This document shows positions 1-64,000 of a stretch of 64,000 bases of DNA, one piece after another (the first letter of the stretch is position 1; every line of letters begins with the position of its first letter). Where the stretch lies: positions 62,001 through 126,000 of IMG/VR virus record IMGVR_UViG_3300027747_002221. One strand, 5' to 3'. The position numbers and the translations under genes were made by a program. The notes under the pieces are model-generated. The model saw only the letters and a program-made list of their open reading frames with translations. It did no database searches and was not told where the DNA came from.

Positions 1-403
1 TCATCCCGGCATATGTACTAACAATATCGTGTTCTTGGACACCATATTTTCTAAGACTAATACCCTTTTGCATATTGATCCAACTACTACAAGTATTTAA
101 TCTAACATTGCCTGATAAAAATAAAACAGGGACACCATCTTGCCAGGCATTTAATACAGATGTAGCACAGTTAGTTCCCGCACATCCTGTTGTAGGATTG
201 ACTACTGAGAGTTCACCTGTAAATTTACTCTCACCAATAGCAGCATGACCGGCACCTTGTTCATGATGATAACAGATATAACCTATCTTACCGTGCTTAA
301 TAAAACCATCGTTTAATCCGCTAGCACCCCCGCCCATTAACCCATGGACTTTAGTAATACCTTGCTGGTATAAGTAATTAGCAATCCAATCGCATACTCT
401 CAT
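1..403 (-). CDS. Thiamine-pyrophosphate-binding protein (acetolactate synthase-like / YerE-like), N-terminal part, runs off window
   Basis: Not in ORF track; my translation from ATG at 403: MRVCDWIANYLYQQGITKVHGLMGGGASGLNDG...CYHHEQGAGHAAIG...VVNPTTGCAGTNCATSVLNAWQDGVPVLFLSGNV = TPP-enzyme N-terminal (Pyr) domain with HE motif. Confidence 0.85.
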   Translation of the reverse strand, partial: MRVCDWIANYLYQQGITKVHGLMGGGASGLNDGFIKHGKIGYICYHHEQGAGHAAIGESKFTGELSVVNPTTGCAGTNCATSVLNAWQDGVPVLFLSGNVRLNTCSSWINMQKGISLRKYGVQEHDIVSTYAGM

Positions 404-410
404 ATTTTTC

Positions 411-1733
411 CTAAGTAAATAAACCCATAAATCCATCTACAACTTCACCAATATATTCAATTTGTTCGGGTGTAATAACTGGACTTGTTCCATGGAAGAA
501 TGTGTTTGTCATAACCATTGTTGCAATAGGGAAATTTGCTTTAGCATCTGCAGGATCCATAATATGAGAATACGCAGGTTGTAGCATAATATTACCAGCA
601 AAATATGGCCTTGTCTGAATAAGTTTCTCTTCTAAGTATTCCACAATATCACTTCGTGTAAAAGGAGAACCTTTACGAATAGTTAAGGGGAATGCAAACC
701 AACTGGGATCAGAATGTTCTTGTGGTCTAGGCAAATGGAAATACTCTTCATACTTACTATAGATATCAAATAACAATTTATAGTTACGTCTGCGTAGGAA
801 ATGAATCTGATCTAATTTTTCTAGTTGAACTAATCCCATTGCTCCCTGCATTTCAATTGGTTTTAAATTATAACCAATTTCATCATACACATACTTGTGG
901 TCAAATATTTCACCCGGCATTGTAGGAATCCATTCTTGGAATCGTTTACCGCAAGTACCACACTTTAGTTTGTTGGCTTCAGGACCTACACAATAACAAC
1001 CTCTGCCCCATTCTCTAAATGATCTAGCAATAACTTCTGTCTCATAAGTTTTACATGCTACAAATCCGCCCTCACCCATAGTCATATGATGTGCAGGATA
1101 AAAAGAACAAGATGCCATTTCACCAAATGATCCTAATGGCTTGCCGTCATAAGTACTACCTAAAGCATCACAACAATCTTCCAATAAGATTAAATCATAC
1201 TTATTAACTAATTCCATAACCCATCTCATATTAGGAGGATTGCCTAATACGTGAGCAAATGTAATTACCTTAATATTATGTTGCTTAATTAATTCTTCTG
1301 CTTTGGTTAAATCTAGATTAAGTGTGTCTAATTCAATGTCTAAAAATACAGGTTCAAACCCTAGTTGTAATGTAGGGTTTAGCGTTGTAGGAAATCCTGC
1401 GATTGGCATTAATACTTTAGTACCTTTAGGTAAATTATAACCTCTTTTAGAAGTCAATGTAGCCATCATAAGTAGATTGGAACTTGATCCTGAGTTTGTT
1501 AAGATACCGCGTTCTTTACCAAACTGTTTAGGGAATTCCTTCTCAAACTTTAATGACTTGTCCCCCATAACTAACCAACCATCGAGTAAAGTATCTATGA
1601 CAGACAAATACTCGTGTTCGTCAAAATAGGGGCCTGCGTAATTTACGAAATCTTTACCCGCAGTCCATGTCTTATTTGCTGCCTTATTCTGAAAATAAGC
1701 AGCTACACCATTAATGATATCTTGTTTATTCAT
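411..1733 (-). CDS. rfbH: CDP-4-keto-6-deoxy-D-glucose 3-dehydrase (RfbH/DdhC/E1; DegT family)
   Basis: NSGSSSNLL, EDCCDALG, SFYPAHHMTMGEGG (His in place of the PLP Lys), WGRGCYC..C..C Fe-S motif, YNLKP; start trimmed to MNKQ. Confidence 0.9.
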   Translation of the reverse strand: MNKQDIINGVAAYFQNKAANKTWTAGKDFVNYAGPYFDEHEYLSVIDTLLDGWLVMGDKSLKFEKEFPKQFGKERGILTNSGSSSNLLMMATLTSKRGYNLPKGTKVLMPIAGFPTTLNPTLQLGFEPVFLDIELDTLNLDLTKAEELIKQHNIKVITFAHVLGNPPNMRWVMELVNKYDLILLEDCCDALGSTYDGKPLGSFGEMASCSFYPAHHMTMGEGGFVACKTYETEVIARSFREWGRGCYCVGPEANKLKCGTCGKRFQEWIPTMPGEIFDHKYVYDEIGYNLKPIEMQGAMGLVQLEKLDQIHFLRRRNYKLLFDIYSKYEEYFHLPRPQEHSDPSWFAFPLTIRKGSPFTRSDIVEYLEEKLIQTRPYFAGNIMLQPAYSHIMDPADAKANFPIATMVMTNTFFHGTSPVITPEQIEYIGEVVDGFMGLFT

Positions 1734-1734
1734 A

Positions 1735-2655
1735 TTACCAGTATGCAAAATTAGTTTCTAAAAATTTATAATCCTCGCGCTTCTGCGCACTATCTATGGG
1801 CATAGGATACATCCAATGGTCATTGTACATATTATACCAACCTTTGTAACCATCAACCTTTGTCCATCTATATCCTAGTATACCAAAGAATATTTGTATA
1901 GCTCCACCCGTTTGAATACCTATTTTACCTTGTTGTTTAGCATAGTCTACATAAAAAGGAGACGATGTTGTTGCGCCAGAAAGTAAAACATCATAGTCAT
2001 ATTTAGACATTTCTTCCATAATATAACCGACAGTATCCGACCAACTATTACAACCGGGATATTGTCTATCATCCATCATAGGATGAAATGGACTTCGTAT
2101 AACACCTGCTAGTTCAAAAGGTGCAATTATATCTTTATCCTTGCCCCATATTTGTTTTATACGATTCCATTGATACTTAATTGTTTCTGCGTGCGTGGAT
2201 ATTACTAATACTTTTTTACCCTTGAGGTATTTTGTCCAAGGATCAATACAACCTGGCACATGAGATGCATGACCTAGAATTGCCCCCGGATCCATAACAA
2301 GTATAGAATGCCCAGAATAAATTGGTCTGCCTGCAAAGGTATCATATATGAATTGTTTACTAGGATCGTTGTGCATAGAATTTTCTACATCAACAAATCC
2401 CAATAAATCAGATTGTTTCATTAAGTCAATAGTTGCAGGATAAATGCTATCCAATAGATATTCTACACTTGTAGGAAATACTCCTGCTTGAACTACCGTG
2501 GAATCATTACAAAATTCAGAAGAAGGTTGTTTATTACTTAAGATACATTCTATAATATACTTGGCTGTATTGTCAATACGAAGAATAGATGCAGGATCAC
2601 CTTTAATTAAGGTATCCCTAATTATATCATTCGTTTGTTGATAGCTGATCTTCAT
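1735..2655 (-). CDS. Hypothetical protein, possibly GT-D-fold glycosyltransferase-like
   Basis: 306-aa ORF inside sugar cluster; KGKKVLVIS, DVLLSGA, GKIGIQTGGAIQIFFGILG.RW resemble a family seen in glycan loci. Confidence 0.5.
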   Translation of the reverse strand: MKISYQQTNDIIRDTLIKGDPASILRIDNTAKYIIECILSNKQPSSEFCNDSTVVQAGVFPTSVEYLLDSIYPATIDLMKQSDLLGFVDVENSMHNDPSKQFIYDTFAGRPIYSGHSILVMDPGAILGHASHVPGCIDPWTKYLKGKKVLVISTHAETIKYQWNRIKQIWGKDKDIIAPFELAGVIRSPFHPMMDDRQYPGCNSWSDTVGYIMEEMSKYDYDVLLSGATTSSPFYVDYAKQQGKIGIQTGGAIQIFFGILGYRWTKVDGYKGWYNMYNDHWMYPMPIDSAQKREDYKFLETNFAYW

Positions 2656-3358
2656 AGTATTTTGATAGATTAGTAATGTCTGTTTTAATGAAATAGAATG
2701 CTTCCTTGACGTCTTCTTCTAAGGACTCATACAATTCTGCCATCTCTCTTTCACCTTGATCCTTATTATAATTGGTTCCTGGCGGATGGTCAATAGTATG
2801 TGAATAATCTCGGAGAACTGGTCTTTGACTTAAAAAGCTAAGAGCAGAATAAATTATATCAAAACTCCAACCCATCTTATACGGAGAGAAATCAATTCCT
2901 TTTTCATCTGCCATATTAATAATGTCTTTGTGGATAAACCAACAAGTACAATCTGTATCTGCTACCATTTTAAGATTGGGTTCATCTATATTAAATTGTA
3001 GATCAACTCTGGAAGAATTATACCAAGTATAATCCACATTGGGTGCATAGATTCCCCATTCATAAGTTTCAAAATATTTTTCTGCATCAGCATATAATTG
3101 TTTCCAATTATCGTATGATGCATCACCCTGAATATGAAATAATACGTCACCGTTTTCTTTCTTAAAGATTTCCAAAGCTTTCATAAACTGAGCAGTAAAA
3201 TAACTATCCTCGCCTATGTTATGCCAATCAGGATCGTTATGGTCATCATCACTATTAATTACGATTGGTTCAACTCCCATCCCTCTGAGTTGATCTATCT
3301 TTTTAATTGTTTTGTCGTATTGTCCGCGCCAATTAAATATAAATGTAAGTATTTTCAT
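2627..3358 (-). CDS. Putative glycosyltransferase (GT-A-like)
   Basis: 243 aa; N-terminal beta strand, FHIQGDA (DxD-like), GWSFD, late DHPPG His; sugar-cluster context. Confidence 0.5.
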   Translation of the reverse strand: MKILTFIFNWRGQYDKTIKKIDQLRGMGVEPIVINSDDDHNDPDWHNIGEDSYFTAQFMKALEIFKKENGDVLFHIQGDASYDNWKQLYADAEKYFETYEWGIYAPNVDYTWYNSSRVDLQFNIDEPNLKMVADTDCTCWFIHKDIINMADEKGIDFSPYKMGWSFDIIYSALSFLSQRPVLRDYSHTIDHPPGTNYNKDQGEREMAELYESLEEDVKEAFYFIKTDITNLSKYYEDQLSTNE

Positions 3359-4236
3359 TATTCTCTCATGTCTTGTTTGTTATAAACTACAGACTCAAAC
3401 CAATTTAAAAAATTGTTCAAGATCATATAATCTCTAGGGATGCCTGCTGCTAAAGGAGGCGCTGATATTACTCTGTTATATAGATCCTCATCTGAATCTA
3501 ATCTCATAACAAAATCAATTACTTCTTCATGATTACTAAAATCATGTACATTAATAAAAGATTGAATATTAAAGTCTGATGCTATTGTAGGGCTGCCCCA
3601 ATAGATAGGAATAGTTCTAGCATAAAAAGCATGGAGAATTTTTTCTGTGGCATAACCGGGATAAGAACCAGACTCAAAACATATATTAAATTTACGCTTG
3701 GTCAAGAAATTAATCTTAGCAAGTTCCCCGTCTAGTTTGCTACCTATATTATTGTATAAGCCTCCGCCGCTATCTACCTTCTTTATCTTATTCAATTCTT
3801 TAAAAAATTCATTACGCTCTTCGCAACCTGGATTGCTAACAACAAAAGAACAAAAATCTGTTTTTAGAATTGGATTATGCTCGCCGAGAATGTGATAATA
3901 CTTATGCCCAGTGTTGTGAATAGCATCTAATGCCCACATATAAACTACGAACAAGGGTAAGCGGAAATGCCAATTACTATAGTTATGATCAAAAGTAATT
4001 GCATAATGACAGTCATAATTGTCTGGTCTTTGATTCTCACCTGTATAGAAAATCTTAACACAATCCGATTTACTAAATTTTTTATTATTTGTTCCAAAAT
4101 TACTATCACCGAAGATCAAATAATCAGGATTTTCATTATCTATTTCCACATCAAATCTATTTGCCAATAGACTATGGAAGAATTGTGATATATGCTCGTG
4201 CGTGTCAGCAAAACCTAATTTTATTTTTTTACTCAT
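3358..4236 (-). CDS. Alpha-1,3/4-fucosyltransferase (GT10)
   Basis: KIFYTGEN, FCSFVVSN, VDSGG, KFNICFES.SYPGYATEKI..AF.A.TIPIYWG = GT10 motif as in Helicobacter FucT. Confidence 0.9.
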   Translation of the reverse strand: MSKKIKLGFADTHEHISQFFHSLLANRFDVEIDNENPDYLIFGDSNFGTNNKKFSKSDCVKIFYTGENQRPDNYDCHYAITFDHNYSNWHFRLPLFVVYMWALDAIHNTGHKYYHILGEHNPILKTDFCSFVVSNPGCEERNEFFKELNKIKKVDSGGGLYNNIGSKLDGELAKINFLTKRKFNICFESGSYPGYATEKILHAFYARTIPIYWGSPTIASDFNIQSFINVHDFSNHEEVIDFVMRLDSDEDLYNRVISAPPLAAGIPRDYMILNNFLNWFESVVYNKQDMRE

Positions 4237-4245
4237 TTAATTTCC

Positions 4246-5028
4246 TCAATACTTATTTCTATACTCAATTTGTATCCATCGTCTATCATTCCATTCACAA
4301 TTTATTTGTGCATCATGTTTTATCATAATATTATGAAAGAATAGATCTGCAGATGTTTGATCAACCATACTATCTACAATGCATTGGAAAAAACTTCCTA
4401 CTGCGTGTATCTCTTTTGCTCGCTTTATTAAGTCGACAAAATCAAAAACATTATTAGTTACACCCATTTGTATTTTAACTACTTTAAGATTTTTGTGTTT
4501 AGATACTTGATCTAAAGCTAACGGTAACTGAGAACTAATACTACTATTATCATGTACTAGAATAAAATCTTCTTCATTAGTTAATTGCTTATAAATTTCT
4601 AAGGATCTTTCTGTGGATTCGGGAATTTTAGCATGAGTATATCTAATAGAGAAATGCATGCCAGCCAATTCATAGAATTGACGATCAAAGTTTGTAGCAA
4701 TGTTTCTCATCTCTAACTCACCCTTAGAATTCATTACTATTCTTCCTGGATAGTATAATAAAGGATCACCGACACCTATATACTCAGATTTAGTATCATC
4801 CACTATCTTTTGTATTAGATGCCTACCATTAAGATTGATGTCTATATCTGGCAATGAAACAGGTTCTACTTTATCAAATCCTTTATATAGAGCATTTATA
4901 GATTCACTAAACATCTTTATATGAGGCACATAAACTTTGTCATAGTCTTCGGTAAACGAATGAACCATGCCATTAGTAATGATATGGTCACCTAACCCAG
5001 TATGAGTGTGTAATACTAAAGAGTTCAT
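4246..5028 (-). CDS. Hypothetical protein, putative glycosyltransferase
   Basis: N-terminal HTGLGDHII and C-terminal AKEIH..SFF resemble GT-B fucosyl/heptosyl-transferase-like motifs. Confidence 0.45.
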   Translation of the reverse strand: MNSLVLHTHTGLGDHIITNGMVHSFTEDYDKVYVPHIKMFSESINALYKGFDKVEPVSLPDIDINLNGRHLIQKIVDDTKSEYIGVGDPLLYYPGRIVMNSKGELEMRNIATNFDRQFYELAGMHFSIRYTHAKIPESTERSLEIYKQLTNEEDFILVHDNSSISSQLPLALDQVSKHKNLKVVKIQMGVTNNVFDFVDLIKRAKEIHAVGSFFQCIVDSMVDQTSADLFFHNIMIKHDAQINCEWNDRRWIQIEYRNKY

Positions 5029-5780
5029 CGGTTACCTAAGATACCCGATGCTTTAATTTTTTCTGAAGGCGCACAAAGCATATTTTGCCAATCCACAATG
5101 TGATATTCATAATCCGTTAGACTAGACAATTCTTTTTTAATATTATCCTCGCCTGCCATATTATACTCAATCCAAATCCATGGCCTATGTGCTTCTATAG
5201 TATTAATTGCTCCACGTAATGCTTCACATTCAAAACCTTCAATGTCTAATTTTAAAAAGTCTAATCTAGGAAGTTCCATATAGTCTAAAGGAATAACATC
5301 TACAGAACTATAATCTAACGACCCAGCTGAGTCTGTTGCTTTAATAGTAACCATACCATAATCAGTATTTAAACTATAGTCTACAGGAGATACTTCAGCA
5401 GTAGTTTGTTCACTACCTATTCCTAAATTATATAAAAAGACATTTGGTAATTCATTTAACGCAATGGTTCCGCCCAACGCATAGAATAATTGTTTCTGTG
5501 GTTCAAAAGAAACAACTTTGCTATTTTTTGCCTTTACCATTTGTGCCACAGGAATAGTAAAGAATCCCATATTAGCTCCGCCGTCCACAATAATAGCATT
5601 TTCGGGCAAAGTGTTTATGATTGCGAAGATATTATTTAATTCTTGCTCTATGTGTGTTTTGCCTGTCATCAGCATTACAGATGCCGGATTAGGTGTTGGG
5701 TGACCGGGTGTGCAATTTCTAGGCAAAATAAATTTACCATATGCAGAATCCATTACCATAAAATTGCCTAGTGTGCTCAT
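5025..5780 (-). CDS. FkbM-family SAM-dependent methyltransferase
   Basis: VDGGANMG, SFEPQ, LKLDIEGFE..AL.GA. Confidence 0.88.
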   Translation of the reverse strand: MSTLGNFMVMDSAYGKFILPRNCTPGHPTPNPASVMLMTGKTHIEQELNNIFAIINTLPENAIIVDGGANMGFFTIPVAQMVKAKNSKVVSFEPQKQLFYALGGTIALNELPNVFLYNLGIGSEQTTAEVSPVDYSLNTDYGMVTIKATDSAGSLDYSSVDVIPLDYMELPRLDFLKLDIEGFECEALRGAINTIEAHRPWIWIEYNMAGEDNIKKELSSLTDYEYHIVDWQNMLCAPSEKIKASGILGNR

Positions 5781-6712
5781 ATCATTCCTCGATCTTTTTT
5801 ATACCAATCAATAGTAAGTTTTAACCCGTCGTCAAAACTTGTTTTAGATTTCCATCCCAATTTTTTTAATTTAGTGTTATCTAGTTTGCGTCTTGGTTGT
5901 CCGTTGGGTTTATCCTTATTCCAAACAACCTTGCCTGTAAATCCAAAAGCTTTTGTTAATTTGGTTACAAGTTCTTTGATAGTTAATTCTTCATCACTTC
6001 CGATATTAACAAATTCTTTTTCATTATAATTTTGCATTAACCAAAAGCAAGCATCTGCCAAATCATCTACATATAAAAACTCTCGCGTTGGAGTTCCGTC
6101 ACCCCAACATTCAATACTATCCTCACCATTCTTTATCGCATTATGCATCTTAGTAATAATGCCAGGAATAACGTGCCCATGTTCTGGAATAAAATTATCA
6201 TTAACACCATATAGATTCGCGGGCATACAACTAATAGCATTAAACCCATACTGACGTCTGTAGTATTCGCACATTCTTAAGCCAGCAATTTTAGCAAGAG
6301 CATATCCCTCATTCGATGGCTCAAGAGAAGCTGTAAGAAGATATTCTTCTTTGATAGGTTGAGGAGTAATTTTTGGATAGATACAAGCAGAACCTAAAAA
6401 CAATAATTTTTTAGCGCCACTTCTATATGCCGCATCTATAACATTTGTTTGAATAATTAAATTATCATATATGAATTCTGCGGGGTTAGTTGAATTCCAA
6501 CTAATGCCACCAACTTTAGCAGCACTTAAAATTACATACTCAGGTAACTCTATACTAAAAAAATTCTTGACAGCCCTTTGATCTCGAAGATCTAATTCTG
6601 CCTTTGTCCTAAGAATTAGATTTGTATAACCTTCTTCTTTTAATTTTCTAACAATCGCAGATCCAACTAATCCTTTATGGCCTGCTACATAAATTTTACT
6701 ATTTTTTTCCAT
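5777..6712 (-). CDS. fcl: GDP-L-fucose synthase
   Basis: VAGHKGLVGSAI, AAKVGGI, LGSACIYP, YALAK, NLYG, WGDG.PTREF; start trimmed to MEKN with AAGGA RBS. Confidence 0.95.
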   Translation of the reverse strand: MEKNSKIYVAGHKGLVGSAIVRKLKEEGYTNLILRTKAELDLRDQRAVKNFFSIELPEYVILSAAKVGGISWNSTNPAEFIYDNLIIQTNVIDAAYRSGAKKLLFLGSACIYPKITPQPIKEEYLLTASLEPSNEGYALAKIAGLRMCEYYRRQYGFNAISCMPANLYGVNDNFIPEHGHVIPGIITKMHNAIKNGEDSIECWGDGTPTREFLYVDDLADACFWLMQNYNEKEFVNIGSDEELTIKELVTKLTKAFGFTGKVVWNKDKPNGQPRRKLDNTKLKKLGWKSKTSFDDGLKLTIDWYKKDRGMI

Positions 6713-6719
6713 AAAATCC

Positions 6720-7733
6720 TTAACCAAAATTAATACACATATCCTCTACCAGAGCATCGAAAGTATATTCTGGCTCCCAACCTAAAACGCTCTTAGCTTT
6801 TGAGGGATCACCGAGCAAAGTCTCAACTTCAGCTGGTCTAAAATATTTAGGATCAACTCTAATTATAACTTTACCCGTATTAACATTAATGCCTACTTCA
6901 TTTAATCCTTCGCCTTCCCAACGAATTTTTAGATAGAAATATGGGGCACATTTCTCAATAAAGTCCTTAACCGAATATTGTTTACCTGTAGCAATGACAA
7001 AGTCTTCTGGTTTATCCTGTTGTAACATTAACCACATTGCCTTAACATAATCCTTAGCATGCCCCCAATCTCGTAAAGCATTCAGATTGCCCATATACAA
7101 ACACTCTTGGCGACCTGCACTAATTGCTTCTAAACCATCTACAACCTTCTTTGTGACAAAATTAAATCCACGGCGAGGAGATTCGTGATTAAATAAAATA
7201 CCAGAACAACAAAACATATCATATGATTCACGATAATTCTTTGTGATCCAGTATGCATATAATTTTGCTACACCATATGGCGATCTAGGATAAAACGGAG
7301 TTGTTTCTTTTTGTGGAGTTTCCTGAACTAATCCAAACATTTCTGAGGTAGATGCTTGATATATTTTACAAGTCCTATCCATATTTAAAATTCTAACTGA
7401 TTCTAATATTTTAAGGGTACCTAACGCATCAACAGTTGCAGTATATTCAGGAGTTTCAAATGAAACCTTAACATGACTTTGTGCAGCTAGATTATAAATT
7501 TCCGAAGGATTGTGTTTCTTCAAGACATTCATAATGGATAAGGAATCTGTTACGTCACCATAGTGAAGATGTAATTTTGGATTATTGTAGATGTGGTCGA
7601 TGCGACCTGTGTTCATTGAAGAGCTACGACGGATAATACCATGTACTTCGTAGCCCTTAGATAATAATAATTCTGCAAGATAAGAACCGTCTTGCCCAGT
7701 TATGCCTGTAATCAACGCAACTTTGTTGTCCAT
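6720..7733 (-). CDS. gmd: GDP-mannose 4,6-dehydratase
   Basis: [52 protein letters not shown]. Confidence 0.97.
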
Positions 7734-7761
7734 AGTATAGCCTTAAAATAATTTATAAAAA

Positions 7762-7769
7762 TATTTATA
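7762..7769 (-). promoter_or_regulatory. T4-type late promoter (TATAAATA) upstream of gmd
   Basis: + strand tatttata ~30 nt upstream of gmd ATG; gp55 is present in the window. Confidence 0.7.
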
Positions 7770-7786
7770 TAGTTAAAGATAGGTGT

Positions 7787-7808
7787 AGGGCACCAAGGTG
7801 CCCTTTTT
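7787..7808. terminator. Intergenic hairpin AGGGCACC-AA-GGTGCCCT; T-tract on + strand
   Basis: Perfect 8-bp inverted repeat between AAA gene and gmd. Confidence 0.6.
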
Positions 7809-7826
7809 ATTAGAAATTAAAAAATC

Positions 7827-8993
7827 TTAAAATGCGATTTCGTCATCTATTTCTGTTGGCTCCGGTGAAGAAGCTTCTGATACCGGCGCATTCATTTTAG
7901 CCCAAAGATCCATAAATGCTGTCTTTGTGTCATCATCAAATCGATTAATACAATAATTAATTGCCTCAGTCCGATTTTCAAATATTGAATATGCTTGCAC
8001 AATATTTACCAAACGGCGTGTACTGATAATTTCATCTACACCACCTTCTTTAAAAGTCTTGCGGATAATGTCTGCCCAATTAATTAACTTATCAGCAAAT
8101 TCCGCATCCACTTTACCATAGAATTCCATTTTATTATTGACAATCTTTTTCTCAACAGTTGTACTAGGATATTCTTGTTCAACAGTAATAGGGAAACGCT
8201 CAAGAAATGCCTCATCTAAAATCTGAGCTGCAATAAAACGACCGTCTTCTGTACCTCGACCTTTAGTGTTTGCTGTAGCAATAACATTAAAACCTTGTGC
8301 TGGACGAATAACCTCACCTGTCTTTTTATTGAAGTATGCTTTACCTTCCAACACGCTTTGTAGACACATCAATTTATTAGATCCACGATCAATTTCATCA
8401 ATCAAAAGAATAGCGCCCCGACGCATTGCTGTTAGAACAGGACCTTCACGATAAATTACATTACCATCCTGCAATGTATTGCCACCTATCAAATCCTCTT
8501 CATCTGTTTCCACAGAAACATTAACACGAATACAATCTCGTTTTAACTTAGCAGCAACTTGTTCTACCATAGTAGTCTTTCCATTGCCTGAAAGACCAGT
8601 AATAAAAACAGGATAGAATGTTTTAGATTTTACAATCATTTCCAATTGCTTGAAGAATCCAAACGGAACATAGGTATCATCTTTATCGGGAACTACACTA
8701 TCAATTTCTGTAGTCATTCGCTTTTGTTTGAATGGAAGTACTTGCGCCTGTAATGCGGGAGCCATTTCTTCTTCGTTCACAGTAACTGTCTCACTAGTTG
8801 TATTATATAAATTTAGCATATACATTTTTCCGTTTTTAATGTCTCGGCGTGAGACAAGAAAATGGGGATTAGGTAAGCTGTGTTCAATGCAATAAGAAAC
8901 AATTTGTTCCTTAGTTACACTTGTGCCGTACTTAGCAATTAGTTTTACAACTAATTCTTGTCGGGATTCGTTTGAGAAATGAGATTTAGACAT
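7827..8993 (-). CDS. MoxR/CbbQ-type AAA+ ATPase (phage 'CobS'-like)
   Basis: Walker A GLSGNGKT, Walker B LLIDEID, TANTKG.G, AFLERF, ISTRRL; start trimmed to MSKS with CAGGAG RBS. Confidence 0.9.
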   Translation of the reverse strand: MSKSHFSNESRQELVVKLIAKYGTSVTKEQIVSYCIEHSLPNPHFLVSRRDIKNGKMYMLNLYNTTSETVTVNEEEMAPALQAQVLPFKQKRMTTEIDSVVPDKDDTYVPFGFFKQLEMIVKSKTFYPVFITGLSGNGKTTMVEQVAAKLKRDCIRVNVSVETDEEDLIGGNTLQDGNVIYREGPVLTAMRRGAILLIDEIDRGSNKLMCLQSVLEGKAYFNKKTGEVIRPAQGFNVIATANTKGRGTEDGRFIAAQILDEAFLERFPITVEQEYPSTTVEKKIVNNKMEFYGKVDAEFADKLINWADIIRKTFKEGGVDEIISTRRLVNIVQAYSIFENRTEAINYCINRFDDDTKTAFMDLWAKMNAPVSEASSPEPTEIDDEIAF

Positions 8994-9023
8994 AATATAA
9001 CTCCTGTTCAATGTTCATAATTA

Positions 9024-9052
9024 ATTATAACACCTTTTCCAATAGGTGTCAA
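9024..9052 (-). promoter_or_regulatory. Sigma70-type early promoter TTGACA-17-TATAAT (extended -10)
   Basis: Minus strand TTGACA cctattggaaaaggtgt TATAAT. Confidence 0.85.
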
Positions 9053-11250
9053 GCAATTTTTTCCACAAATCTACTCAAAAGAACTCTGTTGATACCCTTA
9101 CTCTTTTGCATCATCATAAATGCGTGCTTAAGTTGAGTCTTTGAGGCATTCTCATCCACTTGCATTTCTTCATCTTTTGCATCCAAATCTTTTCCACCCG
9201 GGATGATGTAGTAATCGTCATATCCCGCACCATTTATCATAAAGAATTTTTGCCTTTTAGCCGTCTTTAATTTTTCATCAAAGTCTGGCATGTTAGTACC
9301 TGATTTATCGAGTCTCGACATGATTTGTCTTTTATAATTACCAGAACTAATATAAAATCCAATTACATTAACTCCAGTATTAGCTTTCAACAATTCTAGC
9401 AATGCGATAGTTAAATCTGTTTTTGGTCTTGCTCTACCTTCATTCATTGTCTTGGTATCTCTAATAATGATGTTGCTATCACCATATCTACTATTAGGCA
9501 AATAAGCCTTCTGACCTGGCTCGTGCAACACCCTTAGAGTTTCATTCGAATCGCCATCTGTTAGGAATACTGTATTCACGACATCTAAACGATACTTCTT
9601 TCTAAACTCCTTGACAATTTCCATACTTGCAACTACTGCTTCATTTAAGGGGGTACCACCTAAATCTTCAAAATCGGAATTTCTAAAGTCATGAGAAATA
9701 ATATTTGCCGTTTGATATGAATTAATTCTCCAATTCCGACGGTCATACATCTCACCTACGAGTAACCAATATTTAGATGCTTCTTTGAATTCCACACTAG
9801 ACATTTCGCTAGATAAATATTCACGTAATCTAAAAAAGGAACAGTCGTTAAAGTCAAGCTCACCTATATTATTTGAGAACTTAAAGTATTTTTCTCGAGT
9901 AACTCTTCGTTCTTGCTCGTATGTGGCCAAGTCATATCCTAGCTCTTGTGCAATACGTTCAGGTGTATTAGAAGAATCTGTAAATGCATATACGCGGAAT
10001 GGAATATTTACTTTTTTACAGAATGTTGCAAGAATTAAAGTTTGTTCAATTGTTGCACGAATGTTATCATACATAGATCCAGAATAATCCACAAACATAA
10101 CTAAACCATGGGACTTGCCTTTTGGCACAACTGCTATGCGTTTAAATAAGTCGTCATTAGTTTTATACTGATGTATTTTCTTCAAATCCAATTCGCCAGT
10201 TTTTGAAACGGATGCGCGAGCAAACTGTCTAGCATTTCGACGCATTTCAAATTCTTTGATTAGATAAGAAATATATTTCTTATTTGTTTCATTAAAACGA
10301 GCAAATGCTTTATTCTTGCCCTCTTCTATTAATTGTAATGCTTGTTTCTCACCCATATTTATAGGATAAGAAAAATTATTGTAATGCGGTTTGATGTTCT
10401 TGTACGGAACAATAATATGCCTTAAATTTACTGTTGGGCAATTTGCATAATGATATGGTTTAAGACTATCATCTACCAAAGATTGTTCCCGTTGTCTAAA
10501 GTGGCGATCTGTCATTGATTCAGGATCTTCGTCATCGGCCGACGATTTAGAACCGCCCCAACCCCGCTGGCGTTTTTGCCTGTTCCCAATATCATCGTCT
10601 TCCATTTCATCATAATCATACTCAATATCATCATCTTCGGAATCTTCACCATCCAGATCGGCCCATAGGTTTTCAAGTTGTTCTCGTAATTCTTTTTTGC
10701 CGTTAGCATAAAGTTTATGAGCAATAGTTTCAACATCTTCCCATGTCTTCATATTATCGAGCAAATCAATATAGTATTGTTCCTCTTTCGAGAATTGGAT
10801 GTTAAGATATGAACCAACCTTATAGTGAAGATTAATCCTATCAATTAAGGGAAGTCCAGCGATATCCAAATCTTCGGCATACACACCAAAGAAATCTTTA
10901 TCCATTAAATCAGAGTAACCCTTTTTAAAGCTAGTCTTTAGACCAGGGAATTTTTCTTGGATTTTCTTTTCAATACGAACATCTTCAATGACATTCAAAT
11001 ATGTCTTGAAGCCCGGTTTAGTTTTGTCTTTTAGATTGTTGTGCCAGCCGTCATTCGGTGTATATAATGCGTGGCCTGTTTCGTGACCCAGTAGGAGGTC
11101 ATATAGTTCAGAAGACATTTCTTTCCACATGGGAAGAACCATGACTCTGTTCTTAGTATCAAAGTAAGCAGTTACAGTTTTGCGATGCTCGACTGTAATG
11201 TTCTCAGTTGCAAGTAATTTTGCGAGTATAGATTTCGACTGTGCTAGCAT
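9049..11250 (-). CDS. Metallopeptidase-like N-domain + acidic linker + vWA domain protein (CobT-like partner of the AAA ATPase)
   Basis: HETGH (HExxH), NVIEDVRIE, D/E-rich linker, MIDAS DYSGS, GGTPL, LTDG. Confidence 0.85.
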   Translation of the reverse strand: MLAQSKSILAKLLATENITVEHRKTVTAYFDTKNRVMVLPMWKEMSSELYDLLLGHETGHALYTPNDGWHNNLKDKTKPGFKTYLNVIEDVRIEKKIQEKFPGLKTSFKKGYSDLMDKDFFGVYAEDLDIAGLPLIDRINLHYKVGSYLNIQFSKEEQYYIDLLDNMKTWEDVETIAHKLYANGKKELREQLENLWADLDGEDSEDDDIEYDYDEMEDDDIGNRQKRQRGWGGSKSSADDEDPESMTDRHFRQREQSLVDDSLKPYHYANCPTVNLRHIIVPYKNIKPHYNNFSYPINMGEKQALQLIEEGKNKAFARFNETNKKYISYLIKEFEMRRNARQFARASVSKTGELDLKKIHQYKTNDDLFKRIAVVPKGKSHGLVMFVDYSGSMYDNIRATIEQTLILATFCKKVNIPFRVYAFTDSSNTPERIAQELGYDLATYEQERRVTREKYFKFSNNIGELDFNDCSFFRLREYLSSEMSSVEFKEASKYWLLVGEMYDRRNWRINSYQTANIISHDFRNSDFEDLGGTPLNEAVVASMEIVKEFRKKYRLDVVNTVFLTDGDSNETLRVLHEPGQKAYLPNSRYGDSNIIIRDTKTMNEGRARPKTDLTIALLELLKANTGVNVIGFYISSGNYKRQIMSRLDKSGTNMPDFDEKLKTAKRQKFFMINGAGYDDYYIIPGGKDLDAKDEEMQVDENASKTQLKHAFMMMQKSKGINRVLLSRFVEKIA

Positions 11251-11273
11251 ACACTTCTCCTTCGGTTTTCATT

Positions 11274-11302
11274 ATTATAACACCTTTTAGGATAGAAGTC
11301 AA
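11274..11302 (-). promoter_or_regulatory. Sigma70-type early promoter TTGACT-17-TATAAT (extended -10)
   Basis: Minus strand TTGACT tctatcctaaaaggtgt TATAAT, then AAGGAG RBS. Confidence 0.85.
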
Positions 11303-11317
11303 GCCCCCAGTAAGCCA

Positions 11318-11593
11318 CTAACTACGGGTGATTGCCAAAATCTTTTCTATTTGTTTCTCTATAAGAGGAACTCTATTTGGCCAGTGTATGTAATCTTTCT
11401 CAGGATTTTTCATCAAGTTGACCAAAAGCGGTAAAATCATTTTTTCAACTGAAGCCAACTTTTGTTTTATTTCTGCATCTGCACCAGATTTAACTTCAGT
11501 AATGAATGGATCTAATACATCATTTTCATGGACTGCTGTAAATCCAAAATCATTACTTAAGTCTAAATACTCTAAAGGTATTTTGGTTGCCAT
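11318..11593 (-). CDS. Conserved T4-like phage hypothetical protein
   Basis: 91 aa; DFGFTAV...MILPLL.NL.KNP.K.YI.WPNR. Confidence 0.7.
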   Translation of the reverse strand: MATKIPLEYLDLSNDFGFTAVHENDVLDPFITEVKSGADAEIKQKLASVEKMILPLLVNLMKNPEKDYIHWPNRVPLIEKQIEKILAITRS

Positions 11594-11594
11594 A

Positions 11595-12188
11595 TTATTT
11601 CCACTTGGGCCCGTGAATCCAACCTACCAAAGCTTTTCTTGTTCCTTTAGTTACAGGCTTAACTTCGTGTAATGTATATGATGGAAAAAACGTAATTGCT
11701 CCCTTTTCTTTAGCAATTGGAAAGGGTTCTTGAGATGTGATTAGATATGTTTGACCACCTTCGTATTCGGCAGGATCAGTCAATTGCATGGTAAAACTTA
11801 ATTTTCTAGGATATTGTCCTGCACCCTGAAAGTGATGGTCAACGTGAGCATCATAGAAGTCACCCTCATTATATACTGAGAACTGTAAATTTTCTATATG
11901 GTTAAGATCAAATCCAAACCATTGACTGTTTGCTGATAATACTACGTCTGTTAATTTTCTAAACAACCAAGCATTTTCTGCAGTAGTAGGAATCCACGAA
12001 ATCTTTGTCTTTCGTATTTCAGGATTTGCACCGCCAGCTTTGTCAAATGTACCACCTACTTGGGCATCCCCAATTTCTAAAGAGTCACCTAACTCTATAA
12101 TACTTTTGATCATATCATCATCAAAGATATTTTGATAGTAACAATATGCGTTGATTTGATGTGTATGTAGTTGCCATTCATTTGCCAT
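11595..12188 (-). CDS. 2OG-Fe(II) oxygenase (prolyl-hydroxylase-like)
   Basis: Y..HVD, RKLS, Y.GG, FPS..LHEV.PV..G.R..LV.W; start trimmed to MANE. Confidence 0.9.
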   Translation of the reverse strand: MANEWQLHTHQINAYCYYQNIFDDDMIKSIIELGDSLEIGDAQVGGTFDKAGGANPEIRKTKISWIPTTAENAWLFRKLTDVVLSANSQWFGFDLNHIENLQFSVYNEGDFYDAHVDHHFQGAGQYPRKLSFTMQLTDPAEYEGGQTYLITSQEPFPIAKEKGAITFFPSYTLHEVKPVTKGTRKALVGWIHGPKWK

Positions 12189-12189
12189 T

Positions 12190-13908
12190 TTATAATCCTT
12201 GTATTCTAGAAAAGTTTTGGTACTTCTCAAATTTTATAACACTTCTAAATTTATCAAAAAGAAGATCTCCTTTGTGACTAATGACAAAAACATTAGTCTC
12301 CTCTCCTAAAGTATTTATTAGGTTCATTACGTAGTCTGTGCCGTTAGCATCTAAAGAAGAGTCAAAAACCTCATCAAGTAATAGAAGGTTTGTGCTAGCA
12401 CAATTCTTCATTTTGGCGATTGTTCTCCATGTAAATAATAATGCTAAATCAATACGTTGTTTTTCACCTTCACTAAATGAAGCGTATGAGAATTCATCTC
12501 TATGTCTTGATTTAATAGATTCACTAAAAGTTTCATCTAATTCAAAATGACAAAAGAAATCCATTGCCTGTAAATATTTGTTTACAAGTTTATTAATTAC
12601 GGGCAAATACTGACGGATGATCTTAGTCTTAATACCGGTGTCCTTGAGAAGTATGGATGCGATATCGAGGTAATGTTTATCTTCATTAAGCTTCGTTTTA
12701 TCATCTGCATGCGAGACAACTTCCTTTGCCAAAATTTTGAGCTTCCTCTTTTCATCTTCCAGGTTTGTCGTATCTCCAGTGTCTCCTGCCAATTCGTCTT
12801 GTAATTTTTGAATATAGCTTTGTGAGGCAATAATTCTGGAATTGAGTTGTATGATATTGCCCTGATGTTCAGAGATTTTTGTTTCGATCTCAGCAATCTC
12901 ATTAAGTCTAGTTTCAGTATCGTTAAGTTGCTCGGTAAGGGTTTGTATTGCTGTTTGTACTTCTTCGAGTTTATGTGTGTGAAGTGCGATTGCGCTGTGT
13001 TTGAGATCAGGTACCAAATCTTGGCTACATGTCGGGCAAAGGTCATGTTCGTGGTAAAATTGTATGCTACTTTCCTGTACCTTAATTCGTTCGGTAAGTT
13101 TTCTAAGCAAAGTTCCCATTTCCGTATATCTGTCACGTTTCTCAGAAGAGTCTTGTATCGAGGATTCGAGATTTCCCTTCGCTCCCCTTTCTGCATCGAC
13201 CAAGGATGTAAGCTGTGATACTTCCTGATTCGATTCAAGTATTCGCTTTTGTACATCATCTACTTTCCTTTGTTTATCATTTTCTAATGTGCCAATATAT
13301 TGCTGTTGCAATTTAACTTTGTTTTTACCAAGTTCAATCTTAGTATCTATGTCTGTTATTTTAGTTTTAATTTCAATGTTCTTATCTTTAAGAACAGAAT
13401 TCATCACAGTAAAAATTTGAATATCTAAAATATCTTCAATAATTTCTCTTCTATGTCCCAACGGCAATTGCATAAAAGGAGTAAATGATGCACTACCTAA
13501 AATAACAATTTGAGTAAAAGATTTATAATTTAATTTTAGAATAGCGTCTTCAAGATATTTTTGATAGTCCTTAGATGCAGCGTCCTGATTCAATAAGGTT
13601 CCGTTAACATATATCTCAAATATTCCAGGTTTAATACCTCGAACAATTCTATAATCCTTTGAGCCAATAGAAAATTCTAATTCTACCTGTAAATTTTTAC
13701 CATTAATACTGTTCATCAACTGGGGTTTATTGATACTTCTAAATGGTTTATTAAATAAGCAGAAACAAATAGCGTCAAGAATAGTACTTTTGCCGGCACC
13801 ATTTTCGCCCACTACAAGTGTCGTAGTTGCTTTATCTAATTTTACTTCTGTGAATTGTGCGCCCGTGGATAAGAAATTTTTCCATTTAACTTTACTAAAT
13901 CTTATCAT
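12190..13908 (-). CDS. 46: Recombination endonuclease subunit gp46 (Rad50/SbcC-like)
   Basis: KNFLSTG, GENGAGKS, zinc hook CPTC, FSEGEKQR, LLLDEVFD, ISH. Confidence 0.97.
   Translation of the reverse strand: MIRFSKVKWKNFLSTGAQFTEVKLDKATTTLVVGENGAGKSTILDAICFCLFNKPFRSINKPQLMNSINGKNLQVELEFSIGSKDYRIVRGIKPGIFEIYVNGTLLNQDAASKDYQKYLEDAILKLNYKSFTQIVILGSASFTPFMQLPLGHRREIIEDILDIQIFTVMNSVLKDKNIEIKTKITDIDTKIELGKNKVKLQQQYIGTLENDKQRKVDDVQKRILESNQEVSQLTSLVDAERGAKGNLESSIQDSSEKRDRYTEMGTLLRKLTERIKVQESSIQFYHEHDLCPTCSQDLVPDLKHSAIALHTHKLEEVQTAIQTLTEQLNDTETRLNEIAEIETKISEHQGNIIQLNSRIIASQSYIQKLQDELAGDTGDTTNLEDEKRKLKILAKEVVSHADDKTKLNEDKHYLDIASILLKDTGIKTKIIRQYLPVINKLVNKYLQAMDFFCHFELDETFSESIKSRHRDEFSYASFSEGEKQRIDLALLFTWRTIAKMKNCASTNLLLLDEVFDSSLDANGTDYVMNLINTLGEETNVFVISHKGDLLFDKFRSVIKFEKYQNFSRIQGL
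12597..13259 (-). CDS. Candidate overprinted gene (+1 frame) inside gp46, basic 220-aa protein
   Basis: Stop-free for 220 codons; AAGGA RBS before ATGATG; gp46 synonymous codons in this interval avoid creating +1-frame stops. Confidence 0.45.
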   Translation of the reverse strand: MMYKSEYLNRIRKYHSLHPWSMQKGERREISNPRYKTLLRNVTDIRKWELCLENLPNELRYRKVAYNFTTNMTFARHVAKIWYLISNTAQSHFTHINSKKYKQQYKPLPSNLTILKLDLMRLLRSKQKSLNIRAISYNSIPELLPHKAIFKNYKTNWQETLEIRQTWKMKRGSSKFWQRKLSRMQMIKRSLMKINITSISHPYFSRTPVLRLRSSVSICP

Positions 13909-14969
13909 ACTTCCTCATAGTGTTGTGCCTCAACATAAAGTGTTTTTAAAATTCCCTTTAGTCTTTCTTTATCTGCATCTGTTTCAATACTATCCACATA
14001 ATTGGACAATAATGTCATAGTATCTTCTAAATCAATATTTTCATCTATTGCTTCAGATTCAAACTCAGAAAAATCCTCAATAATTTTTAATTCAATTGGA
14101 TTTTCCTTATAGATTGCTTCTACAAATTTATCAAACTTATAGAAGTCTTTTTTATTAACAACAATAATTTTGATTAGCTTAGAATTAAATTTTGTGATGT
14201 CGATAGACAACGGATCTTCTTTTTCGTCATCATAGTAATATTTCTCAAAAATAGTATTTGTATTTTTAATAAATTCTAGGTCCAATGTCTTAGTATCAAA
14301 GATATGAAATCCACGGTCATCCTCAAAGTCATTCCAGAATAATTGATATGGATTGCCTAGATACTGCACATTACCTCGACCATGCTTATGGTGAAAATGT
14401 CCTGAACATACTAGTTTAAAATCTTTAAACAGCGCAGGATCAAATCCGTCGTGTCCTAGATGCGCATCCTGCCCTTTATACATTATAAAACCAGCAAGCT
14501 CTAAATGACCAAAGCAAACAGTTGCTACTTTACCCTCAATCATTTTTGTGGTATGTTCATAATTATCTGTACATATCCATGGCATTAACAGTATCTTTAA
14601 ACCATCATAGTTTACTACTTGTGCTTTATCGTATGTTCTGATATTTGGATATTCTCCCAATAATAAACTAGGGGAATTTACATCATTAGTATTTTTATAG
14701 AATGTATCATGATTGCCGATAATCATGTCCATATCTATACCACGAGATTCTACTTGTTCAAAGAAATATTTTTTACAATTGCTTAATGAATTAAAATTGA
14801 TATATTTTCTACGATCAAAGCAATCGCCTAGATGTATGATCTGAGTAATTTCTCTTTTATCTAATTCGGGAAAAAATATTTCATCATAAAATTTTTTAAA
14901 ATAAGTATCAAATTGTTGCGAATCTGATCTTGCACCGAAATGAGTATCAGTTACTAACGCTATCTTCAT
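13905..14969 (-). CDS. 47: Recombination endonuclease subunit gp47 (Mre11/SbcD-like)
   Basis: DTHFG, LGDCFD.R, GNHD, GHLEL, SGHFH, YLGNPY. Confidence 0.97.
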   Translation of the reverse strand: MKIALVTDTHFGARSDSQQFDTYFKKFYDEIFFPELDKREITQIIHLGDCFDRRKYINFNSLSNCKKYFFEQVESRGIDMDMIIGNHDTFYKNTNDVNSPSLLLGEYPNIRTYDKAQVVNYDGLKILLMPWICTDNYEHTTKMIEGKVATVCFGHLELAGFIMYKGQDAHLGHDGFDPALFKDFKLVCSGHFHHKHGRGNVQYLGNPYQLFWNDFEDDRGFHIFDTKTLDLEFIKNTNTIFEKYYYDDEKEDPLSIDITKFNSKLIKIIVVNKKDFYKFDKFVEAIYKENPIELKIIEDFSEFESEAIDENIDLEDTMTLLSNYVDSIETDADKERLKGILKTLYVEAQHYEEV

Positions 14970-15426
14970 CCACGTACTCCCAAGTTGAATCTCCTTTTTT
15001 AATTACGGATGCAACAAAAGTCAAATGCTCAGGTATATTTCCGCTCCAATTTTTTGGACCAATCAAACTCATTTGATTTTTATCGAGATATGTATTTAAA
15101 TATATGTGGTATTCTTTCCCATAAACAGGATTAAAAGAAAACATTGTTCCATGCACTAAATCTGTGGCATCAAGTCTACTTACCAATTGTTTTGCTTGTT
15201 CTTGTAGTATCTCAACCATTTGCATGATTCTATCATATTCTTGTTTGGCATGTTCTTTTGCAACATTTAATGATATGTCTTTTTGATCTTCAACTTTTAC
15301 AGGAGCAAAAAATGAGGAGCCGACTTCTACAGGATATTCGCTACTACTACGATTAATAAAGGGCACCAATTGTTCCCTAATTATGGCATCTCTACTATTA
15401 ACACCCTTCATTACATTACTTGGCAT
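14947..15426 (-). CDS. DUF2452-like protein
   Basis: YPVEVG...F.P, coiled coil, F.PV.GK.YH.Y, LIGP..W, D.TW. Confidence 0.6.
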   Translation of the reverse strand: MPSNVMKGVNSRDAIIREQLVPFINRSSSEYPVEVGSSFFAPVKVEDQKDISLNVAKEHAKQEYDRIMQMVEILQEQAKQLVSRLDATDLVHGTMFSFNPVYGKEYHIYLNTYLDKNQMSLIGPKNWSGNIPEHLTFVASVIKKGDSTWEYVDEDSVSN

Positions 15427-15454
15427 ATCACTCCTTTAAATACTTCACAAATCT

Positions 15455-15904
15455 TTAGCCTTCGTAAATAGCTGAGTTAGCACCATGTTCTGCACATTCA
15501 ACTTTAACACAATAACAACGATTATTAGATGCATTTCTGATTAACTGATCCGCAAAGTTAAATGCATGTTCAGCAAACTTCTCTACACCCACCCCATCAA
15601 AGATGCGGATCTCTGCCAAGTCCAAGGCTTCAAGTTCCTGGAACTTGGCCAGATGTGGATCTGCTTTATCCAGGGCCAGCTTATGATCAAAGTGATCTTC
15701 CAACCATGCCTTGAGTGGTTTAAGACCACCAAAATCTACTGCCCAATTTTTGTTGTCTAGGGCATCGCATCCAAATGTAAAAGTAAATGCTAAACTATAA
15801 CCATGCAGCAAATGGCAATGACTATGATCTGCGTTAGGTTGTCTAAATACAGCACTTAAACCAATGTTGTGCCCGTAATGTTTTGTTGAGAAATATTTAG
15901 CCAT
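15455..15904 (-). CDS. queD: 6-carboxy-5,6,7,8-tetrahydropterin synthase
   Basis: C..LHGY, WAVDFGGLK, FDH, terminal E in VECAEH. Confidence 0.9.
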   Translation of the reverse strand: MAKYFSTKHYGHNIGLSAVFRQPNADHSHCHLLHGYSLAFTFTFGCDALDNKNWAVDFGGLKPLKAWLEDHFDHKLALDKADPHLAKFQELEALDLAEIRIFDGVGVEKFAEHAFNFADQLIRNASNNRCYCVKVECAEHGANSAIYEG

Positions 15905-15924
15905 CTCTTGCCTCTAATGAGTAA

Positions 15925-15980
15925 GTTTGATGACATGCAGAATTTATATAGCGGGGTGAATGTCATTTAAAGACCGCTTT
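15925..15980 (-). promoter_or_regulatory. Candidate preQ-type riboswitch / H-type pseudoknot upstream of queD
   Basis: P1 AGCGG/CCGCU; loop AUGACAU pairs with downstream AUGUCAU (7 bp); A-rich tail AUAUAAA. Confidence 0.5.
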
Positions 15981-16978
15981 TTTAATCTATGATAATATTT
16001 AGAGTTATACCAATCGTATAACGTTTCTATAATATCATTTAATTTTCTTTTAGGTTTCCACCCAGTATCTGCTAATAATTTTTCTGCACTAGCAATTAGT
16101 GTTGCCGGATCGCCTTTTCTTCGTACATCTATATGACATATAATTCGGTCGTTTATTGCTTCGTTATTGATTAAAAAATCTTCAACTGCAGTAAACACCT
16201 CAAGATTCGAATGACCCTTTAATGTTCCTATATTATATATCCCTTCAATATCTTTGTCAATAGCTAAAACATGAGCATCGGCTATATCTGTTACATGGAT
16301 ATAATCTCTAACACAAGTACCATCTCGTGTAAGAAAGTCTGCGCCATTAATAGTAAAATCATTACCTTGTAAAGCGGCTTCAAACAATTTCGCAAATATA
16401 TGTGTGGCGTCGGGTTCTTGCCCATGTACCCCACCTTCAACTGCGCCACATGCATTAAAATATCTATATGACACATACTTCAATCCGTATGCAACTTTAA
16501 ATCTCTCTAACATCATTTCTGTCATTAGTTTAGATTCACCATATGGAGATATTGGTTTAGTTTCAGAAGCCTCAGTCAATATCATACCTATCGGCTCACC
16601 ATAAACTGCAGCACTGCTACTAAAAACAAACTTAATATTAGGTGCCCACCGACGTATGTAATCTAAATACTTCAATGTTTTTGCCACATTATTATTAAAA
16701 TATTCTGAAGGATTCTCTACACTCGGTCCTACTAAACTTGTTCCTGCACAATGTATAACAGCAACAGGGTTGCGCTCAAGGTGCTCCAATGAAAACGGGT
16801 GTGTAAAACATTCATTGACAAATTGATCTACATAATATTCCATATGCTTGTGTAGTTTTCTTTTGTCAATACCCACTACTTTATAACCATGTTCTTTTAA
16901 TGCAATACATGTAGCGCCACCGATATAGCCGGCAGCACCTGTTACTATAACAGTATTAGTATTTTGATTCTGAGACAT
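15944..16978 (-). CDS. galE: UDP-glucose 4-epimerase
   Basis: VTGAAGYIG, FSSSAAVYG, PYGESK, RYFNACGA, DGTCVRDYIHV.D. Confidence 0.92.
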   Translation of the reverse strand: MSQNQNTNTVIVTGAAGYIGGATCIALKEHGYKVVGIDKRKLHKHMEYYVDQFVNECFTHPFSLEHLERNPVAVIHCAGTSLVGPSVENPSEYFNNNVAKTLKYLDYIRRWAPNIKFVFSSSAAVYGEPIGMILTEASETKPISPYGESKLMTEMMLERFKVAYGLKYVSYRYFNACGAVEGGVHGQEPDATHIFAKLFEAALQGNDFTINGADFLTRDGTCVRDYIHVTDIADAHVLAIDKDIEGIYNIGTLKGHSNLEVFTAVEDFLINNEAINDRIICHIDVRRKGDPATLIASAEKLLADTGWKPKRKLNDIIETLYDWYNSKYYHRLKKRSLNDIHPAI

Positions 16979-18125
16979 TGTTTCTATAATCCTTAGTATT
17001 ACGATACCATTTCTCAGATCCATCAATCATAATGTCAATACATCTGTCAATAGTTCCAGTAGTCCAATTAGATAATTGTCCCATTTTCTTTCTTGGTTTA
17101 ACTAATAAATTATCTAGTTTATTTTTAACATCTTCCATAGACCAAGGAATATATAAACATTCCGCGTCATTAGCAAATGACTCAGGGAAAGATCTATAGG
17201 CGGGATACAAACAATTTGTACCAAGTGCATCTGCTTCTGATGCTGTGTTACTTACCCAATCTTGTAAAGCGCAATTAAACAATACTCGAGAATCTGCCAA
17301 CAATTCATAATATTCATTCTTTTTAAGATTTTCATAGATCTTAAAATTAGAAGTTTTTTCTAATTCCCTTGCGCGATCTAAATACTTTTGATCGTTACTA
17401 CGTAATGGACCGCCCGATAAAACAGCAAACTCTACATCTCGATTATACTTACCATAGTCCTCAACTAGATCCATAAAGAATCCTGGTTGCTTTTCCTGAT
17501 CGAATCTAGCAGCAAACACCACTCGCTTTTTACGAGTAATGAATGGTTTAATTTCAGCAATACGACTTTGTACTTCATCTTTATCAAATGCTAATCCGGA
17601 GATATTATAGATTGGTGCTTTCCAACCTGCGATCCTCATATGTGCAACCATCTCTTCATTCGATGCAAGAATACCTGTTACCCAAGTATCACACATTTTT
17701 TCATAATGCCCCATCCATTCCTGCATATCCCATACATGAAGGAAATCATCTGGGTCTATTGTCTGTGCAAGACAACGAACATAAATCTCAGGTTGATATT
17801 CCCAAGGTAATTGATCCACAATGTAGGGAATTGCTTCAATGCCGGGCGTAAACATATCCTCAAAGAAAATAGTATCGTTCCAGGTAATCTCACCCGACTT
17901 CATTTTTTTAACAAGATTAGCCATCTGCGTTAAAGAATAATAACTACGACCATGTGCATCAAGCACCTGACCTGTTACGATAGATTTGGAATCGTCAAGA
18001 ATATCACCGTGTATAATTTCATAATCAATTCCTCTGCGTTTAAATGCCGCTTCACTCCATTGCTGAAGTTGTAAAGTATATCGACCTTCATAAGGCTCTA
18101 AACCCATATAATATAACTTACTCAT
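16956..18125 (-). CDS. Glycosyltransferase (GT-B, GT4-like)
   Basis: VFAARFDQEKQP, YY.LL..S.VLFN.ALQD...EA.ALG...L.P.YRSFPE. Confidence 0.8.
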   Translation of the reverse strand: MSKLYYMGLEPYEGRYTLQLQQWSEAAFKRRGIDYEIIHGDILDDSKSIVTGQVLDAHGRSYYSLTQMANLVKKMKSGEITWNDTIFFEDMFTPGIEAIPYIVDQLPWEYQPEIYVRCLAQTIDPDDFLHVWDMQEWMGHYEKMCDTWVTGILASNEEMVAHMRIAGWKAPIYNISGLAFDKDEVQSRIAEIKPFITRKKRVVFAARFDQEKQPGFFMDLVEDYGKYNRDVEFAVLSGGPLRSNDQKYLDRARELEKTSNFKIYENLKKNEYYELLADSRVLFNCALQDWVSNTASEADALGTNCLYPAYRSFPESFANDAECLYIPWSMEDVKNKLDNLLVKPRKKMGQLSNWTTGTIDRCIDIMIDGSEKWYRNTKDYRNNVSESKY

Positions 18126-18517
18126 TATCTCTCCTCAAAAACAAGTCTGCATCCATTCTCACCATCTTCTGATACTTCTATAGTATAACATCTTGAAGGC
18201 CATTGCTCAAGACATCTGGCATACAATTCTCTTGCCATCATTTCGCATGATTTATAATCTAATTGTAATGTGCCATCAGAATACCATCGTTCCATAATAC
18301 GCTTTGCCTGAATAAATTCAACATCTCTGTTATCATGAAACACTTCCATTTCAACTTTAAAATGAAAAATATGCCTATGAGGCGTACCTAAAAAGGAAAC
18401 ATCTAACCAATCACCTGTAGCTAACTTGGGGTCAGTTGCAGCTGCAGGATACTTATGGATACCTTCTTTACGAAAGGTTGCCCATATATAACTTTTATTT
18501 AGTGTAAACATACTCAT
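18125..18517 (-). CDS. QueD-paralogous T-fold protein (DpdL-like, putative CDG decarboxylase)
   Basis: EGIH, LGTPHRHIF (LxxxHRHxF rather than QueD CxxxHGH), SCEMMA, VSEDGENG; adjacent to dpdA. Confidence 0.7.
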   Translation of the reverse strand: MSMFTLNKSYIWATFRKEGIHKYPAAATDPKLATGDWLDVSFLGTPHRHIFHFKVEMEVFHDNRDVEFIQAKRIMERWYSDGTLQLDYKSCEMMARELYARCLEQWPSRCYTIEVSEDGENGCRLVFEER

Positions 18518-19803
18518 CCAAATAACTCCTCAAGTGAAGATGGAGCCACAGCATTGACTGGCTCCGAATCCATAAATTTACCGACATGCTTTTCCCAATA
18601 AAGAAAATCCTCGTTTGTCTTTACATCAAATAATGTAGAGTATTCGTTTTCACAACCTTTGTCTCTGCAGAATCTTAAGAAATTTTCTTTTGAATTCATT
18701 AGTTCAGAAACATCCATTGTAAAGTTATGCACATTAGTTAAAATAAATGCCAATCTTGCTTTCATTACATCAATGAATTTGCCACCTTGTTCTAAATATA
18801 GACCAACCGCAATATTCATTAACTTGTGATATTCCTCGGGCGTATATTCTGTGCCACATACAGAATTAATCTCACTAACAACTGTTCTATAAATGTTAGA
18901 ATATTCTCTTCCCATTTTTACTGAAGAACCGCCATAATCACCTGGGCTATTTTTCTTACAGTGTGAGAAGTAAAACAATCCATTGTCCAATGACATAGAA
19001 TGTGTTGTAGAATCATACGAGATATCTACACCATCATATAGACCAGTTTGACTAAATAGCAAATAAGGTAAAATACGTTTAAGTGCACCTACACCTAAGA
19101 CGTGCAAATGAAATGGTCTTTCGAATGGAACAGAATTAACATAAAATGCCCGTTTAACATCTTCAAGGGGTCCCATACCCAATGCAGCTGATCCCATGGC
19201 AACACCACCGATACGATGATGTAGTTCTTTAGGTATTTCAGCTAACATACATTCTGCCCATTTAGCATAAGTATCTGCACCCGAACCTTGCAAAATGGCA
19301 AATGGTTTACACTTGCTCTTTAATGAATCAAATTTTAGAATTTGATCTTTAACATTTCTGCCTGTTGCTCTCGCATAAGACTCAAAATTTTCCATGTCAA
19401 CATATCTACGCTTAGTATCAATCTTTGCTGATACACCACTAGCAGATGTGGATTTTACTGGAATCTCATCAAACGCCATACCAATGTCAGCATATGTGCC
19501 TTGATTCTCATATACTTTGTTTCTTGTCTCTGGAGTATTCTGCAATCCTCGAGTAATAATTTGCAATCCCCCAGAGTCAGCATGAATATTTTTAATTGCT
19601 GGTCTAAACTTCTGCAACTTATTACCAAAGTTCTTTTCTGTAAATCCATTATACAATAATGAGAATTGGTGATTATTTTTATTATGAACAGTTTTATTAA
19701 TTAGATCAATAATCATTTGTAATGTCTCTGGATCATTACATTGTTCTGCACCCAGTCTCAGATATGCTGGACCTGATATTACATATTCTAAAATTTTACT
19801 CAT
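18514..19803 (-). CDS. dpdA: DpdA-like DNA 7-deazaguanine transglycosylase (TGT fold)
   Basis: TGT motifs in order: HADSGGLQ, FDEIP, ILQG, GVAMG, HLHVLG, SYDSTT; no tRNA-TGT zinc motif; que-gene context. Confidence 0.8.
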   Translation of the reverse strand: MSKILEYVISGPAYLRLGAEQCNDPETLQMIIDLINKTVHNKNNHQFSLLYNGFTEKNFGNKLQKFRPAIKNIHADSGGLQIITRGLQNTPETRNKVYENQGTYADIGMAFDEIPVKSTSASGVSAKIDTKRRYVDMENFESYARATGRNVKDQILKFDSLKSKCKPFAILQGSGADTYAKWAECMLAEIPKELHHRIGGVAMGSAALGMGPLEDVKRAFYVNSVPFERPFHLHVLGVGALKRILPYLLFSQTGLYDGVDISYDSTTHSMSLDNGLFYFSHCKKNSPGDYGGSSVKMGREYSNIYRTVVSEINSVCGTEYTPEEYHKLMNIAVGLYLEQGGKFIDVMKARLAFILTNVHNFTMDVSELMNSKENFLRFCRDKGCENEYSTLFDVKTNEDFLYWEKHVGKFMDSEPVNAVAPSSLEELFG

Positions 19804-21164
19804 GCGAATAAGCTTTCTAAAGTATCTGTTTCTTTTTCAGATGGTATGAAGTTTGGATCTTTTGCCAAGTATGTGTCTTTGTCTGTATAAATTATATTAT
19901 ACTTTGACTTATTTGTCAATACACTTTTGACATCATCTATTGCTAAGAATGACCTATTTAGTATGCGAACAAAGTCAATATATTTAATTTCGGAATACTC
20001 ATTTATTTTTGCAGAATCTGATTTTGATGTGACCGAAGGGGCGTATGATTCTACAAAGTCTTTCCAATACTTTGCTGTGCCCGAATCCAAATCTTTAATA
20101 TATTGTAGTGCACCATTACCATACCATTTTTCAGGTTTCATTCCATAAACAGCCTTAATAGCTTCGCCTGCTTCTGATACTGGTTTTCTAATATAATATT
20201 TTTTATCGAAGTTTGTTACCCATTCCGATTTGTCAATAACAACACATGGCATATGACCAAGACATTCAAAGAATGTAAATGGATAATTTTCTCGTAAAGA
20301 AGGATTAAAATGAACTTTTGCAGATTTAATAAAGTCTACTTTTTCGTCACCAACAACTCCTGACTTAATTTCATAATTAGTAATTTCCAATTCTGCGAGA
20401 CGAGCTTCGAATTTTTTCTTACCATTACTATTAGTAATAATCTTTGCAGGCAATCCTGTTTCTTTTATAATTTTAAGAAATGCTTCAGGATTTTTTCTAT
20501 CTTCCCAACGACCAATATAAAGTACACCCTCTCTTGTTCCATTATTTTCTACAAGGAGACCTCGTTCAGACATAGGCATAGGTAATTTTTTAACATTGAT
20601 TCCCCCGTTGCCTGAGATTTCATTCACGTTACGATCAGATTGCGTACCAATATAACAATTTTCAAGATTCATTAAATTATTAAAGAACTCATTGCAACTT
20701 TCACTAAACACCCCTTTGAATTTTCTAGTGTCACGGAACACCATACTTTCCTCATGTGTGTAGAATACAACTGGGATATATTTGTTTAGATCAAAAGATA
20801 AAGCAGCAGGCATTGCTTCTAATGAATTACATACTATCATATCATATAGATTAGTATTAAATGCTTTCATTATAGCATTCCTAAAATTGAGCATCTTCTC
20901 AAAATTAATAGAATCAGTAAATGCAAATGTGCCGGTATGATTCTTATATGACATAGGCGCATCCGAAGTGATTATGTTAGCACCTAAAGACTCAACCAGT
21001 GCACCGAAATCGTTACTTGACGCCTTATCTAAAATTAAATCAACTTTCCAATTTAAGTCTTTAGCCATCTCAGTAAAGCCTTTAGCAAATTGCCCTATAC
21101 CTCCGTGGGGTACAAGATGTTGATCACTAATACAAAAAGCAATACGCTTACTATATATTTTCAT
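19800..21164 (-). CDS. Glycosyltransferase (GT-B, GT4-like)
   Basis: PHGGIGQF, LYIGRWEDRKNPE, NPSLRENYPFTFFE. Confidence 0.82.
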   Translation of the reverse strand: MKIYSKRIAFCISDQHLVPHGGIGQFAKGFTEMAKDLNWKVDLILDKASSNDFGALVESLGANIITSDAPMSYKNHTGTFAFTDSINFEKMLNFRNAIMKAFNTNLYDMIVCNSLEAMPAALSFDLNKYIPVVFYTHEESMVFRDTRKFKGVFSESCNEFFNNLMNLENCYIGTQSDRNVNEISGNGGINVKKLPMPMSERGLLVENNGTREGVLYIGRWEDRKNPEAFLKIIKETGLPAKIITNSNGKKKFEARLAELEITNYEIKSGVVGDEKVDFIKSAKVHFNPSLRENYPFTFFECLGHMPCVVIDKSEWVTNFDKKYYIRKPVSEAGEAIKAVYGMKPEKWYGNGALQYIKDLDSGTAKYWKDFVESYAPSVTSKSDSAKINEYSEIKYIDFVRILNRSFLAIDDVKSVLTNKSKYNIIYTDKDTYLAKDPNFIPSEKETDTLESLFA

Positions 21165-21166
21165 AC

Positions 21167-21676
21167 TTATTCACCTAGTATTTTGATTAGATGTTTAGTC
21201 TGATGCATAGCATCATCTAAAGCATTATGATATGTTCCTTCTCTTGCATCTGCAGGTACCCAATGGAATAATGCTTTAACTGTGCGATAGCAACGATCAT
21301 CCCAGCATTTCCATGGAGGTTCTCTATCAGTGTTAAAATACGCATTTGCTAAAATTGTATTATCGAAGACTGCACCGTTGCCCCATACAGGTAGGCTCTT
21401 AGGTCCGAACCATTCCTCAAATTCATCTAGTGCTTGTTTTAGTGGGATATTATTGCGGGTAAGTTCTCGCAGTGCTTCTTTATTTTGTTCAGACCACCAT
21501 TTGACTGTCTCTTTTGAGATATGCATTCCTGCATCTTTACAAGTCTTAATGTCTACAGTACAATAAAAAGTATCTAGTATTTCTTTACCTTCAAATTTTA
21601 CTGCACCTATTGAGCAAATAGCAGCATTAGATCTTGTTGACATTGTTTCCAAATCAACCATAATATTAACTGTCAT
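21167..21676 (-). CDS. DEDDh 3'-5' exonuclease (DexA / RNase AS-like)
   Basis: MVDLET, IGAV.F, WGNGA.FD, R..RT, HNALDDA. Confidence 0.88.
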   Translation of the reverse strand: MTVNIMVDLETMSTRSNAAICSIGAVKFEGKEILDTFYCTVDIKTCKDAGMHISKETVKWWSEQNKEALRELTRNNIPLKQALDEFEEWFGPKSLPVWGNGAVFDNTILANAYFNTDREPPWKCWDDRCYRTVKALFHWVPADAREGTYHNALDDAMHQTKHLIKILGE

Positions 21677-21684
21677 ATATTGTC

Positions 21685-22620
21685 CTATTGTAATTCTTTC
21701 ACCCATTGTTCCACGTAGTTAGACCAATCATAAGATTTGGCATGTTCTCTTATACTATAACATCTTTCTCTATATTTTTCTGGTCTATCCCTATAGTATT
21801 TTAAAGCATTTACTGCAAATTCCATAAATTCGTTTTCTTCGATTGGTACAGAAATGCCCCCGAAAATACCAACTTTATCGTTCCACCATCCGACACTAGT
21901 ACCAATAACTAATTTACCTGCGGCACCTGCTTCTAATAAAGGCAAACTACCACCTTCTTCAAAACTAGATACAATAATAGCATCAACTGCTTTATAAAAA
22001 CCTGGCATAGTAACAAAACTATTATGATAATTACTTGCTACCCTAAATTCTAACCCTGCTTTTTCTGTAGCTTCACTTGCAAGGTAACCTCTTTTTTTAT
22101 ATCTAGGTTGCGATATAGGACTGTCTATCATTTCTTGAGTAAATTCATTGCGCCCATGATATGCACTGGCATACCCTACTACACGAAGTTGTTCATTCGG
22201 TTCAGTATAAAAAGAATTATAAGTAATACCGATAGGATAAACGACAGGTTCTCTAGGTATACCTATGGTTTTACTATAATCTTTTAAAAAATTACTAACA
22301 ACACCAAAGTTTTTAACATGATTAAAATCTTCGAAACCATATTTATAACCATATTCAGTTAAATCCAAAGTAGCATGACCTATAACAATACACCGCTCTA
22401 AAGGAATACTAAAAGAATTTTTTAATACTGCAAGCCCGTGGGGGTTTGTTACCCAGAAATCTATTAACAAATCTAATTCACGTATTTCTTCTACAGAATA
22501 TATTTTATCCCAAGGAAGTAAATTACAGTTATATCCATAGTTCCAAAGATATTTAAATAGACCATAATGAATAGATCCCAGTGCCCATTCATTATCAAAT
22601 AAAAAAACTACATTTTTCAC
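21685..22620 (-). CDS. Glycosyltransferase (GT-B-like)
   Basis: KKRG, FYKAVDAIIVSSFEEGGSLPLLEAGAAGKLVIGT.VG, YDWS. Confidence 0.8.
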   Translation of the reverse strand: MKNVVFLFDNEWALGSIHYGLFKYLWNYGYNCNLLPWDKIYSVEEIRELDLLIDFWVTNPHGLAVLKNSFSIPLERCIVIGHATLDLTEYGYKYGFEDFNHVKNFGVVSNFLKDYSKTIGIPREPVVYPIGITYNSFYTEPNEQLRVVGYASAYHGRNEFTQEMIDSPISQPRYKKRGYLASEATEKAGLEFRVASNYHNSFVTMPGFYKAVDAIIVSSFEEGGSLPLLEAGAAGKLVIGTSVGWWNDKVGIFGGISVPIEENEFMEFAVNALKYYRDRPEKYRERCYSIREHAKSYDWSNYVEQWVKELQ

Positions 22621-23297
22621 TTACCGCACATTCTTGCAATACTTAAAAATTCATTTCTTGCTGATGGATCTGTTTTAAATCCGCCACCTAAACGAACTGT
22701 AACTGTGGATGAACCTGTATCTTCAACCCCTCTAGATTTGACACAGTAATGTTGGGCGTCAATCATGACAGCAACATCCTCAGTATCAAGAATAAATTGA
22801 AGTGTATGAAAAATTTGTTCTGTTAGACGTTCTTGAATTTGCGGGCGTTTACTAAAATATTCTACAATACGATTGATCTTGGAGAGTCCAAGAACTCGTG
22901 CTTTCGGAACATATGCCACAGTAGCAACACCGTCAATTACTACAAAATGATGCTCACAATTGCTTTGAACATTTACATTTCTTTCTACAACCATTTCGTT
23001 GTAGTTCATTTTATTGTCTACTGTTGTACATTTAGGAAATGCATCATAGTCCAATCCCCAGAAAATTTCATTAACATACATCTTAGCAACACGGTTTGGT
23101 GTTTCTATTAGACTATCATCTGTTAAATCTAATCCCAATGTTCGCATAATAGTACTAAAAGCTTTTTCTATAAGTTCAATCTTTATTTTGCGATCTATAC
23201 CATTGTTTTCGTAAGGTGTTTCAACACCCATTTTAACTAGATGTTCATGAACCTTTAGACCAAGTTCAGAGTCAGTTTTTGTTTTGTTGTATGACAT
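22617..23297 (-). CDS. folE: GTP cyclohydrolase I
   Basis: ETP.RVAKMY, CEHH, GLSKINR, RPQIQERLT, HYCVKSRGV. Confidence 0.97.
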   Translation of the reverse strand: MSYNKTKTDSELGLKVHEHLVKMGVETPYENNGIDRKIKIELIEKAFSTIMRTLGLDLTDDSLIETPNRVAKMYVNEIFWGLDYDAFPKCTTVDNKMNYNEMVVERNVNVQSNCEHHFVVIDGVATVAYVPKARVLGLSKINRIVEYFSKRPQIQERLTEQIFHTLQFILDTEDVAVMIDAQHYCVKSRGVEDTGSSTVTVRLGGGFKTDPSARNEFLSIARMCGK

Positions 23298-23361
23298 TTT
23301 TGAATCCTTCCTTACACGGATATGATAATTGAATTTTGTTACCTTTGTGTAACATTATTAT

Positions 23362-23556
23362 TTATGCCTTTGCTTTAGCCTCAGCACGAGTATTTTTCTC
23401 TTCGGTAATCTCATTACGACGGGCTTTGACAGCTTTGGACAATTCTGCTAATGCCTTACGAGCACGGGTTCCTGCAGCACTATTGCCTTTGGTAAATTTT
23501 TCATTCTCAGTCTCATAAGATGCTAAGCTTGTTTTGATATCGTTATGTGCATTCAT
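23362..23556 (-). CDS. Histone H1-like (Hc1-family) small basic protein
   Basis: KF.KGN.AAGTRARKAL.EL......R.EI. Confidence 0.75.
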   Translation of the reverse strand: MNAHNDIKTSLASYETENEKFTKGNSAAGTRARKALAELSKAVKARRNEITEEKNTRAEAKAKA

Positions 23557-23584
23557 ACTATTTCCTTTTTGTTAATATTTTCAT

Positions 23585-24427
23585 TTATGTTCCCCATTCG
23601 TTTTTGAACAATGGGACTTGTAGTCTGTCACTATATCGCCAGCCTTTTTTCATTGCCAATTCTGCAACTGTTCTGTTATTAAGATTATAAAGTTCTGGAA
23701 CACCGCCACACGGCATAAGATATACAGGACCTTTAAAACCCTTTTTACTATATTCATTTACTGCTTGTTCCGCTTCTTCTGCATCTTCTTTAGTTGCTAT
23801 CACAAACTTCAAATAAGTAAAGCCAGTATTGTAATATTGTTGAACAACATCAGAGCAAATAGCATCTTCCCAACTCTCACCACTGATACTTAGTTTAGGA
23901 CTAACACTAAACGTCAGACAATGTAGGAAACGATGCTTCTTCCAATCATTTAAGAAAGTAACTAATTCAGATTCTAACAACTGTGTACCATTAGTTTCAA
24001 ATGTTATTTCTTGTAAGCCACGCATATTATCATGTGATAATAAATCGGGATAAGCACGTTGCCAACCTAGTAGCGGTTCACCACCCGTGATAACCAAATG
24101 CTCATCTTTCCAACGACCATGAGGGAGTAAATCGGTAATAGTATCAACAATAGTATTGGTGTCGAGAACAGGACTGAGATGTTTGAAGCGTGGATCCCAA
24201 CTCGCATAACTATCACATCCAGTAGATACAAGTGGTAGTGATTTATAAGATTTAAACTTTTCTCCGTCCACCGCAAAACGCTCAACACTTTTTTCTCCCT
24301 TGGACATTCCAAAGCCATCACATTTAAAGTTGCAACCGAATGTTCTCAAAAAAACAGAGGGTACGCCCATATAACGACCCTCGCCCTGTATACTATAAAA
24401 TAGTTCAGATATTTTCAGCTTGCTCAT
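23585..24427 (-). CDS. queE: 7-carboxy-7-deazaguanine synthase (radical SAM)
   Basis: ELFYSIQGEG, FLRTFGCNFKC...(insert)...GCDS, ITGGEP, ETNGT, SVSPK; start trimmed to MSKL. Confidence 0.92.
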   Translation of the reverse strand: MSKLKISELFYSIQGEGRYMGVPSVFLRTFGCNFKCDGFGMSKGEKSVERFAVDGEKFKSYKSLPLVSTGCDSYASWDPRFKHLSPVLDTNTIVDTITDLLPHGRWKDEHLVITGGEPLLGWQRAYPDLLSHDNMRGLQEITFETNGTQLLESELVTFLNDWKKHRFLHCLTFSVSPKLSISGESWEDAICSDVVQQYYNTGFTYLKFVIATKEDAEEAEQAVNEYSKKGFKGPVYLMPCGGVPELYNLNNRTVAELAMKKGWRYSDRLQVPLFKNEWGT

Positions 24428-24686
24428 ATATTGTAGACCATTCCCTAAGTTTATCAAATTTTCTATGTTGCGCTTCTTTGACTTGTAGATAATCTACAAT
24501 ACCATTATCGTAGCATAGTTCAATCATTGCTATAAGATCACCAATTTCTTCAGTCAATCGTTGTCGATTGGTAGCACCATTATATTCACCATCTATTCCA
24601 AAGCGTAAACATTTTGAAATTGCTTGTGTTACTTCTGCACATTCTTCTTGAAGAATAAGCATAACTTCTTTTTTAGAATCATTCAT
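24405..24686 (-). CDS. MazG-like nucleotide pyrophosphohydrolase
   Basis: EECAEV.QAISK..RFG, EEIGDL. Confidence 0.8.
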   Translation of the reverse strand: MNDSKKEVMLILQEECAEVTQAISKCLRFGIDGEYNGATNRQRLTEEIGDLIAMIELCYDNGIVDYLQVKEAQHRKFDKLREWSTIYEQAENI

Positions 24687-24717
24687 AATATAAAGTATTT
24701 AGTTGTTAATATTGTCT

Positions 24718-24746
24718 ATTATATAATATTTAGTCAATCATGTCAA
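24718..24746 (-). promoter_or_regulatory. Consensus sigma70 promoter TTGACA-17-TATAAT heading the deazaguanine cluster
   Basis: Minus strand TTGACA tgattgactaaatatta TATAAT, ~30 nt before mazG-like ATG. Confidence 0.8.
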
Positions 24747-25368
24747 TAAAAGAATTATCTTTTTCTACCAATTTCTTTTTTCTTGTTTTCGTTTCTGAGG
24801 GGGTTTCCCGTCTTTCGGGATCTATATTGTCCAATTGTTTTTTCAAATAATCCACAAGTTGCCTACTTGTTTCTGAATCATCACTATTTTGAATAATCGA
24901 ATCTAAATCTAAATTTTCAATAATTTTATATTTAGTTGCCTGATGCTTTTTTTCTTTTTGGATTCTGCGGATAAAGGCAAAGTAAATAATTTGCGTATAA
25001 TATGCAAACGGATTAGATGATTTTGCTGGGTCAAATTTTGTGGCAGCCGTCAAACAATTTTCTATACCATCAGAAACCATATCATCTTTAAATGTATAAT
25101 TAATAAAATTTGATTTATATGATAAGTGCGTAGCAATTTTAATAAAACATTCGCCTATGTACCTTGGTACTTGGGGAATCTGTTCATTCTTTTCCTTTGC
25201 AGCATCTATACTAGTTTTGTAATCTATAAGTGCAGCTAAGAATTTTTTATTATCTACGTAATGTGAGGTTTGAGGAATCTCAGTGGAGTCTTTTTGTATT
25301 TCTACCGACTCGACCAATAATGATTCCTTCTCCGTATTCTTCAGTTTCTTTGTCTTCATTTGTTTCAT
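24730..25368 (-). CDS. 55: Late-transcription sigma factor gp55 (start uncertain)
   Basis: HYVDNK.F, YIGECF.KIA.HLS.K.NF.NY, DM.SDGIENC, NPFAYYTQI.Y.AF.RRI.KEK. Confidence 0.95.
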   Translation of the reverse strand: MKQMKTKKLKNTEKESLLVESVEIQKDSTEIPQTSHYVDNKKFLAALIDYKTSIDAAKEKNEQIPQVPRYIGECFIKIATHLSYKSNFINYTFKDDMVSDGIENCLTAATKFDPAKSSNPFAYYTQIIYFAFIRRIQKEKKHQATKYKIIENLDLDSIIQNSDDSETSRQLVDYLKKQLDNIDPERRETPSETKTRKKKLVEKDNSFIDMID

Positions 25369-25759
25369 CTCCTAATCTATTTAAAAATTCTTCAATCGTT
25401 TCTTCACCTGTTTCAATAACATCCTCATCATCGTCCGGAATAAGTAAGTCTTCTTCCTTGTCCCGTTCAGATAGATAAGTTAAATAATTATTTTTTAAAT
25501 TTTCTTTTATGTTTATTACAAGCACAATTTGACTTGTTGGAATTGTATAAACTTCCTCACCAGAAAAACTAAATAATGGATACATAATATACGATTCCAC
25601 TACGCCCCTAGAAGAAGGCATACGTATTGCAGATAAGATAACAGGCTGGGTTACTTGTATAATCTTTCTATCGTAAATATCCTCACAATTATCTGTTGTC
25701 ATACAAATGATATTATCACCTGAAGATAATTTTAAATATTTGTAGTAAAGATCTTCCAT
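25280..25759 (-). CDS. Conserved T4-like hypothetical protein (Sm-like N-domain, acidic tail)
   Basis: KLSSGDNII; usual position between uvsW and gp55. Confidence 0.7.
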   Translation of the reverse strand: MEDLYYKYLKLSSGDNIICMTTDNCEDIYDRKIIQVTQPVILSAIRMPSSRGVVESYIMYPLFSFSGEEVYTIPTSQIVLVINIKENLKNNYLTYLSERDKEEDLLIPDDDEDVIETGEETIEEFLNRLGDETNEDKETEEYGEGIIIGRVGRNTKRLH

Positions 25760-27240
25760 TATATTTTTACCTTTACTAATTTGTAGTTGAAATGCTCATC
25801 ATTGTATATTTTAATCCGTTCAACCATATGGAGTAAAGTATAATTCTTTTTACTTTTCCATGTTAGGTCATCCGCAATATCATAAAGGTTACATGATGTT
25901 TTAGTTTCGCTTGTTCTCAAACCTCTACCTATAGATTGTAAATTTCTAATTCTAGATTTTGACGGAGATGCAAAAATAATATTATGTAGATTTTTAATAT
26001 TTATTCCTGTAGAGAATGTTCCATAGCTAGCAACAATAATAGCATCAGGTTCTAGTTCTGTAATTCTACGGATATCCTCGCGTTGTTCTGTATCTGTTCC
26101 ACCGAATACAAAAAAGACTTTTCTATTTTCCGCTTTTTCCTTAATCATCTCATATAATGGTTTGCCGTGCTTTTCAACATATTGGAATAATACTAAAGTA
26201 TTACCCGTCTGCTTTAACGCAAGATTACGTATAAATTTATTTCTTGGTTCATGCTGAACTATAAAATCCATCTCATCTTGATATGACTTGCCCTTTATTC
26301 CTTTTCTCAATTCGTCGCTGTATTCTAATATTATATTATAAATCTCAAGATTTGCCAACTGGTTATCCGAAATAAGTTTCTTAGTTGTGGTAACTTTGTA
26401 TACCGCACCAAATAGTCCTTCAAGAACTAACTTATGTGTTTTGGTTCCATCCAATGTTCCAGTAGTACCAATTCTATAGGGTGATGTAGTACATTTATTT
26501 AGAATACTTGTTAAAGACTTGGCTTTAAAATTATGTGCCTCGTCCCCATAAATTACTTTAAAATCTTTAAAGAAAGGTTTGGGTAGTTTATATAACGATT
26601 GCCATGTACTAATAACAACATCATATTCATTGGATTTTTCGTGACCTCCGTAAATACGATGGCAATGCTCAGATGTTTTCCAATTATTCAAACAAGAATA
26701 ATCTTGGAAATCCGAATACATTTGTTCTACGAGGGAGGTTGTAGGTACAAGGATTAATTGTCGTCTACTGTATCTTTCGTGCCAACGAATAAGACAATAG
26801 ATTATAAGGGATTTTCCTGAACCAGTGGGAGATAGCAAAAGGCGTCTTCCATCTTTAATAGATTGAAAAACTGCATCTACTTGGTAATCTCGAATTTCTA
26901 TAGGCTTTCCCTTTGAGCCTATATTTAAATCTTCACAAAATTTTCTAACAATATCGTAAGTTACGGCATCGCATTCCTGTACATAATTACTGTAATCTAT
27001 AGTATAATCTCTTTCGTCACAGAATCTTTCTAGATATTCTTTTAATCCAACATACAGTTCCTGCGTGAACATAGAATATAGACGAACCTTGCCGTCCCAC
27101 ATACGAGACTTATAGAGGGGATGAAACTTTGCTCCGGGTACATCAAATGAAAAATGATCATTTAATTCCTGTCCAAGAGAAGGTTCACATTTTACTCTAA
27201 GATAAACTTCATCTTTTTTCGATAATACTATATCTGCCAT
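25759..27240 (-). CDS. uvsW: UvsW DNA helicase
   Basis: WDGK.RL, RDYQ, SPTGSGKS, DEAH, GTTGT, QSIGR.LR. Confidence 0.96.
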   Translation of the reverse strand: MADIVLSKKDEVYLRVKCEPSLGQELNDHFSFDVPGAKFHPLYKSRMWDGKVRLYSMFTQELYVGLKEYLERFCDERDYTIDYSNYVQECDAVTYDIVRKFCEDLNIGSKGKPIEIRDYQVDAVFQSIKDGRRLLLSPTGSGKSLIIYCLIRWHERYSRRQLILVPTTSLVEQMYSDFQDYSCLNNWKTSEHCHRIYGGHEKSNEYDVVISTWQSLYKLPKPFFKDFKVIYGDEAHNFKAKSLTSILNKCTTSPYRIGTTGTLDGTKTHKLVLEGLFGAVYKVTTTKKLISDNQLANLEIYNIILEYSDELRKGIKGKSYQDEMDFIVQHEPRNKFIRNLALKQTGNTLVLFQYVEKHGKPLYEMIKEKAENRKVFFVFGGTDTEQREDIRRITELEPDAIIVASYGTFSTGINIKNLHNIIFASPSKSRIRNLQSIGRGLRTSETKTSCNLYDIADDLTWKSKKNYTLLHMVERIKIYNDEHFNYKLVKVKI

Positions 27241-27680
27241 TACATCATGCCATTAGTAAACTTCTGCCATTCAATAGCATTTTTAATATCCCAACCTCTA
27301 CTATTGATGGAACGAATAATTTGTTCTAACTGATATAATACTGTTTTAAAATATTCTACTTTATCTTGCAGGATAACCAAATCTGCATCTACAGTTAAAA
27401 ACTCATCCATTTCATTTTTAAGAGGTTTATTACCTTGCCATTGGCTCCAATTCTCCTCTTCTAATTCTGCTTGTGTCATCTCACCTCTATAATACCGATA
27501 CTTTTTGCGTCGGCAATTTAAATAATCAGATTCAGTTTTACGAAGATTAAGGCGTGTAGAGGAAAGTAGATTCAAATATTTTGCATGAAGGTTAGGAGTT
27601 TTTATAGACTCCTGACCCAAATTCAATTCATTGATTTTACAATCCGCTTCCCAAGTATCTTGCAACTCAGTTAATTTCAT
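27240..27680 (-). CDS. uvsY: UvsY recombination mediator
   Basis: D..I....L..ES...P.LH.KY, YY.G, R...IKNAIEW.KF. Confidence 0.93.
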   Translation of the reverse strand: MKLTELQDTWEADCKINELNLGQESIKTPNLHAKYLNLLSSTRLNLRKTESDYLNCRRKKYRYYRGEMTQAELEEENWSQWQGNKPLKNEMDEFLTVDADLVILQDKVEYFKTVLYQLEQIIRSINSRGWDIKNAIEWQKFTNGMM

Positions 27681-27696
27681 AATATAATGCCTTCAA

Positions 27697-28590
27697 TTAA
27701 CCGACTTGGATAATTTGCTGAGGATTGCCTTGGAAGTTGAATGAACCATAGTGGTTCAAGCTGATAGATGGGTCAAGCCAAATTTCGCCGCCCATATCTT
27801 GCCATCTGCGTGAGAAGGTATAATCTTCAGACAAATACCGCTTGTCCTTCGGATCAATCATAGTATCAAAGAATGCATAGAAGTGAGGATTCAACTCTGG
27901 GGGAGTATTTAAATCGTTGTTATACTTAAGCTCAGGATAATGTACAATCATTTTATCGATAACTTCACGCTTAATCATCATAAAGCCTGTAGCACCATCG
28001 TGTAACCGAATTAAACCATTCTCAATAGCAATTTGTTTAGTATCGCGATTTAAGAATTTAAAGTTGATAGCATAGTCACTACCGAAAGAAGCGATCTGTT
28101 GATCTGAATATCCTTCATCCTTCAGTCTAACTGACTCGCGAATACGCTGCCAATTTACACCCTTCTTAGGATAAGCACCAACTGCTACTTCCTTATTGTG
28201 TGCAATTAATTTAATTACATCCTCAACTTGGAATTCAATGTCTGCATCAATAAACATTAAGCGAGTAAAATCGCTTTGTAGGAAATAAGCAACAAGTACA
28301 TTACGTGCTCTTGTTACTAATGATTCATTTGCAATAGTACCAAATGCCACGGGGATTTGATGTTGGTTGCAGAATGTTAACAATCTAATTGTTGAGCGGA
28401 AATATGCTTCTGTCAACATTCCACCATAACAAGGGGTTGCTATGAAGAGTTTTTCTTTTCGCAAATCATCTAATTTAACTTCCAATTTATTTTCGTTTGG
28501 ATTTGCTGGGGGTGTTAGTGTTGTTGGCACTTTAGGCAATGCAGGCACCTTTGGCAAAGCCATTGGTGTAATCTTCTTTTTTGTATTCAT
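27697..28590 (-). CDS. GT-A-fold glycosyltransferase-like protein with Pro/Lys-rich N-terminus
   Basis: IATPCYGG, ESL..RARN, FIDADI (DxD), YLSEDY.F..RW, HYG. Confidence 0.75.
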   Translation of the reverse strand: MNTKKKITPMALPKVPALPKVPTTLTPPANPNENKLEVKLDDLRKEKLFIATPCYGGMLTEAYFRSTIRLLTFCNQHQIPVAFGTIANESLVTRARNVLVAYFLQSDFTRLMFIDADIEFQVEDVIKLIAHNKEVAVGAYPKKGVNWQRIRESVRLKDEGYSDQQIASFGSDYAINFKFLNRDTKQIAIENGLIRLHDGATGFMMIKREVIDKMIVHYPELKYNNDLNTPPELNPHFYAFFDTMIDPKDKRYLSEDYTFSRRWQDMGGEIWLDPSISLNHYGSFNFQGNPQQIIQVG

Positions 28591-28607
28591 AATAACTCCA
28601 AGTTATA

Positions 28608-29192
28608 TTATAAGGGTTCTACTTCGAAAATAGTATATTTGAACGATGCTATCGCTGTAAAATATTCTACACTTCCTGATGCTATATCAAAGTCCAAAGC
28701 GGACAACGATGTAGGGAACAGGTTTTTAAATATTATATTTACTTTTGCTGTGTTTGTCGAGTCTAAAATCGTTAAAGTTGCATCCGAGTATGCCAAAATA
28801 TCTGAGGTACCATTTGTATTTGTTACAAACGGAAATCTACTTGGCCTATCTTTTACAAAGGTTGAGAACTGGTTATAGTCTTTGGGGAAACCTATAGCCA
28901 CTATCCATCTATATAATTCAAGATAATTTGACATATCTTCCGAAATCAAAAATCTAATTGCAAGCTCACCAAAATTAATCTTATCACCGATAGTAGGAAT
29001 ATCAACAAACGGGGTAGGTTGAACCGCATATCCTAGTTGTATATCTGGAATATTTGCGGATTGACAAGTAAAGGAAACATTAGGTATATCTTTGACACCA
29101 AATCTAAACGCATTTGGTCTTAAATAATCATAAGTTTTTGGTAATGAGTTATAAAAATTACTTTGTAGATTGTTGATGTTTGCTGTATACAT
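28608..29192 (-). CDS. 3: Tail completion / tube terminator gp3
   Basis: L.P..F.F, F.CQS.NIP, GDK..F..L...FL..E.M.NY, SDATL.IL, FP.SL..L.F. Confidence 0.88.
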   Translation of the reverse strand: MYTANINNLQSNFYNSLPKTYDYLRPNAFRFGVKDIPNVSFTCQSANIPDIQLGYAVQPTPFVDIPTIGDKINFGELAIRFLISEDMSNYLELYRWIVAIGFPKDYNQFSTFVKDRPSRFPFVTNTNGTSDILAYSDATLTILDSTNTAKVNIIFKNLFPTSLSALDFDIASGSVEYFTAIASFKYTIFEVEPL

Positions 29193-29213
29193 AAGCTTCC
29201 TTGTTATCTAATA

Positions 29214-29221
29214 TATTTATA
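29214..29221 (-). promoter_or_regulatory. T4 late promoter TATAAATA (gp3)
   Basis: Exact motif upstream of gp3. Confidence 0.8.
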
Positions 29222-29237
29222 GCCTGTGCAAAGGCAG

Positions 29238-29262
29238 AAAAAGGGGGAATTGCTTCCCCCTT
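29238..29262 (-). terminator. Rho-independent terminator after gp23
   Basis: Minus strand AAGGGGGAA-GCAA-TTCCCCC-TTTTT. Confidence 0.9.
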
Positions 29263-29289
29263 AAATTCCGATCTACGCCGGCTACTTAA

Positions 29290-30591
29290 TTACATTAAGT
29301 TTACAACCTTAGTCTTGCGATAATATTGGTTGCGACCAGCAGTAAATCTGTCTGCATCTGCGTCTGATAAAGAATCGCTAGATGTAACATATGGGTTAGC
29401 AATCAAACCATAACGTGTCTTAAAGCCAATCTTTGGTTGGAAGCTGTTAGGATCGATAGCACGAACCATCTGTAGAGGCACATATGGGCAATAGAACATA
29501 CCTGCGTCATATGGGCTAGTACCCTTATAACCAACCATATAGAACTGATTAGACGCTCCAAGGTTTGCAGAATAAGGATCAATGTAAACACGATAACGCC
29601 CGTTCAATACACCTGCGAATGTGTTGCCTGTATCGTCAACATTTAAGTTTGTCGATAGAGCCGGAGTATAGTCTAGAACACCAGACATAGCTAATGCACT
29701 TGCAACGTCTGCGGAACAAACGATGAAGTTACCTTTTCCTCTACGAGTATCTTGTGCAATGTGGTTGGCATCACGTTCAATGTTAAACAATAGACCTTTG
29801 AAACGTTCAACAGACCAACGTCCATTAGAGTCAATGTCTAAGTCAAATGTTCCTGCTGTTGCTGTTGCAGGTGAACCTGTTTTAGCAACGCCATAAATTG
29901 TACGAACAACTTCGCGATTAATTTCAAACATAAATTCTTGTGACAAGATGTTTGACAATTCTGCTTCTGCGTCAAGCCCGTGAATTGCTTTTAAGTCTTG
30001 TGCTAATTCAACAGTGTACTCTGCCTTCAACGCACGTGACTTAGCAGTAACTGTTGTCTTGTCAATTGAGAATGACATCTCATTAAATTGACTTGCAGCT
30101 TCCATAGATGCTGTAGAAACGGCATTGCCTGTAGTGTATGTGCCAAATACTGGGTTAGAACCAGAATGAGCTGGTAATGAACCTGTACCTGGAATAGAAC
30201 CAGAGAATGATGTATTGGCTTCGTTGAACAATGCCTCAACTCTGTTAGTAGTATCATTACGTTCTGTTTTGTAGATTGATCTCATTGCGAAGATCAAGCC
30301 TGTTGGGCCAGTCATTGGTTGAACACCGCAAATGTCATAAGCCATTAGGTTAGGCATAGCACGACGAACCAAACCGATTAAGATTGGGTCATATTTGTCG
30401 ATACCTGCTGTTGCGCTAATGTTGTTTGCTGGAGTCTCGAACAATGCTTGACGCTCTTCGCGTAAAGATTTTTCTTGGTTCTCTAACAATACAGCTGTAA
30501 CTTGACGCTTGTAGTTGTCTTTAATTTGTGGCAGGTCCGGATGATCCAGAATTGCTGACCACTTTTGTTGAATATTCTCTGATAAAAACAT
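29290..30591 (-). CDS. 23: Major capsid protein gp23
   Basis: LLENQ, LVRRAMPNL.A.DICGVQPM.GPTGLIFAMR, SRALKAEY..ELAQDLKA.HGLDAE, FQPKIGFKTRYG. Confidence 0.98.
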   Translation of the reverse strand: MFLSENIQQKWSAILDHPDLPQIKDNYKRQVTAVLLENQEKSLREERQALFETPANNISATAGIDKYDPILIGLVRRAMPNLMAYDICGVQPMTGPTGLIFAMRSIYKTERNDTTNRVEALFNEANTSFSGSIPGTGSLPAHSGSNPVFGTYTTGNAVSTASMEAASQFNEMSFSIDKTTVTAKSRALKAEYTVELAQDLKAIHGLDAEAELSNILSQEFMFEINREVVRTIYGVAKTGSPATATAGTFDLDIDSNGRWSVERFKGLLFNIERDANHIAQDTRRGKGNFIVCSADVASALAMSGVLDYTPALSTNLNVDDTGNTFAGVLNGRYRVYIDPYSANLGASNQFYMVGYKGTSPYDAGMFYCPYVPLQMVRAIDPNSFQPKIGFKTRYGLIANPYVTSSDSLSDADADRFTAGRNQYYRKTKVVNLM

Positions 30592-30629
30592 TTAATGTCT
30601 CCTTGTTGGTAACTGTTTGAACTTATAGT

Positions 30630-30637
30630 TATTTATA
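30630..30637 (-). promoter_or_regulatory. T4 late promoter TATAAATA (gp23)
   Basis: Exact motif upstream of gp23. Confidence 0.85.
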
Positions 30638-30639
30638 AG

Positions 30640-31776
30640 TTATGATCTTTTGATTGTTCTTGATAAGGCTTGTGCATAAGTCGAAACAACATCATTGCCT
30701 GAATAGACTTCAGTTGGTGCGATTTCTTCTATAAGCGCTTGCTTTGCTGTTTCTTTTGTTACAATAGCGCCGCGTGGGAAATAATTTTCTTTAATAACAG
30801 ATACTTTTTCTTTATAGAAATCTGCATTATCGAACTCTACACCCTCTAGAAGTTTTGCTAATTTGTTAGCCTCAGTATCTGCTAGATCTTTAGACATTTC
30901 CTTAATGATAAGTTTCTTTCTTAGATCTGTTACTTCGGTATTTAAATTAACATTATTTTCCAACTGACTGTTTAGTCCTTCTTCCAACTCCGTTACTTTA
31001 TCTTGCAATTCACTAATTACATCATATTTTTCTTCAGGCACTTCAATGTAGTGTTCTTTGAATAGGGCCTTTAGACCTGACATGAAATCTTCGGCAATCT
31101 CTGAACGAAGACCACTCTCAACAGCCAATTTATTTTCTTCTAAGTAATTCTCAACAACATAGTTGAGATACGCGTCAATTTTTTCCACAACGCCTTCGGT
31201 GTATACTGTAAATTCTTCAGCAAATTTTTCTTCCAATGCTGCTGATACTTTTTCCATTTCGTTATTAACGCGAGCAATAACTGCTGCTTCAAAAATGGAT
31301 GTTGCTTTTTCTCTAAAGTCTTCCGATAAATCATCGCCAAAGATTGGGGAAAGATCAATAGGTTCAACAGTAGTTTCTGTTGTCTCTTCGTCCTCCACTT
31401 GTTCTTCCTCAGCTACAACTTCAAGATTTTCTTCTTCAGCTTCTTCTTCATGAATACCTGTATTCTGAGGAATTTGGCTTAGATCTTTTACTGTTGTGAA
31501 GTTTGGTGCTGCACCTACAGGGCCTTTCATCTGGATATTATTTTTAGATATACCCTTGGCTGCAATGGCTCCTTGATTAACGTCATTTTGTTGACGTGTA
31601 TCAAAGCTAGCATCGTCTGAATCGCCTTGTCTTGGCTGACTACTATCGCCAGAGTTGGCAGCTTTAATTGTGGAATCTTTTTGCTTGGTAGGAACCATAG
31701 CCCCAGCTTCTTCATTAACTGAAGTTTTTGCTGTTACTTTTTCTAGCAATTCCTTAACTTTACTTTCTACTGACAT
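30640..31776 (-). CDS. 22: Prohead core scaffold gp22
   Basis: LSE.F..KA..IFEAAV, YL.YVVE..L.EN.LA...GLR.EI.E.F..GLK.LF.EHYI.VP. Confidence 0.93.
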   Translation of the reverse strand: MSVESKVKELLEKVTAKTSVNEEAGAMVPTKQKDSTIKAANSGDSSQPRQGDSDDASFDTRQQNDVNQGAIAAKGISKNNIQMKGPVGAAPNFTTVKDLSQIPQNTGIHEEEAEEENLEVVAEEEQVEDEETTETTVEPIDLSPIFGDDLSEDFREKATSIFEAAVIARVNNEMEKVSAALEEKFAEEFTVYTEGVVEKIDAYLNYVVENYLEENKLAVESGLRSEIAEDFMSGLKALFKEHYIEVPEEKYDVISELQDKVTELEEGLNSQLENNVNLNTEVTDLRKKLIIKEMSKDLADTEANKLAKLLEGVEFDNADFYKEKVSVIKENYFPRGAIVTKETAKQALIEEIAPTEVYSGNDVVSTYAQALSRTIKRS

Positions 31777-31812
31777 TAGTGTCTCCTAAATGTATTGATG
31801 TTCTTCAATTGA

Positions 31813-31820
31813 TATTTATA
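31813..31820 (-). promoter_or_regulatory. T4 late promoter TATAAATA (gp22)
   Basis: Exact motif upstream of gp22. Confidence 0.8.
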
Positions 31821-31827
31821 ATTCTAG

Positions 31828-32478
31828 TTACCTAGACAATTGATTAACAAATTGTTCAAATATTTTTAACTTAACTTCATCCAAGTTTTTCTTAGATGTA
31901 GCCCTTATTTGCTTTTGTGCCGCCTCAATGTGGACTGCTTTCCAAATACCATTTTCGAGTATCCATTCTGCAGATTCCATAATGCCTTGAACAAAAGCCT
32001 CCGGTGCAGAAGGATCAGCCACAATATCAACGGTTGCTAGATGAAAGTCATCCTGCACTTCGTTAATCCCATTTGAGTTCATTTTTAACGATCCTAGCCC
32101 TCTAGTCGATACGCCTAAACGAACCTCATTTTCTATTAAATTTCTTGCAATAACACCCATCGGTGTTTCTAAAATTTTTGCCCTACCATATACATCCTTG
32201 CCTTCCATTTTAAGGCTAGTGATTAGGTGGGAAACCTGATGTAAGTTGATTGAAGGATTCTCCGGATGACCTAGTTCTCCGAGAGATCTTTTTTGTCCAA
32301 TTAAATCTTGATACTTGCTTACTTCTCTTTCCATGATATTTCTACCATAAGAACGATTGTTTTTATTTGCAGTATCTGATTGTGCAAAAATTCCTTCGAT
32401 GTAAATATTCTTGCCGCCGCCTTCTTTGGCTTCAACTAAGTAATTTACGTCTTGTGCTACTTCTTTAATTAGTCTCAT
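31828..32478 (-). CDS. 21: Prohead protease gp21
   Basis: YIEGIF.Q, N.R.Y, GELGHP, GVSTRGLGS, D.VADPSAP.AFV. Confidence 0.96.
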   Translation of the reverse strand: MRLIKEVAQDVNYLVEAKEGGGKNIYIEGIFAQSDTANKNNRSYGRNIMEREVSKYQDLIGQKRSLGELGHPENPSINLHQVSHLITSLKMEGKDVYGRAKILETPMGVIARNLIENEVRLGVSTRGLGSLKMNSNGINEVQDDFHLATVDIVADPSAPEAFVQGIMESAEWILENGIWKAVHIEAAQKQIRATSKKNLDEVKLKIFEQFVNQLSR

Positions 32479-32488
32479 AATTATTCTC

Positions 32489-32893
32489 TTAATGTCTATT
32501 TGATTGTAAATCTGGCCCAGTAAATCCTGCTGGCTTGGATAAAGTCATAAACAATGTTGCACCACCTGCAGGCATTGTTACGTAGATATTTGAACTGGCA
32601 TTTGTAGTATCAGATATTCCATAAGCTTGTGACAGCGACCAGTTATCTGAACTATGCAACATATAAACATTAGCTACAGCAGTTTGAGGTCTCTTAATAA
32701 CAATCGGTGCAAATGATGCATCAGATGCAGACCAAACTAAATTTGTAATAGGTACATTTAAATTAGCCTGTACATCTATAGTATCAGATGATACTGCTAG
32801 GTTCGGCAAATCTATATTAGTAGAACCATCTCCTACAATTTTAATTATAGTTTGTTGCCTAGTATTTTTAAGTATGGTTGTTGTTATTGGCAT
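32489..32893 (-). CDS. Hypothetical virion/head-associated protein
   Basis: 134-aa ORF between prohead core genes and gp21. Confidence 0.65.
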   Translation of the reverse strand: MPITTTILKNTRQQTIIKIVGDGSTNIDLPNLAVSSDTIDVQANLNVPITNLVWSASDASFAPIVIKRPQTAVANVYMLHSSDNWSLSQAYGISDTTNASSNIYVTMPAGGATLFMTLSKPAGFTGPDLQSNRH

Positions 32894-32902
32894 TTTATTC
32901 TC

Positions 32903-33532
32903 TTACTTTTTACGCATCTTTGCTAATATTGCTCCGGCTACACGCTCACCTGCATCATTTGCAATCTTAGAAAAGTTTTTTCCTGGCTTACCTATATCTT
33001 TACCTGCACGAGCAGCCTTTGCTGAATAAGATGCTTCTTCAACAGATTCAACTTCTTCATTATTTGGCTTCTTGCCTGTTTGTGGCACGCCCATTTTCTT
33101 TTGTAAGTTCTTTAATTGGTCTTCATCTGAACCACCAGTTAAAGCCTTTGTTGCTTTCTTTGCCATTGTTTTAACAGCAGTCATTACGCTTTCATCATAT
33201 TTGTTATACTTATCTCTAACTTTATCTAAATCTTTACCCTTTGCCTCTGCATTACGTAAAGCCTTCATACCATCCTTGCCGTATTTCATTATGCCTTTGG
33301 CAGCGCGGCTCATGGTTTTTGTTTCTTCGTCTACTTCAACTTCTTCATTTTTTGATTTACCTTTGGCGCCATAAGAAGCAGCCAAAGCCATTTGAATACG
33401 TTTAGCTTTAGACTTACCAGCAAATTTAGGATTGTCGGAATGCACGAAATCGTGTATATACGTTCCGGCAGGATCCGAGGCTTTTAGTTTCTCTTCTAAA
33501 TAACTCTCTCTGAGTTCTTTAAATTTCTTCAT
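32903..33532 (-). CDS. Putative internal head / prohead core protein (gp68 position), modular and basic
   Basis: MKKFKELRE start; K-rich modules separated by gp21-type V/L-x-E sites. Confidence 0.65.
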   Translation of the reverse strand: MKKFKELRESYLEEKLKASDPAGTYIHDFVHSDNPKFAGKSKAKRIQMALAASYGAKGKSKNEEVEVDEETKTMSRAAKGIMKYGKDGMKALRNAEAKGKDLDKVRDKYNKYDESVMTAVKTMAKKATKALTGGSDEDQLKNLQKKMGVPQTGKKPNNEEVESVEEASYSAKAARAGKDIGKPGKNFSKIANDAGERVAGAILAKMRKK

Positions 33533-33701
33533 GCTCTTCTTGTCCCTGTTCTCTACCAATGTTAGATGCAAGTTCTATTTTCTTTGCATCCAATGCATCA
33601 GTAATTTTTGTTGCCATGATTTCATTAAATTTTTCCATAGCATCAGTTTGCTGATTATTAATAATACTATCTACCATGTGATGAATAACTGACGATTCCA
33701 T
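33519..33701 (-). CDS. Prohead core protein gp67-like
   Basis: 60 aa; A...F...M..KI..ALD.KK.ELA; directly after portal. Confidence 0.75.
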   Translation of the reverse strand: MESSVIHHMVDSIINNQQTDAMEKFNEIMATKITDALDAKKIELASNIGREQGQEEHEEI

Positions 33702-33720
33702 AATTTTTCCTTTACATTAT

Positions 33721-35289
33721 TTATTGAGGCGGTGGTTGTTGATCCTGATCTTGTCCTGGCGGAAGTTGGTTTGGCGGCATACCCGGCATACCAATTTGCG
33801 GCGGTGGAGGTTCAGATTCTATCTGAGTCTTCATAGCTGCAATTTCTTTTTCCGACATTCTTAGTATATTTTTCATAACATAATCTTGACTGTAATATGC
33901 ACCAACAAAAGGTTGAATTTGAGTTAACAGATCAATTCTGTTTCTCATATTCTCAGCATCTTTCATTTCTTCAAAATACTGATCCTGGGTATATCTATAT
34001 TGGATTTTATCCTTTATAATAGTCCAGTCTTTATCAGTCAATACGCCTTTTAGTATTAATTGCGTTCTTAATAAATCGCTAAACAATTCATTAAACTTCT
34101 TGCGCAATCTACCAACAAACTTTGCAAACTTCAACTCATCTCTAGTTATCTCAGTCGCCCTACCAAACGAGATACCTGTCTGTGGTTGCATTCTTGACAA
34201 AGGAACATTCAATGCCTGATATAATTTAGATTGAAAATAATTTACATCTTCAATTTGACCAAGATTTTCTCCTCCGGCCAAGGTGTCAATTTCTGTACCT
34301 CTGCCACCTTCTCTTCTAGGTAACCAAAAGTCCTCAAGTGTAGACATCATCTTACGATCGTCTCTAATTTCACCTGTGTTCGAATCGTACACAATCTTAT
34401 TTCTATATCGAGCCATAATATCTTTTAAATATTGCTCAGCTTTTAACTTAGGTAAATTACCTACGTCAATATAAAATATTCTTCTCTCAGGTGCTCTAGC
34501 TATTCTGTAAATAACTAATGCATCTTCCATCATCTTTAATTGGTTGACAGGCTTAATTGCTCTGTGTAAATGACCAATTACTATATTCTTATCATAATCC
34601 AATAGACCAGATGGCACGAAACAGATTGCATCTGTGTTTATTCTAATACCTTGATTTGCGGTACTAGAATAAGTTGGATTATAAGTTAATCCTTTATCAT
34701 TATAAACAAAAAATTCTTCAACAGATTTAATTAGATCTACGCCAGTATCTCTGTCTTTTTCTTTCTTAACTTCACGTAATTTTTTAATTTTTCTAGGATC
34801 AATTTGAATAAGTTCTAAAACACCTCTTCTTGGATTTTTAGTATCAATGATCTTTTGAAAATATAATCTACCATCTACATACCAACGTCTAAAGATATCA
34901 TAACCTTTATCATTAAAATCTAACAACTGTAGTATCGTGTCGAATTCTTTTTCAATAGTATCTTTAATATCATCAGGTATGTCAAGCATATCTAAATTTA
35001 CTTTGACAATTGCTTCGTCATCTATTGCTGCAATTGCCTCAGTTAAAATTTCATCAATCGCGGAGGTGGTATCTGGATATAATGCGGCTTCTCTATAACG
35101 AGTAATCAGCTCATATTCAGACTTTGTAGTTGCATCCAAGTCAACATACGTACCAAAATATCCACCTGCTTGTACAGTAGACGCGCCATCATCTAATATA
35201 GGTGTGGCGAATCCCTGTTTATTTTTTGTTATCGGTTGATCATCTTCATCATCGCGACCAAAGGTAAAGCCAAATAGCTTAACTGCCAT
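33721..35289 (-). CDS. 20: Portal protein gp20
   Basis: FRRWYVDGR, IKP.NQL.M.EDA.VIYR..RAPERRIFYIDVGNLP, EDFWLPRREGGRGTEI. Confidence 0.98.
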   Translation of the reverse strand: MAVKLFGFTFGRDDEDDQPITKNKQGFATPILDDGASTVQAGGYFGTYVDLDATTKSEYELITRYREAALYPDTTSAIDEILTEAIAAIDDEAIVKVNLDMLDIPDDIKDTIEKEFDTILQLLDFNDKGYDIFRRWYVDGRLYFQKIIDTKNPRRGVLELIQIDPRKIKKLREVKKEKDRDTGVDLIKSVEEFFVYNDKGLTYNPTYSSTANQGIRINTDAICFVPSGLLDYDKNIVIGHLHRAIKPVNQLKMMEDALVIYRIARAPERRIFYIDVGNLPKLKAEQYLKDIMARYRNKIVYDSNTGEIRDDRKMMSTLEDFWLPRREGGRGTEIDTLAGGENLGQIEDVNYFQSKLYQALNVPLSRMQPQTGISFGRATEITRDELKFAKFVGRLRKKFNELFSDLLRTQLILKGVLTDKDWTIIKDKIQYRYTQDQYFEEMKDAENMRNRIDLLTQIQPFVGAYYSQDYVMKNILRMSEKEIAAMKTQIESEPPPPQIGMPGMPPNQLPPGQDQDQQPPPQ

Positions 35290-35311
35290 AATTAAATTCT
35301 TTCATTAAAAA

Positions 35312-35878
35312 TTAAACACTTTGGCCAGACTGCGATAATCCTGTTAAAAGCGCATCTGCGGGGGTGCCAGCAATTGTAAAGGTCTGATACTGGAAAGATG
35401 CGCCGAACGTTGAAATTTGGTCGTTACTACCAAAATCCAATTGCACAGGTCCTATTTCTACGGGAAAGGCATCTCTTAATGTATAGTGTCGTAATAGTAA
35501 ACCATTACGATCCAATTGTCTAATGTCTATAGTGGATTGATAATTTGATGGGTTTTGCGTACCTTCTTTAGTTATTCTATCCTCAATATAGTTCATCCAA
35601 CCCTCTAATGCACTTCTGACAGTAAAGTCGGTGTCGTTAATAATAGAACAACTAAAAGGAGCAAATTCTTTGTCGCCTGCTAGTTTAATTAAACGACCTC
35701 TATAGTAAACCGGAGTAACTCCTAATGTCTGTCCAGGTAATTCTGCGGTAGTTATTAAAAATCGACCGGCTTGCGAAGCATCTCCTGCACCAAATGCAGG
35801 GTATCTGATAGTTACCTCAAACTGATTCGGTCTTGCACCGCCGCCGCCTAATTTAGTTTTAAATGCTGATATATCCAT
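35312..35878 (-). CDS. 19: Tail tube protein gp19
   Basis: GGGARPN.F.V, GR.IK.AGD..F, ND.DF..R..LE.W, QLDR.G, FP. Confidence 0.95.
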   Translation of the reverse strand: MDISAFKTKLGGGGARPNQFEVTIRYPAFGAGDASQAGRFLITTAELPGQTLGVTPVYYRGRLIKLAGDKEFAPFSCSIINDTDFTVRSALEGWMNYIEDRITKEGTQNPSNYQSTIDIRQLDRNGLLLRHYTLRDAFPVEIGPVQLDFGSNDQISTFGASFQYQTFTIAGTPADALLTGLSQSGQSV

Positions 35879-35890
35879 TTGGATCTCCTA

Positions 35891-38572
35891 TTAAGCGCCA
35901 ACTTCTTCGAAAGAAATACCGCTTCTTGTTGCTATGAAATTTAACTGAATAAAATTAATAGCTCTCGATGGTTTAATGTAAATATCTGCAGTAAATTCAT
36001 TTCTGTCTATGACTGCGGGAGTATTATTAGTTTCATCGCAAACTACTTTAAATTCTGTTATGCCTCTGCGACCTTGTACATCTCTTAAGAATGGTTCTAC
36101 AATATTCTTAAATTGATTTCTTGTAAATGGATCGTTGAATTCGAATAACTGGAATTTTGCTGCAGTTGCAATAGACTTTTCAAGAACAATAAACAATCTG
36201 CGAACATTAATCCTATCGAATGCACTTGGTCTTGCTAGAAGAGTCTTATCTCCAAACAATAATGTGCCTTGACCAGGGAATGTTACTACAGGATTAACAC
36301 CGCTCTTGTATAGTGTGTCTCTATCTGTTTTAGTAGGAGAATAGGCTAATTTAACTAAATTCTTAATTACGCCTCTGTTATAACCTGCAGGCGAGAACCA
36401 AGGATCGGATACTAGATCTGTTCTTACTGCAAGACCAGCAATGTCTCCATTTAGAGGAATATATCTGTACTTGTCGTTATACCGGTCATACTGATATTTC
36501 CAACCAGTATCTAGAACTGCATAAGATGAGGATGTTAATTGATTTCTATAAGTGACGATCTTGTCTGCTTGTCCTGTGGTATTAACAATATCCACATAAG
36601 GTGGGGAAGCAAATACTACAGCGTCTCTTCTTGATTCAGCAATAGCAATCGCAGCATTAACAGCAGATACTGCAGTTGTTGGTCCCATTGGAATTAGACC
36701 AATATCATACAATTCGTCATTTGAGAATAATGCATATCCTGTTGAAACATTTCCTGTCGAAACGCTATCCCCTGAAACGCCGCCGGTTAATGTGGTTGTT
36801 ACATTTGCCGCTAAACTTTCAAATGCTGTTGATTTTGCTTCAGCTCCCCAGCTTGTAACTTCCAGTGGATGATCTAAAGACCAAATATATTTAGATTGAT
36901 TATTAATTACATTCTTATAATAGTTGGTTGAGCCATCACTATTCTTAGCATCAGATGCTTTAGATACATATGCATATTTTTCTAATATTGTACCTGCAGT
37001 TCCTGACCAAGATCCATCCACATCTATAACTAAAATATGCACTTCATCATTGGAGCCAGATTTTTCGCTAACATATGCAGATGTACCAGGAGTACCGTTA
37101 AATTGTGATTTATATAACCATGTACTATAAGTTGCAGAATCCGCCATGGAAACTTTAATAGTGTTTCCTAGCGCACCAGGATATCTTGCAGCAAATTCTC
37201 CAAATGTTAACCCACCTGAAGAATAATTTAAAATAAAATTATCACCATTTGTTATAACAAGAGGAGATAAAGATATATTTGTTGTAGTTTGGAATTGTAT
37301 TACATTACTAAGTCTGATAGAAACAGTATTTGCATTGGAAGTATATCCTAACCCGGGATTTGTTATAGTAACAGATTGTAACGGATATTTAACTATTGCG
37401 TTTGCTGCGACATTTGAAGTAATATAATTTAAATCATCTGCCGCGGGATTAATTTGTACGGAAGGTGTACCTACATAACCATATCCATTTGCAGTTAGAG
37501 TTAATGTACTAACAAATGCACTAATACGAGCTTGAACCGCAGCATTTGTGCCGCCCAATAGATTATTTCTATTAATTATTACGGAAGGTATTGTGGCATA
37601 TCCAGCAACACCGGGATTGTCTATAGTAATACTATCTACGTAGCCATATGCAACGTTTGCAACCACGGTTGCATTAGTCCCAACGTTTGCGCTGTTTCTA
37701 TTAATTGTTACGTTCGGTGCACCTATATAACCATTGCCCTGAGTTACTATTGTTACACCGGTAATGTTGCCATTGGTAATAACCAAATTTGCTGTGGCAT
37801 GTACGCCGGTAGCGACAATATTACCAGAGAATACAATATTTGCATTAGCATCATAATTAGATCCAATAACAGAAATATTGGCGTCTCTCATTTTAAATCT
37901 TACTACTAGATTTGCTCGTGCAGATGTTGAAAATTGATTTTCTATTATAATATTTGATGAAGTAGTATAATTATTACCTCCATTTAATACAAATATATTA
38001 GATAGTTGCCCGCTTGATAGTGTCGCAGTTGCGGTTGCAGTACTTGTAGGAGAACCTCCTATTATGGTAACAGTAGGTGCAGTATTATATCCAAAACCAG
38101 TACTGGATACTGTCAAACTTGTTACCTTACCATTACTAGTATTTAAAACTGGAGTGCCTGCCGCTTCAATAACAACAAATTGGCCCGAATCAATGTCGAC
38201 AGTTAAATTTGCGGTAGAGGTAAAATATATTTGGTCGGTTGTATTATTTGCAGGAATGTTAACACCGGTTACTATACCGGTGGGTCTAGTAACCGCGTTT
38301 CTCGCAACACCCTTATCCACTACACGAACTACTTTTAAATTATTACCATACGATAAGAAATTTGCAGCAGTAAAGAAGTATCCTGCAGTAGTATCGTTTG
38401 GTTTACCAAACGCATTAACTAAATTGGTTTCTGAATCTACAGTTGTTACTTCTTCTACAGGACCCCATTGGAATGCGCCTGCGAACCCTCCAGATGTGGT
38501 TGCAACTGTTGGGACAACTGTTGTTCGGTCCTGTTCCGTTACTACAACGCCAGGTGAAAGCTGAAATGCCAT
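35891..38572 (-). CDS. 18: Tail sheath protein gp18 with a large repeat insertion
   Basis: FQLSPGV, F.WGP, FGKP, PWFSPAG..RG, GDKT, FDRINVRRLF, FEFND. Confidence 0.96.
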   Translation of the reverse strand: MAFQLSPGVVVTEQDRTTVVPTVATTSGGFAGAFQWGPVEEVTTVDSETNLVNAFGKPNDTTAGYFFTAANFLSYGNNLKVVRVVDKGVARNAVTRPTGIVTGVNIPANNTTDQIYFTSTANLTVDIDSGQFVVIEAAGTPVLNTSNGKVTSLTVSSTGFGYNTAPTVTIIGGSPTSTATATATLSSGQLSNIFVLNGGNNYTTSSNIIIENQFSTSARANLVVRFKMRDANISVIGSNYDANANIVFSGNIVATGVHATANLVITNGNITGVTIVTQGNGYIGAPNVTINRNSANVGTNATVVANVAYGYVDSITIDNPGVAGYATIPSVIINRNNLLGGTNAAVQARISAFVSTLTLTANGYGYVGTPSVQINPAADDLNYITSNVAANAIVKYPLQSVTITNPGLGYTSNANTVSIRLSNVIQFQTTTNISLSPLVITNGDNFILNYSSGGLTFGEFAARYPGALGNTIKVSMADSATYSTWLYKSQFNGTPGTSAYVSEKSGSNDEVHILVIDVDGSWSGTAGTILEKYAYVSKASDAKNSDGSTNYYKNVINNQSKYIWSLDHPLEVTSWGAEAKSTAFESLAANVTTTLTGGVSGDSVSTGNVSTGYALFSNDELYDIGLIPMGPTTAVSAVNAAIAIAESRRDAVVFASPPYVDIVNTTGQADKIVTYRNQLTSSSYAVLDTGWKYQYDRYNDKYRYIPLNGDIAGLAVRTDLVSDPWFSPAGYNRGVIKNLVKLAYSPTKTDRDTLYKSGVNPVVTFPGQGTLLFGDKTLLARPSAFDRINVRRLFIVLEKSIATAAKFQLFEFNDPFTRNQFKNIVEPFLRDVQGRRGITEFKVVCDETNNTPAVIDRNEFTADIYIKPSRAINFIQLNFIATRSGISFEEVGA

Positions 38573-38624
38573 CGTCTTCTCCTTGATAATTTTATAGATA
38601 TTTGTCTATATTATGATTTCTATT

Positions 38625-38632
38625 TATTTATA
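38625..38632 (-). promoter_or_regulatory. T4 late promoter TATAAATA (gp18)
   Basis: Exact motif upstream of gp18. Confidence 0.85.
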
Positions 38633-38643
38633 AGTACTGTCTT

Positions 38644-40317
38644 TTAGACATTTTCAAGGAATCTTCTTTGAGCTTCTTCAATTTCTTGTGGAGATTTTGA
38701 TGCTGCATTAAACCAAATTGCGTCTGTCATGATTTGAGGTTTTTCTTCGTCAGGTATACCATTTTCTATAATACCAAATGGAGTCAGATTTTCTTCAATT
38801 TGTTTGAATTGTTCCTCATATAAGGCTTTTCTGAGATTGGTGTCGGTTAAGTCTTTAAAGAATAGTTCATTTGTTGCCCATGCAAATAGTACCAGACACA
38901 TTACCAAATCGTCCTGATATCCTTCATCCGCTTTATGGGTTCCCCTAACTTCTATGAATGTAGATATTTCATTAATTATATCGGGGTCGTGAATTAGCAG
39001 TTTGGTACTTTCCACCAAACTCTTAAAAGAAGTACATCCTAGGCGTTTTACCTGTTTGGTAGTCCTAACACCTAGAGTTGCACCCGAAGAGAACCCCCCA
39101 GAAAGATATTGTCCGCTCTTACTATTACTTCCTACAAAGAATACGTTTTCGTATTCCAAATCCATATATAGCGAATCCGCAACCTGCTGCCCGTTATCGT
39201 TGATTTCTATTAAACAATAAGCCTTGTTATAATCTTTCGCCACTTTATATATTATATTTGGAAAAAGAAGGGGGCTGATTTTGTTGTTTCTGTACTTTGC
39301 GACAACGGAATATGGATACGCAGTAATATCAAGAACAGTAAACGCTGAGTAATCTCCACCGACGCCCCTAGAAGTATCTGCAACTAACATGTATATGTGG
39401 TCTTCTTCAGGCTCTACAAAAATATCTAATCCATCTTTAGTATATACATAAGGCTTAACGGACATTTTTCCAATAGTATCTGGGTTGATTAGTGTGTTAG
39501 AAGATCCTAAGAAATTACATAATACCTCTTGATTGAACTTAAGTTCGCCCAGCATTGCCTTTTGTTCTGCAGCCCACTTTTCATCCCTACCAGGAATTCT
39601 ATTATATGGAATAAACATTGGAACAAAACCATTCAATCCCTGTTCCGCTTCATTCCAAAATTTCCAGAAGTGGTTATAACCTAGCGGGGTGGATGTGAGA
39701 AGAATCTTTGTTGTAGTACCCGCAGAAATTGTCGGATAAACAGATGTAAAGAATTCCTCCGCGACATTATTTGGAATAATTGCTGCCTCATCAATATATA
39801 ACCAATTTACAGATTTACCTCGAATACCCGATGTACTCGTTGCTGCTGTAAATACTTTGGATCCGTTTTCAAGTTCAATATCACCCTTGTTAAATGTCTT
39901 AACACCCTGTTGCATCCATATTGGAAGCATCTCATACATCAATTCATATCGAGATAGAACCTCCCGGGCGGCCGATGATTTATTGGCAAGAATAGCAACT
40001 GTCTTATTTTCTTGAAATAATGTATACCATAGGATACATGCTGCAGCTGTAATAGTTTTGCCCTGTTGGCGACCTTCCATTAGAATCACCTTACGATTAT
40101 TTAGAATCGTATGTACTTTTTCTTTTTGGCAATCGTATAATTTGAATGGAATTAGTCCTCTATCCAATGAAACTATCTGACAATAATTTTCAATAAAGTA
40201 AATTGGATCCTGGGAACACTTAATAATTTCCGTAACTTGTTCTTTGGTATACGATATTGTAGTACCAATTTGTTTTAAATTGGGATTACCGTTATACGAT
40301 ATAGGTTTATTGCTCAA
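38644..40317 (-). CDS. 17: Terminase large subunit gp17
   Basis: YNGNPNLK, RQQGKT, YIDEAA, STPLG.NHF, D.SRG.G.DYSAF, DDLVM; no intein evident. Confidence 0.97.
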   Translation of the reverse strand: MSNKPISYNGNPNLKQIGTTISYTKEQVTEIIKCSQDPIYFIENYCQIVSLDRGLIPFKLYDCQKEKVHTILNNRKVILMEGRQQGKTITAAACILWYTLFQENKTVAILANKSSAAREVLSRYELMYEMLPIWMQQGVKTFNKGDIELENGSKVFTAATSTSGIRGKSVNWLYIDEAAIIPNNVAEEFFTSVYPTISAGTTTKILLTSTPLGYNHFWKFWNEAEQGLNGFVPMFIPYNRIPGRDEKWAAEQKAMLGELKFNQEVLCNFLGSSNTLINPDTIGKMSVKPYVYTKDGLDIFVEPEEDHIYMLVADTSRGVGGDYSAFTVLDITAYPYSVVAKYRNNKISPLLFPNIIYKVAKDYNKAYCLIEINDNGQQVADSLYMDLEYENVFFVGSNSKSGQYLSGGFSSGATLGVRTTKQVKRLGCTSFKSLVESTKLLIHDPDIINEISTFIEVRGTHKADEGYQDDLVMCLVLFAWATNELFFKDLTDTNLRKALYEEQFKQIEENLTPFGIIENGIPDEEKPQIMTDAIWFNAASKSPQEIEEAQRRFLENV

Positions 40318-40738
40318 TTATATTACCATTATCTTTATGTTGTTTCAATGCTTTAAATAGTTCTGCAGTTGATCCCGCAAACACCACATTATTCTGAGTA
40401 CCAATTTTTTGTTGCATATCGTCTGCTTTTAATTCTTTAACTTGTTTCTGTAAATTTAAAAGATCTTTCGATACATCGGACATAGTCTTCATAAATTGCC
40501 CTGCAACCTCATATGTCCTAGGATGCTCAGAATTTTTAGATAATTCAATAAGATCATCCAATGTGGTTTCACCCTTCATTAGAAGTTTTCTCATAGTCTG
40601 TCTTGCCAATTGATAATCATCTTCTTGATCTATTTCCTTGTTGGAATTCATTGCTTCCGGAATAGTAGTTAGTTCCATAGATTTGTCTGTCATGGGATCT
40701 AAATTAAATAGATTATTTAGTTGTTCAATATTTTTCAT
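40307..40738 (-). CDS. 16: Terminase small subunit gp16
   Basis: DY..AR, HPR.YEV, F.GST.EL. Confidence 0.93.
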   Translation of the reverse strand: MKNIEQLNNLFNLDPMTDKSMELTTIPEAMNSNKEIDQEDDYQLARQTMRKLLMKGETTLDDLIELSKNSEHPRTYEVAGQFMKTMSDVSKDLLNLQKQVKELKADDMQQKIGTQNNVVFAGSTAELFKALKQHKDNGNIIEQ

Positions 40739-41494
40739 TTAAAAATCTTCAAAGGTATTAAGATATGTTACATTGCCAGCAGGAATAGTATTTGCCAAAT
40801 CGCCGGTTCCTTTTACAATTATTCTAGACTGCTGAGAACTTAGTGCAGCATCTCTGAACGTATTAGTTGTAACCTTATTAATAATGCCCTGTTTATTAAC
40901 GGGTCCATAAAAGTTTAATTTCATAATAAAACTCAATGTCCACATAATTGCTCGGCGAGTTGTCATATCGCCCTCATAATCATCGGCAAATCCTATAGAA
41001 TTTAATATTATGGGAAGATCATTATTAATATTTAATTGAGGAATAGCATGGATTGTTAAGTTATAATCTGGATTAAAGTAGGGCAATATTTGTTCTATAA
41101 TTTGTAAACCGTCATCCTGATTTTTAGCATAAATATAAAGTAATACATTTATGTTATATGGAGTGGGCGCATACTGAGCAGAAGCGGATGTAGAACTATT
41201 AATGGTTCTACTTTGTTGCATTGGACTAATTTTTCTGTTAGGATCATAATCAAGCGAAACCATTTCAAATCCCATTCTAGGAAGAATGACTTGGAAATTA
41301 GTATTATCCACATTGGGCTGTTGTTTAATTTTAGCCAAGAATTTTTGTTGCGGAGAATACGCGAGAGGCACTCGTTGTAGTTGTACTACATTTCCGTCAG
41401 CATCTTTGCGTTCAATGGTAATGTTATTAAACATATTACCAAAAGCAACAATTGACTTGCGTATGGTACCCCAGTAAAATCTTTGATCTAACAT
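40739..41494 (-). CDS. 15: Tail sheath stabiliser gp15
   Basis: FY...IRK....FG..FN.I, VPLAY.P..KF, LPRM.FE, QI.EQILPYF.P. Confidence 0.94.
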   Translation of the reverse strand: MLDQRFYWGTIRKSIVAFGNMFNNITIERKDADGNVVQLQRVPLAYSPQQKFLAKIKQQPNVDNTNFQVILPRMGFEMVSLDYDPNRKISPMQQSRTINSSTSASAQYAPTPYNINVLLYIYAKNQDDGLQIIEQILPYFNPDYNLTIHAIPQLNINNDLPIILNSIGFADDYEGDMTTRRAIMWTLSFIMKLNFYGPVNKQGIINKVTTNTFRDAALSSQQSRIIVKGTGDLANTIPAGNVTYLNTFEDF

Positions 41495-42249
41495 TATTGG
41501 AATACCTCACCAAACGGATTTCTTTCAGAAAAATCTAGCACATCTTTTCCTTCATCAGTAAATGCTTCGTTCTGAGCGCCAATTTGAACATGGCCATCTG
41601 CAGATAAACTATAATTTTCTAGTATAATCGGAGTCAACGCATTTACTTCAAATAATAAAGCATCCCCGGTTTCTAACAATAATTGATGATCTTCAACATC
41701 CAGAGTAGCCTCCGCTGTTAAACTATCAATTTCATAAACACCCGTATTGAATCTTTCATTGGAAAATTGATATAATTCACACATCATTTTAAAGACGTAT
41801 AATTTGCCAACCTGATAAAAAGGTTCTTTGCCCTCAACCTTGCGTATTTCAAAAAACGATTTAGATTTCGGAAAAAATATTATATCGCCTTCTGCTGGAC
41901 GGGGAAGAATAGTTACATTCTGAGAACCAATTACATCTGTCCATCTCTTTCTTGAAACTATAAAAGTACCAGTGTCTCGAATTTCTAAACCAAACTTAGA
42001 CATCAATTCGCCGTCGCCCTCAAACCCCATAGTATTTTCCAAATACATTTCAATAGGATAGGCATAATCAAACGTGTTCAAATAATCTTCTGATAAAATA
42101 GAATCCAAACTGTTAGACTTACGCGGCAAGTAATAGACTTCAAAACCATAAATCTTCATGGATTCGATCATTAAGTCTTCGTACAAACTTTGTTCAGAAG
42201 ACCTACCTATCGTACCACCAGATTGAAAATAAGGGTTAACGGTTGCCAT
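41494..42249 (-). CDS. 14: Neck protein gp14
   Basis: EQ.L.EDL..ES...YG..VYY.PR, KFGLE, RP.EGD.I, PFYQ.GK, DFSE.NPFG. Confidence 0.94.
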   Translation of the reverse strand: MATVNPYFQSGGTIGRSSEQSLYEDLMIESMKIYGFEVYYLPRKSNSLDSILSEDYLNTFDYAYPIEMYLENTMGFEGDGELMSKFGLEIRDTGTFIVSRKRWTDVIGSQNVTILPRPAEGDIIFFPKSKSFFEIRKVEGKEPFYQVGKLYVFKMMCELYQFSNERFNTGVYEIDSLTAEATLDVEDHQLLLETGDALLFEVNALTPIILENYSLSADGHVQIGAQNEAFTDEGKDVLDFSERNPFGEVFQ

Positions 42250-42256
42250 AATTGTA

Positions 42257-42285
42257 TTGACTTTCTATTGACAAGGTGTTATCAT
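42257..42285 (+). promoter_or_regulatory. Sigma70-type promoter TTGACT-17-TATCAT, antisense to gp13
   Basis: TTGACT ttctattgacaaggtgt TATCAT; shares AAGGTGTTA with the promoters at 9024 and 11274. Confidence 0.6.
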
Positions 42286-42319
42286 TTGCTATGTACCCTG
42301 TTAATAAAATACTTAAAGT

Positions 42320-43063
42320 TTATCCTGTAAAGAAATCTACAGGTAATTCGAATCTAGATTGCATTTCAGATTCAATCTGTGTTATTTCAGTTAATGCATC
42401 TTGATAAATCTGATCCGCATTGATTGATACTCCGCCGGGGAGTTGTACTCCGTTAAACTTCTTCAAGTTCTCACCCCATTGACGTTTAATCAATGCAGTA
42501 CAATATCTCTTAAGGAACATATCGTTATATACGTCTCTATATGTCTCTGGATCCAATATACGATAACATTCTACAATAATAAAATCCCCTACGGTAGCAT
42601 CTGCTCCCCAATCCATATCTATATATAGACGATTCATATGTCTATTAAATCTTATAGGTTTGATACCCACTAAAATTTGATTAATTAATTCTAATTCTGA
42701 TTTAACCTGATAATAGTAAATAATGTTAGTAGACATTAAACTATAAAGATCATTTACTAATATTTGATATCGAATACTAAATATATTAGTACCATCTGAC
42801 TTATTACTAAAGGGTAGTACTCTATTTACACCGACTACTGTATCCGGAACAGATATGTACTGGTTATTAATATCGTCGGTTGTAAACTGATGTTTTAGAT
42901 AAACCATTTCTACAGCATCATAATGATATTCTCTATAAAATTGAAACGCATCATCTATGCGATCTTCAATTTGATTTTCTTCAACATTTATTTCAATAAC
43001 GGGTGCACCTAATCGTCGAAGACAATAATCTTTTAGTTGTTCTCTAGTTGTTACGGTTGCCAT
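42320..43063 (-). CDS. 13: Neck protein gp13
   Basis: LKDYCLRRLGAPVI.INV...Q..D.ID.A, K.Y.TAL.K.QWG.NL.KF.G.QLPGG. Confidence 0.95.
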   Translation of the reverse strand: MATVTTREQLKDYCLRRLGAPVIEINVEENQIEDRIDDAFQFYREYHYDAVEMVYLKHQFTTDDINNQYISVPDTVVGVNRVLPFSNKSDGTNIFSIRYQILVNDLYSLMSTNIIYYYQVKSELELINQILVGIKPIRFNRHMNRLYIDMDWGADATVGDFIIVECYRILDPETYRDVYNDMFLKRYCTALIKRQWGENLKKFNGVQLPGGVSINADQIYQDALTEITQIESEMQSRFELPVDFFTG

Positions 43064-43389
43064 TATCGGGTTACTCCTGGATTAACTGTTGCAATACCTT
43101 CTTGTATTCTTATCGTAGTATTTGCAGTATTTGCGGTTATATCATAAACATATCTTCCGTCAAGATTTGCAGTTTGAGATGCAGTTAAAGATATAGAAAT
43201 ATTTCCATTTGATGCGTTGACCAATACTGTTGTAAAAGAAACGGAGTTAGATGAATAGTAAGATTTTCTTAATTGAGCTTTTACATTATACCCAACTAAA
43301 GATATTGGTGTTTTTGAGATATCTAAATATTGAGCATAATCGATAAAAGATGCTCGTTGGTCTATGTTTATATTTTTATTCGTTGCCAT
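43063..43389 (-). CDS. Small Ig-like virion protein (BppU-like)
   Basis: IDQ...F, AQLRKSY.S, G.I.ISLTA..TA.L..GRYVYD, R..EG...V.PGVTR. Confidence 0.7.
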   Translation of the reverse strand: MATNKNINIDQRASFIDYAQYLDISKTPISLVGYNVKAQLRKSYYSSNSVSFTTVLVNASNGNISISLTASQTANLDGRYVYDITANTANTTIRIQEGIATVNPGVTR

Positions 43390-43400
43390 TGTAGTATTTA

Positions 43401-43889
43401 TTAGTTAAATCTTCCGTAATAAACTCGATAGGATATTGTAATTCCGTCATCCCCTATTGCAAATCCTGAGATTCCTCTGTCAAAATTATTAGTGCATATA
43501 AGTTTTAAACTACCTTGATCCTGTATACAATCTAATACTGATGTACCTAACACAGTATTTGTTGTCTGATCTTTTATAGTTCTTAACACAGTAGACCCTA
43601 GAGCAGGAAGAACTTTACCTCCAGTATCAGCAACTCCCCCAGTAATTTTTATTAATGGAAAAATAAAATTATTAGAATTATCTGTAGAGATATAAGTATT
43701 TGCTAATGTTACTAAAGTATCTACTCTTGTTAATGTTTGTTGGCCTATGGATAAAGATAATCCAGGGATAGCCACATTACCTGTAACCTCGTGTAGGATG
43801 TGAGGCATTTTACTATTTAACGAAAATTTAGTACTACCTAAATTATCTGTTATTGTAAAAGCATTATTTTTATTTAAAGATATTCCCAT
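43401..43889 (-). CDS. Hypothetical virion protein
   Basis: 162-aa beta-rich ORF in the tail-fibre region. Confidence 0.6.
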   Translation of the reverse strand: MGISLNKNNAFTITDNLGSTKFSLNSKMPHILHEVTGNVAIPGLSLSIGQQTLTRVDTLVTLANTYISTDNSNNFIFPLIKITGGVADTGGKVLPALGSTVLRTIKDQTTNTVLGTSVLDCIQDQGSLKLICTNNFDRGISGFAIGDDGITISYRVYYGRFN

Positions 43890-43890
43890 A

Positions 43891-45057
43891 TTAAATTATC
43901 CTTAAATAATGTACATTACTAGTAAAATCTATTATAGTTCCGCTATTATATGTTGTACTATTATAATTATAAGTAAAATCTTTACCCGACGTTTTAATGG
44001 TTGGACCATTTTGCCATATGAAAGTACCCGAGGCTAATATTGATTGCGCTGCAATATTATACAATCCTCCGGATAAAGGATTAAAATTACTTGCATTATC
44101 TATTGTTCTGCCTTCGTAATAACCTGTGGTTATATATTGTATAGTTGCATTATAGGTATCATAACCATATTGTGTTTTTAAATCGGAATACTTATTTAAA
44201 TACGCCACAGGATCAAAAGTAATTGTTCTTCCTTCTAACGCCCCAGATCTTGCATAGTGATCTTGTCCTTTTTTATAATCTTTACCAAATGCAACGATAA
44301 GATCTGTATAACTTGCAATGTACCGTAGTGCTTCTTCAGGAGTAATATAAAAAATTGTAATCGGCAATGTTCCTGTTACTTTAGTATTTGCCCCAGGAAT
44401 ACTTTGAACGTATGAGCTTGGATTACTAACAGCAGTACTTGATGTTATTTTTTCACTTCCATTTAAATTTCGTAAAGCCAAATTTAAATCAGTAGGAGTA
44501 TAAACATATACAGTTGGATTTTTTCCGTCTAATCCTACTAACGGGGAAATAAAAGATTCTGCAGTATATAATAAATTTTTACTAATTTCTATGGCATACC
44601 CTAAATCACCTTTTTGCACATATGAATACTTGCCCGCATTCTTTTCCCAATCATAGTGAGTATATTTTGTTAGTTGTCTAATTATTCCTGTAAAGGTTAA
44701 TCCTTGTATTTCAAAATTATAAAAACCTGCTCTAACTGGAGGTTTATCTATTAGTAATAGATTTACAAAATTATCTAAATTTAAATCTCCCAATCTAGAA
44801 TAATTTTCTATAAAGGGTCCGTTAATAGGATCGGTTGGATCTAGTAATTGTCTTGTTGCTGAATCATTATATGATCCATACAGCAATCCATCTTCTGTTT
44901 CTTGATATAGTCTTAATTCAGACGCAACCAATGTTTTAGTAAATGAAAATGTTCCTGTTTCTAATTGATTATTATCTTTAACAATATGGGATTTTAGTGT
45001 GGTAAATACGTTACTTAGTGTGACTAAGTTTGGAGATAAATTTAAAAGATAAGACAT
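43891..45057 (-). CDS. Hypothetical virion protein with two Tyr-rich repeats
   Basis: YIASYTDL...HY...G..EGR / YLNKYSDL...QY...GY.EGR. Confidence 0.6.
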   Translation of the reverse strand: MSYLLNLSPNLVTLSNVFTTLKSHIVKDNNQLETGTFSFTKTLVASELRLYQETEDGLLYGSYNDSATRQLLDPTDPINGPFIENYSRLGDLNLDNFVNLLLIDKPPVRAGFYNFEIQGLTFTGIIRQLTKYTHYDWEKNAGKYSYVQKGDLGYAIEISKNLLYTAESFISPLVGLDGKNPTVYVYTPTDLNLALRNLNGSEKITSSTAVSNPSSYVQSIPGANTKVTGTLPITIFYITPEEALRYIASYTDLIVAFGKDYKKGQDHYARSGALEGRTITFDPVAYLNKYSDLKTQYGYDTYNATIQYITTGYYEGRTIDNASNFNPLSGGLYNIAAQSILASGTFIWQNGPTIKTSGKDFTYNYNSTTYNSGTIIDFTSNVHYLRII

Positions 45058-45537
45058 TTAATTGGAATCCGCGGTATTAGTAAACGCAAAAATATTATAA
45101 CGTCTTGTCATTGAAGGTAAATTTGAAGTAATTGTATTGTAGTTTTCTTTGATATAAAATTTTTCAGAATCAATTAATAATGATATTGTTCTATAAGAAT
45201 CATAGTTTATTATTTGAATATAATTACTATTAGTTAAAACTTCTCTGGTATCTATATCTATCATTATTGCCGCGGGAGGATACCCTAAATTATGATAAGC
45301 AACCGTAGTAATCGAGTTACCTGAATTTCCAGCACTAACATTTCCATAATTATAAGTAAAATTAAATTGAGAAGATAAACTAATATAGTTAAACCTAGAA
45401 TCAAGGTAAATATTGGCTAAATTATTAAATCTATTAGTTAATGGTTTGTTATTACCTTCCTCGCTTGTAGGATTATTAAAAATAGATACTACGGCAATGT
45501 TAGCGACATTACCCGCCCAAAAAACAGTTGTGCTCAT
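45058..45537 (-). CDS. Hypothetical virion protein
   Basis: 159 aa; HNLGYPP motif typical of fibre-associated domains. Confidence 0.6.
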   Translation of the reverse strand: MSTTVFWAGNVANIAVVSIFNNPTSEEGNNKPLTNRFNNLANIYLDSRFNYISLSSQFNFTYNYGNVSAGNSGNSITTVAYHNLGYPPAAIMIDIDTREVLTNSNYIQIINYDSYRTISLLIDSEKFYIKENYNTITSNLPSMTRRYNIFAFTNTADSN

Positions 45538-47102
45538 ATTTCAATTCTAATAAATTTACTATTTAAATCTATAACCATTTTACCGTCAGCTGAACTAAAA
45601 ATTCCTGATACTATATTGCCGGCATTTTGAGATATTTCTGATAATGTATTTGCAGTTACAGCTGTTGCGGGTATTGAAGCTGAGGCCAATTCTCTAGAAG
45701 TAATAGAACCAACCTGCAATCTAGATCCTGGAATAGAATTACTTGCAATCTCTCTTGATGTAATTACTCCCGCCTGTATCTTTGCAGATGTTATACTATT
45801 TGCTGCAATTTTTGTCGCAGTTACTGCCTCATCTTGTATCTTTGTTGAGGTGATAGTATTATCTTCTAATTTACTACCTGTAATAGTATTTGCCAATATC
45901 TTAACTGCAGTTACAGAACTATTTGCTAATACGTTTGTTGTTACTTGTCCTGCAGATAATACAATATTAGTTATAGTATTTGCTGCACCTGGAGTAAATA
46001 ATGTCCAAGATGTTTTTGTTTCATTTAATATATAAGTTCTTCCCCCAACAATTATTAAATCGCCTGCATTATAATATGTTACATCTGCAGGTAATGTCGC
46101 AAGAGTTCTAATACTTGCAGTGCCTGTATTTGCAGTATATTGGGGAATAGTTTTCCAGCCACCATCATATATGTACAAACCAGTACCTGTTACCCTAAAT
46201 AACTCACCAACATTTGCAGATGCAGGCAATGTTGCGCCAGATGTTATACCAGATCCCGTATTTGAAGATGCTCCTGTAATATAGTTGCCTAAATTTTTCC
46301 ATTGCCCTGATATAAAAATATACGATGTTGTTCCGACTACAACAGTTCTTCCAGAATAATTACTAGCATCTCCTACTGCGGGCAAGCTAACCAAAACATC
46401 TAAACCTGCAGGTGCACTTGATGTAATTATGCTGGATAATGTTCTCCATTGTCCAGATAGATACAAGTAAATTGCAGCATTGCCTGTTTCGTAAAATGTT
46501 GTTCCTTCAGGAGCATTACTTGGTTTAACCAAACCAATGGATAATGCTTGATCACCTCTAAATCTAACCCATCGTGAGTCTGACCCCGCGGCTCTAGCAA
46601 TTGTGGAATCTGCACTTAATCCCGAACCATTGCCTATGGGATAACTAGTATATGTCCAAATATCTCCTAGATAATATGCAACTCTACCTTCATAATTGCC
46701 TACTGTTGGTAAAGATGCTACTAGGGGTAATCCTCCGATATTTCCATTTAATATCCCTCCAGTATATGCTGCAATACTAGCATCAACATATCCTTTTGTA
46801 GATAATTCTGCATCCAACCATTTAATAGTTCCTGCTTCATCTAATATTAAATGAGGCGTACCATTAATTGTAAACCCTATTTTACCTGTACCCGCATGGT
46901 ACATACCTGTGTTAGTATCACCATCCCATGAGTATCCGGGAAAATCCTGAGTATCAGATATGTAAGATTTATACTGTCCGCTATTATAAACAGCATTGAA
47001 ATTTGCATTAACCTTTATAAAGGCTTCTCGTAAAACGTCGCCGTCTCCTGCATTTGCAGCTGAACCCACGTTTACGTTTGATAAATTTGTTGTATTTGGC
47101 AT
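45534..47102 (-). CDS. Tail fibre / baseplate-attached fibre protein
   Basis: gp9/10-type N-terminus NVG..AN.G.GD.LR.AF.KVN.NF; LP..G..Y....W repeats; 10-aa (S/A)IT..KI repeats. Confidence 0.78.
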   Translation of the reverse strand: MPNTTNLSNVNVGSAANAGDGDVLREAFIKVNANFNAVYNSGQYKSYISDTQDFPGYSWDGDTNTGMYHAGTGKIGFTINGTPHLILDEAGTIKWLDAELSTKGYVDASIAAYTGGILNGNIGGLPLVASLPTVGNYEGRVAYYLGDIWTYTSYPIGNGSGLSADSTIARAAGSDSRWVRFRGDQALSIGLVKPSNAPEGTTFYETGNAAIYLYLSGQWRTLSSIITSSAPAGLDVLVSLPAVGDASNYSGRTVVVGTTSYIFISGQWKNLGNYITGASSNTGSGITSGATLPASANVGELFRVTGTGLYIYDGGWKTIPQYTANTGTASIRTLATLPADVTYYNAGDLIIVGGRTYILNETKTSWTLFTPGAANTITNIVLSAGQVTTNVLANSSVTAVKILANTITGSKLEDNTITSTKIQDEAVTATKIAANSITSAKIQAGVITSREIASNSIPGSRLQVGSITSRELASASIPATAVTANTLSEISQNAGNIVSGIFSSADGKMVIDLNSKFIRIEI

Positions 47103-47106
47103 GGCG

Positions 47107-47313
47107 TTAACTTATCTTAAGATGATTTTTAATTGTTGCAAGTTCTTCTTTCAATATATTTATTTCCTCTTGCATTGACTGAATTTGTTTTTTTTGCTTT
47201 TGTTTATTTTTATATTCTTGTAATGCGCCATGATCAGTATTTAATATGGCAGATGATTTAGAATCTTTAACATATTCTGAGTAACCTTCTATTGGTAAAT
47301 ATTCGTGTTGCAT
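47107..47313 (-). CDS. Small conserved hypothetical protein
   Basis: IEG....VKD..S.AILN.D...Y, coiled-coil tail; usual neighbour of DUF4815 genes. Confidence 0.7.
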   Translation of the reverse strand: MQHEYLPIEGYSEYVKDSKSSAILNTDHGALQEYKNKQKQKKQIQSMQEEINILKEELATIKNHLKIS

Positions 47314-49031
47314 TAAATTACGGCAGAAGCAATTAATGATTTTAATTTAGGAGGATATAAAGGATCATTTGCATAGAATACTACTTTAATTTGATATGTC
47401 GCAAAATCTTTAAATTTAGCAGTTAGGTTATTATCAGTACTTGTGTATGATAAGAACGGATCTAAAATTTTGTATTTTTCTATATTAAAAATATCTTTAG
47501 TTCCTGAATATGTTTTTGCACCAGGAAATGTTAACGGCATTTTAGTAAAAGGTCTATCATTTATACCATTAGATACAGAACGATCATCTCCAGAAAGAAC
47601 TCTACAGAATACTTCAATATCTGAACCAATTGGTCTACTGACTTCCAAAACAACTTCAATACCAGTTGAATCAAACCCATCCAATAATGTTACAGGCTTT
47701 GAAATATATTTGCATTGCGCTGTTCCGCCCGCTGGTCTTAATTCGCTTTGAGATATGTCATACGAATACGGAGTAATATATGTTTTATATAATTGGGTAC
47801 CTATTAGATCTCTATCTAAAATTGGGGTAACATCTTTATTTTTAGAAGTTAAAGATACTTGAAGTGTTATATCACCCCCAGCTTGCGCAACCATTAATCC
47901 TGATAAATCTGCATTTAATCCTGGCTTAATGGATTTATAACTTGATTTTAATCTGGATCCTGCCGTTGTTGTGGATAATTTATAATCAGTAAATGCAATA
48001 TCTGCTAAACCCACAGTTGTAGCTAATAATCTAAAACGATCATATTCTATTCCTGTAGTGTCCGAAACAGATTTCATTTCTATAGTAACAGTTCCGGTAT
48101 CAAATACCGCTTTTTTTAAAACAAATGTTAAGTCTATACTATCACTAGCAACCCATTCTCCAGTATTTTGCGGAAGATATAATTTTCCAGAAAATGGTTG
48201 TTTTACAGTTTTACCATCTCCTGCTTTTGCTGCAAGTAATTCATACTTATTAGATTTTGTAAGTACACAAAAGGCATATGTGCCAGGGCGCAAGAAAAGA
48301 GGATGATCAAATTGAAAATTAGTTGCTGGAGCAGAACCAGTAGTTCCATCGTATACGTCAATGTATGCAGGATCAACGACTACAAATGAACCAGTAATAT
48401 ATTCTGTTAGTGAGGGGACTCCATTAACAACGGGTCTTATTTCTATTGCTATAGGTAGTGTTGCATCTTTTTGATATAGGAATAAAGATACCCCAGTTAA
48501 ACATAATCCTAACGGATATACAGTTTCATCAACAGTAAATGTTTGAGCAAGTGGATCTAATTTTAATTGAGATACATCTGGACCTACTGCATTTCCTGTT
48601 GGATTGGTTCTGATTCTCGTATTTTGCCTTAACGATGCTGTATCTTTTTCTACAGTACTAACAAAATCTAAACCATAGTTATAAAATATTGATTCTGAAA
48701 TGTATTTGCAATCAGCAACACTTGTAGGAGAATCGCCAAATGTTAAAATAAGTTCACCCACTAAAAATTTAAATTTAGTATTTGGATCACTAGGAATATA
48801 CAAATATCCTGTAGCAGTTCCTAATTGGTTTGTTACTATAGGTTGTCCTACCTGTGCTGTTACTAATACGGGCGCGCAAAATTCTGATATGTTGATATCA
48901 TTGCAATATACGTATATTCTAGTATTAGGTGGCATCTCCAACACTGCAAAACTCATTAATTGTGCAGCGGAATAAATGGGGGTATTATTCAATGCCGAAG
49001 TTTGTATTGCGCTTAGATTGCTTATAGCCAT
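47313..49031 (-). CDS. DUF4815/VrlC-like structural protein, C-terminal half
   Basis: P.TR.Y, DPLAQTF.V, LTGV.LF, DL.F.L..A.F, KYISK.V.L, F..YQIK.V. Confidence 0.75.
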   Translation of the reverse strand: MAISNLSAIQTSALNNTPIYSAAQLMSFAVLEMPPNTRIYVYCNDINISEFCAPVLVTAQVGQPIVTNQLGTATGYLYIPSDPNTKFKFLVGELILTFGDSPTSVADCKYISESIFYNYGLDFVSTVEKDTASLRQNTRIRTNPTGNAVGPDVSQLKLDPLAQTFTVDETVYPLGLCLTGVSLFLYQKDATLPIAIEIRPVVNGVPSLTEYITGSFVVVDPAYIDVYDGTTGSAPATNFQFDHPLFLRPGTYAFCVLTKSNKYELLAAKAGDGKTVKQPFSGKLYLPQNTGEWVASDSIDLTFVLKKAVFDTGTVTIEMKSVSDTTGIEYDRFRLLATTVGLADIAFTDYKLSTTTAGSRLKSSYKSIKPGLNADLSGLMVAQAGGDITLQVSLTSKNKDVTPILDRDLIGTQLYKTYITPYSYDISQSELRPAGGTAQCKYISKPVTLLDGFDSTGIEVVLEVSRPIGSDIEVFCRVLSGDDRSVSNGINDRPFTKMPLTFPGAKTYSGTKDIFNIEKYKILDPFLSYTSTDNNLTAKFKDFATYQIKVVFYANDPLYPPKLKSLIASAVI

Positions 49032-49035
49032 TTTT

Positions 49036-52000
49036 TTAAATTCCTATTAGTGAATAATTTACAGATTTATATCCATTTGGTTGTACTTGTACAGCATTTG
49101 GATATAATTTTTCAACTTCGTGGGCCATAAATCCAATATGTCTACCTAATCCAGCTAATGGATGATTTTTAAATTCTGGTTTATATTCAAATGAATATAA
49201 ATTTAATCCTGGTATTACTTGGTTTATAAATTTAACTTTTTCTTTTGTTCGAATATCTGAGAAAATGTTATGTACATAATCATCAAAATCTGATCCAGCA
49301 TCGGATATAGCCCCTCCAATACCAGATATAACGTCTCCCACGCTATCTACAGTATCGCTTATAAGGCCTACAACGTCAACCCCTGCAATTTGTAGTACAG
49401 CAATAACTGCAAGAGCAGCCCATACATATGGGTTAGCAAGAACCACGTTATACACCCAAGCACTCGCAACACTAATACCAGCAACTACCGTATTATATGC
49501 CGCGGCTACTGATAATCCAATAGCACCTGCTGTTAGACTTGCCGTGATACCTAAAAGCGCAGCTCCACCAAAATAATAATATGTAGTTAATGCAGCAAAT
49601 CCAAGTACAAGAGTTAGTAATAAATTAACTCCGAAAGAGCTTTTTTTACCTAACTTAGATCTACCTCTTCCATTATTAATGCCCCCGGGATTTGGATTCA
49701 CATAATGATTAGCTTCTAATTGACTTGTAAATATTTCCTCAGAGTATTTTGCAGTAATTATTCCATCGTTAATACTATAATTAGTAGCCGAAGTTATTTC
49801 TAACGGCATATCTGTTGCTGTAAATAGAGGAGAACATATACCAGCTCGAACATCAAAAGCACATAAGAAATCTTGGTTAGTTAAATCTGATTTGGAAAAA
49901 TCTGTAAAGTTTTCTATGAGTATACCGGTCTTTAATAAATTATCACCTGCATCATTTAAAACTGGATTTTTAAGATTTGCAATTTCCACACTATGTATTC
50001 TAACTTTTCTGTTTAATGATATTGTTGCTCTTTGTAACTTGTTAATGTCGTTCATAGTAAAACGACGACTGTCCTCATATACAATTTTTACATCAAAAGA
50101 TGAAGTGGCATATGGAGGAATATATAGTGTTGCTATGGTAAGTTTTAATTTATCCTGATAGGAGTCTGCGGTATTTCTTGCATTATTTGCTTCAACACCT
50201 CGTTCCACATATAATCTACTATATGGATTTTCAAAATTTCTTGAATCTGCGGTAACATATAATTTATCTATTCTTGCAAGAAAATATGTTACATCTGCCT
50301 CTGTATTTACTGCAGAGGTTGGAAAAATTGCAGTTTCAAAGTTTAGATATTGGCTTCCATTAACACGTTTTGGTCTAAAATCTAAACAATCTCTTAAGTT
50401 ATATTGTTTTGCATCTATTACAGAAGTATATGCATAAATTTTGGTATTTGCTGGATATGAATTCACAGTACAGGGTCCCTCTCCTGCATGAGTAAAATAA
50501 TCATATGTTATTAAAACATTGCCTGGTAAAGCGGCCGATGAACCTACGTATTGTACATATCCATGATCATACCAACCATCTTTTTGTCCGTTTGATAATA
50601 TCCACAGACTACTAGTAATATCTGTTAATTCTGTCCAAGTATTTGCTCTGGTTACAGCAATATTTGAGCTAGGTATGCTTGCTCTATAGGTAGAACCATT
50701 ATCAACTACAACATCATTATATGTGTAGCTTACATTGGATTGCCAATTTCCCTTAAATTTGTCGGAGGTATTTAATTTAAAAATCCCATTGTAGATTTCA
50801 ATATCTGCAATATTAGTACTATACTTATAATCCACAACATTAACATTTGCAAACTGATATGCATTCTTTACTCGAGTTTTAATTCTAGGAGGAAGGGCGT
50901 TGGATTCTACAACATATTCAATATCAGCCACGCCTGTAAAAGTTGCATCTCCCAAATTTACTGTCAAAATTGTAGAGTCTTGAGAAATTGTAGCAGTACC
51001 TCTTTCAAAATTCCAAACGCCTAATGGGACATTTGCAGTTGCGCCTGTTCGTATGGCAATAATAAAATTGACTCTTGCAGTGCTTGGATTTACCACACCA
51101 TCACCTAATGCAAAAGTTTCAGGATCAGTTACACTTTTACTAAATATGCCTGCAGTAAATATTGCGCCCCGAATCGTTTTATTATATGTTGTTCTTAAAT
51201 TGTCCACAGATTTAACCGAAGTTTTTGGTATACGAAATACTAATAAATCCGATGATCTAGGATCTGAAATAATTAAATTATTTTGAGCATCTATTGCGGA
51301 AGCTGCAACATTTGCATAAAATATTGGATCAGTATATGTCGCGCCGGTATAATGGGATGTTTGGTTATTTGCTACACCAATAATACTCTTAACCTGATTT
51401 ACATTTAATAATCCATCTATAAATGGACTGCCGTTATTAAAAGAAAGAAATGCTTTAGTATTGGATAACATTCTGGCACTATCTGAATTTGTGGGAGTAG
51501 CTAATAGATAGTTAGCAAATCTTGATTTTGTTTTTTCAATATCCCGGCCATCCAACCCATGCCATGTATTATACCAAAATGCTACCCCGCCGGAATCTGG
51601 TTCTCTATACAATGCAAAACACGGTGTACTAGCAACGCCATACTTCCCCAATAACGTATTAGCAGCAGGCGAAGAATATAATACGTTTGCAATATATTGG
51701 CCATCTGCAACAGATATACCATACTCAGCACTCCATGCTGCCCACGTAAGTGGTGCTTCAATTACGGGGGAATAATAATGGTAAAATAATTTAAATTGTG
51801 TTTTTGAATTAGCGCCCAAGGAACTATCATACTCTAAACTTTTAAATAATAATGTTCCTACTTTTGTGTTTGCAGAATTTGCCGAGGTTGGATTTGTGAC
51901 ATTATGTACTTCTAAATACATTTCTCCCTGTACTTTGGTTTGTATTATTGGTAATTGCATATTACTGCCAGCATAATTAAGATCAGTTATTTTAATATAA

Positions 52001-53370
52001 TTACCTTGTGATGTAGTAATATTATATCCTGTTTTAGTATCAGTTGCAGTTACTTTAGGTAAAGATATTTCTGTACCAGAAATAGTACTTATCTCGCGCC
52101 CTGCAACATATGCCCTACCGCTGGATACATTAAACAATAGTGTATCATCCTCAACAGATCCTGTCGGAGTAATGGTAAATGGTTTAACTACGTAATTACC
52201 AGATTCATCAAATGTTCTTTGTTCTATTTGTTGTTGTATTTGACTAGATACTGTTGTTTCAGGCACATATTCAATTAACCCCTTATTAAAAACGAGCAGA
52301 GGTATAATTATTTGTTCTGTGTCTGCTTTTCTATTAATATCCATATCAAAACTTGTTAAGGATAAATCAATTTTTAATCTATCTGCCCCTGTTGCAAAAT
52401 AATTGGAACTACCCAAAGCAGGATCTAATAGGGATACATCATCATCGCTTGTAATTATTTGTTCTGTAACATATAGGCCAATAACTTTAGAAGGATAAGA
52501 TGTGTTTTTGTCTGGGACAATTTTTTGTCTGGGACATTTAACTAAAAACCCATTTTTATAAAAATAAGTTTCATCTTGGGTTACTATTGATGATGGGCAA
52601 GTTGATAATTTAGTAAATTGAATATTTTCGCCAGAAAATGATGTTGCTGGCGTTTCGCTTATAGCATACTGTGTTTGATTAATTATTTCAGTTACATAAA
52701 TTGTTTTAGTTATATTTGGATGTACAACTAAATCTCCAACCTCAATAGATGTACTAGCAGTGGATATATTAATTATTTTGGAAAAAGGTGTGCAAGTACC
52801 TATTGCATTTTTAACAATATTATTTTCTACAACCGAAACCAAAGACGTTGTTATACCATTTAATGCCTGAGAATAGGTATCATGAAAATATAAAGTATCG
52901 CCTTCTGCAAATATTCCATTATTTGTAGTGTTATACCTTTTTAAACTTATAACAACCGATGGCAGATCATCTATTACAGGGTCATCTTTTTCATATACAA
53001 ATTCAACATACCCCACAATTTCAGAATTTAAACTAGTAACATATTTTTCTAAACAATCGTCCAATGTTATAGGTTGACCTATAGTATTTCTGCCTGTTAT
53101 CCTTACAGTACGTACATCTAAATTTACACTTGGTTTAGATCCCGTTACTTTTTGACCGTCACTAAAAAGATAATCACCTACTCTTTTAATTTGATTCTGT
53201 AATATGGTTTGCGTTTGTGTTAATTCTCGAGATTGAACAGCCACTCCCGGTTTAAACAATACGCGGTGAAAGTTTTTATCTTCAGAATAATCATCAAAAT
53301 ATGGAGTAACTTTAGTTGCTTCGGGTGTAGCTAAAGCAGTTACTAAATTTAATGTTGCAGTCGTTGCCAT
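49036..53370 (-). CDS. DUF4815/VrlC-like structural protein, N-terminal half, ending in a hydrophobic segment and a peptidase-S74 chaperone domain
   Basis: PYFDDY..DKNFHRVLFKPG.AVQ.RELTQ.Q.ILQNQ, GADRLKI, RTFDESG.Y, DFRP, R.TM.DI..L; C-terminal SDIRTK...GFMAHEV...V.Y. Confidence 0.8.
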   Translation of the reverse strand: MATTATLNLVTALATPEATKVTPYFDDYSEDKNFHRVLFKPGVAVQSRELTQTQTILQNQIKRVGDYLFSDGQKVTGSKPSVNLDVRTVRITGRNTIGQPITLDDCLEKYVTSLNSEIVGYVEFVYEKDDPVIDDLPSVVISLKRYNTTNNGIFAEGDTLYFHDTYSQALNGITTSLVSVVENNIVKNAIGTCTPFSKIINISTASTSIEVGDLVVHPNITKTIYVTEIINQTQYAISETPATSFSGENIQFTKLSTCPSSIVTQDETYFYKNGFLVKCPRQKIVPDKNTSYPSKVIGLYVTEQIITSDDDVSLLDPALGSSNYFATGADRLKIDLSLTSFDMDINRKADTEQIIIPLLVFNKGLIEYVPETTVSSQIQQQIEQRTFDESGNYVVKPFTITPTGSVEDDTLLFNVSSGRAYVAGREISTISGTEISLPKVTATDTKTGYNITTSQGNYIKITDLNYAGSNMQLPIIQTKVQGEMYLEVHNVTNPTSANSANTKVGTLLFKSLEYDSSLGANSKTQFKLFYHYYSPVIEAPLTWAAWSAEYGISVADGQYIANVLYSSPAANTLLGKYGVASTPCFALYREPDSGGVAFWYNTWHGLDGRDIEKTKSRFANYLLATPTNSDSARMLSNTKAFLSFNNGSPFIDGLLNVNQVKSIIGVANNQTSHYTGATYTDPIFYANVAASAIDAQNNLIISDPRSSDLLVFRIPKTSVKSVDNLRTTYNKTIRGAIFTAGIFSKSVTDPETFALGDGVVNPSTARVNFIIAIRTGATANVPLGVWNFERGTATISQDSTILTVNLGDATFTGVADIEYVVESNALPPRIKTRVKNAYQFANVNVVDYKYSTNIADIEIYNGIFKLNTSDKFKGNWQSNVSYTYNDVVVDNGSTYRASIPSSNIAVTRANTWTELTDITSSLWILSNGQKDGWYDHGYVQYVGSSAALPGNVLITYDYFTHAGEGPCTVNSYPANTKIYAYTSVIDAKQYNLRDCLDFRPKRVNGSQYLNFETAIFPTSAVNTEADVTYFLARIDKLYVTADSRNFENPYSRLYVERGVEANNARNTADSYQDKLKLTIATLYIPPYATSSFDVKIVYEDSRRFTMNDINKLQRATISLNRKVRIHSVEIANLKNPVLNDAGDNLLKTGILIENFTDFSKSDLTNQDFLCAFDVRAGICSPLFTATDMPLEITSATNYSINDGIITAKYSEEIFTSQLEANHYVNPNPGGINNGRGRSKLGKKSSFGVNLLLTLVLGFAALTTYYYFGGAALLGITASLTAGAIGLSVAAAYNTVVAGISVASAWVYNVVLANPYVWAALAVIAVLQIAGVDVVGLISDTVDSVGDVISGIGGAISDAGSDFDDYVHNIFSDIRTKEKVKFINQVIPGLNLYSFEYKPEFKNHPLAGLGRHIGFMAHEVEKLYPNAVQVQPNGYKSVNYSLIGI

Positions 53371-53379
53371 TTGTTTTCC

Positions 53380-54678
53380 TTAAAATTCTATTACAAGGTG
53401 TAAATTATCTGTCTGTTCTGTTGTTCTAGTTATAGGAGACTTATTTTCTATGTAAAGAATATCGCCTTTGTTTTTCATTACTTCGGGATACAATAAATTT
53501 GAAACTGTTGCTATTGCCCCTGATGTTTTTCCTATAATAGTTTCGCCGGGAATAAAACTACTATAATTACTTGTTAAATCAAAATTTTGAATAAATTTAA
53601 CATAACCATTTCCTCCAGTTATATTAGACACAACTACGTAGGCATTTGCGTTACTAAGCCCGCCTTGTACATATTCATACTGGTTAAAATTGTTAGATGC
53701 AGATCTTAGTGTTATACCTGATAATGCATTTAGTGTTGTTGATGTAGAAACTAATCCATTTGCATTTATTGGGTTCTTTACAATGCCCAATATGCGATAG
53801 GAAAAACTTCCAGGGAAATCTCCAAATCCTTCGGTATAAGTTGTCTTGCAGTTTATCATTAACAGACTTGCATTTAATTCTAAAACAGGATCATACCCAT
53901 GTCCATATTGAGGACTTATTACTGGTTGTATGTTTGCATATCTTCCACTACCTGTATTATCTATTAATCTTCCTGTTGCATATCTATAATTTATTCCCGT
54001 ATTATAGTAAACAACATCATACAATACACCTAAATCTATTTTAGGTGCGACTGAAATAGATGAACCATCACCATCAATTACTATAACAGATGTGGGATCG
54101 TAACCAAATCCAGTATTTAATATTTTTATGTTTTCAATTGCTCCAGGGTTTGCACTTGAAATCACAAGATCATCTGATAATACCGGCATCCATCTATTAG
54201 TTAAGAATTTTAACCTATCACCTATACCTATGGAATACATATATTTCCAACGGTATCCATCGGATAGAGTTACTATATCTAAACTATTACTCGTTGGCTC
54301 AATTATAGATTGCCGATCATTATTATTATGTATACATTTATATACATTAAATTCAGAATTTATAACATAAAAAGATTTACTAAAAAGATCTGGATCTAAA
54401 TTATCATATGCCGCATATGTTGTAAATTTTTCCCAATTTATTCTTTTAACGACATGCGCAATATCCAACGGTACTATTCTTTTTAAACTTATCATCTCGT
54501 CCCAAGTTCTGGCAGTATCCAAAGAATAATCTAGCGGATTAGGTACCGTATCATTTTCTGACCAGGGCGACGGCTTAGATAAAAATAAGTATAAAGAATT
54601 TCCTGAAGTCAAAGACACTTCGTTTTTAAAATTCTTAGCATTATCTATTCTTAATTTATTGGTTACTATATTAGGCAT
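53380..54678 (-). CDS. 8: Baseplate wedge gp8
   Basis: FYV.NS..NVYKCI.N, DGY.WKYMY, GHG.DPV.EL, GDILYIEN..PI.R...Q. Confidence 0.9.
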   Translation of the reverse strand: MPNIVTNKLRIDNAKNFKNEVSLTSGNSLYLFLSKPSPWSENDTVPNPLDYSLDTARTWDEMISLKRIVPLDIAHVVKRINWEKFTTYAAYDNLDPDLFSKSFYVINSEFNVYKCIHNNNDRQSIIEPTSNSLDIVTLSDGYRWKYMYSIGIGDRLKFLTNRWMPVLSDDLVISSANPGAIENIKILNTGFGYDPTSVIVIDGDGSSISVAPKIDLGVLYDVVYYNTGINYRYATGRLIDNTGSGRYANIQPVISPQYGHGYDPVLELNASLLMINCKTTYTEGFGDFPGSFSYRILGIVKNPINANGLVSTSTTLNALSGITLRSASNNFNQYEYVQGGLSNANAYVVVSNITGGNGYVKFIQNFDLTSNYSSFIPGETIIGKTSGAIATVSNLLYPEVMKNKGDILYIENKSPITRTTEQTDNLHLVIEF

Positions 54679-54685
54679 CTATTAT

Positions 54686-56212
54686 TTATTGTGGGTTATT
54701 TTGTAAAGAGACAATATCTATTACTAAAGGATACTCGCCCGTAGCATTGATATAAGTAACATTGCTAATATTAAAGAATCCAAGTGTACTATCTATTGTA
54801 GTTGTGGAAAAAGTAAAAATTTCAGAATCATCAGGGGAATTTACACTAACATCATTAATATAATTTGGATCAGTCTCATTATTTATTTCACTAAATAAAG
54901 CAAATCCTGCAGGATGTAGTACTGTTTTGACAGATTCTTTCCATTTATCTATTGATAATGATGACCGTATTACATATGAAAACGGTTGATATAATACCAA
55001 AGATTGTTCTGTAGCATCTAGAGATTTGCCCTGCAATACCATAGCGTCAGATATCTGTCCGGTTGTATCTATCCAATATCCAGGTTTATTTGATATTGCT
55101 CCAACATTTGCTTCCAATATAGCTTTTTCTAAAAATGATAACGTCACATTTCCAGATGTTATTTGATTTGGTTGTATTAAAATATTTCCAGAATCAAGTA
55201 TACTTATTATATCAGAGGAAATTGGATCGTATAAACTGTCGGGGGTTGCTACAAGATAAAAATATTCTGTTGGTTCAAATACAAAATCATCTCTTAAATT
55301 AAAAGTAACACTGGCAACATTTGCCGAACCGACTGTTGCAAGAGGAGGAAATGTTCCCAAGAAAGATGTTAAATTACTAAAATCTTCTATTGATGGTGAA
55401 ATTATTTGTCCTGTTGCCAAAATAAAAGGTTGTGGTACTATTTGATACGTAACATTAGATCCTGCAGGAATATCAATACCTTCTATAGTAAAAGTTATAC
55501 TTTCACCTTCTCTTACTTTTGTTTTATTTGTTGTTATTATTAGATATCCCGAATTTTCCTTTGATGTATCTAATATTGTTGTTGTTCCGCTTACAACCAA
55601 AGAATATGCAAACGTTGGATATAACAACATTGCTATATTTTCAGTTCCTTCAGTTTTACGATCTTTAATTGTTGTTAAAGTAATACTTGCTATAGTATCA
55701 TAACTAGAATTAGCAGTAAAAGTTAAAACACCTGTCAGTGCAGTATTGTATATGTCTGATGCTTGGATGCCGTAAATTTGATACGCAACATTAGATCCTG
55801 CAGCAACATTTTCTCCTCTTACAGTAAAGACAACAGAACTGCCTTCAGCTATAGATGCAGAATTTGTGGTAATGTAAAATTGAGCAGTTGCATTAGATGG
55901 TGTAGATGTATCTAATATTGTAATACCTATACTTTCTGTTCTACCAGTTCCTGTTAATCTAAGTATAAAGGATTCAGTGCCTTCTGTTTTTAAATCTTGA
56001 GCGAGATTTAACGTAATTGTACCTACCCCATTTCTTATAAGAAAATTACCCGTAAGATTAGCTAAAGATAAAAAATCATAGGAGGAGATGTTCGTACCTG
56101 ATATAATAAATGGTACAAGTGTTCCGTTAGGTAGACCCGTATTACTTAAAGTAATAGTTACAGAAGATCCTTCTGAAACTATTGAATTACTATAACTTAG
56201 AGAATATGCCAT
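54686..56212 (-). CDS. gp7-like baseplate wedge C-terminal part with three Ig/Calx-beta-like repeats
   Basis: 3x EG.S..FT....N....Y.I.G repeats; YQPFSYVIRS......W...VK..LHPAGF. Confidence 0.7.
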   Translation of the reverse strand: MAYSLSYSNSIVSEGSSVTITLSNTGLPNGTLVPFIISGTNISSYDFLSLANLTGNFLIRNGVGTITLNLAQDLKTEGTESFILRLTGTGRTESIGITILDTSTPSNATAQFYITTNSASIAEGSSVVFTVRGENVAAGSNVAYQIYGIQASDIYNTALTGVLTFTANSSYDTIASITLTTIKDRKTEGTENIAMLLYPTFAYSLVVSGTTTILDTSKENSGYLIITTNKTKVREGESITFTIEGIDIPAGSNVTYQIVPQPFILATGQIISPSIEDFSNLTSFLGTFPPLATVGSANVASVTFNLRDDFVFEPTEYFYLVATPDSLYDPISSDIISILDSGNILIQPNQITSGNVTLSFLEKAILEANVGAISNKPGYWIDTTGQISDAMVLQGKSLDATEQSLVLYQPFSYVIRSSLSIDKWKESVKTVLHPAGFALFSEINNETDPNYINDVSVNSPDDSEIFTFSTTTIDSTLGFFNISNVTYINATGEYPLVIDIVSLQNNPQ

Positions 56213-57598
56213 TTAACTTCCGGGATATGTAAATCTTATTGAACGAACATTTGGTATAGATGTTACTACAATATTTTGAATAGTATTATTAACTGGGCTT
56301 AACACATTACCTGTATATTTAACTGCTACCTGTGTATTTTTCTTTATACCGTGGATATTCGGAAATTCTATAGTAACCACATTGTTTACTATACTATAAG
56401 TACCTTGCAAATTTCCTGTAGGTAGTCCAATATTAACTATAGTATCACTACTATAATCTATTCCTGAATTATCTATTTCTATGGAAGTTATAGAACCATA
56501 TTGATTAACCCCGGAGATTTTTGCTTTTGCAAATATTCCGCTACCAAATGGATCAGATATAGTTGTAATACGCGCACCTTTCTCATACCCCAATTTTCCA
56601 TCAATCACATCTATTTTAGATAAAACAGAATATGTTGTAGCAATTAAATTTGATGTATCTATTACGTTATTTAACATTACAGATTTTGATGCTGTTATTT
56701 TTTCGTTGGGATAAAAGTAATTGGTAATACTATTTGGATCTAATAATAATTCATATATTTCATACCCACCTAATATTATTTTTTGTACTTTATTTACTAC
56801 AGCAGTTGCTTTAGATACCTCACCGACAACTAACGTATTTTCAAAATCAAATATATTTTGTAGGGGATCTATTTGTTTTACTTTTAGTGATTTAGGTAAA
56901 TACCATTTACCCGAAGATGATTTTAATACTATTTCGTAGGGATAGAAAAATTCTATAGTTTCCTTATATAAGATATTAAATAAAATGCGGTAGGCATCCT
57001 CGGTACCTTTTCTGCTATAAATGTCTCTAATTTTTTTAATTAAGAATGTATTGTCCGACACGGGAGATTTAGTAATATCATAAGCATAATTTTCAAAAAA
57101 TTTGTCAATTAAAAAACTAGAAGTTTGATCTATATCTGCATATTTGCCTATATTTTGTAATAGTTCCTGAGCTTCGTTTCTCTGTTCTAAAAATTCGTAA
57201 TATGCTTTTATAAAAGTTATAAACCTACCATAGTCTGTTTGTACAAATTCTGGTAACTGAGTTTCTACTAACAGAGATAATCTATTTTTTATATTATTAA
57301 AAGGATTTTCTGCACCTGCTCCCGCATATAATGTGTATACTAACGGTTCCTTACTGTTACCATAATTACCAAAACTATCTGGCACATAAAATTCTCCGTC
57401 TTTATAATAGAAAGTTATTACTTGATATATGCCGTTGCCGCCTTTTTCTATATCTGCTTGTATTGCTTCTTTCCTAGTTAGGTATAACGGATAAAACCAA
57501 CCAGTTAGATTACCATTAGTTTGACCGGGTTTAGACTGACCATATAATTTTAATGGCCCAAGTAATGTTTCCAAACTAGGAAGTGTTTCGTACGCCAT
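56213..57598 (-). CDS. gp7-like baseplate wedge N-terminal part
   Basis: QLPEFV..DY..F..F.KAYYEFLE, Y..KGT..AY..LF..LY, S.GKW. Confidence 0.75.
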   Translation of the reverse strand: MAYETLPSLETLLGPLKLYGQSKPGQTNGNLTGWFYPLYLTRKEAIQADIEKGGNGIYQVITFYYKDGEFYVPDSFGNYGNSKEPLVYTLYAGAGAENPFNNIKNRLSLLVETQLPEFVQTDYGRFITFIKAYYEFLEQRNEAQELLQNIGKYADIDQTSSFLIDKFFENYAYDITKSPVSDNTFLIKKIRDIYSRKGTEDAYRILFNILYKETIEFFYPYEIVLKSSSGKWYLPKSLKVKQIDPLQNIFDFENTLVVGEVSKATAVVNKVQKIILGGYEIYELLLDPNSITNYFYPNEKITASKSVMLNNVIDTSNLIATTYSVLSKIDVIDGKLGYEKGARITTISDPFGSGIFAKAKISGVNQYGSITSIEIDNSGIDYSSDTIVNIGLPTGNLQGTYSIVNNVVTIEFPNIHGIKKNTQVAVKYTGNVLSPVNNTIQNIVVTSIPNVRSIRFTYPGS

Positions 57599-57599
57599 A

Positions 57600-59456
57600 T
57601 TATTCTGTTAGTATTGTAACCGTTAATCCGGATATTCGCTTGACATCTGTATTTGTTGCGGTATCGTCCACTACCAATATCATATCATTTGTAGATGTTA
57701 CATCCAATTCCTCTGCCTTTGCATATATTCTTATATCAGACGAATTTTCAACATATCCTGCAGGATTTAAACTGCTGAATGATAAGATTCCGGTAGAATA
57801 ATTCACAGTCCCAATACCATTAACTAAAATTTGATTTGAATAAAAATCAATTAAATTTAAACTACTTGTTGTATTTGTAGATAACGTATCTTGAATATAA
57901 ACTTTGTCTATAGTAATATTACCTGTAGTAGAAGTATCATAGTAAAATGCAGTAGATGCTATACTACCTGTAACTAATTTATTGGCAAATTTAATTACGT
58001 TGCTACCAGCATACCCATTTTCTGCGTTTATTATGGGTTGTATTCTTTTTTGTAGTTTTATATTTAACACACTACCTATAATAGATTGGTTAATAGAATC
58101 TATTAACTTGGATAATTTAGAATAAATAAAATTTTTATTAAATTTTTGTAACTCTTGTTTAAAATAATCATTAATAATTTGTTTAGTTAATAATTCTATT
58201 TGCGGAGCACTATATTTAGAATTTTTTGCTGCAAATTTAACCTTGGAATCTATGTTGATGTAGAGATATTTTGGATCCACAAATTCAGGAATAATTGACA
58301 TTACTTTCTTATTTGCCAAAATATTTTTAGTTATATTTGTTTTTACGGTATCACTAACAACATACCCTTCATACGGTTTTAACGATATCATAACTTTACC
58401 GTACATGGGGGGATCGTTATCTTCTCCTCCCCAAACTGAAATAGATTCAACTAAGGGATAATTTGCTTCTATTATAGCTTTATAATCTGTAGCAGTAACT
58501 GCTCGATTGGTAGAGGATGCAAATCTTGGGGCTTTAAATTTTATTTCATCAATAGTATCTTTAACATCTCCACCCGAAGAATTTGTAGTTGCTGTTATAC
58601 TAGTTCCAAGTATTACGCCGCCTATAGAAGCACCTAACGAAAAGTTTTGCGTAATTGTACTTGATACGTTACAAATATCACCGTTGCTTGATAAGTATTC
58701 TATTATTACTATATTACCTGAGCTTAATTTTTTGCCTAAACTATCATCACCAAAAAATATTTCAAAATATCCGGAAGGATTTTCTTCCAGATAAAATATT
58801 TTGGATGTGGGAGTTATACCATATAAATCATTTGCAAGTGTGTATTGTTCTGTTGTAGTATCCGTATAAGAATTTTGTACTGTTACTCGTATAGATGTAG
58901 TATCTACATTTACATTGGGTATAGTATATTTTTCGGATGGACCAGACAAATCTACTCTATAAGAATATTGTAAAGGTTCGCCTTCTACTATTTCGATATC
59001 GGTAAAATTGTATAATCCATCTATTGGTTTAATTGTGATTGGATCCAAATTTACAAAAGTATAATTTGTGCCATTTATATCTGTAGTAAATCTCGAGTAT
59101 CTGGGCAATGTTAAAGTAGTAGGATTATCTACAGGATCGGGCACGGAGAAGGATAACTTTGCTTTTGCACTTCTAAAGGACATTGGAGTATATCCTAAAT
59201 GTTTTGCAATAGATACTGCGGATTGTCTTTTAACTGCAGAATCTAAAAACATTTCATTCGCAACCATATTGGCAAGATACGCATTATAATGAGTATTATA
59301 CGATAGGAGGTCTAATAGTATAGACAAACTAGATGCATCAAAATCATAATCTTTAAAAACAAGATTATTATCTTTATCTCTATAGTTTGTTAAGAATTGT
59401 TTTAAATTATTTTTGATTCCATCAAAATCTAATTCTGATATTCTATAATTTGCCAT
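57600..59456 (-). CDS. 6: Baseplate wedge gp6
   Basis: LDFD.IK.NL, DYDF..S.LS.LLD.L.YNT.Y, E.FLDSA, RAVT..DY, WGGEDN.PP.YG. Confidence 0.95.
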   Translation of the reverse strand: MANYRISELDFDGIKNNLKQFLTNYRDKDNNLVFKDYDFDASSLSILLDLLSYNTHYNAYLANMVANEMFLDSAVKRQSAVSIAKHLGYTPMSFRSAKAKLSFSVPDPVDNPTTLTLPRYSRFTTDINGTNYTFVNLDPITIKPIDGLYNFTDIEIVEGEPLQYSYRVDLSGPSEKYTIPNVNVDTTSIRVTVQNSYTDTTTEQYTLANDLYGITPTSKIFYLEENPSGYFEIFFGDDSLGKKLSSGNIVIIEYLSSNGDICNVSSTITQNFSLGASIGGVILGTSITATTNSSGGDVKDTIDEIKFKAPRFASSTNRAVTATDYKAIIEANYPLVESISVWGGEDNDPPMYGKVMISLKPYEGYVVSDTVKTNITKNILANKKVMSIIPEFVDPKYLYINIDSKVKFAAKNSKYSAPQIELLTKQIINDYFKQELQKFNKNFIYSKLSKLIDSINQSIIGSVLNIKLQKRIQPIINAENGYAGSNVIKFANKLVTGSIASTAFYYDTSTTGNITIDKVYIQDTLSTNTTSSLNLIDFYSNQILVNGIGTVNYSTGILSFSSLNPAGYVENSSDIRIYAKAEELDVTSTNDMILVVDDTATNTDVKRISGLTVTILTE

Positions 59457-59854
59457 TATCTTACTCTACTTATTAGTGTTGAAATTGTAACCGGATTACT
59501 AGTATTCTTTAAAGCAAAAATAATATTAACAATCAAATCATTCGTATCAACTGATTCTTCTATTTGTACGTCTATTAATCTAACACGAGGTTCATATTTT
59601 TCTATAGAATCAATTATTGTTCGCTCCATTGCAAGTTTGGCTGCGGAGGAAAAATTTTCAAACAATAAGTAATGTATTTGTGTTCCTATTTCTGGATGAA
59701 AAGATCTTTCAAAGTTCTTAGTTCTAATTAAATGTTTAATCGCAGTTTTTACTGCATCCTCATCTGTTTTAAGATAAAGATCTTTAGTAAATGGATTAAT
59801 CTTAAAGGATAAATCCAAATCTGTAAATTGTTTTATTTGTTTACTGGTTGCCAT
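59456..59854 (-). CDS. 25: Baseplate wedge gp25
   Basis: DLDL.F, AVK.....L..T...ER.F.P..G, LFE, YEPRV. Confidence 0.93.
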   Translation of the reverse strand: MATSKQIKQFTDLDLSFKINPFTKDLYLKTDEDAVKTAIKHLIRTKNFERSFHPEIGTQIHYLLFENFSSAAKLAMERTIIDSIEKYEPRVRLIDVQIEESVDTNDLIVNIIFALKNTSNPVTISTLISRVR

Positions 59855-59866
59855 ATTAGATATTTA

Positions 59867-62434
59867 TTATGCTAAATTTACCAAAGATTTCGAAACAGGT
59901 GTATGATTAGCAAATGTCTGTACTGGAGGGTTGGATGTTTTAACTATTGCCCCGTTTGCAGTTAAGAACGCAATGTGTATCCACGCCGATCTTAATTTAT
60001 TATTTCCAGACTCAAACGCATATTCCAGAATAATTTGTCTATGTGGAATATTTTGTACTATCCATTGAGCTATGTCGCTGTAATCTTTAAATCTAGTATT
60101 TGTAAATTTTATATCTGCAGCCGCACCTAATCCATGATCACTTGTCTCAGAATTACTCCCAGTAACTATAGTTGTTACTGGTCTAAACACACTATTAATT
60201 TTCATATCAGGAAATTTTGCCTTAATAGGATCTAAACAATTTACAGTTAATTGTTTTAAGTTATATACTATTTGTTTCTCTGTCAATCCTCGTTGAGCAA
60301 CCAACCCGCCATCTTTTAACATATCATCCAACGTAAATATTCTGTTATCTTTATTGGATAATATAAATGATCTTGGGAAGAATGTAAATTTATTAATATC
60401 CGCATCATTTACTTTTATTACAGGAGTAGCTGCAGAAAGTATTGCCTCACCCTCAACTACTTTAGGAACAATACTAGTGTTAATTAAACCTAGTTGTTCT
60501 AAGCTTAATTTATAGGCATCTGTTCCCGCATCCCCGGCGTCATGGTAGAATGTTGCTTTGGATACTACCTCTCTTTGTAATAAAGGAATAGGTGTTTTAT
60601 CTGGTGATTTTTTCTCAGGTAATTTATCTATTGGACGATCTATTTGCTGAATACTCACGGCACCTGATTGTTGTTTTACGGTAGCGCCTTCTATTAAAGT
60701 TTCTAATCCCCCGTTTATACTCATAGTAGATGCTCTACCAGATTCCATTAAGAAATCTCCGGAAGCTTTTTGAACAATATCTCCATCTTTGGAGTAAAAA
60801 TTTATTCCTTTACCCTGCATACTAATGGGACCCTCGGATACTAGACTAAAACTCTTAGCTGCGGTAACCCTTAAATTTTCGGATATGATACTTGTTTGGC
60901 CGGCACTTTGTACCAACGTATTTCCATGACTTGTTACTGCCAGGTCACCCTCTACTTGAATTTTTGCGTCATCCTTAACTAATATACTAGTTTTGCCTTC
61001 GACCGTTATACATTGAGCCCCTTTAACATATACTAGATTATTACGATCTATAACCTCATAATTATCACCTACGGTTTTTCTCACCATTGATCCATTTACG
61101 TCAATCTCAATATATGTGCCTGTCTTATGAAATATATGTATTCTTTCTGCGCCCGGTGTGCTATCTAATTCTATTAAATGCCCGGCCTCAGTTTCTGTAA
61201 CTTGATTATACGGGTATCCCGCACCATACGCAGAGTCGGGTTCGTTCCATGTTTGTTTACTATTGGCTAATTGAATATTGTCTATTTTCTTATTCTTTTT
61301 TACGTTAAAACTTTTATGTGTTACATCACCGACTGCTAATTTATTAATATCACTAACCCCCGTATAATCTAAGCTTGGATATTTTTTATTTGGATCTTGA
61401 AATCCTTTTATATTATTTAAAGCAGAATTATTTAAAGCAGCATTGTTTGTATTTGTATTATTTGTACTTGGTAAAAAATTACCTGCGGCGTCTAGTTTAT
61501 ATTCAAAATCTCTTGCATTTCCGCCTAGAGCAGTATTAACGGCAACAAAATAATCCTTAGCTAATTTTCCATTAATATCTTTTTTATTTAATTTGTCTGC
61601 ATTAGTTACACCCATTGCTAATGATGTGGCTAATAATCCAGCAACATCTTTTGGATCATCTTTATCTGAAATTTTTCCCATTTGTAACAGAGTATTATAA
61701 TTAATTTTGGATGCCGCAACAACTGCAGATTCCTGTATTGCAGTATCTTCTAAAAATTTTGTTTTACTTGTTATGCCATCCTTACCTGTCCAATTATTAG
61801 AATCAGCAGTCCATGTAGCTGAAACTATATCTTCCGGACATCTTTTAACATATCCCAAATCAATTAAAGCATTGACACTTAACTGATACTTACCTAAATC
61901 TCCTGCAGAACTTTCCTTAGCATAATTTCCACCTGATACTTTTTCAGAAAATGTTTTAAGAAATGTATTTAAATCTGTTTGTGTCAACGGACCTAAATTA
62001 GGTTGAGAATTTTTGTCAGTTTTTACCACATAGGTATTATCCTGATTAACTAAAGCTTCCCCGCCGGAACTTTTAACAACATTATTTATGGATTTATCCT
62101 GTGCTTGTCTAACCAATGATGCTACAGACGGAGAGGGTTTGCCCGCAAGTGTTCCTATAATTAACGGGCGTTGCATCTCCGATCCATCCATAAACCAACC
62201 CACAACCCAAGTTCCTGGTACTATACCTACAGGTGCAGAACCTACTCCTGACGTTGCTGCAGATGTTATAGACTGCATAGGTAGGGCCCATGGTAAATCT
62301 GAGGTAGGCAATGCTGTAGTATCCGCAGTATGATGACCGAATACTCTTACCCGGCATCTTCCTAGTTTTTCTGGATCGTCTCTATCCTCAACAACTCCAG
62401 TCCACCAGACAAGCTCATTATTACCAAATATCAT
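59867..62434 (-). CDS. 5: Baseplate hub/needle gp5 with lysozyme-like insert and C-terminal peptidase M15
   Basis: WW.GVVEDR.DP..LGR.RVR..G.H, LPWA; YPYN.V.ETE.GH..E.D.TP..ERI; SDH..G.AADI...WIH. Confidence 0.9.
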   Translation of the reverse strand: MIFGNNELVWWTGVVEDRDDPEKLGRCRVRVFGHHTADTTALPTSDLPWALPMQSITSAATSGVGSAPVGIVPGTWVVGWFMDGSEMQRPLIIGTLAGKPSPSVASLVRQAQDKSINNVVKSSGGEALVNQDNTYVVKTDKNSQPNLGPLTQTDLNTFLKTFSEKVSGGNYAKESSAGDLGKYQLSVNALIDLGYVKRCPEDIVSATWTADSNNWTGKDGITSKTKFLEDTAIQESAVVAASKINYNTLLQMGKISDKDDPKDVAGLLATSLAMGVTNADKLNKKDINGKLAKDYFVAVNTALGGNARDFEYKLDAAGNFLPSTNNTNTNNAALNNSALNNIKGFQDPNKKYPSLDYTGVSDINKLAVGDVTHKSFNVKKNKKIDNIQLANSKQTWNEPDSAYGAGYPYNQVTETEAGHLIELDSTPGAERIHIFHKTGTYIEIDVNGSMVRKTVGDNYEVIDRNNLVYVKGAQCITVEGKTSILVKDDAKIQVEGDLAVTSHGNTLVQSAGQTSIISENLRVTAAKSFSLVSEGPISMQGKGINFYSKDGDIVQKASGDFLMESGRASTMSINGGLETLIEGATVKQQSGAVSIQQIDRPIDKLPEKKSPDKTPIPLLQREVVSKATFYHDAGDAGTDAYKLSLEQLGLINTSIVPKVVEGEAILSAATPVIKVNDADINKFTFFPRSFILSNKDNRIFTLDDMLKDGGLVAQRGLTEKQIVYNLKQLTVNCLDPIKAKFPDMKINSVFRPVTTIVTGSNSETSDHGLGAAADIKFTNTRFKDYSDIAQWIVQNIPHRQIILEYAFESGNNKLRSAWIHIAFLTANGAIVKTSNPPVQTFANHTPVSKSLVNLA

Positions 62435-63774
62435 TTTCTAGCCTTGTTATATTCTGTCTTTGAAAAAGAATCCTTAACCACATTCATAGTAATATAATGT
62501 GTTTTTGGATTTATTTTATGAGATAAATTTGTTATTAGGTAATACCCGGTATATGCCTCATCTCGTTTTGAGGATGTTTTATCCTCGGATGTAGGTGCAC
62601 CCGGTTCTCCTTTTGGAAAAATTATTTTTATAATGTTTCCTACTTCTACATCCGTTCTTCCGGGAATTACAATTTCCATTTTAAAATTATTTAATTCCAG
62701 CAAATTTGATCTTCTATTACCAAACGTAACCTTTGGTATTTGATCAAAATTGTTTTCCACCTTAGTGAATAATTTAGGAGTACTATAATTAGTTTTTTGG
62801 TATGAGTATGGATTTCTTAATATATTCTTATCAAACATTGGGTAGGAATCTTTACTATTTAGATGTGCGTATTTGTCAAATTCCTCGGGATGTTCATATT
62901 CTTTTATCTCATATGTTTTGTTGTACACATCGATATCTACTAAAGAACTTGCAAGATATCCTAGTCTACTGTTGTCCAATTGATTTACTGCGGTTTCCAC
63001 AGATAAGGATTTTATCGCATACATAGCCTTGTGTTTTTCATCTACAGATAAAGTTTTTATATATGCCTCAGAATAAACATATTCACCTATTGAGAATGCC
63101 TCTAAATTGGATAATATACTATCCATACTACCAAAATAAAATCCTTTGGTAGTTTCCCAGAATAAAAAATTTGCAGCTTTTCCTGCAGATGGTAAGCATT
63201 TTCCTGCCAACCAATTAATACATTGGATTGGTGTCCACCCGGGACTAATAAATTTTAGTATATTTTTTGGATATTCTAAAAACGTTAAAGTAGTCTTTAT
63301 GCTAGGTCCTGTAATTATATTCCTATTAGCTTGTATGTAATCTATAAAAATATCGTTTATTACTTTTGATGGAGTTCCTTCAAAAGATTTGTATATGGGA
63401 TTTAACACATCATTAAATCCCTCAGTAGACATGATACCTAATTCATAAATTATTGTACTACTATCGTTCACATAATTTTTATTTTCTAATGAATATATTC
63501 TAAAAGTTTTATATATACTATCTTTGTCAGTTAAGCTGGGGGTTTTTACATTTATAAAAAGATATTCATCTCCTATTAATGGAAAAAGTGAGGTTAAATT
63601 TCTGCTATCAGATAAAATTATTGATCCTGTAACAATAGGATCGAATACGCTTTCATAAAGATTAATTTCTACAAGATAATCTAAAAGACTTATACTTATA
63701 CCTTTATTTAATGAAATTAACTTGATTTCATTTATTTCTATTTGCCCGGGGGCTTGTAATATTTCTTGAGACAT
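62431..63774 (-). CDS. Baseplate hub / tail protein (gp27-like)
   Basis: I..YES.F...VTG...L.DS, F.FWET..G..F.S, IPG...VG, G.YL...L.H; position between gp53 and gp5. Confidence 0.7.
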   Translation of the reverse strand: MSQEILQAPGQIEINEIKLISLNKGISISLLDYLVEINLYESVFDPIVTGSIILSDSRNLTSLFPLIGDEYLFINVKTPSLTDKDSIYKTFRIYSLENKNYVNDSSTIIYELGIMSTEGFNDVLNPIYKSFEGTPSKVINDIFIDYIQANRNIITGPSIKTTLTFLEYPKNILKFISPGWTPIQCINWLAGKCLPSAGKAANFLFWETTKGFYFGSMDSILSNLEAFSIGEYVYSEAYIKTLSVDEKHKAMYAIKSLSVETAVNQLDNSRLGYLASSLVDIDVYNKTYEIKEYEHPEEFDKYAHLNSKDSYPMFDKNILRNPYSYQKTNYSTPKLFTKVENNFDQIPKVTFGNRRSNLLELNNFKMEIVIPGRTDVEVGNIIKIIFPKGEPGAPTSEDKTSSKRDEAYTGYYLITNLSHKINPKTHYITMNVVKDSFSKTEYNKARK

Positions 63775-64000
63775 TATTGATTTATTAATGCATTATAATC
63801 TGCAAGAACTCTCTCAACAATAGGTGCCTTTAAGATTTTAATTAATCTATAACTCTCATTAGTTAATTCCTCTACCTCATAATTACTTTGAAAATCTGTT
63901 CCTATTTCCGATTCTTTATATGCAATGGGTGTATTAATACCACCATCATCGGGAGTTTCTATGATTAATCTTTTTGGATTTTTGTGTGTAGAGTCTTCCA
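63774..64000 (-). CDS. Baseplate wedge gp53, C-terminal part (runs off window)
   Basis: My translation ...DFQSNYEVEELTNESYRLIKILKAPIVERVLADYNALINQ*, matching the gp53 tail pattern. Confidence 0.7.
   Translation of the reverse strand, partial: EDSTHKNPKRLIIETPDDGGINTPIAYKESEIGTDFQSNYEVEELTNESYRLIKILKAPIVERVLADYNALINQ

Follow-up and report, generated by a model that had tools for sequence, protein, structure and literature searches.

Genes nested out of frame inside other genes are textbook in tiny viruses, and most documented cases of de novo overprinting, as reviewed in PMC8227390 and PMC3494269, are found in small RNA or ssDNA viruses under strong genome-size pressure. In such cases a clade-restricted novel frame lies inside an older, widely distributed gene, and its product is an orphan of biased composition with a low-confidence or partly disordered fold, weaker constraint than the ancestral frame, codon usage further from that of the genome and an accessory role. 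In large dsDNA phages long nested genes are hardly documented, and standard gene callers discard them. A comparable arrangement is Rz1 of phage lambda, which appears to lie wholly inside Rz on the same strand and in the +1 frame and to be translated from its own internal start on the shared mRNA; Rz1 is about 60 codons long and probably encodes a lipoprotein with a signal sequence and lipobox that acts with its host gene product in lysis. Candidate long overlapping genes have also been detected by ORF-length permutation tests (PMC6188560).

Here we describe an ORF of 220 codons in the +1 frame of the Rad50-like repair gene gp46 of an uncultured freshwater T4-like phage with a genome of 222 kb, where compaction is not an obvious driver. 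The analysed window is a stretch of 64,000 nucleotides (positions 62,001 to 126,000 of IMG/VR record IMGVR_UViG_3300027747_002221), and the features of the locus are collected in Table 1. As with the candidates of PMC6188560, the ORF is longer than expected after codon permutation, but here the single-genome signal is backed by comparative evidence from more than 80 distinct related sequences. The ORF shares with the overprinted genes of viruses the features listed above, the accessory role being inferred, although its overlap is long (663 nt). It differs from Rz1 in its length (135–249 codons among relatives) and in its host gene, and its N-terminus, MMYKSEYLNRIRKYH, is hydrophilic (GRAVY of the protein about −0.7), with no signal peptide or lipobox.

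Table 1. Features of the gp46 locus (positions in the 64,000-nucleotide window)
Feature	Position	Strand	Remarks
gp47, Mre11-like nuclease gene	13905..14969	-	Upstream of gp46; its stop overlaps the gp46 start; Pfam Metallophos_2; probably on the same mRNA
gp46, Rad50/SbcC-like recombination ATPase gene	12190..13908	-	572 aa; host (ancestral) gene
AAGGA, Shine-Dalgarno-like motif	13266..13270	-	6 nt upstream of the first ATG
In-frame TAG	13260..13262	-	Closes the +1 frame immediately before the start (codon 216)
Tandem ATG ATG of the nested ORF	13254..13259	-	gp46 codons 217/218
Nested +1-frame ORF	12597..13259	-	220 codons plus a TAA stop at 12597-12599; gp46 codons 217-437
Conserved core of the nested protein	12850..13257	-	About residues 2-137; gp46 codons 218-353
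gp46 zinc hook CPTC	13027..13038	-	gp46 codons 291-294; dual-coded with the nested-frame stretch FTTNMTFAR
Variable C-terminal tail of the nested protein	12597..12849	-	Length differs between lineages
2OG-Fe(II) oxygenase gene	11595..12230	-	Downstream; overlaps the last 41 nt of gp46

The identity of the host gene is well supported: Pfam SMC_N and AAA_23 span residues 6–551, PDB Rad50 and SbcC chains match, relatives in named phages are annotated as gp46, and the zinc hook CPTC is invariant.

The initial annotation described a stop-free +1 frame across the gp46 coiled coil and zinc hook, kept open by codon context, and inferred a novel nested gene; every element of that description was confirmed. 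The ORF has no stop, against 32 stops in the other 352 codons of the same frame. All 12 internal xTA codons are followed by a C- or T-initial codon, although 65% of codons in the region start with A or G, and none of the 8 xTG codons is followed by A, which gives a probability of 0.348^12 × 0.652^8, or about 1e-7. Just outside, the +1 stops formed by ata-aca (codon 184) and ata-gat (codon 187) are present, the nearest upstream stops being tta-gaa (208) and gta-gat (216). Codon use shifts within the interval (Leu TTA 1/26 against 19/37 outside, CTC 7 against 0, ATC 7/20 against 2/32), and GC is 0.40 against about 0.30.

Chance is excluded as the source of the open frame. Synonymous permutation over the whole gene expects 14.0 stops (minimum 3 in 20,000), permutation within the region expects 9.3 (minimum 3), and codon-order shuffling expects 11.3 (minimum 4); the longest permuted run was 185 codons. 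The ORF is the longest alternative-frame run in any of the 57 genes of the window, where +1 frames have a median of 42 and a 95th percentile of 85 codons.

The frame stays open at the same place in close and moderately distant gp46 homologues, at region nucleotide identity down to about 65% and gp46 region amino-acid identity of 53–72%. In 32 unique gp46 sequences there is no +1 stop over codons 218–391; on a coil-region tree of 5.1 substitutions per site, with 549 synonymous and 744 nonsynonymous parsimony changes, between 52 and 87 stop gains were expected and none was observed. A lineage-by-lineage permutation restricted to changed codons gave P from below 1e-4 (none of 20,000 permutations) to 0.1 per comparison. 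A further 51 distinct products from metagenome contigs all lie at the same gp46 codon. Both grounds for rejection named in the initial annotation, scattered stops in close homologues and frequent long ORFs after shuffling, were tested and failed to refute its interpretation. By contrast, gp46 relatives with a different coil allele have 14–20 stops in this region. Of the five alternative frames, only +1 is consistently open across relatives, and GC3 is raised in the region only in ORF-bearing phages. The 130-codon codon-aligned antisense run in the same region is not conserved (50–143 codons, 2–10 stops among relatives) and follows from the avoidance of TTA and CTA.

Synonymous variation of gp46 is suppressed within the overlap. 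Among identical-amino-acid codons, 0.201 differ in the region against 0.315 in the flanks (Fisher P = 9e-15; 9 of 10 pairs), whereas ORF-less relatives give 0.388 against 0.411 (P = 0.24). For close pairs the region-to-flank pS ratio is 0.24–0.69, against 1.05–1.25 in controls. The dip maps to codons 209–390, and the only other dip, at codons 547–572, falls at the known 3′ overlap with the oxygenase gene, which serves as an internal positive control.

The nested frame itself shows purifying selection by the dNN/dNS measure of Wei and Zhang (PMC4316641): dNN/dNS is 0.48 against 0.77 in ORF-less controls, and dSN/dSS is 0.36 against 0.65. By a Poisson approximation, the ratio of 0.62 gives z of about 3.6, although the pairs are not fully independent. 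It should be noted that the nested frame is less conserved than gp46 in the same columns (mean majority frequency 0.62 against 0.72), and that in one subclade of relatives (L005, L008 and L013) its naive pN/pS is about 1 or higher. The nested-invariant residues N32-P33, W48 and P56 force gp46 K-S-S, M-G and L-S, which are invariant or nearly so in the clade but variable in ORF-less relatives.

An ATG is present at codon 217 or 218, or both, in every ORF-bearing relative. Where the host ORF is complete, the first in-frame ATG is at codon 218 in 30 distinct metagenome products, at 217 in 5 and at 210 in 4. A Shine-Dalgarno match of 5 nt or more, as in the window, is seen at 4.7% of internal ATGs against 35% of gene starts in the window, but many relatives have only purine-rich matches of 3–4 nt. 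No sigma-70-like promoter, T4 late-promoter consensus or terminator lies just upstream of or inside the ORF on the coding strand. Lake metatranscriptome contigs contain identical fragments of the region, covering parts of 12336–13204, but cannot tell frames apart and could be DNA carry-over.

The product is basic (pI 10.5–12) and is predicted, at low confidence, to be mostly helical. The initial annotation remarked on its K/R-richness; this is not special to the ORF, since the +1 frame of ORF-less relatives is just as basic, and is inherited from coiled-coil codons. The core holds all invariant and near-invariant residues, and short forms of 115–145 aa end just after it, with many stops downstream; total protein length is 135–249 aa. 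AlphaFold2 with 23 and then 28 sequences gave pLDDT 55 and 64 and pTM 0.18 and 0.27, and Foldseek against PDB gave no hit at E <= 0.001. Pfam and PHROG searches with four family members gave only sub-threshold noise, a profile word search of 5.8 billion proteins found nothing, and the best ESM atlas score was 0.85, to unnamed clusters, which is below the level that is meaningful. Language-model recognition falls in the range reached by few proteins of known families, although this does not show whether a gene is real. An exhaustive hmmsearch of 1.84 billion representative proteins found two nested +1-frame ORFs of gp46 genes, one clear member of this family (E = 6e-64) and one weak match (E = 2e-5) that may only reflect host-gene homology, each called because an N-run had split gp46. 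No match was found by tblastn against 50,697 GenBank phage records, so no cultured phage is known to carry the ORF.

Overall, these data support, with good confidence though without direct evidence of translation, a genuine protein-coding gene created by overprinting: a +1 frame opened inside the low-constraint coiled-coil arm of the ancestral gp46 in one clade of freshwater T4-like phages and has since been kept open by purifying selection. The direction of origin follows from the distribution, gp46 being universal and the ORF clade-restricted and probably de novo, and from the RSCU correlation with the genome, which is 0.89 for the gp46 flanks, 0.37 for gp46 in the overlap and 0.05 for the nested frame. 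We infer translation by internal initiation at codon 217/218 from the gp47-gp46 mRNA, helped in this phage by the AAGGA motif. The gene is evidently dispensable, as some close relatives have replaced the coil allele or carry truncated forms, and an accessory role is inferred. Binding of nucleic acid or of the acidic Mre11-Rad50 machinery is only a low-confidence guess, resting on charge, on gain, loss and truncation among close relatives, and on the precedent that embedded phage genes often serve the same process as their host gene; the predicted complex with gp46 gave no answer and is not used as evidence either way.

Other explanations are much less likely. Programmed +1 (or −2) frameshifting out of gp46, giving a fusion of the N-terminal ATPase half with a basic alternative C-terminus, would fit the common strand and mRNA, the weak Shine-Dalgarno motif of many relatives and the lineages in which the +1 frame is open 8–29 codons further upstream. 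However, in the window and most relatives the TAG directly before the ATG means that a shift would have to occur within a codon or two of the conserved Met, a frameshift product would not need the ATG conserved in every lineage, and no conserved slippery motif was seen in the start regions inspected, albeit without a dedicated scan. A compensated double frameshift of gp46 is rejected because the gp46 frame aligns without gaps, including the zinc hook, with all relatives. It is also unlikely that the gene is a decaying relic in this lineage. Several relatives carry truncated or closed versions (L022 135 aa, L126 141 aa, L189 34 aa, L129 5 aa), but the phage studied here has the full 220 codons, the best Shine-Dalgarno motif of the family and tandem ATGs, and its closest relatives (L004 and L032; 76–79% nested identity) show the strongest synonymous suppression (0.14–0.16 against 0.30–0.38) and dNN/dNS of 0.38–0.52.

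Constraint on an mRNA or DNA structure or binding element could likewise produce synonymous suppression and a GC shift, but such an element has no reason to avoid stops in one frame only: the +2 frame carries 16–32 stops in the same stretch, and the antisense frames are not consistently open. The dependence of stop avoidance on codon context, the preference for substitutions synonymous in the nested frame and the divergence of the region by about 30–35% at the nucleotide level with the frame kept open all make this reading improbable. A compositional artefact, perhaps a GC-richer segment acquired by recombination, draws on the different composition of the region and on the different phylogenies of the coil segment and the ATPase head, which show recombination; it is already refuted by the permutation tests, which retain 9.3 expected stops under the region's own codon usage, and by the persistence of the frame over the tree. 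Moreover, ORF-less coils of the same architecture have 14–20 stops, and relatives with overall higher GC3 and no local shift also keep the frame open.

A more speculative and unlikely possibility is that the nested protein is a dedicated partner or regulator of the phage Mre11-Rad50 (gp47/gp46) machine, made from the same mRNA segment that encodes the acidic coiled-coil arm and binding that arm or the DNA ends it processes. This would be a repair-complex analogue of the Rz/Rz1 arrangement, and the coil plus nested gene would then move between phages as one recombination cassette.

Taken together, our results provide a well-supported natural case of apparent de novo gene birth inside one of the most conserved core genes of T4-like phages, with a datable origin and natural presence, absence and truncation series, and a new orphan protein that is abundant in lake phages. 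They are also a caution for studies that treat the Rad50 coiled coil as freely evolving or that use gp46 synonymous sites as neutral.

The sequence analyzed is part of a 222 kb uncultured virus record from a lake metagenome, and its nearest named relatives, at about 67% nucleotide identity in the gene considered here, are T4-like phages of Methylophilales, Pelagibacter and marine cyanobacteria. This gene is the Rad50/SbcC-like gp46, which matches Pfam SMC_N and AAA_23 and the PDB Rad50 and SbcC chains and has an invariant CPTC zinc hook. The Mre11-like gp47 lies directly upstream, and a 2OG-Fe(II) oxygenase gene overlaps the end of gp46. The nested ORF in the +1 frame of gp46 begins ATGATG, directly after an in-frame TAG, with AAGGA 6 nt upstream.

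Coordinates of the nested ORF, its host gene and other features noted (L numbers denote relatives and contigs carrying gp46)
Sequence	Position	Strand	Feature
Window	12190-13908	-	gp46, Rad50/SbcC-like
Window	12597-13259	-	Nested ORF in the +1 frame of gp46, 220 codons, spanning gp46 codons 217-437
Window	12190-12230		Overlap (41 nt) of gp46 with the start of the downstream 2OG-Fe(II) oxygenase gene
Window	9049-11250	-	ORF of 733 aa
Window	35891-38572	-	Gene of 894 codons with a 197-codon stop-free run in its antisense -1 frame
L121	about 2383-2401		Contig in which gp46 is split upstream of the nested ORF
L136	1156-1824		More distant gp46 with a 222-codon open +1 frame (ENA scaffold; protein P0002)

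The +1 frame of gp46 has 32 stops in its other 352 codons and none in these 220. We compared this with three null models of 20,000 permutations each. When synonymous codons were permuted over the whole gene, 14.0 stops were expected in the interval and the fewest seen was 3; when they were permuted within the interval, which keeps its own codon usage, 9.3 were expected and the fewest seen was again 3; when the codon order was shuffled within the interval, 11.3 were expected and the fewest seen was 4. The longest permuted run was 185 codons. The initial annotation had noted that GTA, ATA and TTA in this interval occur only before C or T, and this is exact: all 12 internal xTA codons precede a C- or T-initial codon, although 65% of codons there start with A or G, and no xTG codon precedes A. 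Codon usage is visibly bent, with Leu TTA at 1/26 inside against 19/37 outside, CTC at 7 against 0, ATC at 7/20 against 2/32, and AAG at 10/19 against 6/35, and GC is 0.40 against about 0.30.

Among all five alternative frames of the 57 genes in the window, this is the longest open run; for +1 frames the median is 42 codons and the 95th percentile 85. The second-longest is the antisense -1 run in the 894-codon gene, but that frame class is generally long (median 70, 95th percentile 123), so it is a milder outlier. A 123-codon antisense open run was also found in the 733-aa ORF, which despite its size has no Pfam match at E <= 0.001.

A search of IMG/VR with gp46 gave a graded series of relatives. 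Every relative whose coil region is of the same type keeps the +1 frame open at the same place, for 180-233 codons, even though gp46 identity in the region falls to 61-72% at the amino-acid level and 65-73% at the nucleotide level, whereas relatives with another coil type have 14-20 stops there. Only the +1 frame behaves this way; the +2 frame has 16-32 stops in the stretch, and the antisense frames vary. Searching with the nested protein alignment found further, more distant lineages with ORFs of 180-249 codons, with nested identity of 33-50% and gp46 region identity of 53-55%, and a further 51 distinct products came from JGI metagenome contigs. Wherever the host ORF is complete, the conserved MYK[SN]EYL start sits at gp46 codon 217/218, sometimes with a 7-8 residue N-terminal extension.

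It should be noted that in several contigs (L121, L131, L133, L165 and L182) gp46 is split by a single frameshift or stop upstream of the nested ORF, while the nested ORF is intact; in L121 the N-terminal 185 aa are in another frame. L131 carries the same nested product as the intact L132 (and L191), so assembly or sequencing indels are the likely cause, although a real split was not excluded.

Over gp46 codons 218-391, 32 unique sequences have no +1 stop. Their region tree is 5.1 substitutions per site long and carries at least 549 synonymous and 744 nonsynonymous codon changes. Of the possible gp46-synonymous mutations, 9.6% would create a +1 stop, as would 6.8% of all sense mutations, so that 52-87 stop gains were expected and none was seen. 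This set was chosen for being open, and the clade also contains a few truncated forms, but these are few against the expectation. A deliberately conservative test, in which only the codons that differ between two lineages were permuted, still gives P from below 1e-4 (none of 20,000 permutations) to 0.1 for each of 12 comparisons.

Synonymous change in gp46 is suppressed in the overlap. Among codon pairs with identical gp46 residues, the fraction that differs synonymously in ORF-bearing phages is 0.201 in the overlap against 0.315 in the flanks (Fisher P = 9e-15; 9 of 10 pairs), while in ORF-less relatives it is 0.388 against 0.411 (P = 0.24). The dip covers codons 209-390 and then returns to flank level. 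A second dip, to 0.16 in codons 547-572 in the relatives, coincides with the known, conventional overlap with the oxygenase gene and is a built-in positive control. By Nei-Gojobori counts, close ORF-bearing pairs have region-to-flank pS ratios of 0.24-0.69, while close ORF-less pairs have ratios of 1.05-1.25.

Constraint on the nested protein itself was estimated with the partition of Wei and Zhang for overlapping genes (PMC4316641). The nested frame has dNN/dNS = 0.48, against 0.77 for the same frame in ORF-less controls, and gp46 has dNN/dSN = 0.22, against 0.31. Both proteins are therefore under purifying selection, gp46 more strongly, which is the usual pattern for an ancestral frame and a novel one. 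In addition, some nested residues dictate gp46 residues: nested N32-P33, W48 and P56, which are invariant across 28 diverse members, force gp46 K-S-S (with the rare TCC codon), M-G and L-S, and those gp46 residues are invariant or nearly so in the clade but variable in ORF-less relatives.

gp46 is universal in these phages, while the nested frame is confined to one coil type. The RSCU correlation with the rest of the window is 0.89 for the gp46 flanks, 0.37 for gp46 inside the overlap and 0.05 for the nested frame. Both observations point to gp46 as the ancestral frame and to the nested ORF as a de novo overprint. A tree of the ATPase-head flanks places ORF-less lineages (L023/L024; L033/L034/L053) inside the ORF-bearing group, whereas a tree of the coil region makes all ORF-bearing sequences one group (support 91/96) and joins the L023 coil to that of the distant L041 (99/92; gp46 codons 217-400). 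Another relative, L008, is 91-99% identical to the window in the flanks but 62% in the coil. This points to modular recombination of the Rad50 arm; the coil segment, with or without its nested gene, is exchanged by recombination, and the gene is accessory.

Several lineages carry short forms of 115-145 residues (L022, L126, L042, L184-L188 and L190). In L022 and L126 these end just after the conserved SKRKSLNI-A-S motif and are followed by 6-7 stops, yet their remaining runs of 142-156 codons are still significant (P < 2e-4). The conserved unit is therefore the N-terminal core of about 135 residues, which holds all invariant residues. Two contigs have early stops (L129 after 5 codons and L189 after 34 codons), which are apparent losses.

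The product is basic (pI 10.5-12, K+R 19-26%) and hydrophilic. The basic character, which the initial annotation had described as K/R-richness, is inherited from reading coiled-coil codons one base out of phase, because ORF-less relatives show it too, and is not in itself a functional clue. AlphaFold2 predicts helices at low confidence (pLDDT 64 and pTM 0.27 with 28 sequences), best (70-85) for residues 40-100. Nothing matched in Pfam, PHROGs, PDB folds, the protein atlas or GenBank phages. In 1.84 billion representative proteins, the only matches were two nested +1-frame ORFs of gp46 genes, both reported by gene callers because a scaffold gap had broken gp46. One is a clear member of this family (E = 6e-64). 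The other, from the GC-richer gp46 of L136, whose open +1 frame is at the same position, resembles the family only weakly (E = 2e-5 over residues 66-196) and may be a distant member, an independent overprint, or shadow similarity from the homologous host gene.

No promoter-like or terminator-like site lies just upstream of or within the ORF on the coding strand. In the window as a whole, all 57 crude genes lie on the - strand, as do all 7 copies of the T4 late-promoter consensus TATAAATA, a motif that is under-represented overall (7 against 17.8 expected from shuffles). The simplest reading is internal initiation on the gp47-gp46 mRNA at the conserved ATG. The window's AAGGA at -6 appears to be a good site; a match of 5 nt or more occurs at 4.7% of internal ATGs against 35% of gene starts, although many relatives have weaker sites. 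Entry by frameshifting is unlikely, because a TAG directly precedes the ATG in most lineages. As to function, which is unknown, we tentatively favor an accessory role in nucleic-acid transactions or in modulating Mre11-Rad50; a predicted complex with gp46 gave no answer and is not evidence either way.

Taken together, our results confirm the open frame described in the initial annotation and support its interpretation as a novel gene nested in the Rad50-like arm of gp46. There is no direct evidence of translation, and although lake metatranscriptome assemblies contain identical fragments of the region, they say nothing about frame and may include DNA. We found no report of this gene in the literature searched; overprinting as an arrangement is already known, whereas the protein family encoded here has no known relatives. 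We read the nested ORF as a real, conserved, clade-restricted overprinted gene.

Follow-up and report, generated by a model that had tools for sequence, protein, structure and literature searches.

A T4-like environmental phage carries the known gene set for replacing guanine in its DNA by 7-deazaguanine, and this set is interwoven with a phage-only family of predicted glycosyltransferases (GTs) and with an enzyme that makes UDP-galactose. In the sample examined, this GT family (represented here by GT3) was always found beside deazaguanine-synthesis genes, which suggests that a still undescribed sugar-decorated deazaguanine occurs in DNA. The core of the system (FolE, QueD, QueE, the proposed 7-carboxy-7-deazaguanine (CDG) decarboxylase DpdL and a DpdA2-type DNA transglycosylase, without QueC) is already known, since it corresponds to the predicted 2'-deoxy-7-deazaguanosine (dDG) pathway of Cellulophaga phage phiST. 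What is new is the association of this core with GT3. A glycosylated deazaguanine is therefore well motivated, although there are no chemical data for this phage or for any phage bearing GT3, and no paper describing such a base in DNA was found.

Organization of the cluster

The window analysed is a stretch of 64,000 nucleotides (IMGVR_UViG_3300027747_002221:62001-126000). The first-pass annotation had described a co-oriented and mostly overlapping run of twelve genes behind a consensus sigma-70 promoter, and this observation is confirmed, as all twelve genes are present, on the minus strand, behind a perfect promoter. The features are as follows.

24718-24746, minus strand: perfect sigma-70 consensus promoter (TTGACA-17-TATAAT), at the head of the cluster
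24405-24686, minus strand: small MazG-like NTP pyrophosphohydrolase
23585-24457, minus strand: QueE, radical-SAM CDG synthase
23362-23556, minus strand: Hc1-like histone H1-like DNA-binding protein
22617-23297, minus strand: FolE, GTP cyclohydrolase I
21685-22620, minus strand: GT1, GT4-like glycosyltransferase (only the C-terminal domain is recognised)
21167-21706, minus strand: Rv2179c-like DEDD 3'-5' exonuclease
19800-21164, minus strand: GT2, GT-B glycosyltransferase, distant paralogue of GT3
19891-19919, minus strand: second perfect sigma-70 consensus promoter, inside the 3' end of GT2
18514-19803, minus strand: DpdA, DpdA2-type DNA-guanine transglycosylase
18125-18517, minus strand: DpdL, T-fold paralogue of QueD and proposed CDG decarboxylase
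16956-18125, minus strand: GT3, DpdL-associated GT-B (divergent GT4-like) glycosyltransferase of 389 aa
15944-16978 (or 17026), minus strand: GalE, UDP-glucose 4-epimerase
16232-16260, minus strand: third perfect sigma-70 consensus promoter, inside galE and upstream of queD
15455-15904, minus strand: QueD, 6-carboxytetrahydropterin synthase

The three promoters are 12/12 matches to the consensus, and the second one, just upstream of dpdA, reads into dpdA-dpdL-GT3-galE. Five genes (GT2-dpdA-dpdL-GT3-galE) have overlapping stop and start codons. The junctions are as first described: GT2/dpdA and dpdA/dpdL overlap as ATGA, dpdL/GT3 as TAATG, GT3 overlaps galE by at least 23 nt and folE/GT1 overlap as GTGA.

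The deazaguanine core

Profile searches support the precursor enzymes. FolE matches its Pfam family (E 5e-62) and phrog_2197 (E 1e-74). QueD matches Pfam PTPS (E 1.9e-13) and phrog_2389 (E 6.6e-39), and its HCxxxHGY motif is conserved among relatives. QueE matches phrog_2076 (QueE-like, E 3.6e-53) and gives partial NCBIfam QueE hits; its cluster cysteines C42, C46 and C81 follow a conserved Cx3Cx34C pattern, and its real start is probably the ATG located ten codons further in. No QueC was found in the cluster.

DpdA shows 31.7 % identity (E 1e-47) to the DpdA of the Vibrio Schizotequatroviruses, whose family was validated experimentally (PMC10516641). The top 38 PDB hits of its AF2 model are all TGT, QTRT1 or DpdA 7ui4, the TGT signature DSGGxQ (here DSGGLQ) and D264 are invariant, and NCBIfam Tgt is matched at E 8e-5. 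The protein previously called a T-fold paralogue is DpdL, as it carries LGTPHRHIF, which fits the LxxxHRHxF signature (PMC10516641), and it is homologous to phiST gp040 and to the DpdL of phage ACP17. The pathway therefore does not stop at CDG: DpdL is present and QueC absent, so that the predicted base is 7-deazaguanine (DG), which has no obvious hydroxyl or amine handle at C7.

The MazG-like gene (Pfam MazG at 25 bits, above the 22-bit cut-off; phrog_4856, E 1e-24) is variable among relatives, although a MazG also sits next to DpdL in phiST. The Hc1-like protein (Pfam, E 2.4e-15) is present in only some relatives and its membership in the system is uncertain. The exonuclease (Pfam, E 7.6e-47) is conserved in relatives, and phiST has a DEDDh exonuclease beside QueD, but no role in the system is known for it.

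The three glycosyltransferases are not equivalent

The matches of the three GTs to Pfam are all below the gathering scores. Their identity as GTs therefore rests on profile and fold evidence, which was obtained for GT3 and GT2 only. GT3 is core to the system. Its AF2 model (pLDDT 93.6) has a GT-B fold and its best PDB matches are retaining GT4 enzymes. Furthermore, R207 and K212 are invariant, and these residues and D289-x7-E297 align with the R/K and EX7E motifs of PglH, GlgM and MshA. GT2 is related to the GT3 family by profile-profile alignment (hhalign probability 96.9 %, E 1.7e-10), displays conserved HGGIGQF and GRWExRKNP motifs, is translationally coupled to dpdA and is syntenic in phage BUCT-ZZ01. 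However, its linkage is weaker, and it is present in most but not all close relatives (it is absent from loci L036-L040 of the relatives compared). GT1 gives sub-threshold hits to Pfam Glyco_trans_1_4 and Glycos_transf_1 and PDB GlgA/GT1-family hits at E 1e-5. It is a sporadic accessory gene, found in only 3 of about 58 close relatives, and its only cultured homologues are in cyanophage S-CAM7, which gave no dpdA or dpdL hit. The trisaccharide considered in the first-pass annotation is therefore speculative.

GalE reaches 273.6 bits on the TIGR01179 equivalog, above the 262.3 cut-off. A GalE above this cut-off also follows GT3 in three further lineages (loci L014, L045 and L063). A distant locus, L090, adds sugar-1-P nucleotidyltransferases and further sugar-modifying genes.

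Linkage of GT3 to DpdL

Co-occurrence of the GT families with dpdA across phages had been put forward in advance as a criterion, unlinked homologues counting against the proposal. When neighbourhoods were examined, the linkage proved to be to DpdL, not to DpdA: DpdA2 phages that carry QueC (Ps15, phi-Grn1) or lack DpdL (pf16) have no GT3 nearby. By contrast, DpdL lies within 1.6 kb of GT3 in 76 of 76 IMG/VR loci with usable flank, with a median gap of 7 bp, and a GalE-like gene lies downstream in 73 of 74. As the 80 IMG/VR loci are related to one another, they count as a few lineages and not as 80 independent observations. Among 50,697 records searched, 29 are DpdL-positive, and these include all 18 cultured-phage records with a full-length GT3-family hit (ACP17, PA5oct-like, BCSR5, Phosso, BUDD/X1, BUCT-ZZ01). 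In ACP17, BUDD, BCSR5, PA5oct, Phosso and BUCT-ZZ01, the GT lies inside the deazaguanine cluster. Six of seven metagenomic family members at 27-40 % identity have DpdL nearby, and the seventh, on a 3.2-kb contig, has QueE next to it. The only GTDB hits are MAG contigs with the same DpdL-GT3-GalE-FolE module. Therefore, every context that could be inspected, across many unrelated phage lineages, has DpdL or other deazaguanine genes beside GT3.

These data bear on the possibility that the DNA carries plain dDG and that the GTs and GalE are auxiliary genes acting on host LPS or capsule or on virion proteins, merely located in a hypervariable slot between gp55 and gp47. Indeed, phiST DNA contains plain dDG (PMC10516641) and phiST has DpdL but no GT3 nearby; RHph_I1_18, Bakedbeans and Ahp1 also lack GT3 within 10 kb of DpdL. 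GT3 is therefore not needed to make dDG and is an add-on to the pathway. In addition, the phage carries a second, unrelated glycan cluster at 411-7733 (DegT, a GT10 fucosyltransferase, FkbM, Gmd and an Fcl-like gene), so that GTs are common cargo here and GT1 looks like such cargo, and galE, GT1 and GT2 are mosaic among near-identical relatives. However, this reading, considered unlikely, cannot explain why the GT3 family sits beside DpdL or deazaguanine genes, often with overlapping codons, in T4-like, jumbo (PA5oct, Phosso), Busanvirus, Xanthomonas and Burkholderia phages and in the 27-40 % identical metagenomic relatives, nor why it is essentially absent from bacterial genomes.

A second possibility is that GT3 has an accessory role in making or delivering the base and leaves no sugar in DNA, for example by forming a transient or soluble glycosyl-DG intermediate used by DpdA as donor, or by detoxifying or sequestering free DG, the final base being dDG. 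GT3 is tightly coupled to DpdL, which is predicted to act on the free base (PMC10516641), and resembles small-molecule GT4 enzymes such as SenB, BshA, MshA and LmbT. Furthermore, expression of ACP17 dpdA plus dpdL in E. coli gave no dDG, and the authors suggested that other enzymes may be needed (PMC10516641); the gene lying between dpdA and dpdL in ACP17 is the GT3 homologue. Nevertheless, phiST reaches full dG replacement without GT3, TGT-family enzymes use free bases, and keeping a dedicated GalE and paralogous GTs fits a stable glycan product better than a transient one. This alternative is also considered unlikely.

Two other alternatives appear very unlikely. DpdL, GT3 and the SDR-family gene could form a pterin-glycoside branch drawing on FolE, like cyanobacterial biopterin glucoside, as T-fold enzymes bind pterins, FolE is adjacent in many loci and the cyanobacterial UDP-glucose:tetrahydrobiopterin glucosyltransferase 5ze7 is among the structural matches of GT3 (rank 46, E 5.5e-10). 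However, 5ze7 scores no better than dozens of other GT4 enzymes, the SDR is a bona fide GalE by the equivalog cut-off and not a sepiapterin reductase, and the module always travels with QueE and, where recognisable, DpdA, in phages of non-cyanobacterial hosts. Moreover, DpdL lacks the catalytic Cys of QueD/PTPS (PMC10516641) and phiST DNA shows that the DpdL pathway ends in dDG. Alternatively, the GTs could glycosylate another base, such as 5-hydroxymethyl-pyrimidines as in T-even phages, which is the established precedent for DNA glycosylation in T4-like phages, and be only co-located with the deazaguanine genes. Some BFVD structural neighbours are annotated as DNA alpha-glucosyltransferase (TM about 0.5), but similarity to these is no better than to generic GTs, no hydroxymethylase was seen in the annotated parts of the window, and GT3 follows DpdL into phage lineages unrelated to T4.

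Comparison with known systems

The dDG system of phiST (FolE, QueD, QueE, DpdL, DpdA3; PMC10516641) shares with this cluster the precursor pathway, the DpdL with the LxxxHRHxF motif, the lack of QueC, and a MazG-like gene and a DEDD exonuclease nearby. However, the transglycosylase is DpdA2-like here and not DpdA3 (phiST did not appear in the DpdA search), and phiST has no GT3, GT2 or GalE in its cluster. The DpdA2 systems of Vibrio Schizotequatroviruses (nt-1, VH7D, phi-Grn1), which put dPreQ0, dPreQ1, mdPreQ1 or dG+ into DNA, have a homologous DpdA and an adjacent FolE, but carry QueC and QueF (and DpdM or ArcS) and have no DpdL and no GT3; their reported modification levels are low (PMC10516641).

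In T-even phages, alpha- and beta-glucosyltransferases produce glucosyl-hydroxymethylcytosine. In both cases, a phage-encoded GT-B enzyme using a UDP-sugar would decorate a non-canonical base as an anti-restriction measure, and two paralogous or parallel GTs occur in one phage. However, the base here is a purine analogue with no hydroxymethyl handle, and there is no specific sequence or fold relationship beyond GT-B. The presence of a basic DNA-binding groove like that of T4 AGT/BGT had been suggested beforehand as something to look for in the models; GT3 is acidic (pI 5.06; family median 5.8) and its closest solved structures are small-molecule GT4 enzymes. Action on DNA is thus not indicated, and the proposed analogy to T4 is not shown; glycosylation of the free base before insertion is at least as likely.

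In huimycin and dapiramicin biosynthesis, the glycosyltransferase HuiG is reported to glycosylate a 7-deazapurine base, a UDP-sugar being put on a free 7-deazaguanine-type base made by FolE, QueD and QueE, and the huimycin gene-cluster family carries Pfam PF13439 glycosyltransferases (10.64898/2026.04.15.718813). The sugar is attached to the 2-amino group. Huimycin is an actinomycete secondary metabolite, the acceptor is O6-methyl-preQ0 and no DpdL, DpdA or DNA is involved; no sequence comparison with HuiG was made. Galactosyl- and mannosyl-queuosine of eukaryotic tRNA are glycosylated 7-deazaguanine derivatives made after insertion by a TGT-family enzyme. They occur in RNA and not in DNA, their sugar is on the cyclopentenediol of queuosine, which is absent here, and the enzymes are eukaryotic; this parallel was not tested.

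A putative glycosylated deazaguanine in phage DNA

Globally, the interpretation given in the first-pass annotation, i.e. that the base inserted by DpdA is further glycosylated, is partly supported. The cluster is a 7-deazaguanine DNA-modification system, and at least one GT (GT3), together with GalE, belongs to it. Homology shows the precursor pathway from GTP to CDG by FolE, QueD and QueE, the presence of DpdL without QueC, which predicts DG as the base made, and a DpdA2-type transglycosylase exchanging guanine in DNA for the deazaguanine base. The remainder is only inferred from conserved gene linkage, and this explanation is regarded as somewhat more likely than not. In this view, the cluster is an early-expressed DNA-hypermodification module in which GT3, a phage-specific GT-B enzyme with intact donor-binding motifs, uses a UDP-hexose, most likely UDP-galactose or its GalNAc counterpart supplied by the adjacent GalE, to glycosylate the DG-derived base, either on the free base before its insertion by DpdA or on dDG already in DNA. 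Where present, GT2 (and rarely GT1) would add a further sugar or serve other sequence contexts.

The attachment atom was not identified. Because GT3 tracks DpdL, whose product has C7-H, and not QueC or QueF, the leading guess is a linkage at the pyrrole carbon C7, with N2, as in huimycin, as the alternative; however, a C-glycoside made by a GT4-like enzyme would be unprecedented chemistry. PA5oct DNA, whose chemistry is unknown, resists cleavage at G-containing restriction sites and is hit by nucleases that sense hypermodified DNA (PMC12191111). The outcome of the proposed pathway would be a glycosyl-7-deazaguanine in virion DNA that blocks restriction and other DNA-targeting defences.

Gene content and organization of the cluster

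The window, which is 100 % identical to part of the 222-kb contig IMGVR_UViG_3300027747_002221, encodes T4-like proteins, including major head, portal, sheath, large terminase, baseplate hub, UvsW, a gp55-like sigma factor and gp46/gp47. The phage is known only as this uncultured IMG/VR contig, and a megablast search of the 9.3-kb region against GenBank phages returned nothing. Between the gp55-like gene and gp47 lies a minus-strand run of twelve genes, in the order MazG-like, QueE, Hc1-like, FolE, GT1, a DEDD exonuclease, GT2, a DpdA-like gene, a T-fold protein, GT3, GalE and QueD, supported by Pfam, PHROG and NCBIfam searches. This is exactly the list given by the first-pass annotation, whose observation is confirmed. 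The features of the window that are discussed below by position are the following.

24746-24718, minus strand: perfect (12/12) TTGACA-17-TATAAT promoter at the head of the run
19919-19891, minus strand: second perfect match, just upstream of dpdA
16260-16232, minus strand: third perfect match, upstream of queD
23585-24457, minus strand: QueE
23362-23556, minus strand: 64-aa homologue of the chlamydial histone H1-like protein Hc1 (Pfam E 2.4e-15)
411-7733, minus strand: second, separate glycan gene cluster

The three promoters lie on the coding strand within 8.5 kb, two of them inside coding sequence, and look like T4-style early promoters subdividing the cluster. GT2, dpdA, dpdL (the T-fold gene), GT3 and galE are joined by overlapping stop and start codons (ATGA, ATGA, TAATG, and an overlap of at least 23 nt). 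The Hc1-like gene, although located inside the modification cluster, is present in only some relatives. The glycan cluster at 411-7733 encodes a DegT-type aminotransferase, a GT10 alpha-1,3-fucosyltransferase, an FkbM methyltransferase, an Fcl-like epimerase/reductase and GDP-mannose 4,6-dehydratase, with several unannotated ORFs between them, and points to GDP-fucose or amino-sugar chemistry with no identified target.

A known 7-deazaguanine core

The genes for CDG synthesis, FolE, QueD and QueE, are all present. The HCxxxHGY motif of QueD is conserved, as are the catalytic-motif cysteines of QueE, which are spaced Cx3Cx34C (C42, C46, C81) and conserved in about 40 relatives, an unusually long insert between the second and third Cys. 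The 130-aa T-fold protein carries LGTPHRHIF, i.e. the LxxxHRHxF signature that replaces the CxxxHGH of QueD and defines DpdL, the proposed CDG decarboxylase of Cellulophaga phage phiST (PMC10516641). This motif is conserved in 55 relatives, the profile matches phiST gp040 at E 2.6e-41, and the protein is also homologous to the ACP17 DpdL. The decarboxylase activity itself is only proposed in the literature, where heterologous tests failed (PMC10516641), and was not assayed here. No QueC hit was found among the cluster ORFs.

The 429-aa DpdA-like protein has no Pfam hit, the TGT family included, and a phmmer search with it against PDB sequences found nothing, but several lines identify it as a DpdA2-type transglycosylase. 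It is 31.7 % identical (E 1e-47) to the transglycosylase of the Vibrio Schizotequatroviruses, and members of that DpdA2 family were shown to insert preQ0 or preQ1 into DNA (PMC10516641). It keeps the TGT signature DSGGxQ, as an invariant DSGGLQ, and an invariant Asp264 (D264). As profiles gave only weak TGT hits, its structure was predicted, and the AF2 model (pLDDT 84) finds only TGT, QTRT1 and bacterial DpdA (7ui4) among its best 38 PDB matches. With FolE, QueD, QueE and DpdL present and QueC absent, the predicted base is 7-deazaguanine (DG); whether virion DNA contains any 7-deazaguanine derivative was not measured. This corresponds to the phiST dDG pathway, driven here by a DpdA2-type rather than a DpdA3-type enzyme.

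Three non-equivalent glycosyltransferases

Searches of PDB sequences with GT2 and GT3 by phmmer found nothing and profiles gave only weak GT4 hits, so that structure prediction was also used. GT3 (389 aa) is predicted with high confidence (AF2 pLDDT 93.6, pTM 0.91) to adopt a two-Rossmann-domain GT-B fold. Foldseek matches SenB, GlgA, BshA, PglA, PimA and MshA with probability 1.00 and E as low as 1e-12, the nearest solved structures being retaining GT4 enzymes with small acceptors, such as SenB, BshA, MshA, LmbT and PimA. Across 57 family members at 27-57 % identity, R207 and K212 are invariant and D289-x7-E297 is nearly so. These residues align with the diphosphate-binding R/K motif and the EX7E motif of PglH, GlgM and MshA, with Asp replacing the first Glu. 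GT3 therefore looks catalytically competent, although transfer to a defined acceptor was not assayed and the protein is too divergent to pass Pfam's gathering threshold for Glycos_transf_1 (25.2 bits against a 26.4-bit cut-off), with no NCBIfam hit. It belongs to a divergent family of its own, with 826 representative clusters at E<=1e-3.

GT2 (454 aa) is a distant paralogue of GT3 (hhalign probability 96.9 %) with a canonical HGGxG N-terminal loop, whereas GT1 shows only a C-terminal GT4-like signal.

A relationship of GT3 to the T4-type DNA glucosyltransferases, and glycosylation of another base such as hmC or hmU, were also examined. Proteins annotated as DNA alpha-GT appear only at TM about 0.5, no better than generic GTs, and neither BGT nor AGT appears among the top PDB hits. 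No hydroxymethylase was seen in the annotated parts of the window, the remaining 158 kb of the contig not having been searched, and the idea of hmC glycosylation was set aside. Inspection of GT models for a basic DNA-binding groove like that of T4 AGT/BGT had been put forward in advance as a test. GT3 is acidic (pI 5.06), but net charge and pI are only weak evidence on the question of DNA versus free-base acceptor, and electrostatics were not computed.

Linkage of the GT3 family to DpdL

The co-occurrence of these GT families with dpdA across phage genomes had been named beforehand as a criterion for the proposed system. The GT3 family was found only beside deazaguanine-synthesis genes, nearly always DpdL, and this is the key result. 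In the 80 IMG/VR loci retrieved with GT3, all 76 with usable flank have DpdL next to it, at a median distance of 7 bp, and in 73 of 74 a GalE-like gene follows. As these loci are related to one another, more distant sequences were examined. In GenBank phages, the 18 records with a full-length GT3-family match all belong to the 29 DpdL-positive records, out of 50,697 searched. They are the eleven PA5oct-like jumbo phages, ACP17, BUDD and X1, BCSR5, Phosso and BUCT-ZZ01. In each of these phages the GT lies inside the deazaguanine cluster; in ACP17 it lies between dpdA and dpdL, and BUCT-ZZ01 has the same GT2-dpdA-dpdL-GT3 order as the window. In Xanthomonas phage BUDD, a protein annotated as PAPS-reductase family, of unknown role, sits between FolE and the GT3-dpdA-dpdL-queE block (L093, the BUDD locus: 3245-3739).

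Of seven metagenomic representatives at 27-40 % identity, six have DpdL nearby (five of them adjacent), and the seventh, on a 3-kb contig, has QueE adjacent. A profile search (nine-sequence alignment) of one representative genome for each of 185,579 bacterial and archaeal species found the family only on six contigs (L104-L109), binned into GTDB MAGs of Phycisphaerae, Rickettsiales, Haliscomenobacter, Chitinophagales and Chloroflexi. Those with enough flank carry the same DpdL-GT3-GalE-FolE module, so they are probably phage contigs mis-binned into these MAGs. Conversely, DpdA2 phages that use QueC (Ps15, phi-Grn1) or lack DpdL (pf16) have no GT3. Some DpdL phages also lack it nearby, namely phiST, RHph_I1_18, Bakedbeans and Ahp1. 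In Vibrio phage Bakedbeans, DpdL is the C-terminal part of a 383-aa protein (gp176; locus L088: 9221-10372), whose N-terminal region of roughly 260 aa has no family match. GT3 is thus an optional extension of the DpdL branch and not a partner of DpdA as such. A census of GT3, DpdL, QueC and DpdA-subfamily co-occurrence over all complete phage genomes, with phylogenetic correction, was not made. The linkage data argue strongly against the GTs being unrelated glycan cargo and against glycosylation of another base.

In the more distant DpdL-GT3-GalE loci no DpdA2 is recognisable. A Pfam search of candidate DpdA-like ORFs next to GT3 in distant loci gave nothing apart from a faint TGT hit in BCSR5, and no transglycosylase was identified in the group of loci L061-L082. 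The neighbours in these loci (L063: 6680-7837, 12310-13359 and 13373-14524; L067: 12640-13932) instead include two radical-SAM/SPASM proteins, a GMP-reductase/IMPDH-like protein and a xanthine/uracil permease, which is reminiscent of nucleotide-level deazapurine chemistry, as in the tubercidin pathway. A GT3-DpdL gene fusion was also sought, as evidence for a shared small-molecule substrate. One GT3-family member of 655 aa (P0160; locus L110: 1888-3855) has an extra C-terminal region of about 250 aa, but this region has no Pfam match and matches nothing known; a DpdL gene lies about 0.7 kb upstream.

Sugar supply and mosaicism of the sugar genes

The epimerase encoded after GT3 reaches 273.6 bits on the TIGR01179 GalE equivalog model (cut-off 262.3 bits), and GAAGYIGG and YGESK, corresponding to the GxxGxxG and YxxxK motifs, are visible in its translation. 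The cut-off is also passed in three further lineages, and a distant locus (L090) adds sugar-1-phosphate nucleotidyltransferases, a GT2-family enzyme and more sugar-modifying genes. The sugar supply is also linked.

Among close relatives, GT3, dpdA and dpdL are conserved, while galE, GT1 and GT2 are swapped. In the relative L004, for example, GT3 is 100 % identical but galE 74 % and GT1 70 %. More generally, when L004, L006 and L007-L012 are compared with window positions 15944-22620, relatives whose GT3, dpdA and GT2 are 96-100 % identical have galE at only 68-74 % and GT1 at 70 %. GT2 comes in allelic classes of about 50 % and about 75-100 % identity and is replaced in the relatives L036-L040. 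GT1 occurs in 3 of about 58 close relatives, and its only cultured homologues are in S-CAM7, which gave no dpdA or dpdL hit. This mosaicism suggests recombinational diversification of the glycan part.

Proposed mechanism

Homology shows the conversion of GTP to CDG by FolE, QueD and QueE and the presence of DpdL and of a DpdA2-type DNA transglycosylase, whereas the decarboxylation of CDG to DG by DpdL is a proposal of the literature, which also reports dDG, with an [M+H]+ of 267, in phiST DNA (PMC10516641). What follows is inferred: GT3 would use a UDP-hexose supplied by GalE to glycosylate the DG-derived base, and GT2, and rarely GT1, would extend or diversify the glycan. The acidity of GT3, its resemblance to small-molecule GTs and its coupling to DpdL, which is thought to act on the free base, lean towards action before insertion rather than on DNA, although the data do not distinguish the two. 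DpdA2 is reported to be promiscuous for substituents at C7 (PMC10516641). The attachment atom was not identified; dependence on the DpdL product, which has C7-H, suggests the nucleophilic pyrrole carbon, N2 being the alternative. The huimycin glycosyltransferase HuiG is reported in 10.64898/2026.04.15.718813. In huimycin, the sugar is attached at N2.

An accessory role of GT3 that leaves no sugar in DNA was considered as another explanation, and a pterin-glycoside branch was considered and set aside. The proposal of the first-pass annotation, that the cluster makes a sugar-hypermodified deazaguanine, is partly supported. The deazaguanine core is already known, whereas the dedicated DpdL-associated glycosyltransferase family with GalE is, as far as could be found, undescribed, and makes a glycosylated deazaguanine a concrete, testable prediction. 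Full-text searches found no report of a glycosylated deazaguanine in DNA, although most subscription journals were not covered and this absence is not proof. Two published observations fit the hypothesis. ACP17 dpdA plus dpdL gave no dDG in E. coli, and the authors suspected missing enzymes (PMC10516641). PA5oct DNA resists enzymes with G in their sites and is attacked by nucleases that sense hypermodified DNA, while its chemistry is undetermined (PMC12191111).

Possible impact of a glycosylated deazaguanine

In its most far-reaching form, which the evidence does not rule out but which is held only tentatively, DpdL and the GT3 family would make a previously unknown class of DNA hypermodification, a glycosylated 7-deazaguanine. 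It could be a C7 C-glycoside, extended in some phages to a di- or trisaccharide by GT2 and GT1, and would be widespread in freshwater and marine T4-like phages and in cultured phages such as PA5oct, ACP17, BCSR5, Phosso, BUDD/X1 and BUCT-ZZ01. The family is very abundant in metagenomes, with about 8,000 close relatives scored in one search, and several cultured phages carry the module, including BUCT-ZZ01, which grows on the laboratory strain Synechococcus elongatus PCC 7942.

If the inference holds, this would be the first sugar-bearing purine analogue in DNA and would join the two best-known phage anti-restriction chemistries, deazaguanine replacement and base glycosylation. It would also explain why the ACP17 dpdA plus dpdL reconstitution failed and say what the unknown G modification of the therapeutic-candidate jumbo phage PA5oct is. 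Furthermore, it would define a new glycosyltransferase family, possibly with unusual C- or N-glycosylation chemistry on a heteroaromatic base, and predict new targets for type IV restriction enzymes and glycosylase defences.

Follow-up and report, generated by a model that had tools for sequence, protein, structure and literature searches.

A riboswitch-like pseudoknot upstream of the phage gene queD

A small RNA pseudoknot lies in front of a phage gene for making 7-deazaguanine, and it recurs upstream of queD with compensatory mutations in more than 200 uncultured freshwater phage DNA fragments in IMG/VR. It matches no RNA family in Rfam 15, within the searches described below, and looks like a new metabolite-sensing switch that is built like the class I preQ1 riboswitch but is distinct from it. 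The element was found on the minus strand of a 64,000-nucleotide stretch of IMG/VR record IMGVR_UViG_3300027747_002221 (positions 62,001 to 126,000), referred to here in full as the window. An earlier note, made from the sequence alone, had described a 5-bp P1, a perfectly complementary 7-bp P2 and an A-rich tail, and had proposed a variant preQ1-I-like riboswitch for CDG, preQ0 or 7-deazaguanine that feedback-controls QueD and is dual-coding with galE. The pseudoknot is present exactly as that note described it, with every coordinate correct. Its reading of the element holds only in part, as the scaffold, the link to queD and the guess that the ligand is not preQ1 itself are supported, whereas membership of the preQ1-I class, feedback repression and a meaningful dual-coding role are not.

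A conserved and covarying pseudoknot

The features of the element and of its surroundings are listed in Table 1. P1 encloses a 19-nt loop, and we found that P2 extends beyond the seven pairs described previously by two further pairs across a U.C mismatch. The downstream ORF belongs to the PTPS/QueD family (Pfam PF01242), and its closest relatives are phage proteins annotated as QueD, at 46–54% identity. The upstream ORF is a GalE-type epimerase (above the cut-off of TIGR01179) whose stop codon lies inside the element. The family models end near residue 342–350 of 360, so that the overlapping part, ...KKRSLNDIHPAI*, is a non-conserved C-terminal tail. In most relatives the element is intergenic or sits directly behind a promoter, and the overlap with galE is thus incidental.

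Table 1. Positions of the pseudoknot, the queD leader and neighboring genes in the window.
Feature	Position	Strand	Description
P1 5' strand	15978–15974	minus	AGCGG; G15974 forms the invariant closing G-C pair
L1	15973–15967	minus	UCUUUAA; first nucleotide variable, then invariant C and U and a variable linker
P2 5' strand	15966–15957	minus	AUGACAU (15966–15960), invariant U15959 (mismatch partner), then C15958 and A15957 (extension)
L2	15956–15955	minus	CC; C15955 is the invariant cytosine directly 5' of the P1 3' strand
P1 3' strand	15954–15950	minus	CCGCU
L3	15949–15940	minus	AUAUAAAUUC; A/U-rich, ends in a conserved YUC, contains the galE-like stop codon TAA (15946–15944)
P2 3' strand	15939–15930	minus	U15939 (pairs with A15957), G15938 (pairs with C15958), C15937 (mismatch with U15959), then AUGUCAU (15936–15930)
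Anti-start segment (inferred alternative pairing)	15934–15929	minus	GUCAUC; overlaps the P2 3' strand and can pair with GAUGGC at 15905–15900
Translation initiation region of queD	15915–15900	minus	SD AGAGG (15915–15911); AUG (15904–15902)
queD	15904–15455	minus	149 aa; Cx3HGY motif as in other phage QueD proteins
DUF2452 gene	14947–15426	minus	follows queD
GalE-like epimerase ORF	15944–17026	minus	C-terminal tail runs into the element
Candidate promoter of the queD leader transcript	16232–16260	minus	perfect 12/12 sigma-70 consensus match (TTGACA-17-TATAAT) inside galE, about 255 nt upstream of the element
Glycosyltransferase-like gene	16956–18125	minus
DpdL-like gene	18125–18517	minus	130 aa, QueD paralogue; contains LGTPHRHIF
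DpdA-like transglycosylase gene	18514–19803	minus	429 aa
Glycosyltransferase-like gene	19800–21164	minus
Glycosyltransferase-like gene	21685–22620	minus
FolE	22617–23297	minus
QueE	23585–24457	minus
T4-like core genes	11595–14969 and 24405–27240	minus	gp46/gp47-like SbcCD, 2OG-Fe(II) oxygenase, MazG, gp55-like sigma factor, UvsW helicase

To determine whether the match exceeds chance, IMG/VR was searched with the QueD protein, which returned 80 loci at 87–100% protein identity. Nearly all carry the same architecture directly upstream of queD, although the upstream neighbor differs. A MAFFT alignment of 58 distinct copies (A1), scored with the pseudoknot as described in the earlier note, has 89.8% of cells paired, against 67.2% in column shuffles and 38–55% when partners are slid by 1–3 columns, and 10 of 12 pairs show changes on both sides. 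Over the scorings of A1, the values span 89.8–91.4% paired against 67–72% in shuffles and 32–55% in slid controls, with 10–11 pairs showing double changes.

We then scanned IMG/VR with a DNA pattern made only of conserved loop letters and the two G-C pairs nearest the junction, leaving the inner P1 positions and all of P2 free. This recovered at least 120 loci, and about 116 of 120 have a fully paired P1 together with a P2. Aligned to a covariance model built from A1, these hits (A2) give 87.9% paired cells and compensatory changes in 11 of 12 pairs. P1 is 97–99% paired, with double compensatory changes in 4 of 5 pairs, and its closing G-C pair is invariant in 58/58 and 91/91 sequences of the two sets. 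Over both sets, 10–11 of 12–14 pairs show double changes. Among 148 unique aptamers there are 13 P1 and 49 P2 sequence combinations. Many of the sequences are related, so the shuffle statistics overstate independence and are not probabilities, but the slid controls and the number of distinct compensated pair types leave little doubt that both helices are selected. The earlier note had named absence of conservation or covariation upstream of homologous queD genes among its grounds for rejecting the element, and both are present.

The covariance model finds a single copy in the window, at 56 bits with the next best hit at 12.8 bits, and none before folE or queE; the model includes a locus identical to that of the window (L001, in our numbering of the related loci), so this score is not independent evidence.

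The alignments refine the anatomy of the element. The invariant UCA after the P2 5' strand and the invariant UGC before the P2 3' strand are not loops, as C pairs with G in 58 of 58 sequences and A-U is replaced by G-C in four sequences from at least two lineages, with no unpaired case. The motif thus consists of a 5-bp P1 closed by an invariant G-C pair; an L1 of N-C-U plus 0–7 nt; a P2 with a variable core of 4–7 bp, an invariant U.C mismatch, and then C-G and A-U (or G-C) pairs; an L2 of 2–3 nt that always ends in C; and an A-rich L3 ending in YUC, which is 10 nt in most copies and 7 nt where P1 is shorter. The first L1 base is U in 60, C in 47 and A in 40 of 148 aptamers and is never G, whereas positions 2 and 3 are invariant. 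An attempt to show that L1 length tracks P2 length was confounded, as only contiguous pairs were counted and mismatches and bulges shorten the counted P2 and inflate L1, and it is not used here.

Distribution and genomic context

Of the 120 pattern hits, 108 are followed directly by a QueD ORF, mostly only about 40% identical to the protein of the window, and over the whole collection the QueD proteins are 35–100% identical. The element therefore spans deep QueD diversity. Three exceptions that were examined (loci L165, L172 and L180) carry one extra gene between the element and queD, these being a cupin gene, a Methyltransf_9-like gene, and a gene for a 243-aa protein that is not identified. 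In locus L200 (2657–3651) a divergent copy at 23.5 bits precedes a 306-aa protein with only a weak PTPS match. Locus L092 carries two copies about 1 kb apart (6–54 and 1000–1048), the first of which is degenerate (30.9 bits) with P1 partly broken. The commonest arrangement is folE, element, queD, queE. In 33 of 163 unique copies a TTGAY-N16-19-TANNNT promoter-like site ends 5–9 nt before P1, against 0.5% of control windows, and in those phages the transcript would begin at the foot of P1. Because the upstream gene differs among loci and is often replaced by a promoter, a recoding or coupling signal for galE is rejected.

A scan of one genome for each of 185,579 bacterial and archaeal species, with a pattern restricted to the common AGNGG P1, gave only four true hits, all on short MAG contigs and all next to queD. 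No true match was found among GenBank phages by blastn of the region and of two leader types, and the covariance model finds nothing in Rhizobium phage RHEph04 or Synechococcus phage BUCT-ZZ01. Public runs that hold the region are freshwater and lake metagenomes. Lake metatranscriptome contigs bridge the galE 3' end, the element and queD, although they are low-depth, lack strand or end information and could be DNA carry-over, and so do not settle transcript structure. These contigs pile up on the queD 5' end and leader (window 15862–15935), and their loose ends match the leaders of related phages, such that several members of this phage group appear to be present in the same RNA libraries.

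The window encodes FolE, QueE, QueD, a DpdA-like transglycosylase and a DpdL-like protein, but no QueC was detected in it, and QueC appears in only 1 of 209 related loci. Homologues of the DpdA-like protein in Xanthomonas phage X1 and Stenotrophomonas phage Moby are annotated as queuine tRNA-ribosyltransferase. The DpdL-like protein carries the LxxxHRHxF signature of DpdL, the proposed CDG decarboxylase (PMC10516641), and has homologues in Acidovorax phage ACP17 and Cellulophaga phage phiST. This is the gene set (FolE, QueD, QueE, DpdL, DpdA3) reported for phages such as phiST and ACP17 whose DNA carries 2'-deoxy-7-deazaguanine (PMC10516641), although our searches found no RNA regulator for those clusters. 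In the window the cluster is interleaved with three glycosyltransferase-like genes and the GalE-like epimerase, which raises the question of whether the modified base is further glycosylated. A DUF2452 protein travels with the cluster, following queD here and queE in other loci, and is present in 13 related loci. A xanthine-guanine phosphoribosyltransferase (XGPRT) gene sits inside the folE/queD/queE cluster in 18 related loci (for example L068:2183–2722, L165 and L180), and also in Synechococcus phage BUCT-ZZ01 (L202:5195–5656), suggesting that guanine salvage feeds the pathway.

The cluster is flanked by T4-like core genes, with best protein matches to Methylophilales phage Melnitz and T4-like cyanophages at about 50% identity. 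In T4, autoregulation of gene 32 uses a 5' pseudoknot, and it could be that a phage protein, either QueD itself or a RegA/gp32-type regulator, similarly recognizes this element as a translational operator acting on a start site through alternative pairing. We consider this unlikely, as the element is tied to queD and occurs only once in 64 kb, accompanies QueD proteins that are only 35–45% identical on contigs of varied gene order, has invariant nucleotides clustered at the helix junction as in small-molecule pockets, and matches the smallest known aptamers in size and topology.

Predicted pairing with the queD initiation region

There is no terminator-like site between the element and queD, so a transcription terminator or attenuator is rejected and control should be translational. 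The P2 3' strand does not contain the SD. Instead, it and the next few nucleotides are complementary to the initiation region in four leader types with different sequences: GUCAUC with GAUGGC in the window; UGCCAUUG(UU) with (AA)CAAUGGCA in a second type; CCAUUAU with AUAAUGG in a compact type; and CCUAUG with CAUAGG (the SD) plus UGCCG with UGGCA (the start) in the largest group. In nested MFE folds at least 3 nt of the P2 3' strand pair with positions −14 to +12 in 139 of 170 unique leaders, against 45% after shuffling of that segment, a high control value, and part of the complementarity follows from the conserved AUG-GCA start of queD. The AUG is fully paired in 52% of leaders, against 23% after shuffling. 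A cross-sequence null was uninformative because the leaders are related and share the AUG-GCA start, and was replaced by the shuffled-segment control. Predicted nearest-neighbor duplex energies are −8 to −15 kcal/mol for the alternative helix and −6 to −8 kcal/mol for P2. The window's own copy, at −8.2 against −6.8 kcal/mol, has the longest P2 and the weakest alternative helix, and its nested MFE fold already contains P2.

From these predictions we infer that anything stabilizing the pseudoknot should release the start site, which would make this an ON switch, not the feedback OFF switch proposed in the earlier note. An ON switch on a biosynthetic gene is unusual, however, and pathway products would then be illogical ligands. 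P2, with 7–10 layers, may also fold without any ligand.

A further possibility is that the element is constitutive with no sensor function, acting as a 5' stabilizer, a ribosome standby or enhancer site, or a temporal device that masks the start site only in long early transcripts, as in T4 late genes, start sites masked in early transcripts being known in T4. The stability of P2 on its own in some copies is consistent with this. In group-A leaders (L021:2972–2995, and others such as L005, L025 and L049) the SD-sequestering hairpin CCUAUG...CAUAGG also has in its loop a conserved TGCTATAAT-like box (variants TAAAAT, TACAAT and TATACT), a TGnTATAAT-like extended −10 look-alike that could start transcripts lacking the pseudoknot. 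A purely structural or temporal device is possible for some leader types, but overall it appears very improbable, as a mere stabilizer does not need strict invariance of unpaired junction nucleotides and of the U.C mismatch across very diverse phages, nor, the exceptions above aside, an exclusive association with one metabolic gene.

Relationship to preQ1-I riboswitches and candidate ligands

A search of the whole window against Rfam 15 at gathering score, and permissive scans of 111–301-nt slices around three diverged copies, gave only chance snoRNA/sRNA hits at 10–16 bits. No hit to preQ1-I (RF00522), preQ1-II (RF01054) or preQ1-III (RF02680) was obtained at E<=10 in the three copies. The models of other small pseudoknot riboswitches (SAM-II/V, guanidine-III, fluoride and NAD+-II) likewise do not match at E<=10, and their conserved loop sequences and gene associations are different, although these too use pseudoknot-based sensing with translational control through access to the initiation region, and some, such as guanidine-III and fluoride, are ON switches. 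Full-text literature searches for a queD/PTPS-associated or phage preQ1-like riboswitch found nothing relevant, and within the reach of these searches and Rfam 15 the element is undescribed.

Class I preQ1 aptamers are reviewed in PMC11625349 as H-type pseudoknots in which a conserved G-C pair forms the pocket floor and a strictly conserved cytosine just before the P1 3' strand, preceded by U in type I and by A in types II and III, pairs with preQ1. U6, the first L1 nucleotide, reads the ligand's N9-H, an L3 adenine reads the ligand edge, and the P2 3' strand buries SD nucleotides or favors a terminator. The phage element shares the minimal H-type topology (36–55 nt) with P2 formed between the P1 loop and the 3' tail, the 5-bp P1 with its G-C floor pair, the invariant cytosine (preceded mostly by U, otherwise by C or A), an A-rich L3 running along P1, and a position before a 7-deazaguanine pathway gene. 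It lacks the conserved L1 uridine. L3 is A-rich only in its first part and ends in YUC, not in the adenine that reads the ligand edge, and the UGC that follows pairs as the P2 extension. P2 is of 7–10 layers with an invariant U.C mismatch, not 3–4 bp, and its 3' strand lies 20–40 nt upstream of the SD. The element is also found essentially only on phage contigs.

It remains possible that this is a highly diverged but genuine class I riboswitch that binds preQ1 or preQ0 and represses queD by feedback, and the shared topology, floor pair, cytosine, A-rich L3 and gene association are in its favor. We regard this as unlikely given the lack of any preQ1 family match at E<=10 in the three diverged copies, the differences in L1, L3 and P2, the predicted ON logic of the leaders and the scarcity of hits in cellular genomes. 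Judged by QueC alone, without regard to QueF, preQ0 and preQ1 are moreover not expected products of these phages.

The explanation that we favor, with moderate confidence, is that the element is the aptamer of a previously uncatalogued, phage-borne, riboswitch-like pseudoknot that controls translation of queD, and of queE where that gene follows. Of the generic operational definition of a riboswitch, the element fulfils the part that calls for a conserved structured aptamer with covariation and invariant junction nucleotides, lying in cis before a metabolic gene across diverse genomes. In this view a small guanine-faced heterocycle would stack at the P1/P2 junction and pair with the invariant cytosine, as preQ1 does in preQ1-I, thereby stabilizing P2; without it, the P2 3' strand and the nucleotides after it would pair with the start codon or SD of queD. 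The analysis establishes the structure, its conservation and covariation, its link to queD, the lack of an Rfam match and, as a thermodynamic prediction only, the alternative pairing. [quoted passage not shown]

Candidate ligands with a guanine-like face fall into two groups that our data do not discriminate. The products 7-deazaguanine, CDG and preQ0 would call for OFF logic, which the leaders are not predicted to show, whereas precursors or by-products, such as guanine released by DpdA base exchange and the FolE product or other pterins, would suit ON logic. preQ1 is an unlikely ligand on the basis of gene content.

Riboswitch classes carried by viruses are rare, and our searches found none described for the 7-deazaguanine DNA-modification pathways that phages use to evade restriction. 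Separately, the window marks a T4-like freshwater phage lineage carrying the gene set reported for 7-deazaguanine DNA next to several glycosyltransferases. A more far-reaching reading, which we offer only tentatively, is that this is a riboswitch class found only in phages that senses a base of the phage's own DNA-hypermodification pathway or its guanine/pterin precursor (7-deazaguanine, CDG, free guanine released by DpdA, or the FolE product) and turns on queD and queE translation. That would make it the first ON-type relative of the preQ1-I fold and the first RNA sensor known to govern phage DNA modification. The element is abundant and small enough for direct structural work, and offers a natural comparison with the well-studied preQ1-I fold, having the same scaffold with different pocket-lining nucleotides and apparently inverted logic. 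Identification of its ligand could give a compact new sensor for 7-deazapurines, guanine or pterins, and would show which metabolite these phages monitor while they replace guanine in their DNA.

Follow-up and report, generated by a model that had tools for sequence, protein, structure and literature searches.

Phages that carry a DNA guanine transglycosylase but no QueC raise the question of which deazaguanine reaches their DNA, and this question becomes sharper when glycosyltransferase genes lie in the same gene run. We examined one such locus in a 64,000-nucleotide stretch (the window; positions 62,001 to 126,000 of IMG/VR record IMGVR_UViG_3300027747_002221), which belongs to a 222,055-bp phage genome rated 100% complete by CheckV. 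A preliminary description, made from the sequence alone, had proposed a second T-fold gene, a DpdL-like QueD paralogue, coupled to dpdA in a cluster without queC. It had also pointed out that plain dDG offers no C7 handle to the neighbouring glycosyltransferases (GTs), so that either the GTs act on CDG or another position, or the enzyme does different chemistry, or the DNA carries mixed modifications.

The gene and its neighbourhood

Our analysis confirmed that the ORF at 18125-18517 exists. It lies on the minus strand, starts with ATG and encodes 130 aa, while the frame on the plus strand is full of stops. The genes around it form a tightly packed, overlapping run on the minus strand, in the order queE, folE, GT311, exonuclease, GT454, dpdA, dpdL, GT389, galE and queD, where GT311, GT454 and GT389 denote the three glycosyltransferase or glycosyltransferase-like genes. 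The features are as follows.

14947..15426, minus strand: DUF2452 protein after QueD, kept in 6-7 related loci
15455..15904, minus strand: QueD, phage type with a CxxxHGY motif (CPH4 synthase)
15944..16978, minus strand: GalE, UDP-glucose 4-epimerase; the ORF opens at TTG 17026, but the likely true start is ATG 16978
16956..18125, minus strand: GT389, GT-B glycosyltransferase of the retaining GT4/GT5 type, the conserved partner of DpdL plus long DpdA
18125..18517, minus strand: DpdL, QueD-like T-fold protein (predicted structure) of 130 aa with the LxxxHRHxF motif, proposed CDG decarboxylase
18514..19803, minus strand: DpdA, DpdA2-like DNA guanine transglycosylase of 429 aa with an HADSGG motif
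19800..21164, minus strand: GT454, second GT4-family glycosyltransferase, conserved just upstream of dpdA in this lineage and in BUCT-ZZ01
19891..19919, minus strand: perfect sigma-70 consensus (TTGACA-17-TATAAT) about 90 nt upstream of the dpdA start, by pattern match only; a possible early promoter for dpdA-dpdL-GT389-galE
21167..21706, minus strand: Rv2179c-like DEDD 3'-5' exonuclease, conserved between FolE and GT454 in this lineage
21685..22620, minus strand: GT311, third glycosyltransferase-like gene (phrog_18799), seen only in this genome among the 80 IMG/VR loci
22617..23297, minus strand: FolE, GTP cyclohydrolase I
23585..24457, minus strand: QueE-like radical SAM enzyme (CDG synthase)

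The dpdA stop overlaps the dpdL start as ATGA, and the dpdL stop overlaps the GT389 start as TAATG. No QueC, QueF or Gat-QueC was found in the window or anywhere in the complete genome, and no second TGT was found in the genome. The search of the rest of the genome for queC, which had been named beforehand as a test, was therefore negative. The host's own QueC could, however, in principle still feed preQ0. The observation made in the preliminary description thus holds, with one correction. It had called the separate queD canonical and had given the QueD motif as CxxxHGH. This QueD (PF01242, E 2e-13; phrog_2389, E 7e-39) is the only PTPS-family hit in the genome, and it carries CHLLHGY, that is CxxxHGY, so "canonical" is only roughly right. 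We first suspected that this variant was specific to DpdL phages, but the QueC-bearing phages phiSM, immuto_2-6A, BcepGomr and Mendera have it too, and it is shared by phage QueDs in general.

Membership in the DpdL family

Cui et al. 2023 (PMC10516641) define DpdL as a QueD paralogue with LxxxHRHxF in place of the QueD CxxxHGH motif, which is found in phages encoding DpdA, FolE, QueD and QueE but not QueC, and which is proposed, not shown, to decarboxylate CDG to 7-deazaguanine. The account of this literature in the preliminary description was accurate. Our tblastn search gave 53.4% identity to DpdL of Acidovorax phage ACP17 (E 2e-33) and 33.3% to CGPG_00067 of Cellulophaga phage phiST (E 3e-7, over 91% of the query), both of which are named DpdL in that paper, and phrog_17812 was hit with E 2e-30. 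The motif is LGTPHRHIF at residues 43-51, and L43, H47, R48, H49 and F51 are invariant in 31 relatives of 61-100% identity. All four companion genes (dpdA, folE, queD and queE) are in the same gene run.

Pfam and NCBIfam scans of the protein found nothing, and a PDB sequence search with the family profile found nothing meaningful. Only fold and profile-profile comparison showed the link to QueD. The AF2 model (pLDDT 91.7) best matches E. coli QueD (PDB 4ntk; TM 0.68-0.73), and the top Foldseek hits are 4ntk and PTPS structures (TM 0.64-0.73), which confirms the T-fold at the level of the predicted structure. Alignment of the DpdL profile against phage QueD by hhalign gave 85% with E 6e-6, and placed the motif on the C...HG(H/Y) motif of QueD. 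Compared with QueD/PTPS (COG0720), the protein keeps the His-x-His of the zinc site (H47 and H49) and a conserved Glu (E92) that aligns with the conserved QueD Glu, which we read as the anchor of the 2-amino-4-oxo-pyrimidine ring. Its catalytic Cys is replaced by Leu43, the Gly is replaced by Arg, and the first zinc His is displaced. It is very unlikely to be just a second, ordinary QueD, although QueD is its best fold match. There was no PF01242 or TIGR03367 hit even at E 0.01, QueD is inactive without that Cys (cited in PMC10516641), and a proper QueD is already present. It cannot be a CPH4 synthase by the known mechanism.

QueF and QueF-L provide a precedent for T-fold proteins that bind a 7-substituted deazaguanine and do chemistry at C7. 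They reduce or transfer a nitrile through a catalytic Cys, while DpdL has no such Cys at the motif position and its proposed chemistry is a decarboxylation.

The family is far beyond chance: more than 8000 clusters at 90% identity (a lower bound) and 2862 clusters at 50% identity match it. A megablast search of the gene cluster against the phage collection found nothing. QueC is absent from 8 of 10 cultured DpdL phages.

The transglycosylase and the glycosyltransferase

The neighbouring DpdA is homologous to the DpdA2 of Vibrio phages VH7D/nt-1, with 31.7% identity over 86% to VH7D DpdA2 (E 3e-47), whose activity is shown in PMC10516641, and with 32.5% identity to the ACP17 enzyme. It hit phrog_10773 (E 1.5e-94), and its HADSGG motif, which contains the TGT-type DSGG, is invariant. 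The TIGR00430 hit was weak (E 8e-5), and there was no PF01702 hit.

GT389 was modelled with pLDDT 83.7 and is predicted to have a GT-B fold with a Glycos_transf_1-type C-terminal domain. The model gave more than 500 PDB matches at E below 1e-3, led by glycogen synthase, BshA, MshA, PglA and WaaG. PF00534 scored 25.2 bits in hmmscan, just under the cut-off of 26.4, and 27.5 bits in the genome search, over it. GalE scored 273 bits against TIGR01179, above the equivalog cut-off of 262.

We then compared 116 DpdL loci from cultured phages, IMG/VR and MAG contigs. DpdL has two exclusive partner sets in these loci. One is a short DpdA3 with no glycosyltransferase, as in phiST, whose DNA has 100% dDG by LC-MS. 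The other is a long DpdA (DpdA2-like, or a divergent 514-aa form) with one orthologous GT4-type transferase, often followed by GalE. In loci with 3 kb on both sides, long DpdA has GT389 in 39 of 40 and DpdA3 has it in 0 of 11 (Fisher p 2.5e-10), although the loci are not phylogenetically independent, so that this p value overstates the support. The pattern was repeated by 25 MAG contigs. GT389 sits within 100 bp of DpdL in 25 of 53 loci, while FolE is the most frequent neighbour of DpdL, in 59 of 91 loci. The second set made up the majority of the 116 loci sampled, and it is present in the cultured phages BUCT-ZZ01, ACP17, BUDD, BCSR5, Phosso and PA5oct, of which BUCT-ZZ01 is a Synechococcus phage, BUDD a Xanthomonas phage and PA5oct a Pseudomonas phage.

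Among 50,697 phage records, GT389 orthologues covering at least 80% of the query occur in 18, all of which carry DpdL. The GT hits in the PhiXhv-12 group are partial (63% coverage) and lie in a GlmS/deacetylase setting without DpdL, so they were not counted as orthologues. The pairing holds across three unrelated phage backbones, T4-like, PA5oct-like jumbo and ACP17/BUDD. Thus the GT link is no accident of this window. The published account of DpdL contains no glycosyltransferase term.

It remains possible, but unlikely in our view, that the DNA carries plain dDG and that the GTs and GalE serve another target, such as another base, a protein or a host glycan, and only happen to travel with the long DpdA cassette. 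dDG lacks a handle, the GT4 fold says nothing about the acceptor, large T4-like phages often carry GTs, and a further strong GT hit lies elsewhere in this genome. A complex prediction for DpdA plus GT389, made without controls, gave a score of 0.00, which is no evidence either way. Against this reading stand the restriction of GT389 orthologues to DpdL phages in the records searched, their closeness to DpdL, the spread over the three backbones, and the fact that the pairing switches off when DpdA3 replaces the long DpdA.

DpdL sequences from GT-linked and DpdA3-linked loci intermix inside one clade with 99% support. This suggests that DpdL chemistry is probably the same in both settings, most likely CDG to 7-deazaguanine. 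The difference then lies in the transglycosylase and the sugar step.

Fusions of DpdL

A YhhQ/Vut_1 transporter-DpdL fusion exists, which is in favour of a free-base substrate. DpdL is also fused to a PIG-L/LmbE-like domain with AHPDDE and HxxH motifs in 8 representative clusters, to a PAPS-reductase-like PP-loop domain, and to the protein c7_173, which sits just upstream of DpdL in PA5oct-type loci. No Pfam or PHROG hit and no usable Atlas hit was found for c7_173, and hhalign gave no link to DpdA, DpdL, QueD, the GTs, PRT or DUF2452. The PIG-L assignment is tentative: its Pfam hits (E 5e-5 to 2e-3) are all below the cut-off, there was no PDB sequence hit, and only the N-terminal motif aligns to an annotated deacetylase. 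The genome studied here has none of the PIG-L-like, PP-loop and c7_173 fusion partners. Some DpdL phages carry a PIG-L-like domain or have it fused to DpdL, and BshA and MshA are among the best structural matches of GT389, which is the same enzyme pairing as in bacillithiol and mycothiol synthesis (BshA/MshA with BshB/MshB), where a GT4 transferase works with a PIG-L deacetylase. This window, however, has no PIG-L-like gene.

The fusions to the PIG-L/LmbE-like and PAPS-reductase-like domains could mean that DpdL works on a sugar-linked or activated-carboxylate intermediate. In that case DpdL would be a true family member but not a simple CDG decarboxylase. It would bind the deazaguanine or pterin ring and make or process a C7 handle or a sugar-linked intermediate, the GTs would have a normal O- or N-acceptor, and dDG in phiST would arise differently or as a side product. 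That the decarboxylase assignment is only a prediction, that heterologous tests failed and that FolE is the most frequent neighbour agree with this reading. We consider it unlikely, since the same DpdL clade serves phiST-type loci that have no GT, no PIG-L-like gene and no PP-loop gene, and phiST DNA has plain dDG.

A glycosylated pterin made by FolE, the T-fold protein and the GT4 enzyme, by analogy with cyanobacterial pteridine glycosides, is more improbable still. FolE, DpdL and GT389 are adjacent, and T-fold enzymes of this clan bind pterins. But DpdL lacks the catalytic Cys of PTPS and QueD, the module always includes a DNA transglycosylase and QueE, and phiST-type loci yield dDG in DNA.

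Proposed pathway

The explanation we favour, with a probability of roughly 0.55, is that FolE, QueD and QueE make 7-carboxy-7-deazaguanine (CDG), that DpdL, with no QueC present, removes the carboxylate from the free base in a metal-assisted reaction to give 7-deazaguanine, and that the DpdA2-like transglycosylase swaps this for guanine in phage DNA. In this view the deazaguanine would probably be decorated with a sugar in this lineage, after or before insertion, by GT389 using UDP-galactose or UDP-GalNAc from the phage GalE, and GT454 and GT311 may extend the sugar. No thymidylate-synthase-type hydroxymethylase that could supply hmC or hmU as another sugar acceptor was found in the genome.

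The interpretation in the preliminary description is supported, and its puzzle is real; we could narrow it but not settle it chemically. Membership in the family, the modelled fold, the motif, the gene arrangement, the absence of QueC and QueF and the co-occurrence of GT389 with long DpdA forms come directly from our analysis, while the decarboxylation (proposed in the literature, never demonstrated), the sugar donor and the deazaguanine as sugar acceptor are inferred. No DpdL has ever shown decarboxylase activity, dDG has been measured only in phiST-type phages, and dpdL plus dpdA of phiST and of ACP17 gave no dDG in E. coli (PMC10516641). Moreover, 7-deazaguanine has no hydroxyl, amine or carboxyl at C7, so an O- or N-glycoside at that position is impossible, and a C-glycoside made by a retaining GT4 enzyme is not known to have a precedent.

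The functional model for GT389 is given by the T4 alpha- and beta-glucosyltransferases, phage GT-B enzymes that use a UDP-sugar to decorate hydroxymethylcytosine in DNA after replication. They are not among the top 50 structural matches of GT389, and their acceptor is a hydroxymethyl group, which dDG lacks. Compared with phiST, which pairs DpdL with the short DpdA3 and has no GT, this window, like ACP17, pairs DpdL with a long DpdA2-like enzyme plus a dedicated GT4 transferase, and has in addition GalE and two more GTs.

A bolder reading, which is possible but doubtful on present evidence, is that the cassette of long DpdA, DpdL, GT4 transferase and GalE, very common in environmental phages, writes a sugar-bearing 7-deazaguanine into phage DNA. 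Decarboxylation by DpdL would then free the electron-rich C7 for a carbon-linked hexose or hexosamine, or the base would be glycosylated before a roomier DpdA inserts it. Our literature searches for a glycosylated deazaguanine in DNA found nothing relevant, and this would be the first glycosylated purine analogue in any DNA. It could also be why dpdL plus dpdA of ACP17 gave no dDG in E. coli, although the GT-less phiST pair failed as well.

DpdL is the least understood step of the phage 7-deazaguanine pathways, predicted and described from a handful of phages. Our analysis indicates that it is a very large, apparently phage-restricted family with two mutually exclusive partner sets, of which the one with DpdA3 matches the only measured product, dDG, while the other has no known product. 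If the transferase acts on the deazaguanine, this is a new class of DNA hypermodification on a purine position. That would bear on restriction evasion, on sequencing and enzymology tools, and on the sensing of modified DNA by defence nucleases; PA5oct is already known to carry an unidentified modified G and to be targeted by END nucleases.

Coordinates and gene run

The ORF lies on the minus strand at 18125-18517 and encodes a protein of 130 aa (P0001), while the plus strand is closed by stops. P0001 carries LGTPHRHIF, which is exactly the LxxxHRHxF pattern given in the preliminary description, and the observation made there is confirmed. The window is part of a 222,055-bp IMG/VR virus record rated as complete by CheckV. 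It has 35.6% G+C, and 128 of its 133 ORFs longer than about 200 aa lie on one strand. Its UvsW, gp46/gp47, gp55-like sigma factor, CobS-like ATPase and 2OG-Fe(II) oxygenase mark it as a T4-like myovirus. Its nearest cultured relatives, Methylophilales phage Melnitz and the cyanomyoviruses, are distant, with 57% UvsW identity or less. A separate 62-kb IMG/VR contig (IMGVR_UViG_3300010334_002856) is 100% identical at the protein level across all 15 cluster genes compared in a 16 kb stretch, and may be the same phage recovered again, or the same record.

Genes of the tightly packed run, all on the minus strand
23585-24457 (-): QueE-like radical SAM enzyme
22617-23297 (-): FolE
21685-22620 (-): GT311, glycosyltransferase-like
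21167-21706 (-): DEDD exonuclease
19800-21164 (-): GT454, GT4-type transferase
18514-19803 (-): DpdA
18125-18517 (-): DpdL, the gene under study
16956-18125 (-): GT389, second GT4-type transferase
15944-16978 (-): GalE (TIGR01179, 273 bits; cut-off 262)
15455-15904 (-): QueD
14947-15426 (-): DUF2452 protein

The dpdA stop and the dpdL start share ATGA, and the dpdL stop and the GT389 start share TAATG. The gene is therefore translationally coupled on both sides. A pattern scan, without other support, found three perfect TTGACA-17-TATAAT matches on the minus strand, at 24718-24746, 19891-19919 and 16232-16260, which lie upstream of the queE region, of dpdA and of queD, respectively. The latter two sit inside the 3′ ends of GT454 and galE. 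They may be early promoters that split the run into units.

The transglycosylase is DpdA2-like. It is 31.7% identical over 86% of its length to the DpdA2 of Vibrio phage VH7D (E 3e-47), whose base-insertion activity was shown experimentally, and 32.5% identical to the ACP17 protein.

Searches of the whole genome found no QueC. No QueF was found either, and the only weak signal lies inside FolE, as a T-fold cross-match. There was no second PTPS-family gene, no Pfam-level TGT and no thymidylate-synthase-type hydroxymethylase. The genome also lacks a phosphoribosyltransferase, DpdA3 and the other partner genes seen in related loci. The strongest Glycos_transf_1 hit in the genome (58 bits, 219140-219532 of the record, outside the window) lies in a 558-aa ORF far from the deazaguanine cluster, and the phage therefore has at least four GT-like genes.

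Identity of the protein

P0001 was not recognised by curated family models. A tblastn search against 50,697 phage records found 29 records, including Acidovorax phage ACP17 (53%, E 2e-33) and the Cellulophaga phiST group (33%, E 3e-7). Those two proteins are the ones that were named DpdL by Cui et al. 2023 (PMC10516641), defined by the same motif and the same gene company. The AlphaFold model is confident (pLDDT 91.7), and its best PDB matches are E. coli QueD and other PTPS-family structures (TM 0.64-0.73). Profile-profile comparison with phage QueD gave 85% probability, in an alignment that puts Leu43 on the QueD catalytic Cys, H47 and H49 on the zinc His-x-His, and E92 on a conserved QueD Glu. 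So this is a DpdL and not a QueD.

The family is very large, with more than 8000 clusters at 90% identity (a lower bound) and 2862 clusters at 50% identity. In a scan of one genome per prokaryotic species, all 25 hits were MAG contigs (L104-L128) assigned to unrelated phyla, from Rickettsiales to Methanobacteriota and Nitrosarchaeum. They carry phage-type DpdL modules, which indicates that they are very likely phage contigs binned into MAGs.

Proposed function of DpdL

The published proposal is a metal-assisted decarboxylation of the free base CDG to 7-deazaguanine. It rests on phiST DNA being 100% dDG and on the lack of any other candidate gene. However, co-expression of dpdL and dpdA from phiST or ACP17 in E. 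coli gave no dDG, and the possibility that DpdL does other chemistry is kept open, although it is considered unlikely.

Our analysis showed that QueC is absent from 8 of 10 cultured DpdL phages. Phage BUDD has a sub-threshold PP-loop hit. Vibrio phage D479, which has DpdL and DpdA3, has a partial QueC-family hit (33 bits, model positions 133-201) at 153872-154066 in a 278-aa ORF about 100 kb from its DpdL. Both hits are far from the cluster, and D479 is either an exception or carries a different PP-loop enzyme.

Fusion proteins were also found. A YhhQ/Vut_1-type transporter joined to DpdL fits a free-base substrate, and there are DpdL-MazG (P0268), DpdL-PAPS-reductase-like and, in one representative, c7_173-DpdL (P0167) fusions. 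In eight representative clusters (P0142, P0163, P0166, P0230, P0233, P0253, P0259 and P0266), a domain with AHPDDE and HxxH motifs is fused to the N-terminus of DpdL. It looks like a PIG-L/LmbE sugar deacetylase, but the Pfam support is weak. In phages BUDD and BCSR5 this domain stands alone (loci L088:4381-5028 and L092:9951-10658) next to a PAPS-reductase-like gene. A fold search of BFVD found the DpdL fold inside two longer viral proteins, A0A6J5LEZ6 (459 aa) and A0A8S5V119 (300 aa), one named 'alcohol dehydrogenase, N-terminal' and one 'AAA domain protein', which may be further fusions.

The neighbouring QueD (15455-15904) carries CHLLHGY (CxxxHGY), in which the third zinc-ligand His of the textbook CxxxHGH motif is Tyr. 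All 29 QueDs with a recognisable motif in the DpdL loci share this, and so do the four QueDs checked from other phages (phiSM, immuto_2-6A, BcepGomr and Mendera), at least two of which sit next to QueC. It looks like a general phage QueD variant, whose metal site may differ, and it gives no clue to DpdL.

Association with a glycosyltransferase

We clustered all ORFs in 91 DpdL loci, comprising 80 IMG/VR contigs and 11 cultured phages, and three architectures appeared.

T1 is that of this window, BUCT-ZZ01, ACP17 and BUDD. The core order in this window and BUCT-ZZ01 is FolE-GT454-DpdA2-DpdL-GT389. The window and its IMG/VR relatives add the exonuclease after FolE and GalE-QueD after GT389, while ACP17 and BUDD keep DpdA2, GT389 and DpdL next to each other in other orders.

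T2 is that of PA5oct and many uncultured phages, with the order polymerase, clamp, a 514-aa protein, c7_173, DpdL, GT389, sometimes GalE, FolE, phosphoribosyltransferase, QueE. The 514-aa protein is a divergent DpdA (profile-profile probability 94%, E 1e-7 over 249 columns). The c7_173 protein has 173 aa and no detectable family, and it sits directly upstream of DpdL in PA5oct-type loci (L048:6209-6730 and 35 other loci) and upstream of DpdA in ACP17 (L002:6297-6695). The phosphoribosyltransferase (PF00156) sits between FolE and QueE in many GT-linked loci (L054:13193-13660 and 20 other loci; BUCT-ZZ01, L006:4093-4554; PA5oct, L003:10190-10624), where it could salvage the guanine released by base exchange, or ribosylate the deazapurine.

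T3 is that of phiST, RHph_I1_18, Ahp1, D479 and Bakedbeans, with the order QueE, QueD, FolE, DpdL, DpdA3, then a dCTP-deaminase/dUTPase-like gene, and there is no GT. The DpdA3 assignment rests on full-length similarity to phiST CGPG_00065. The dCTP-deaminase/dUTPase-like gene (PF22769), about +1.9 kb from DpdL, follows DpdA3 in 20 of 23 loci (L010, L012, L018, L028-L038, L089, L091 and L093 among the loci noted) and never occurs with a long DpdA. phiST has a MazG-like gene at the matching place, and the P0268 fusion joins DpdL to MazG. This suggests that dNTP-pool control goes with full G replacement.

Among loci with at least 3 kb on both sides of DpdL, GT389 is present in 39 of 40 with a long DpdA and in 0 of 11 with DpdA3 (Fisher p 2.5e-10, not corrected for relatedness). 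It lies within 100 bp of DpdL in 25 of 53 loci, and the 25 MAG contigs repeat the rule. In the cultured-phage collection, GT389 orthologues covering at least 80% of the query occur in 18 records, all of which carry DpdL. Separately, a trio of GlmS, PIG-L-type deacetylase and GT4 transferase (Xanthomonas phage PhiXhv-12, L102:4669-7903) occurs in a 227-kb phage group that has QueD but no detectable DpdL, and it may be another sugar-based modification route.

In a DpdL tree (a quick tree on 141 columns), T1 and T3 sequences were intermixed within one clade of 27 rows with 99% support, and the DpdL of the window is 79% identical to that of a T3 contig. DpdL therefore does not differ between the two settings. 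What is exchanged is the cassette around it, either DpdA3 with the dCTP-deaminase-like gene or a long DpdA with GT389.

Predicted type of the transferase

The GT389 model (pLDDT 83.7) is a GT-B enzyme. Its closest matches are retaining GT4/GT5 enzymes, namely glycogen synthase, BshA, MshA, PglA, WaaG, PimA and SenB, while the T4 DNA glucosyltransferases are not among the listed matches. GalE next door implies a UDP-galactose or UDP-GalNAc donor. At the position aligned by eye with E. coli Tyr299, the phage enzyme has Leu, which is compatible with N-acetylated substrates, although this is no more than a lead.

Interpretation

The simplest reading that fits these data is that DpdL makes the same base, most likely 7-deazaguanine, in all settings. 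With DpdA3 it would go into DNA as such, and with a long DpdA it would be accompanied by a sugar step. The membership of the protein in the DpdL family, its motif, its QueD-like predicted fold, the gene order, the absence of QueC and QueF from the genome and the co-occurrence of GT389 with long DpdA forms come from our analysis, whereas the decarboxylation, the sugar donor and the deazaguanine as sugar acceptor are inferred.

The strict pairing of GT389 with the type of transglycosylase (39 of 40 loci) suggests either that the base is glycosylated before insertion, so that the long DpdA needs to accept a bulkier substrate, or that the two enzymes act together on DNA. As pointed out in the preliminary description, dDG offers no O or N handle at C7 for the putative sugar. 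A carbon-linked sugar at the electron-rich pyrrole carbon is chemically conceivable but has no known precedent for this enzyme class. Two further readings are retained as rivals: that the GTs serve another target, which is unlikely, and that the module makes a pterin glycoside, which is very unlikely. No report of a glycosylated deazaguanine in DNA was found in the literature searched, while PA5oct is reported to carry an unidentified modified G.

The interpretation offered in the preliminary description is supported by these results. The gene itself adds a member to DpdL, a family already named but functionally unproven. What has not been described before among the deazaguanine DNA-modification systems is the partnership of long DpdA forms with a GT4 transferase, in some loci together with GalE, and this variant is carried by phages that are already in culture.
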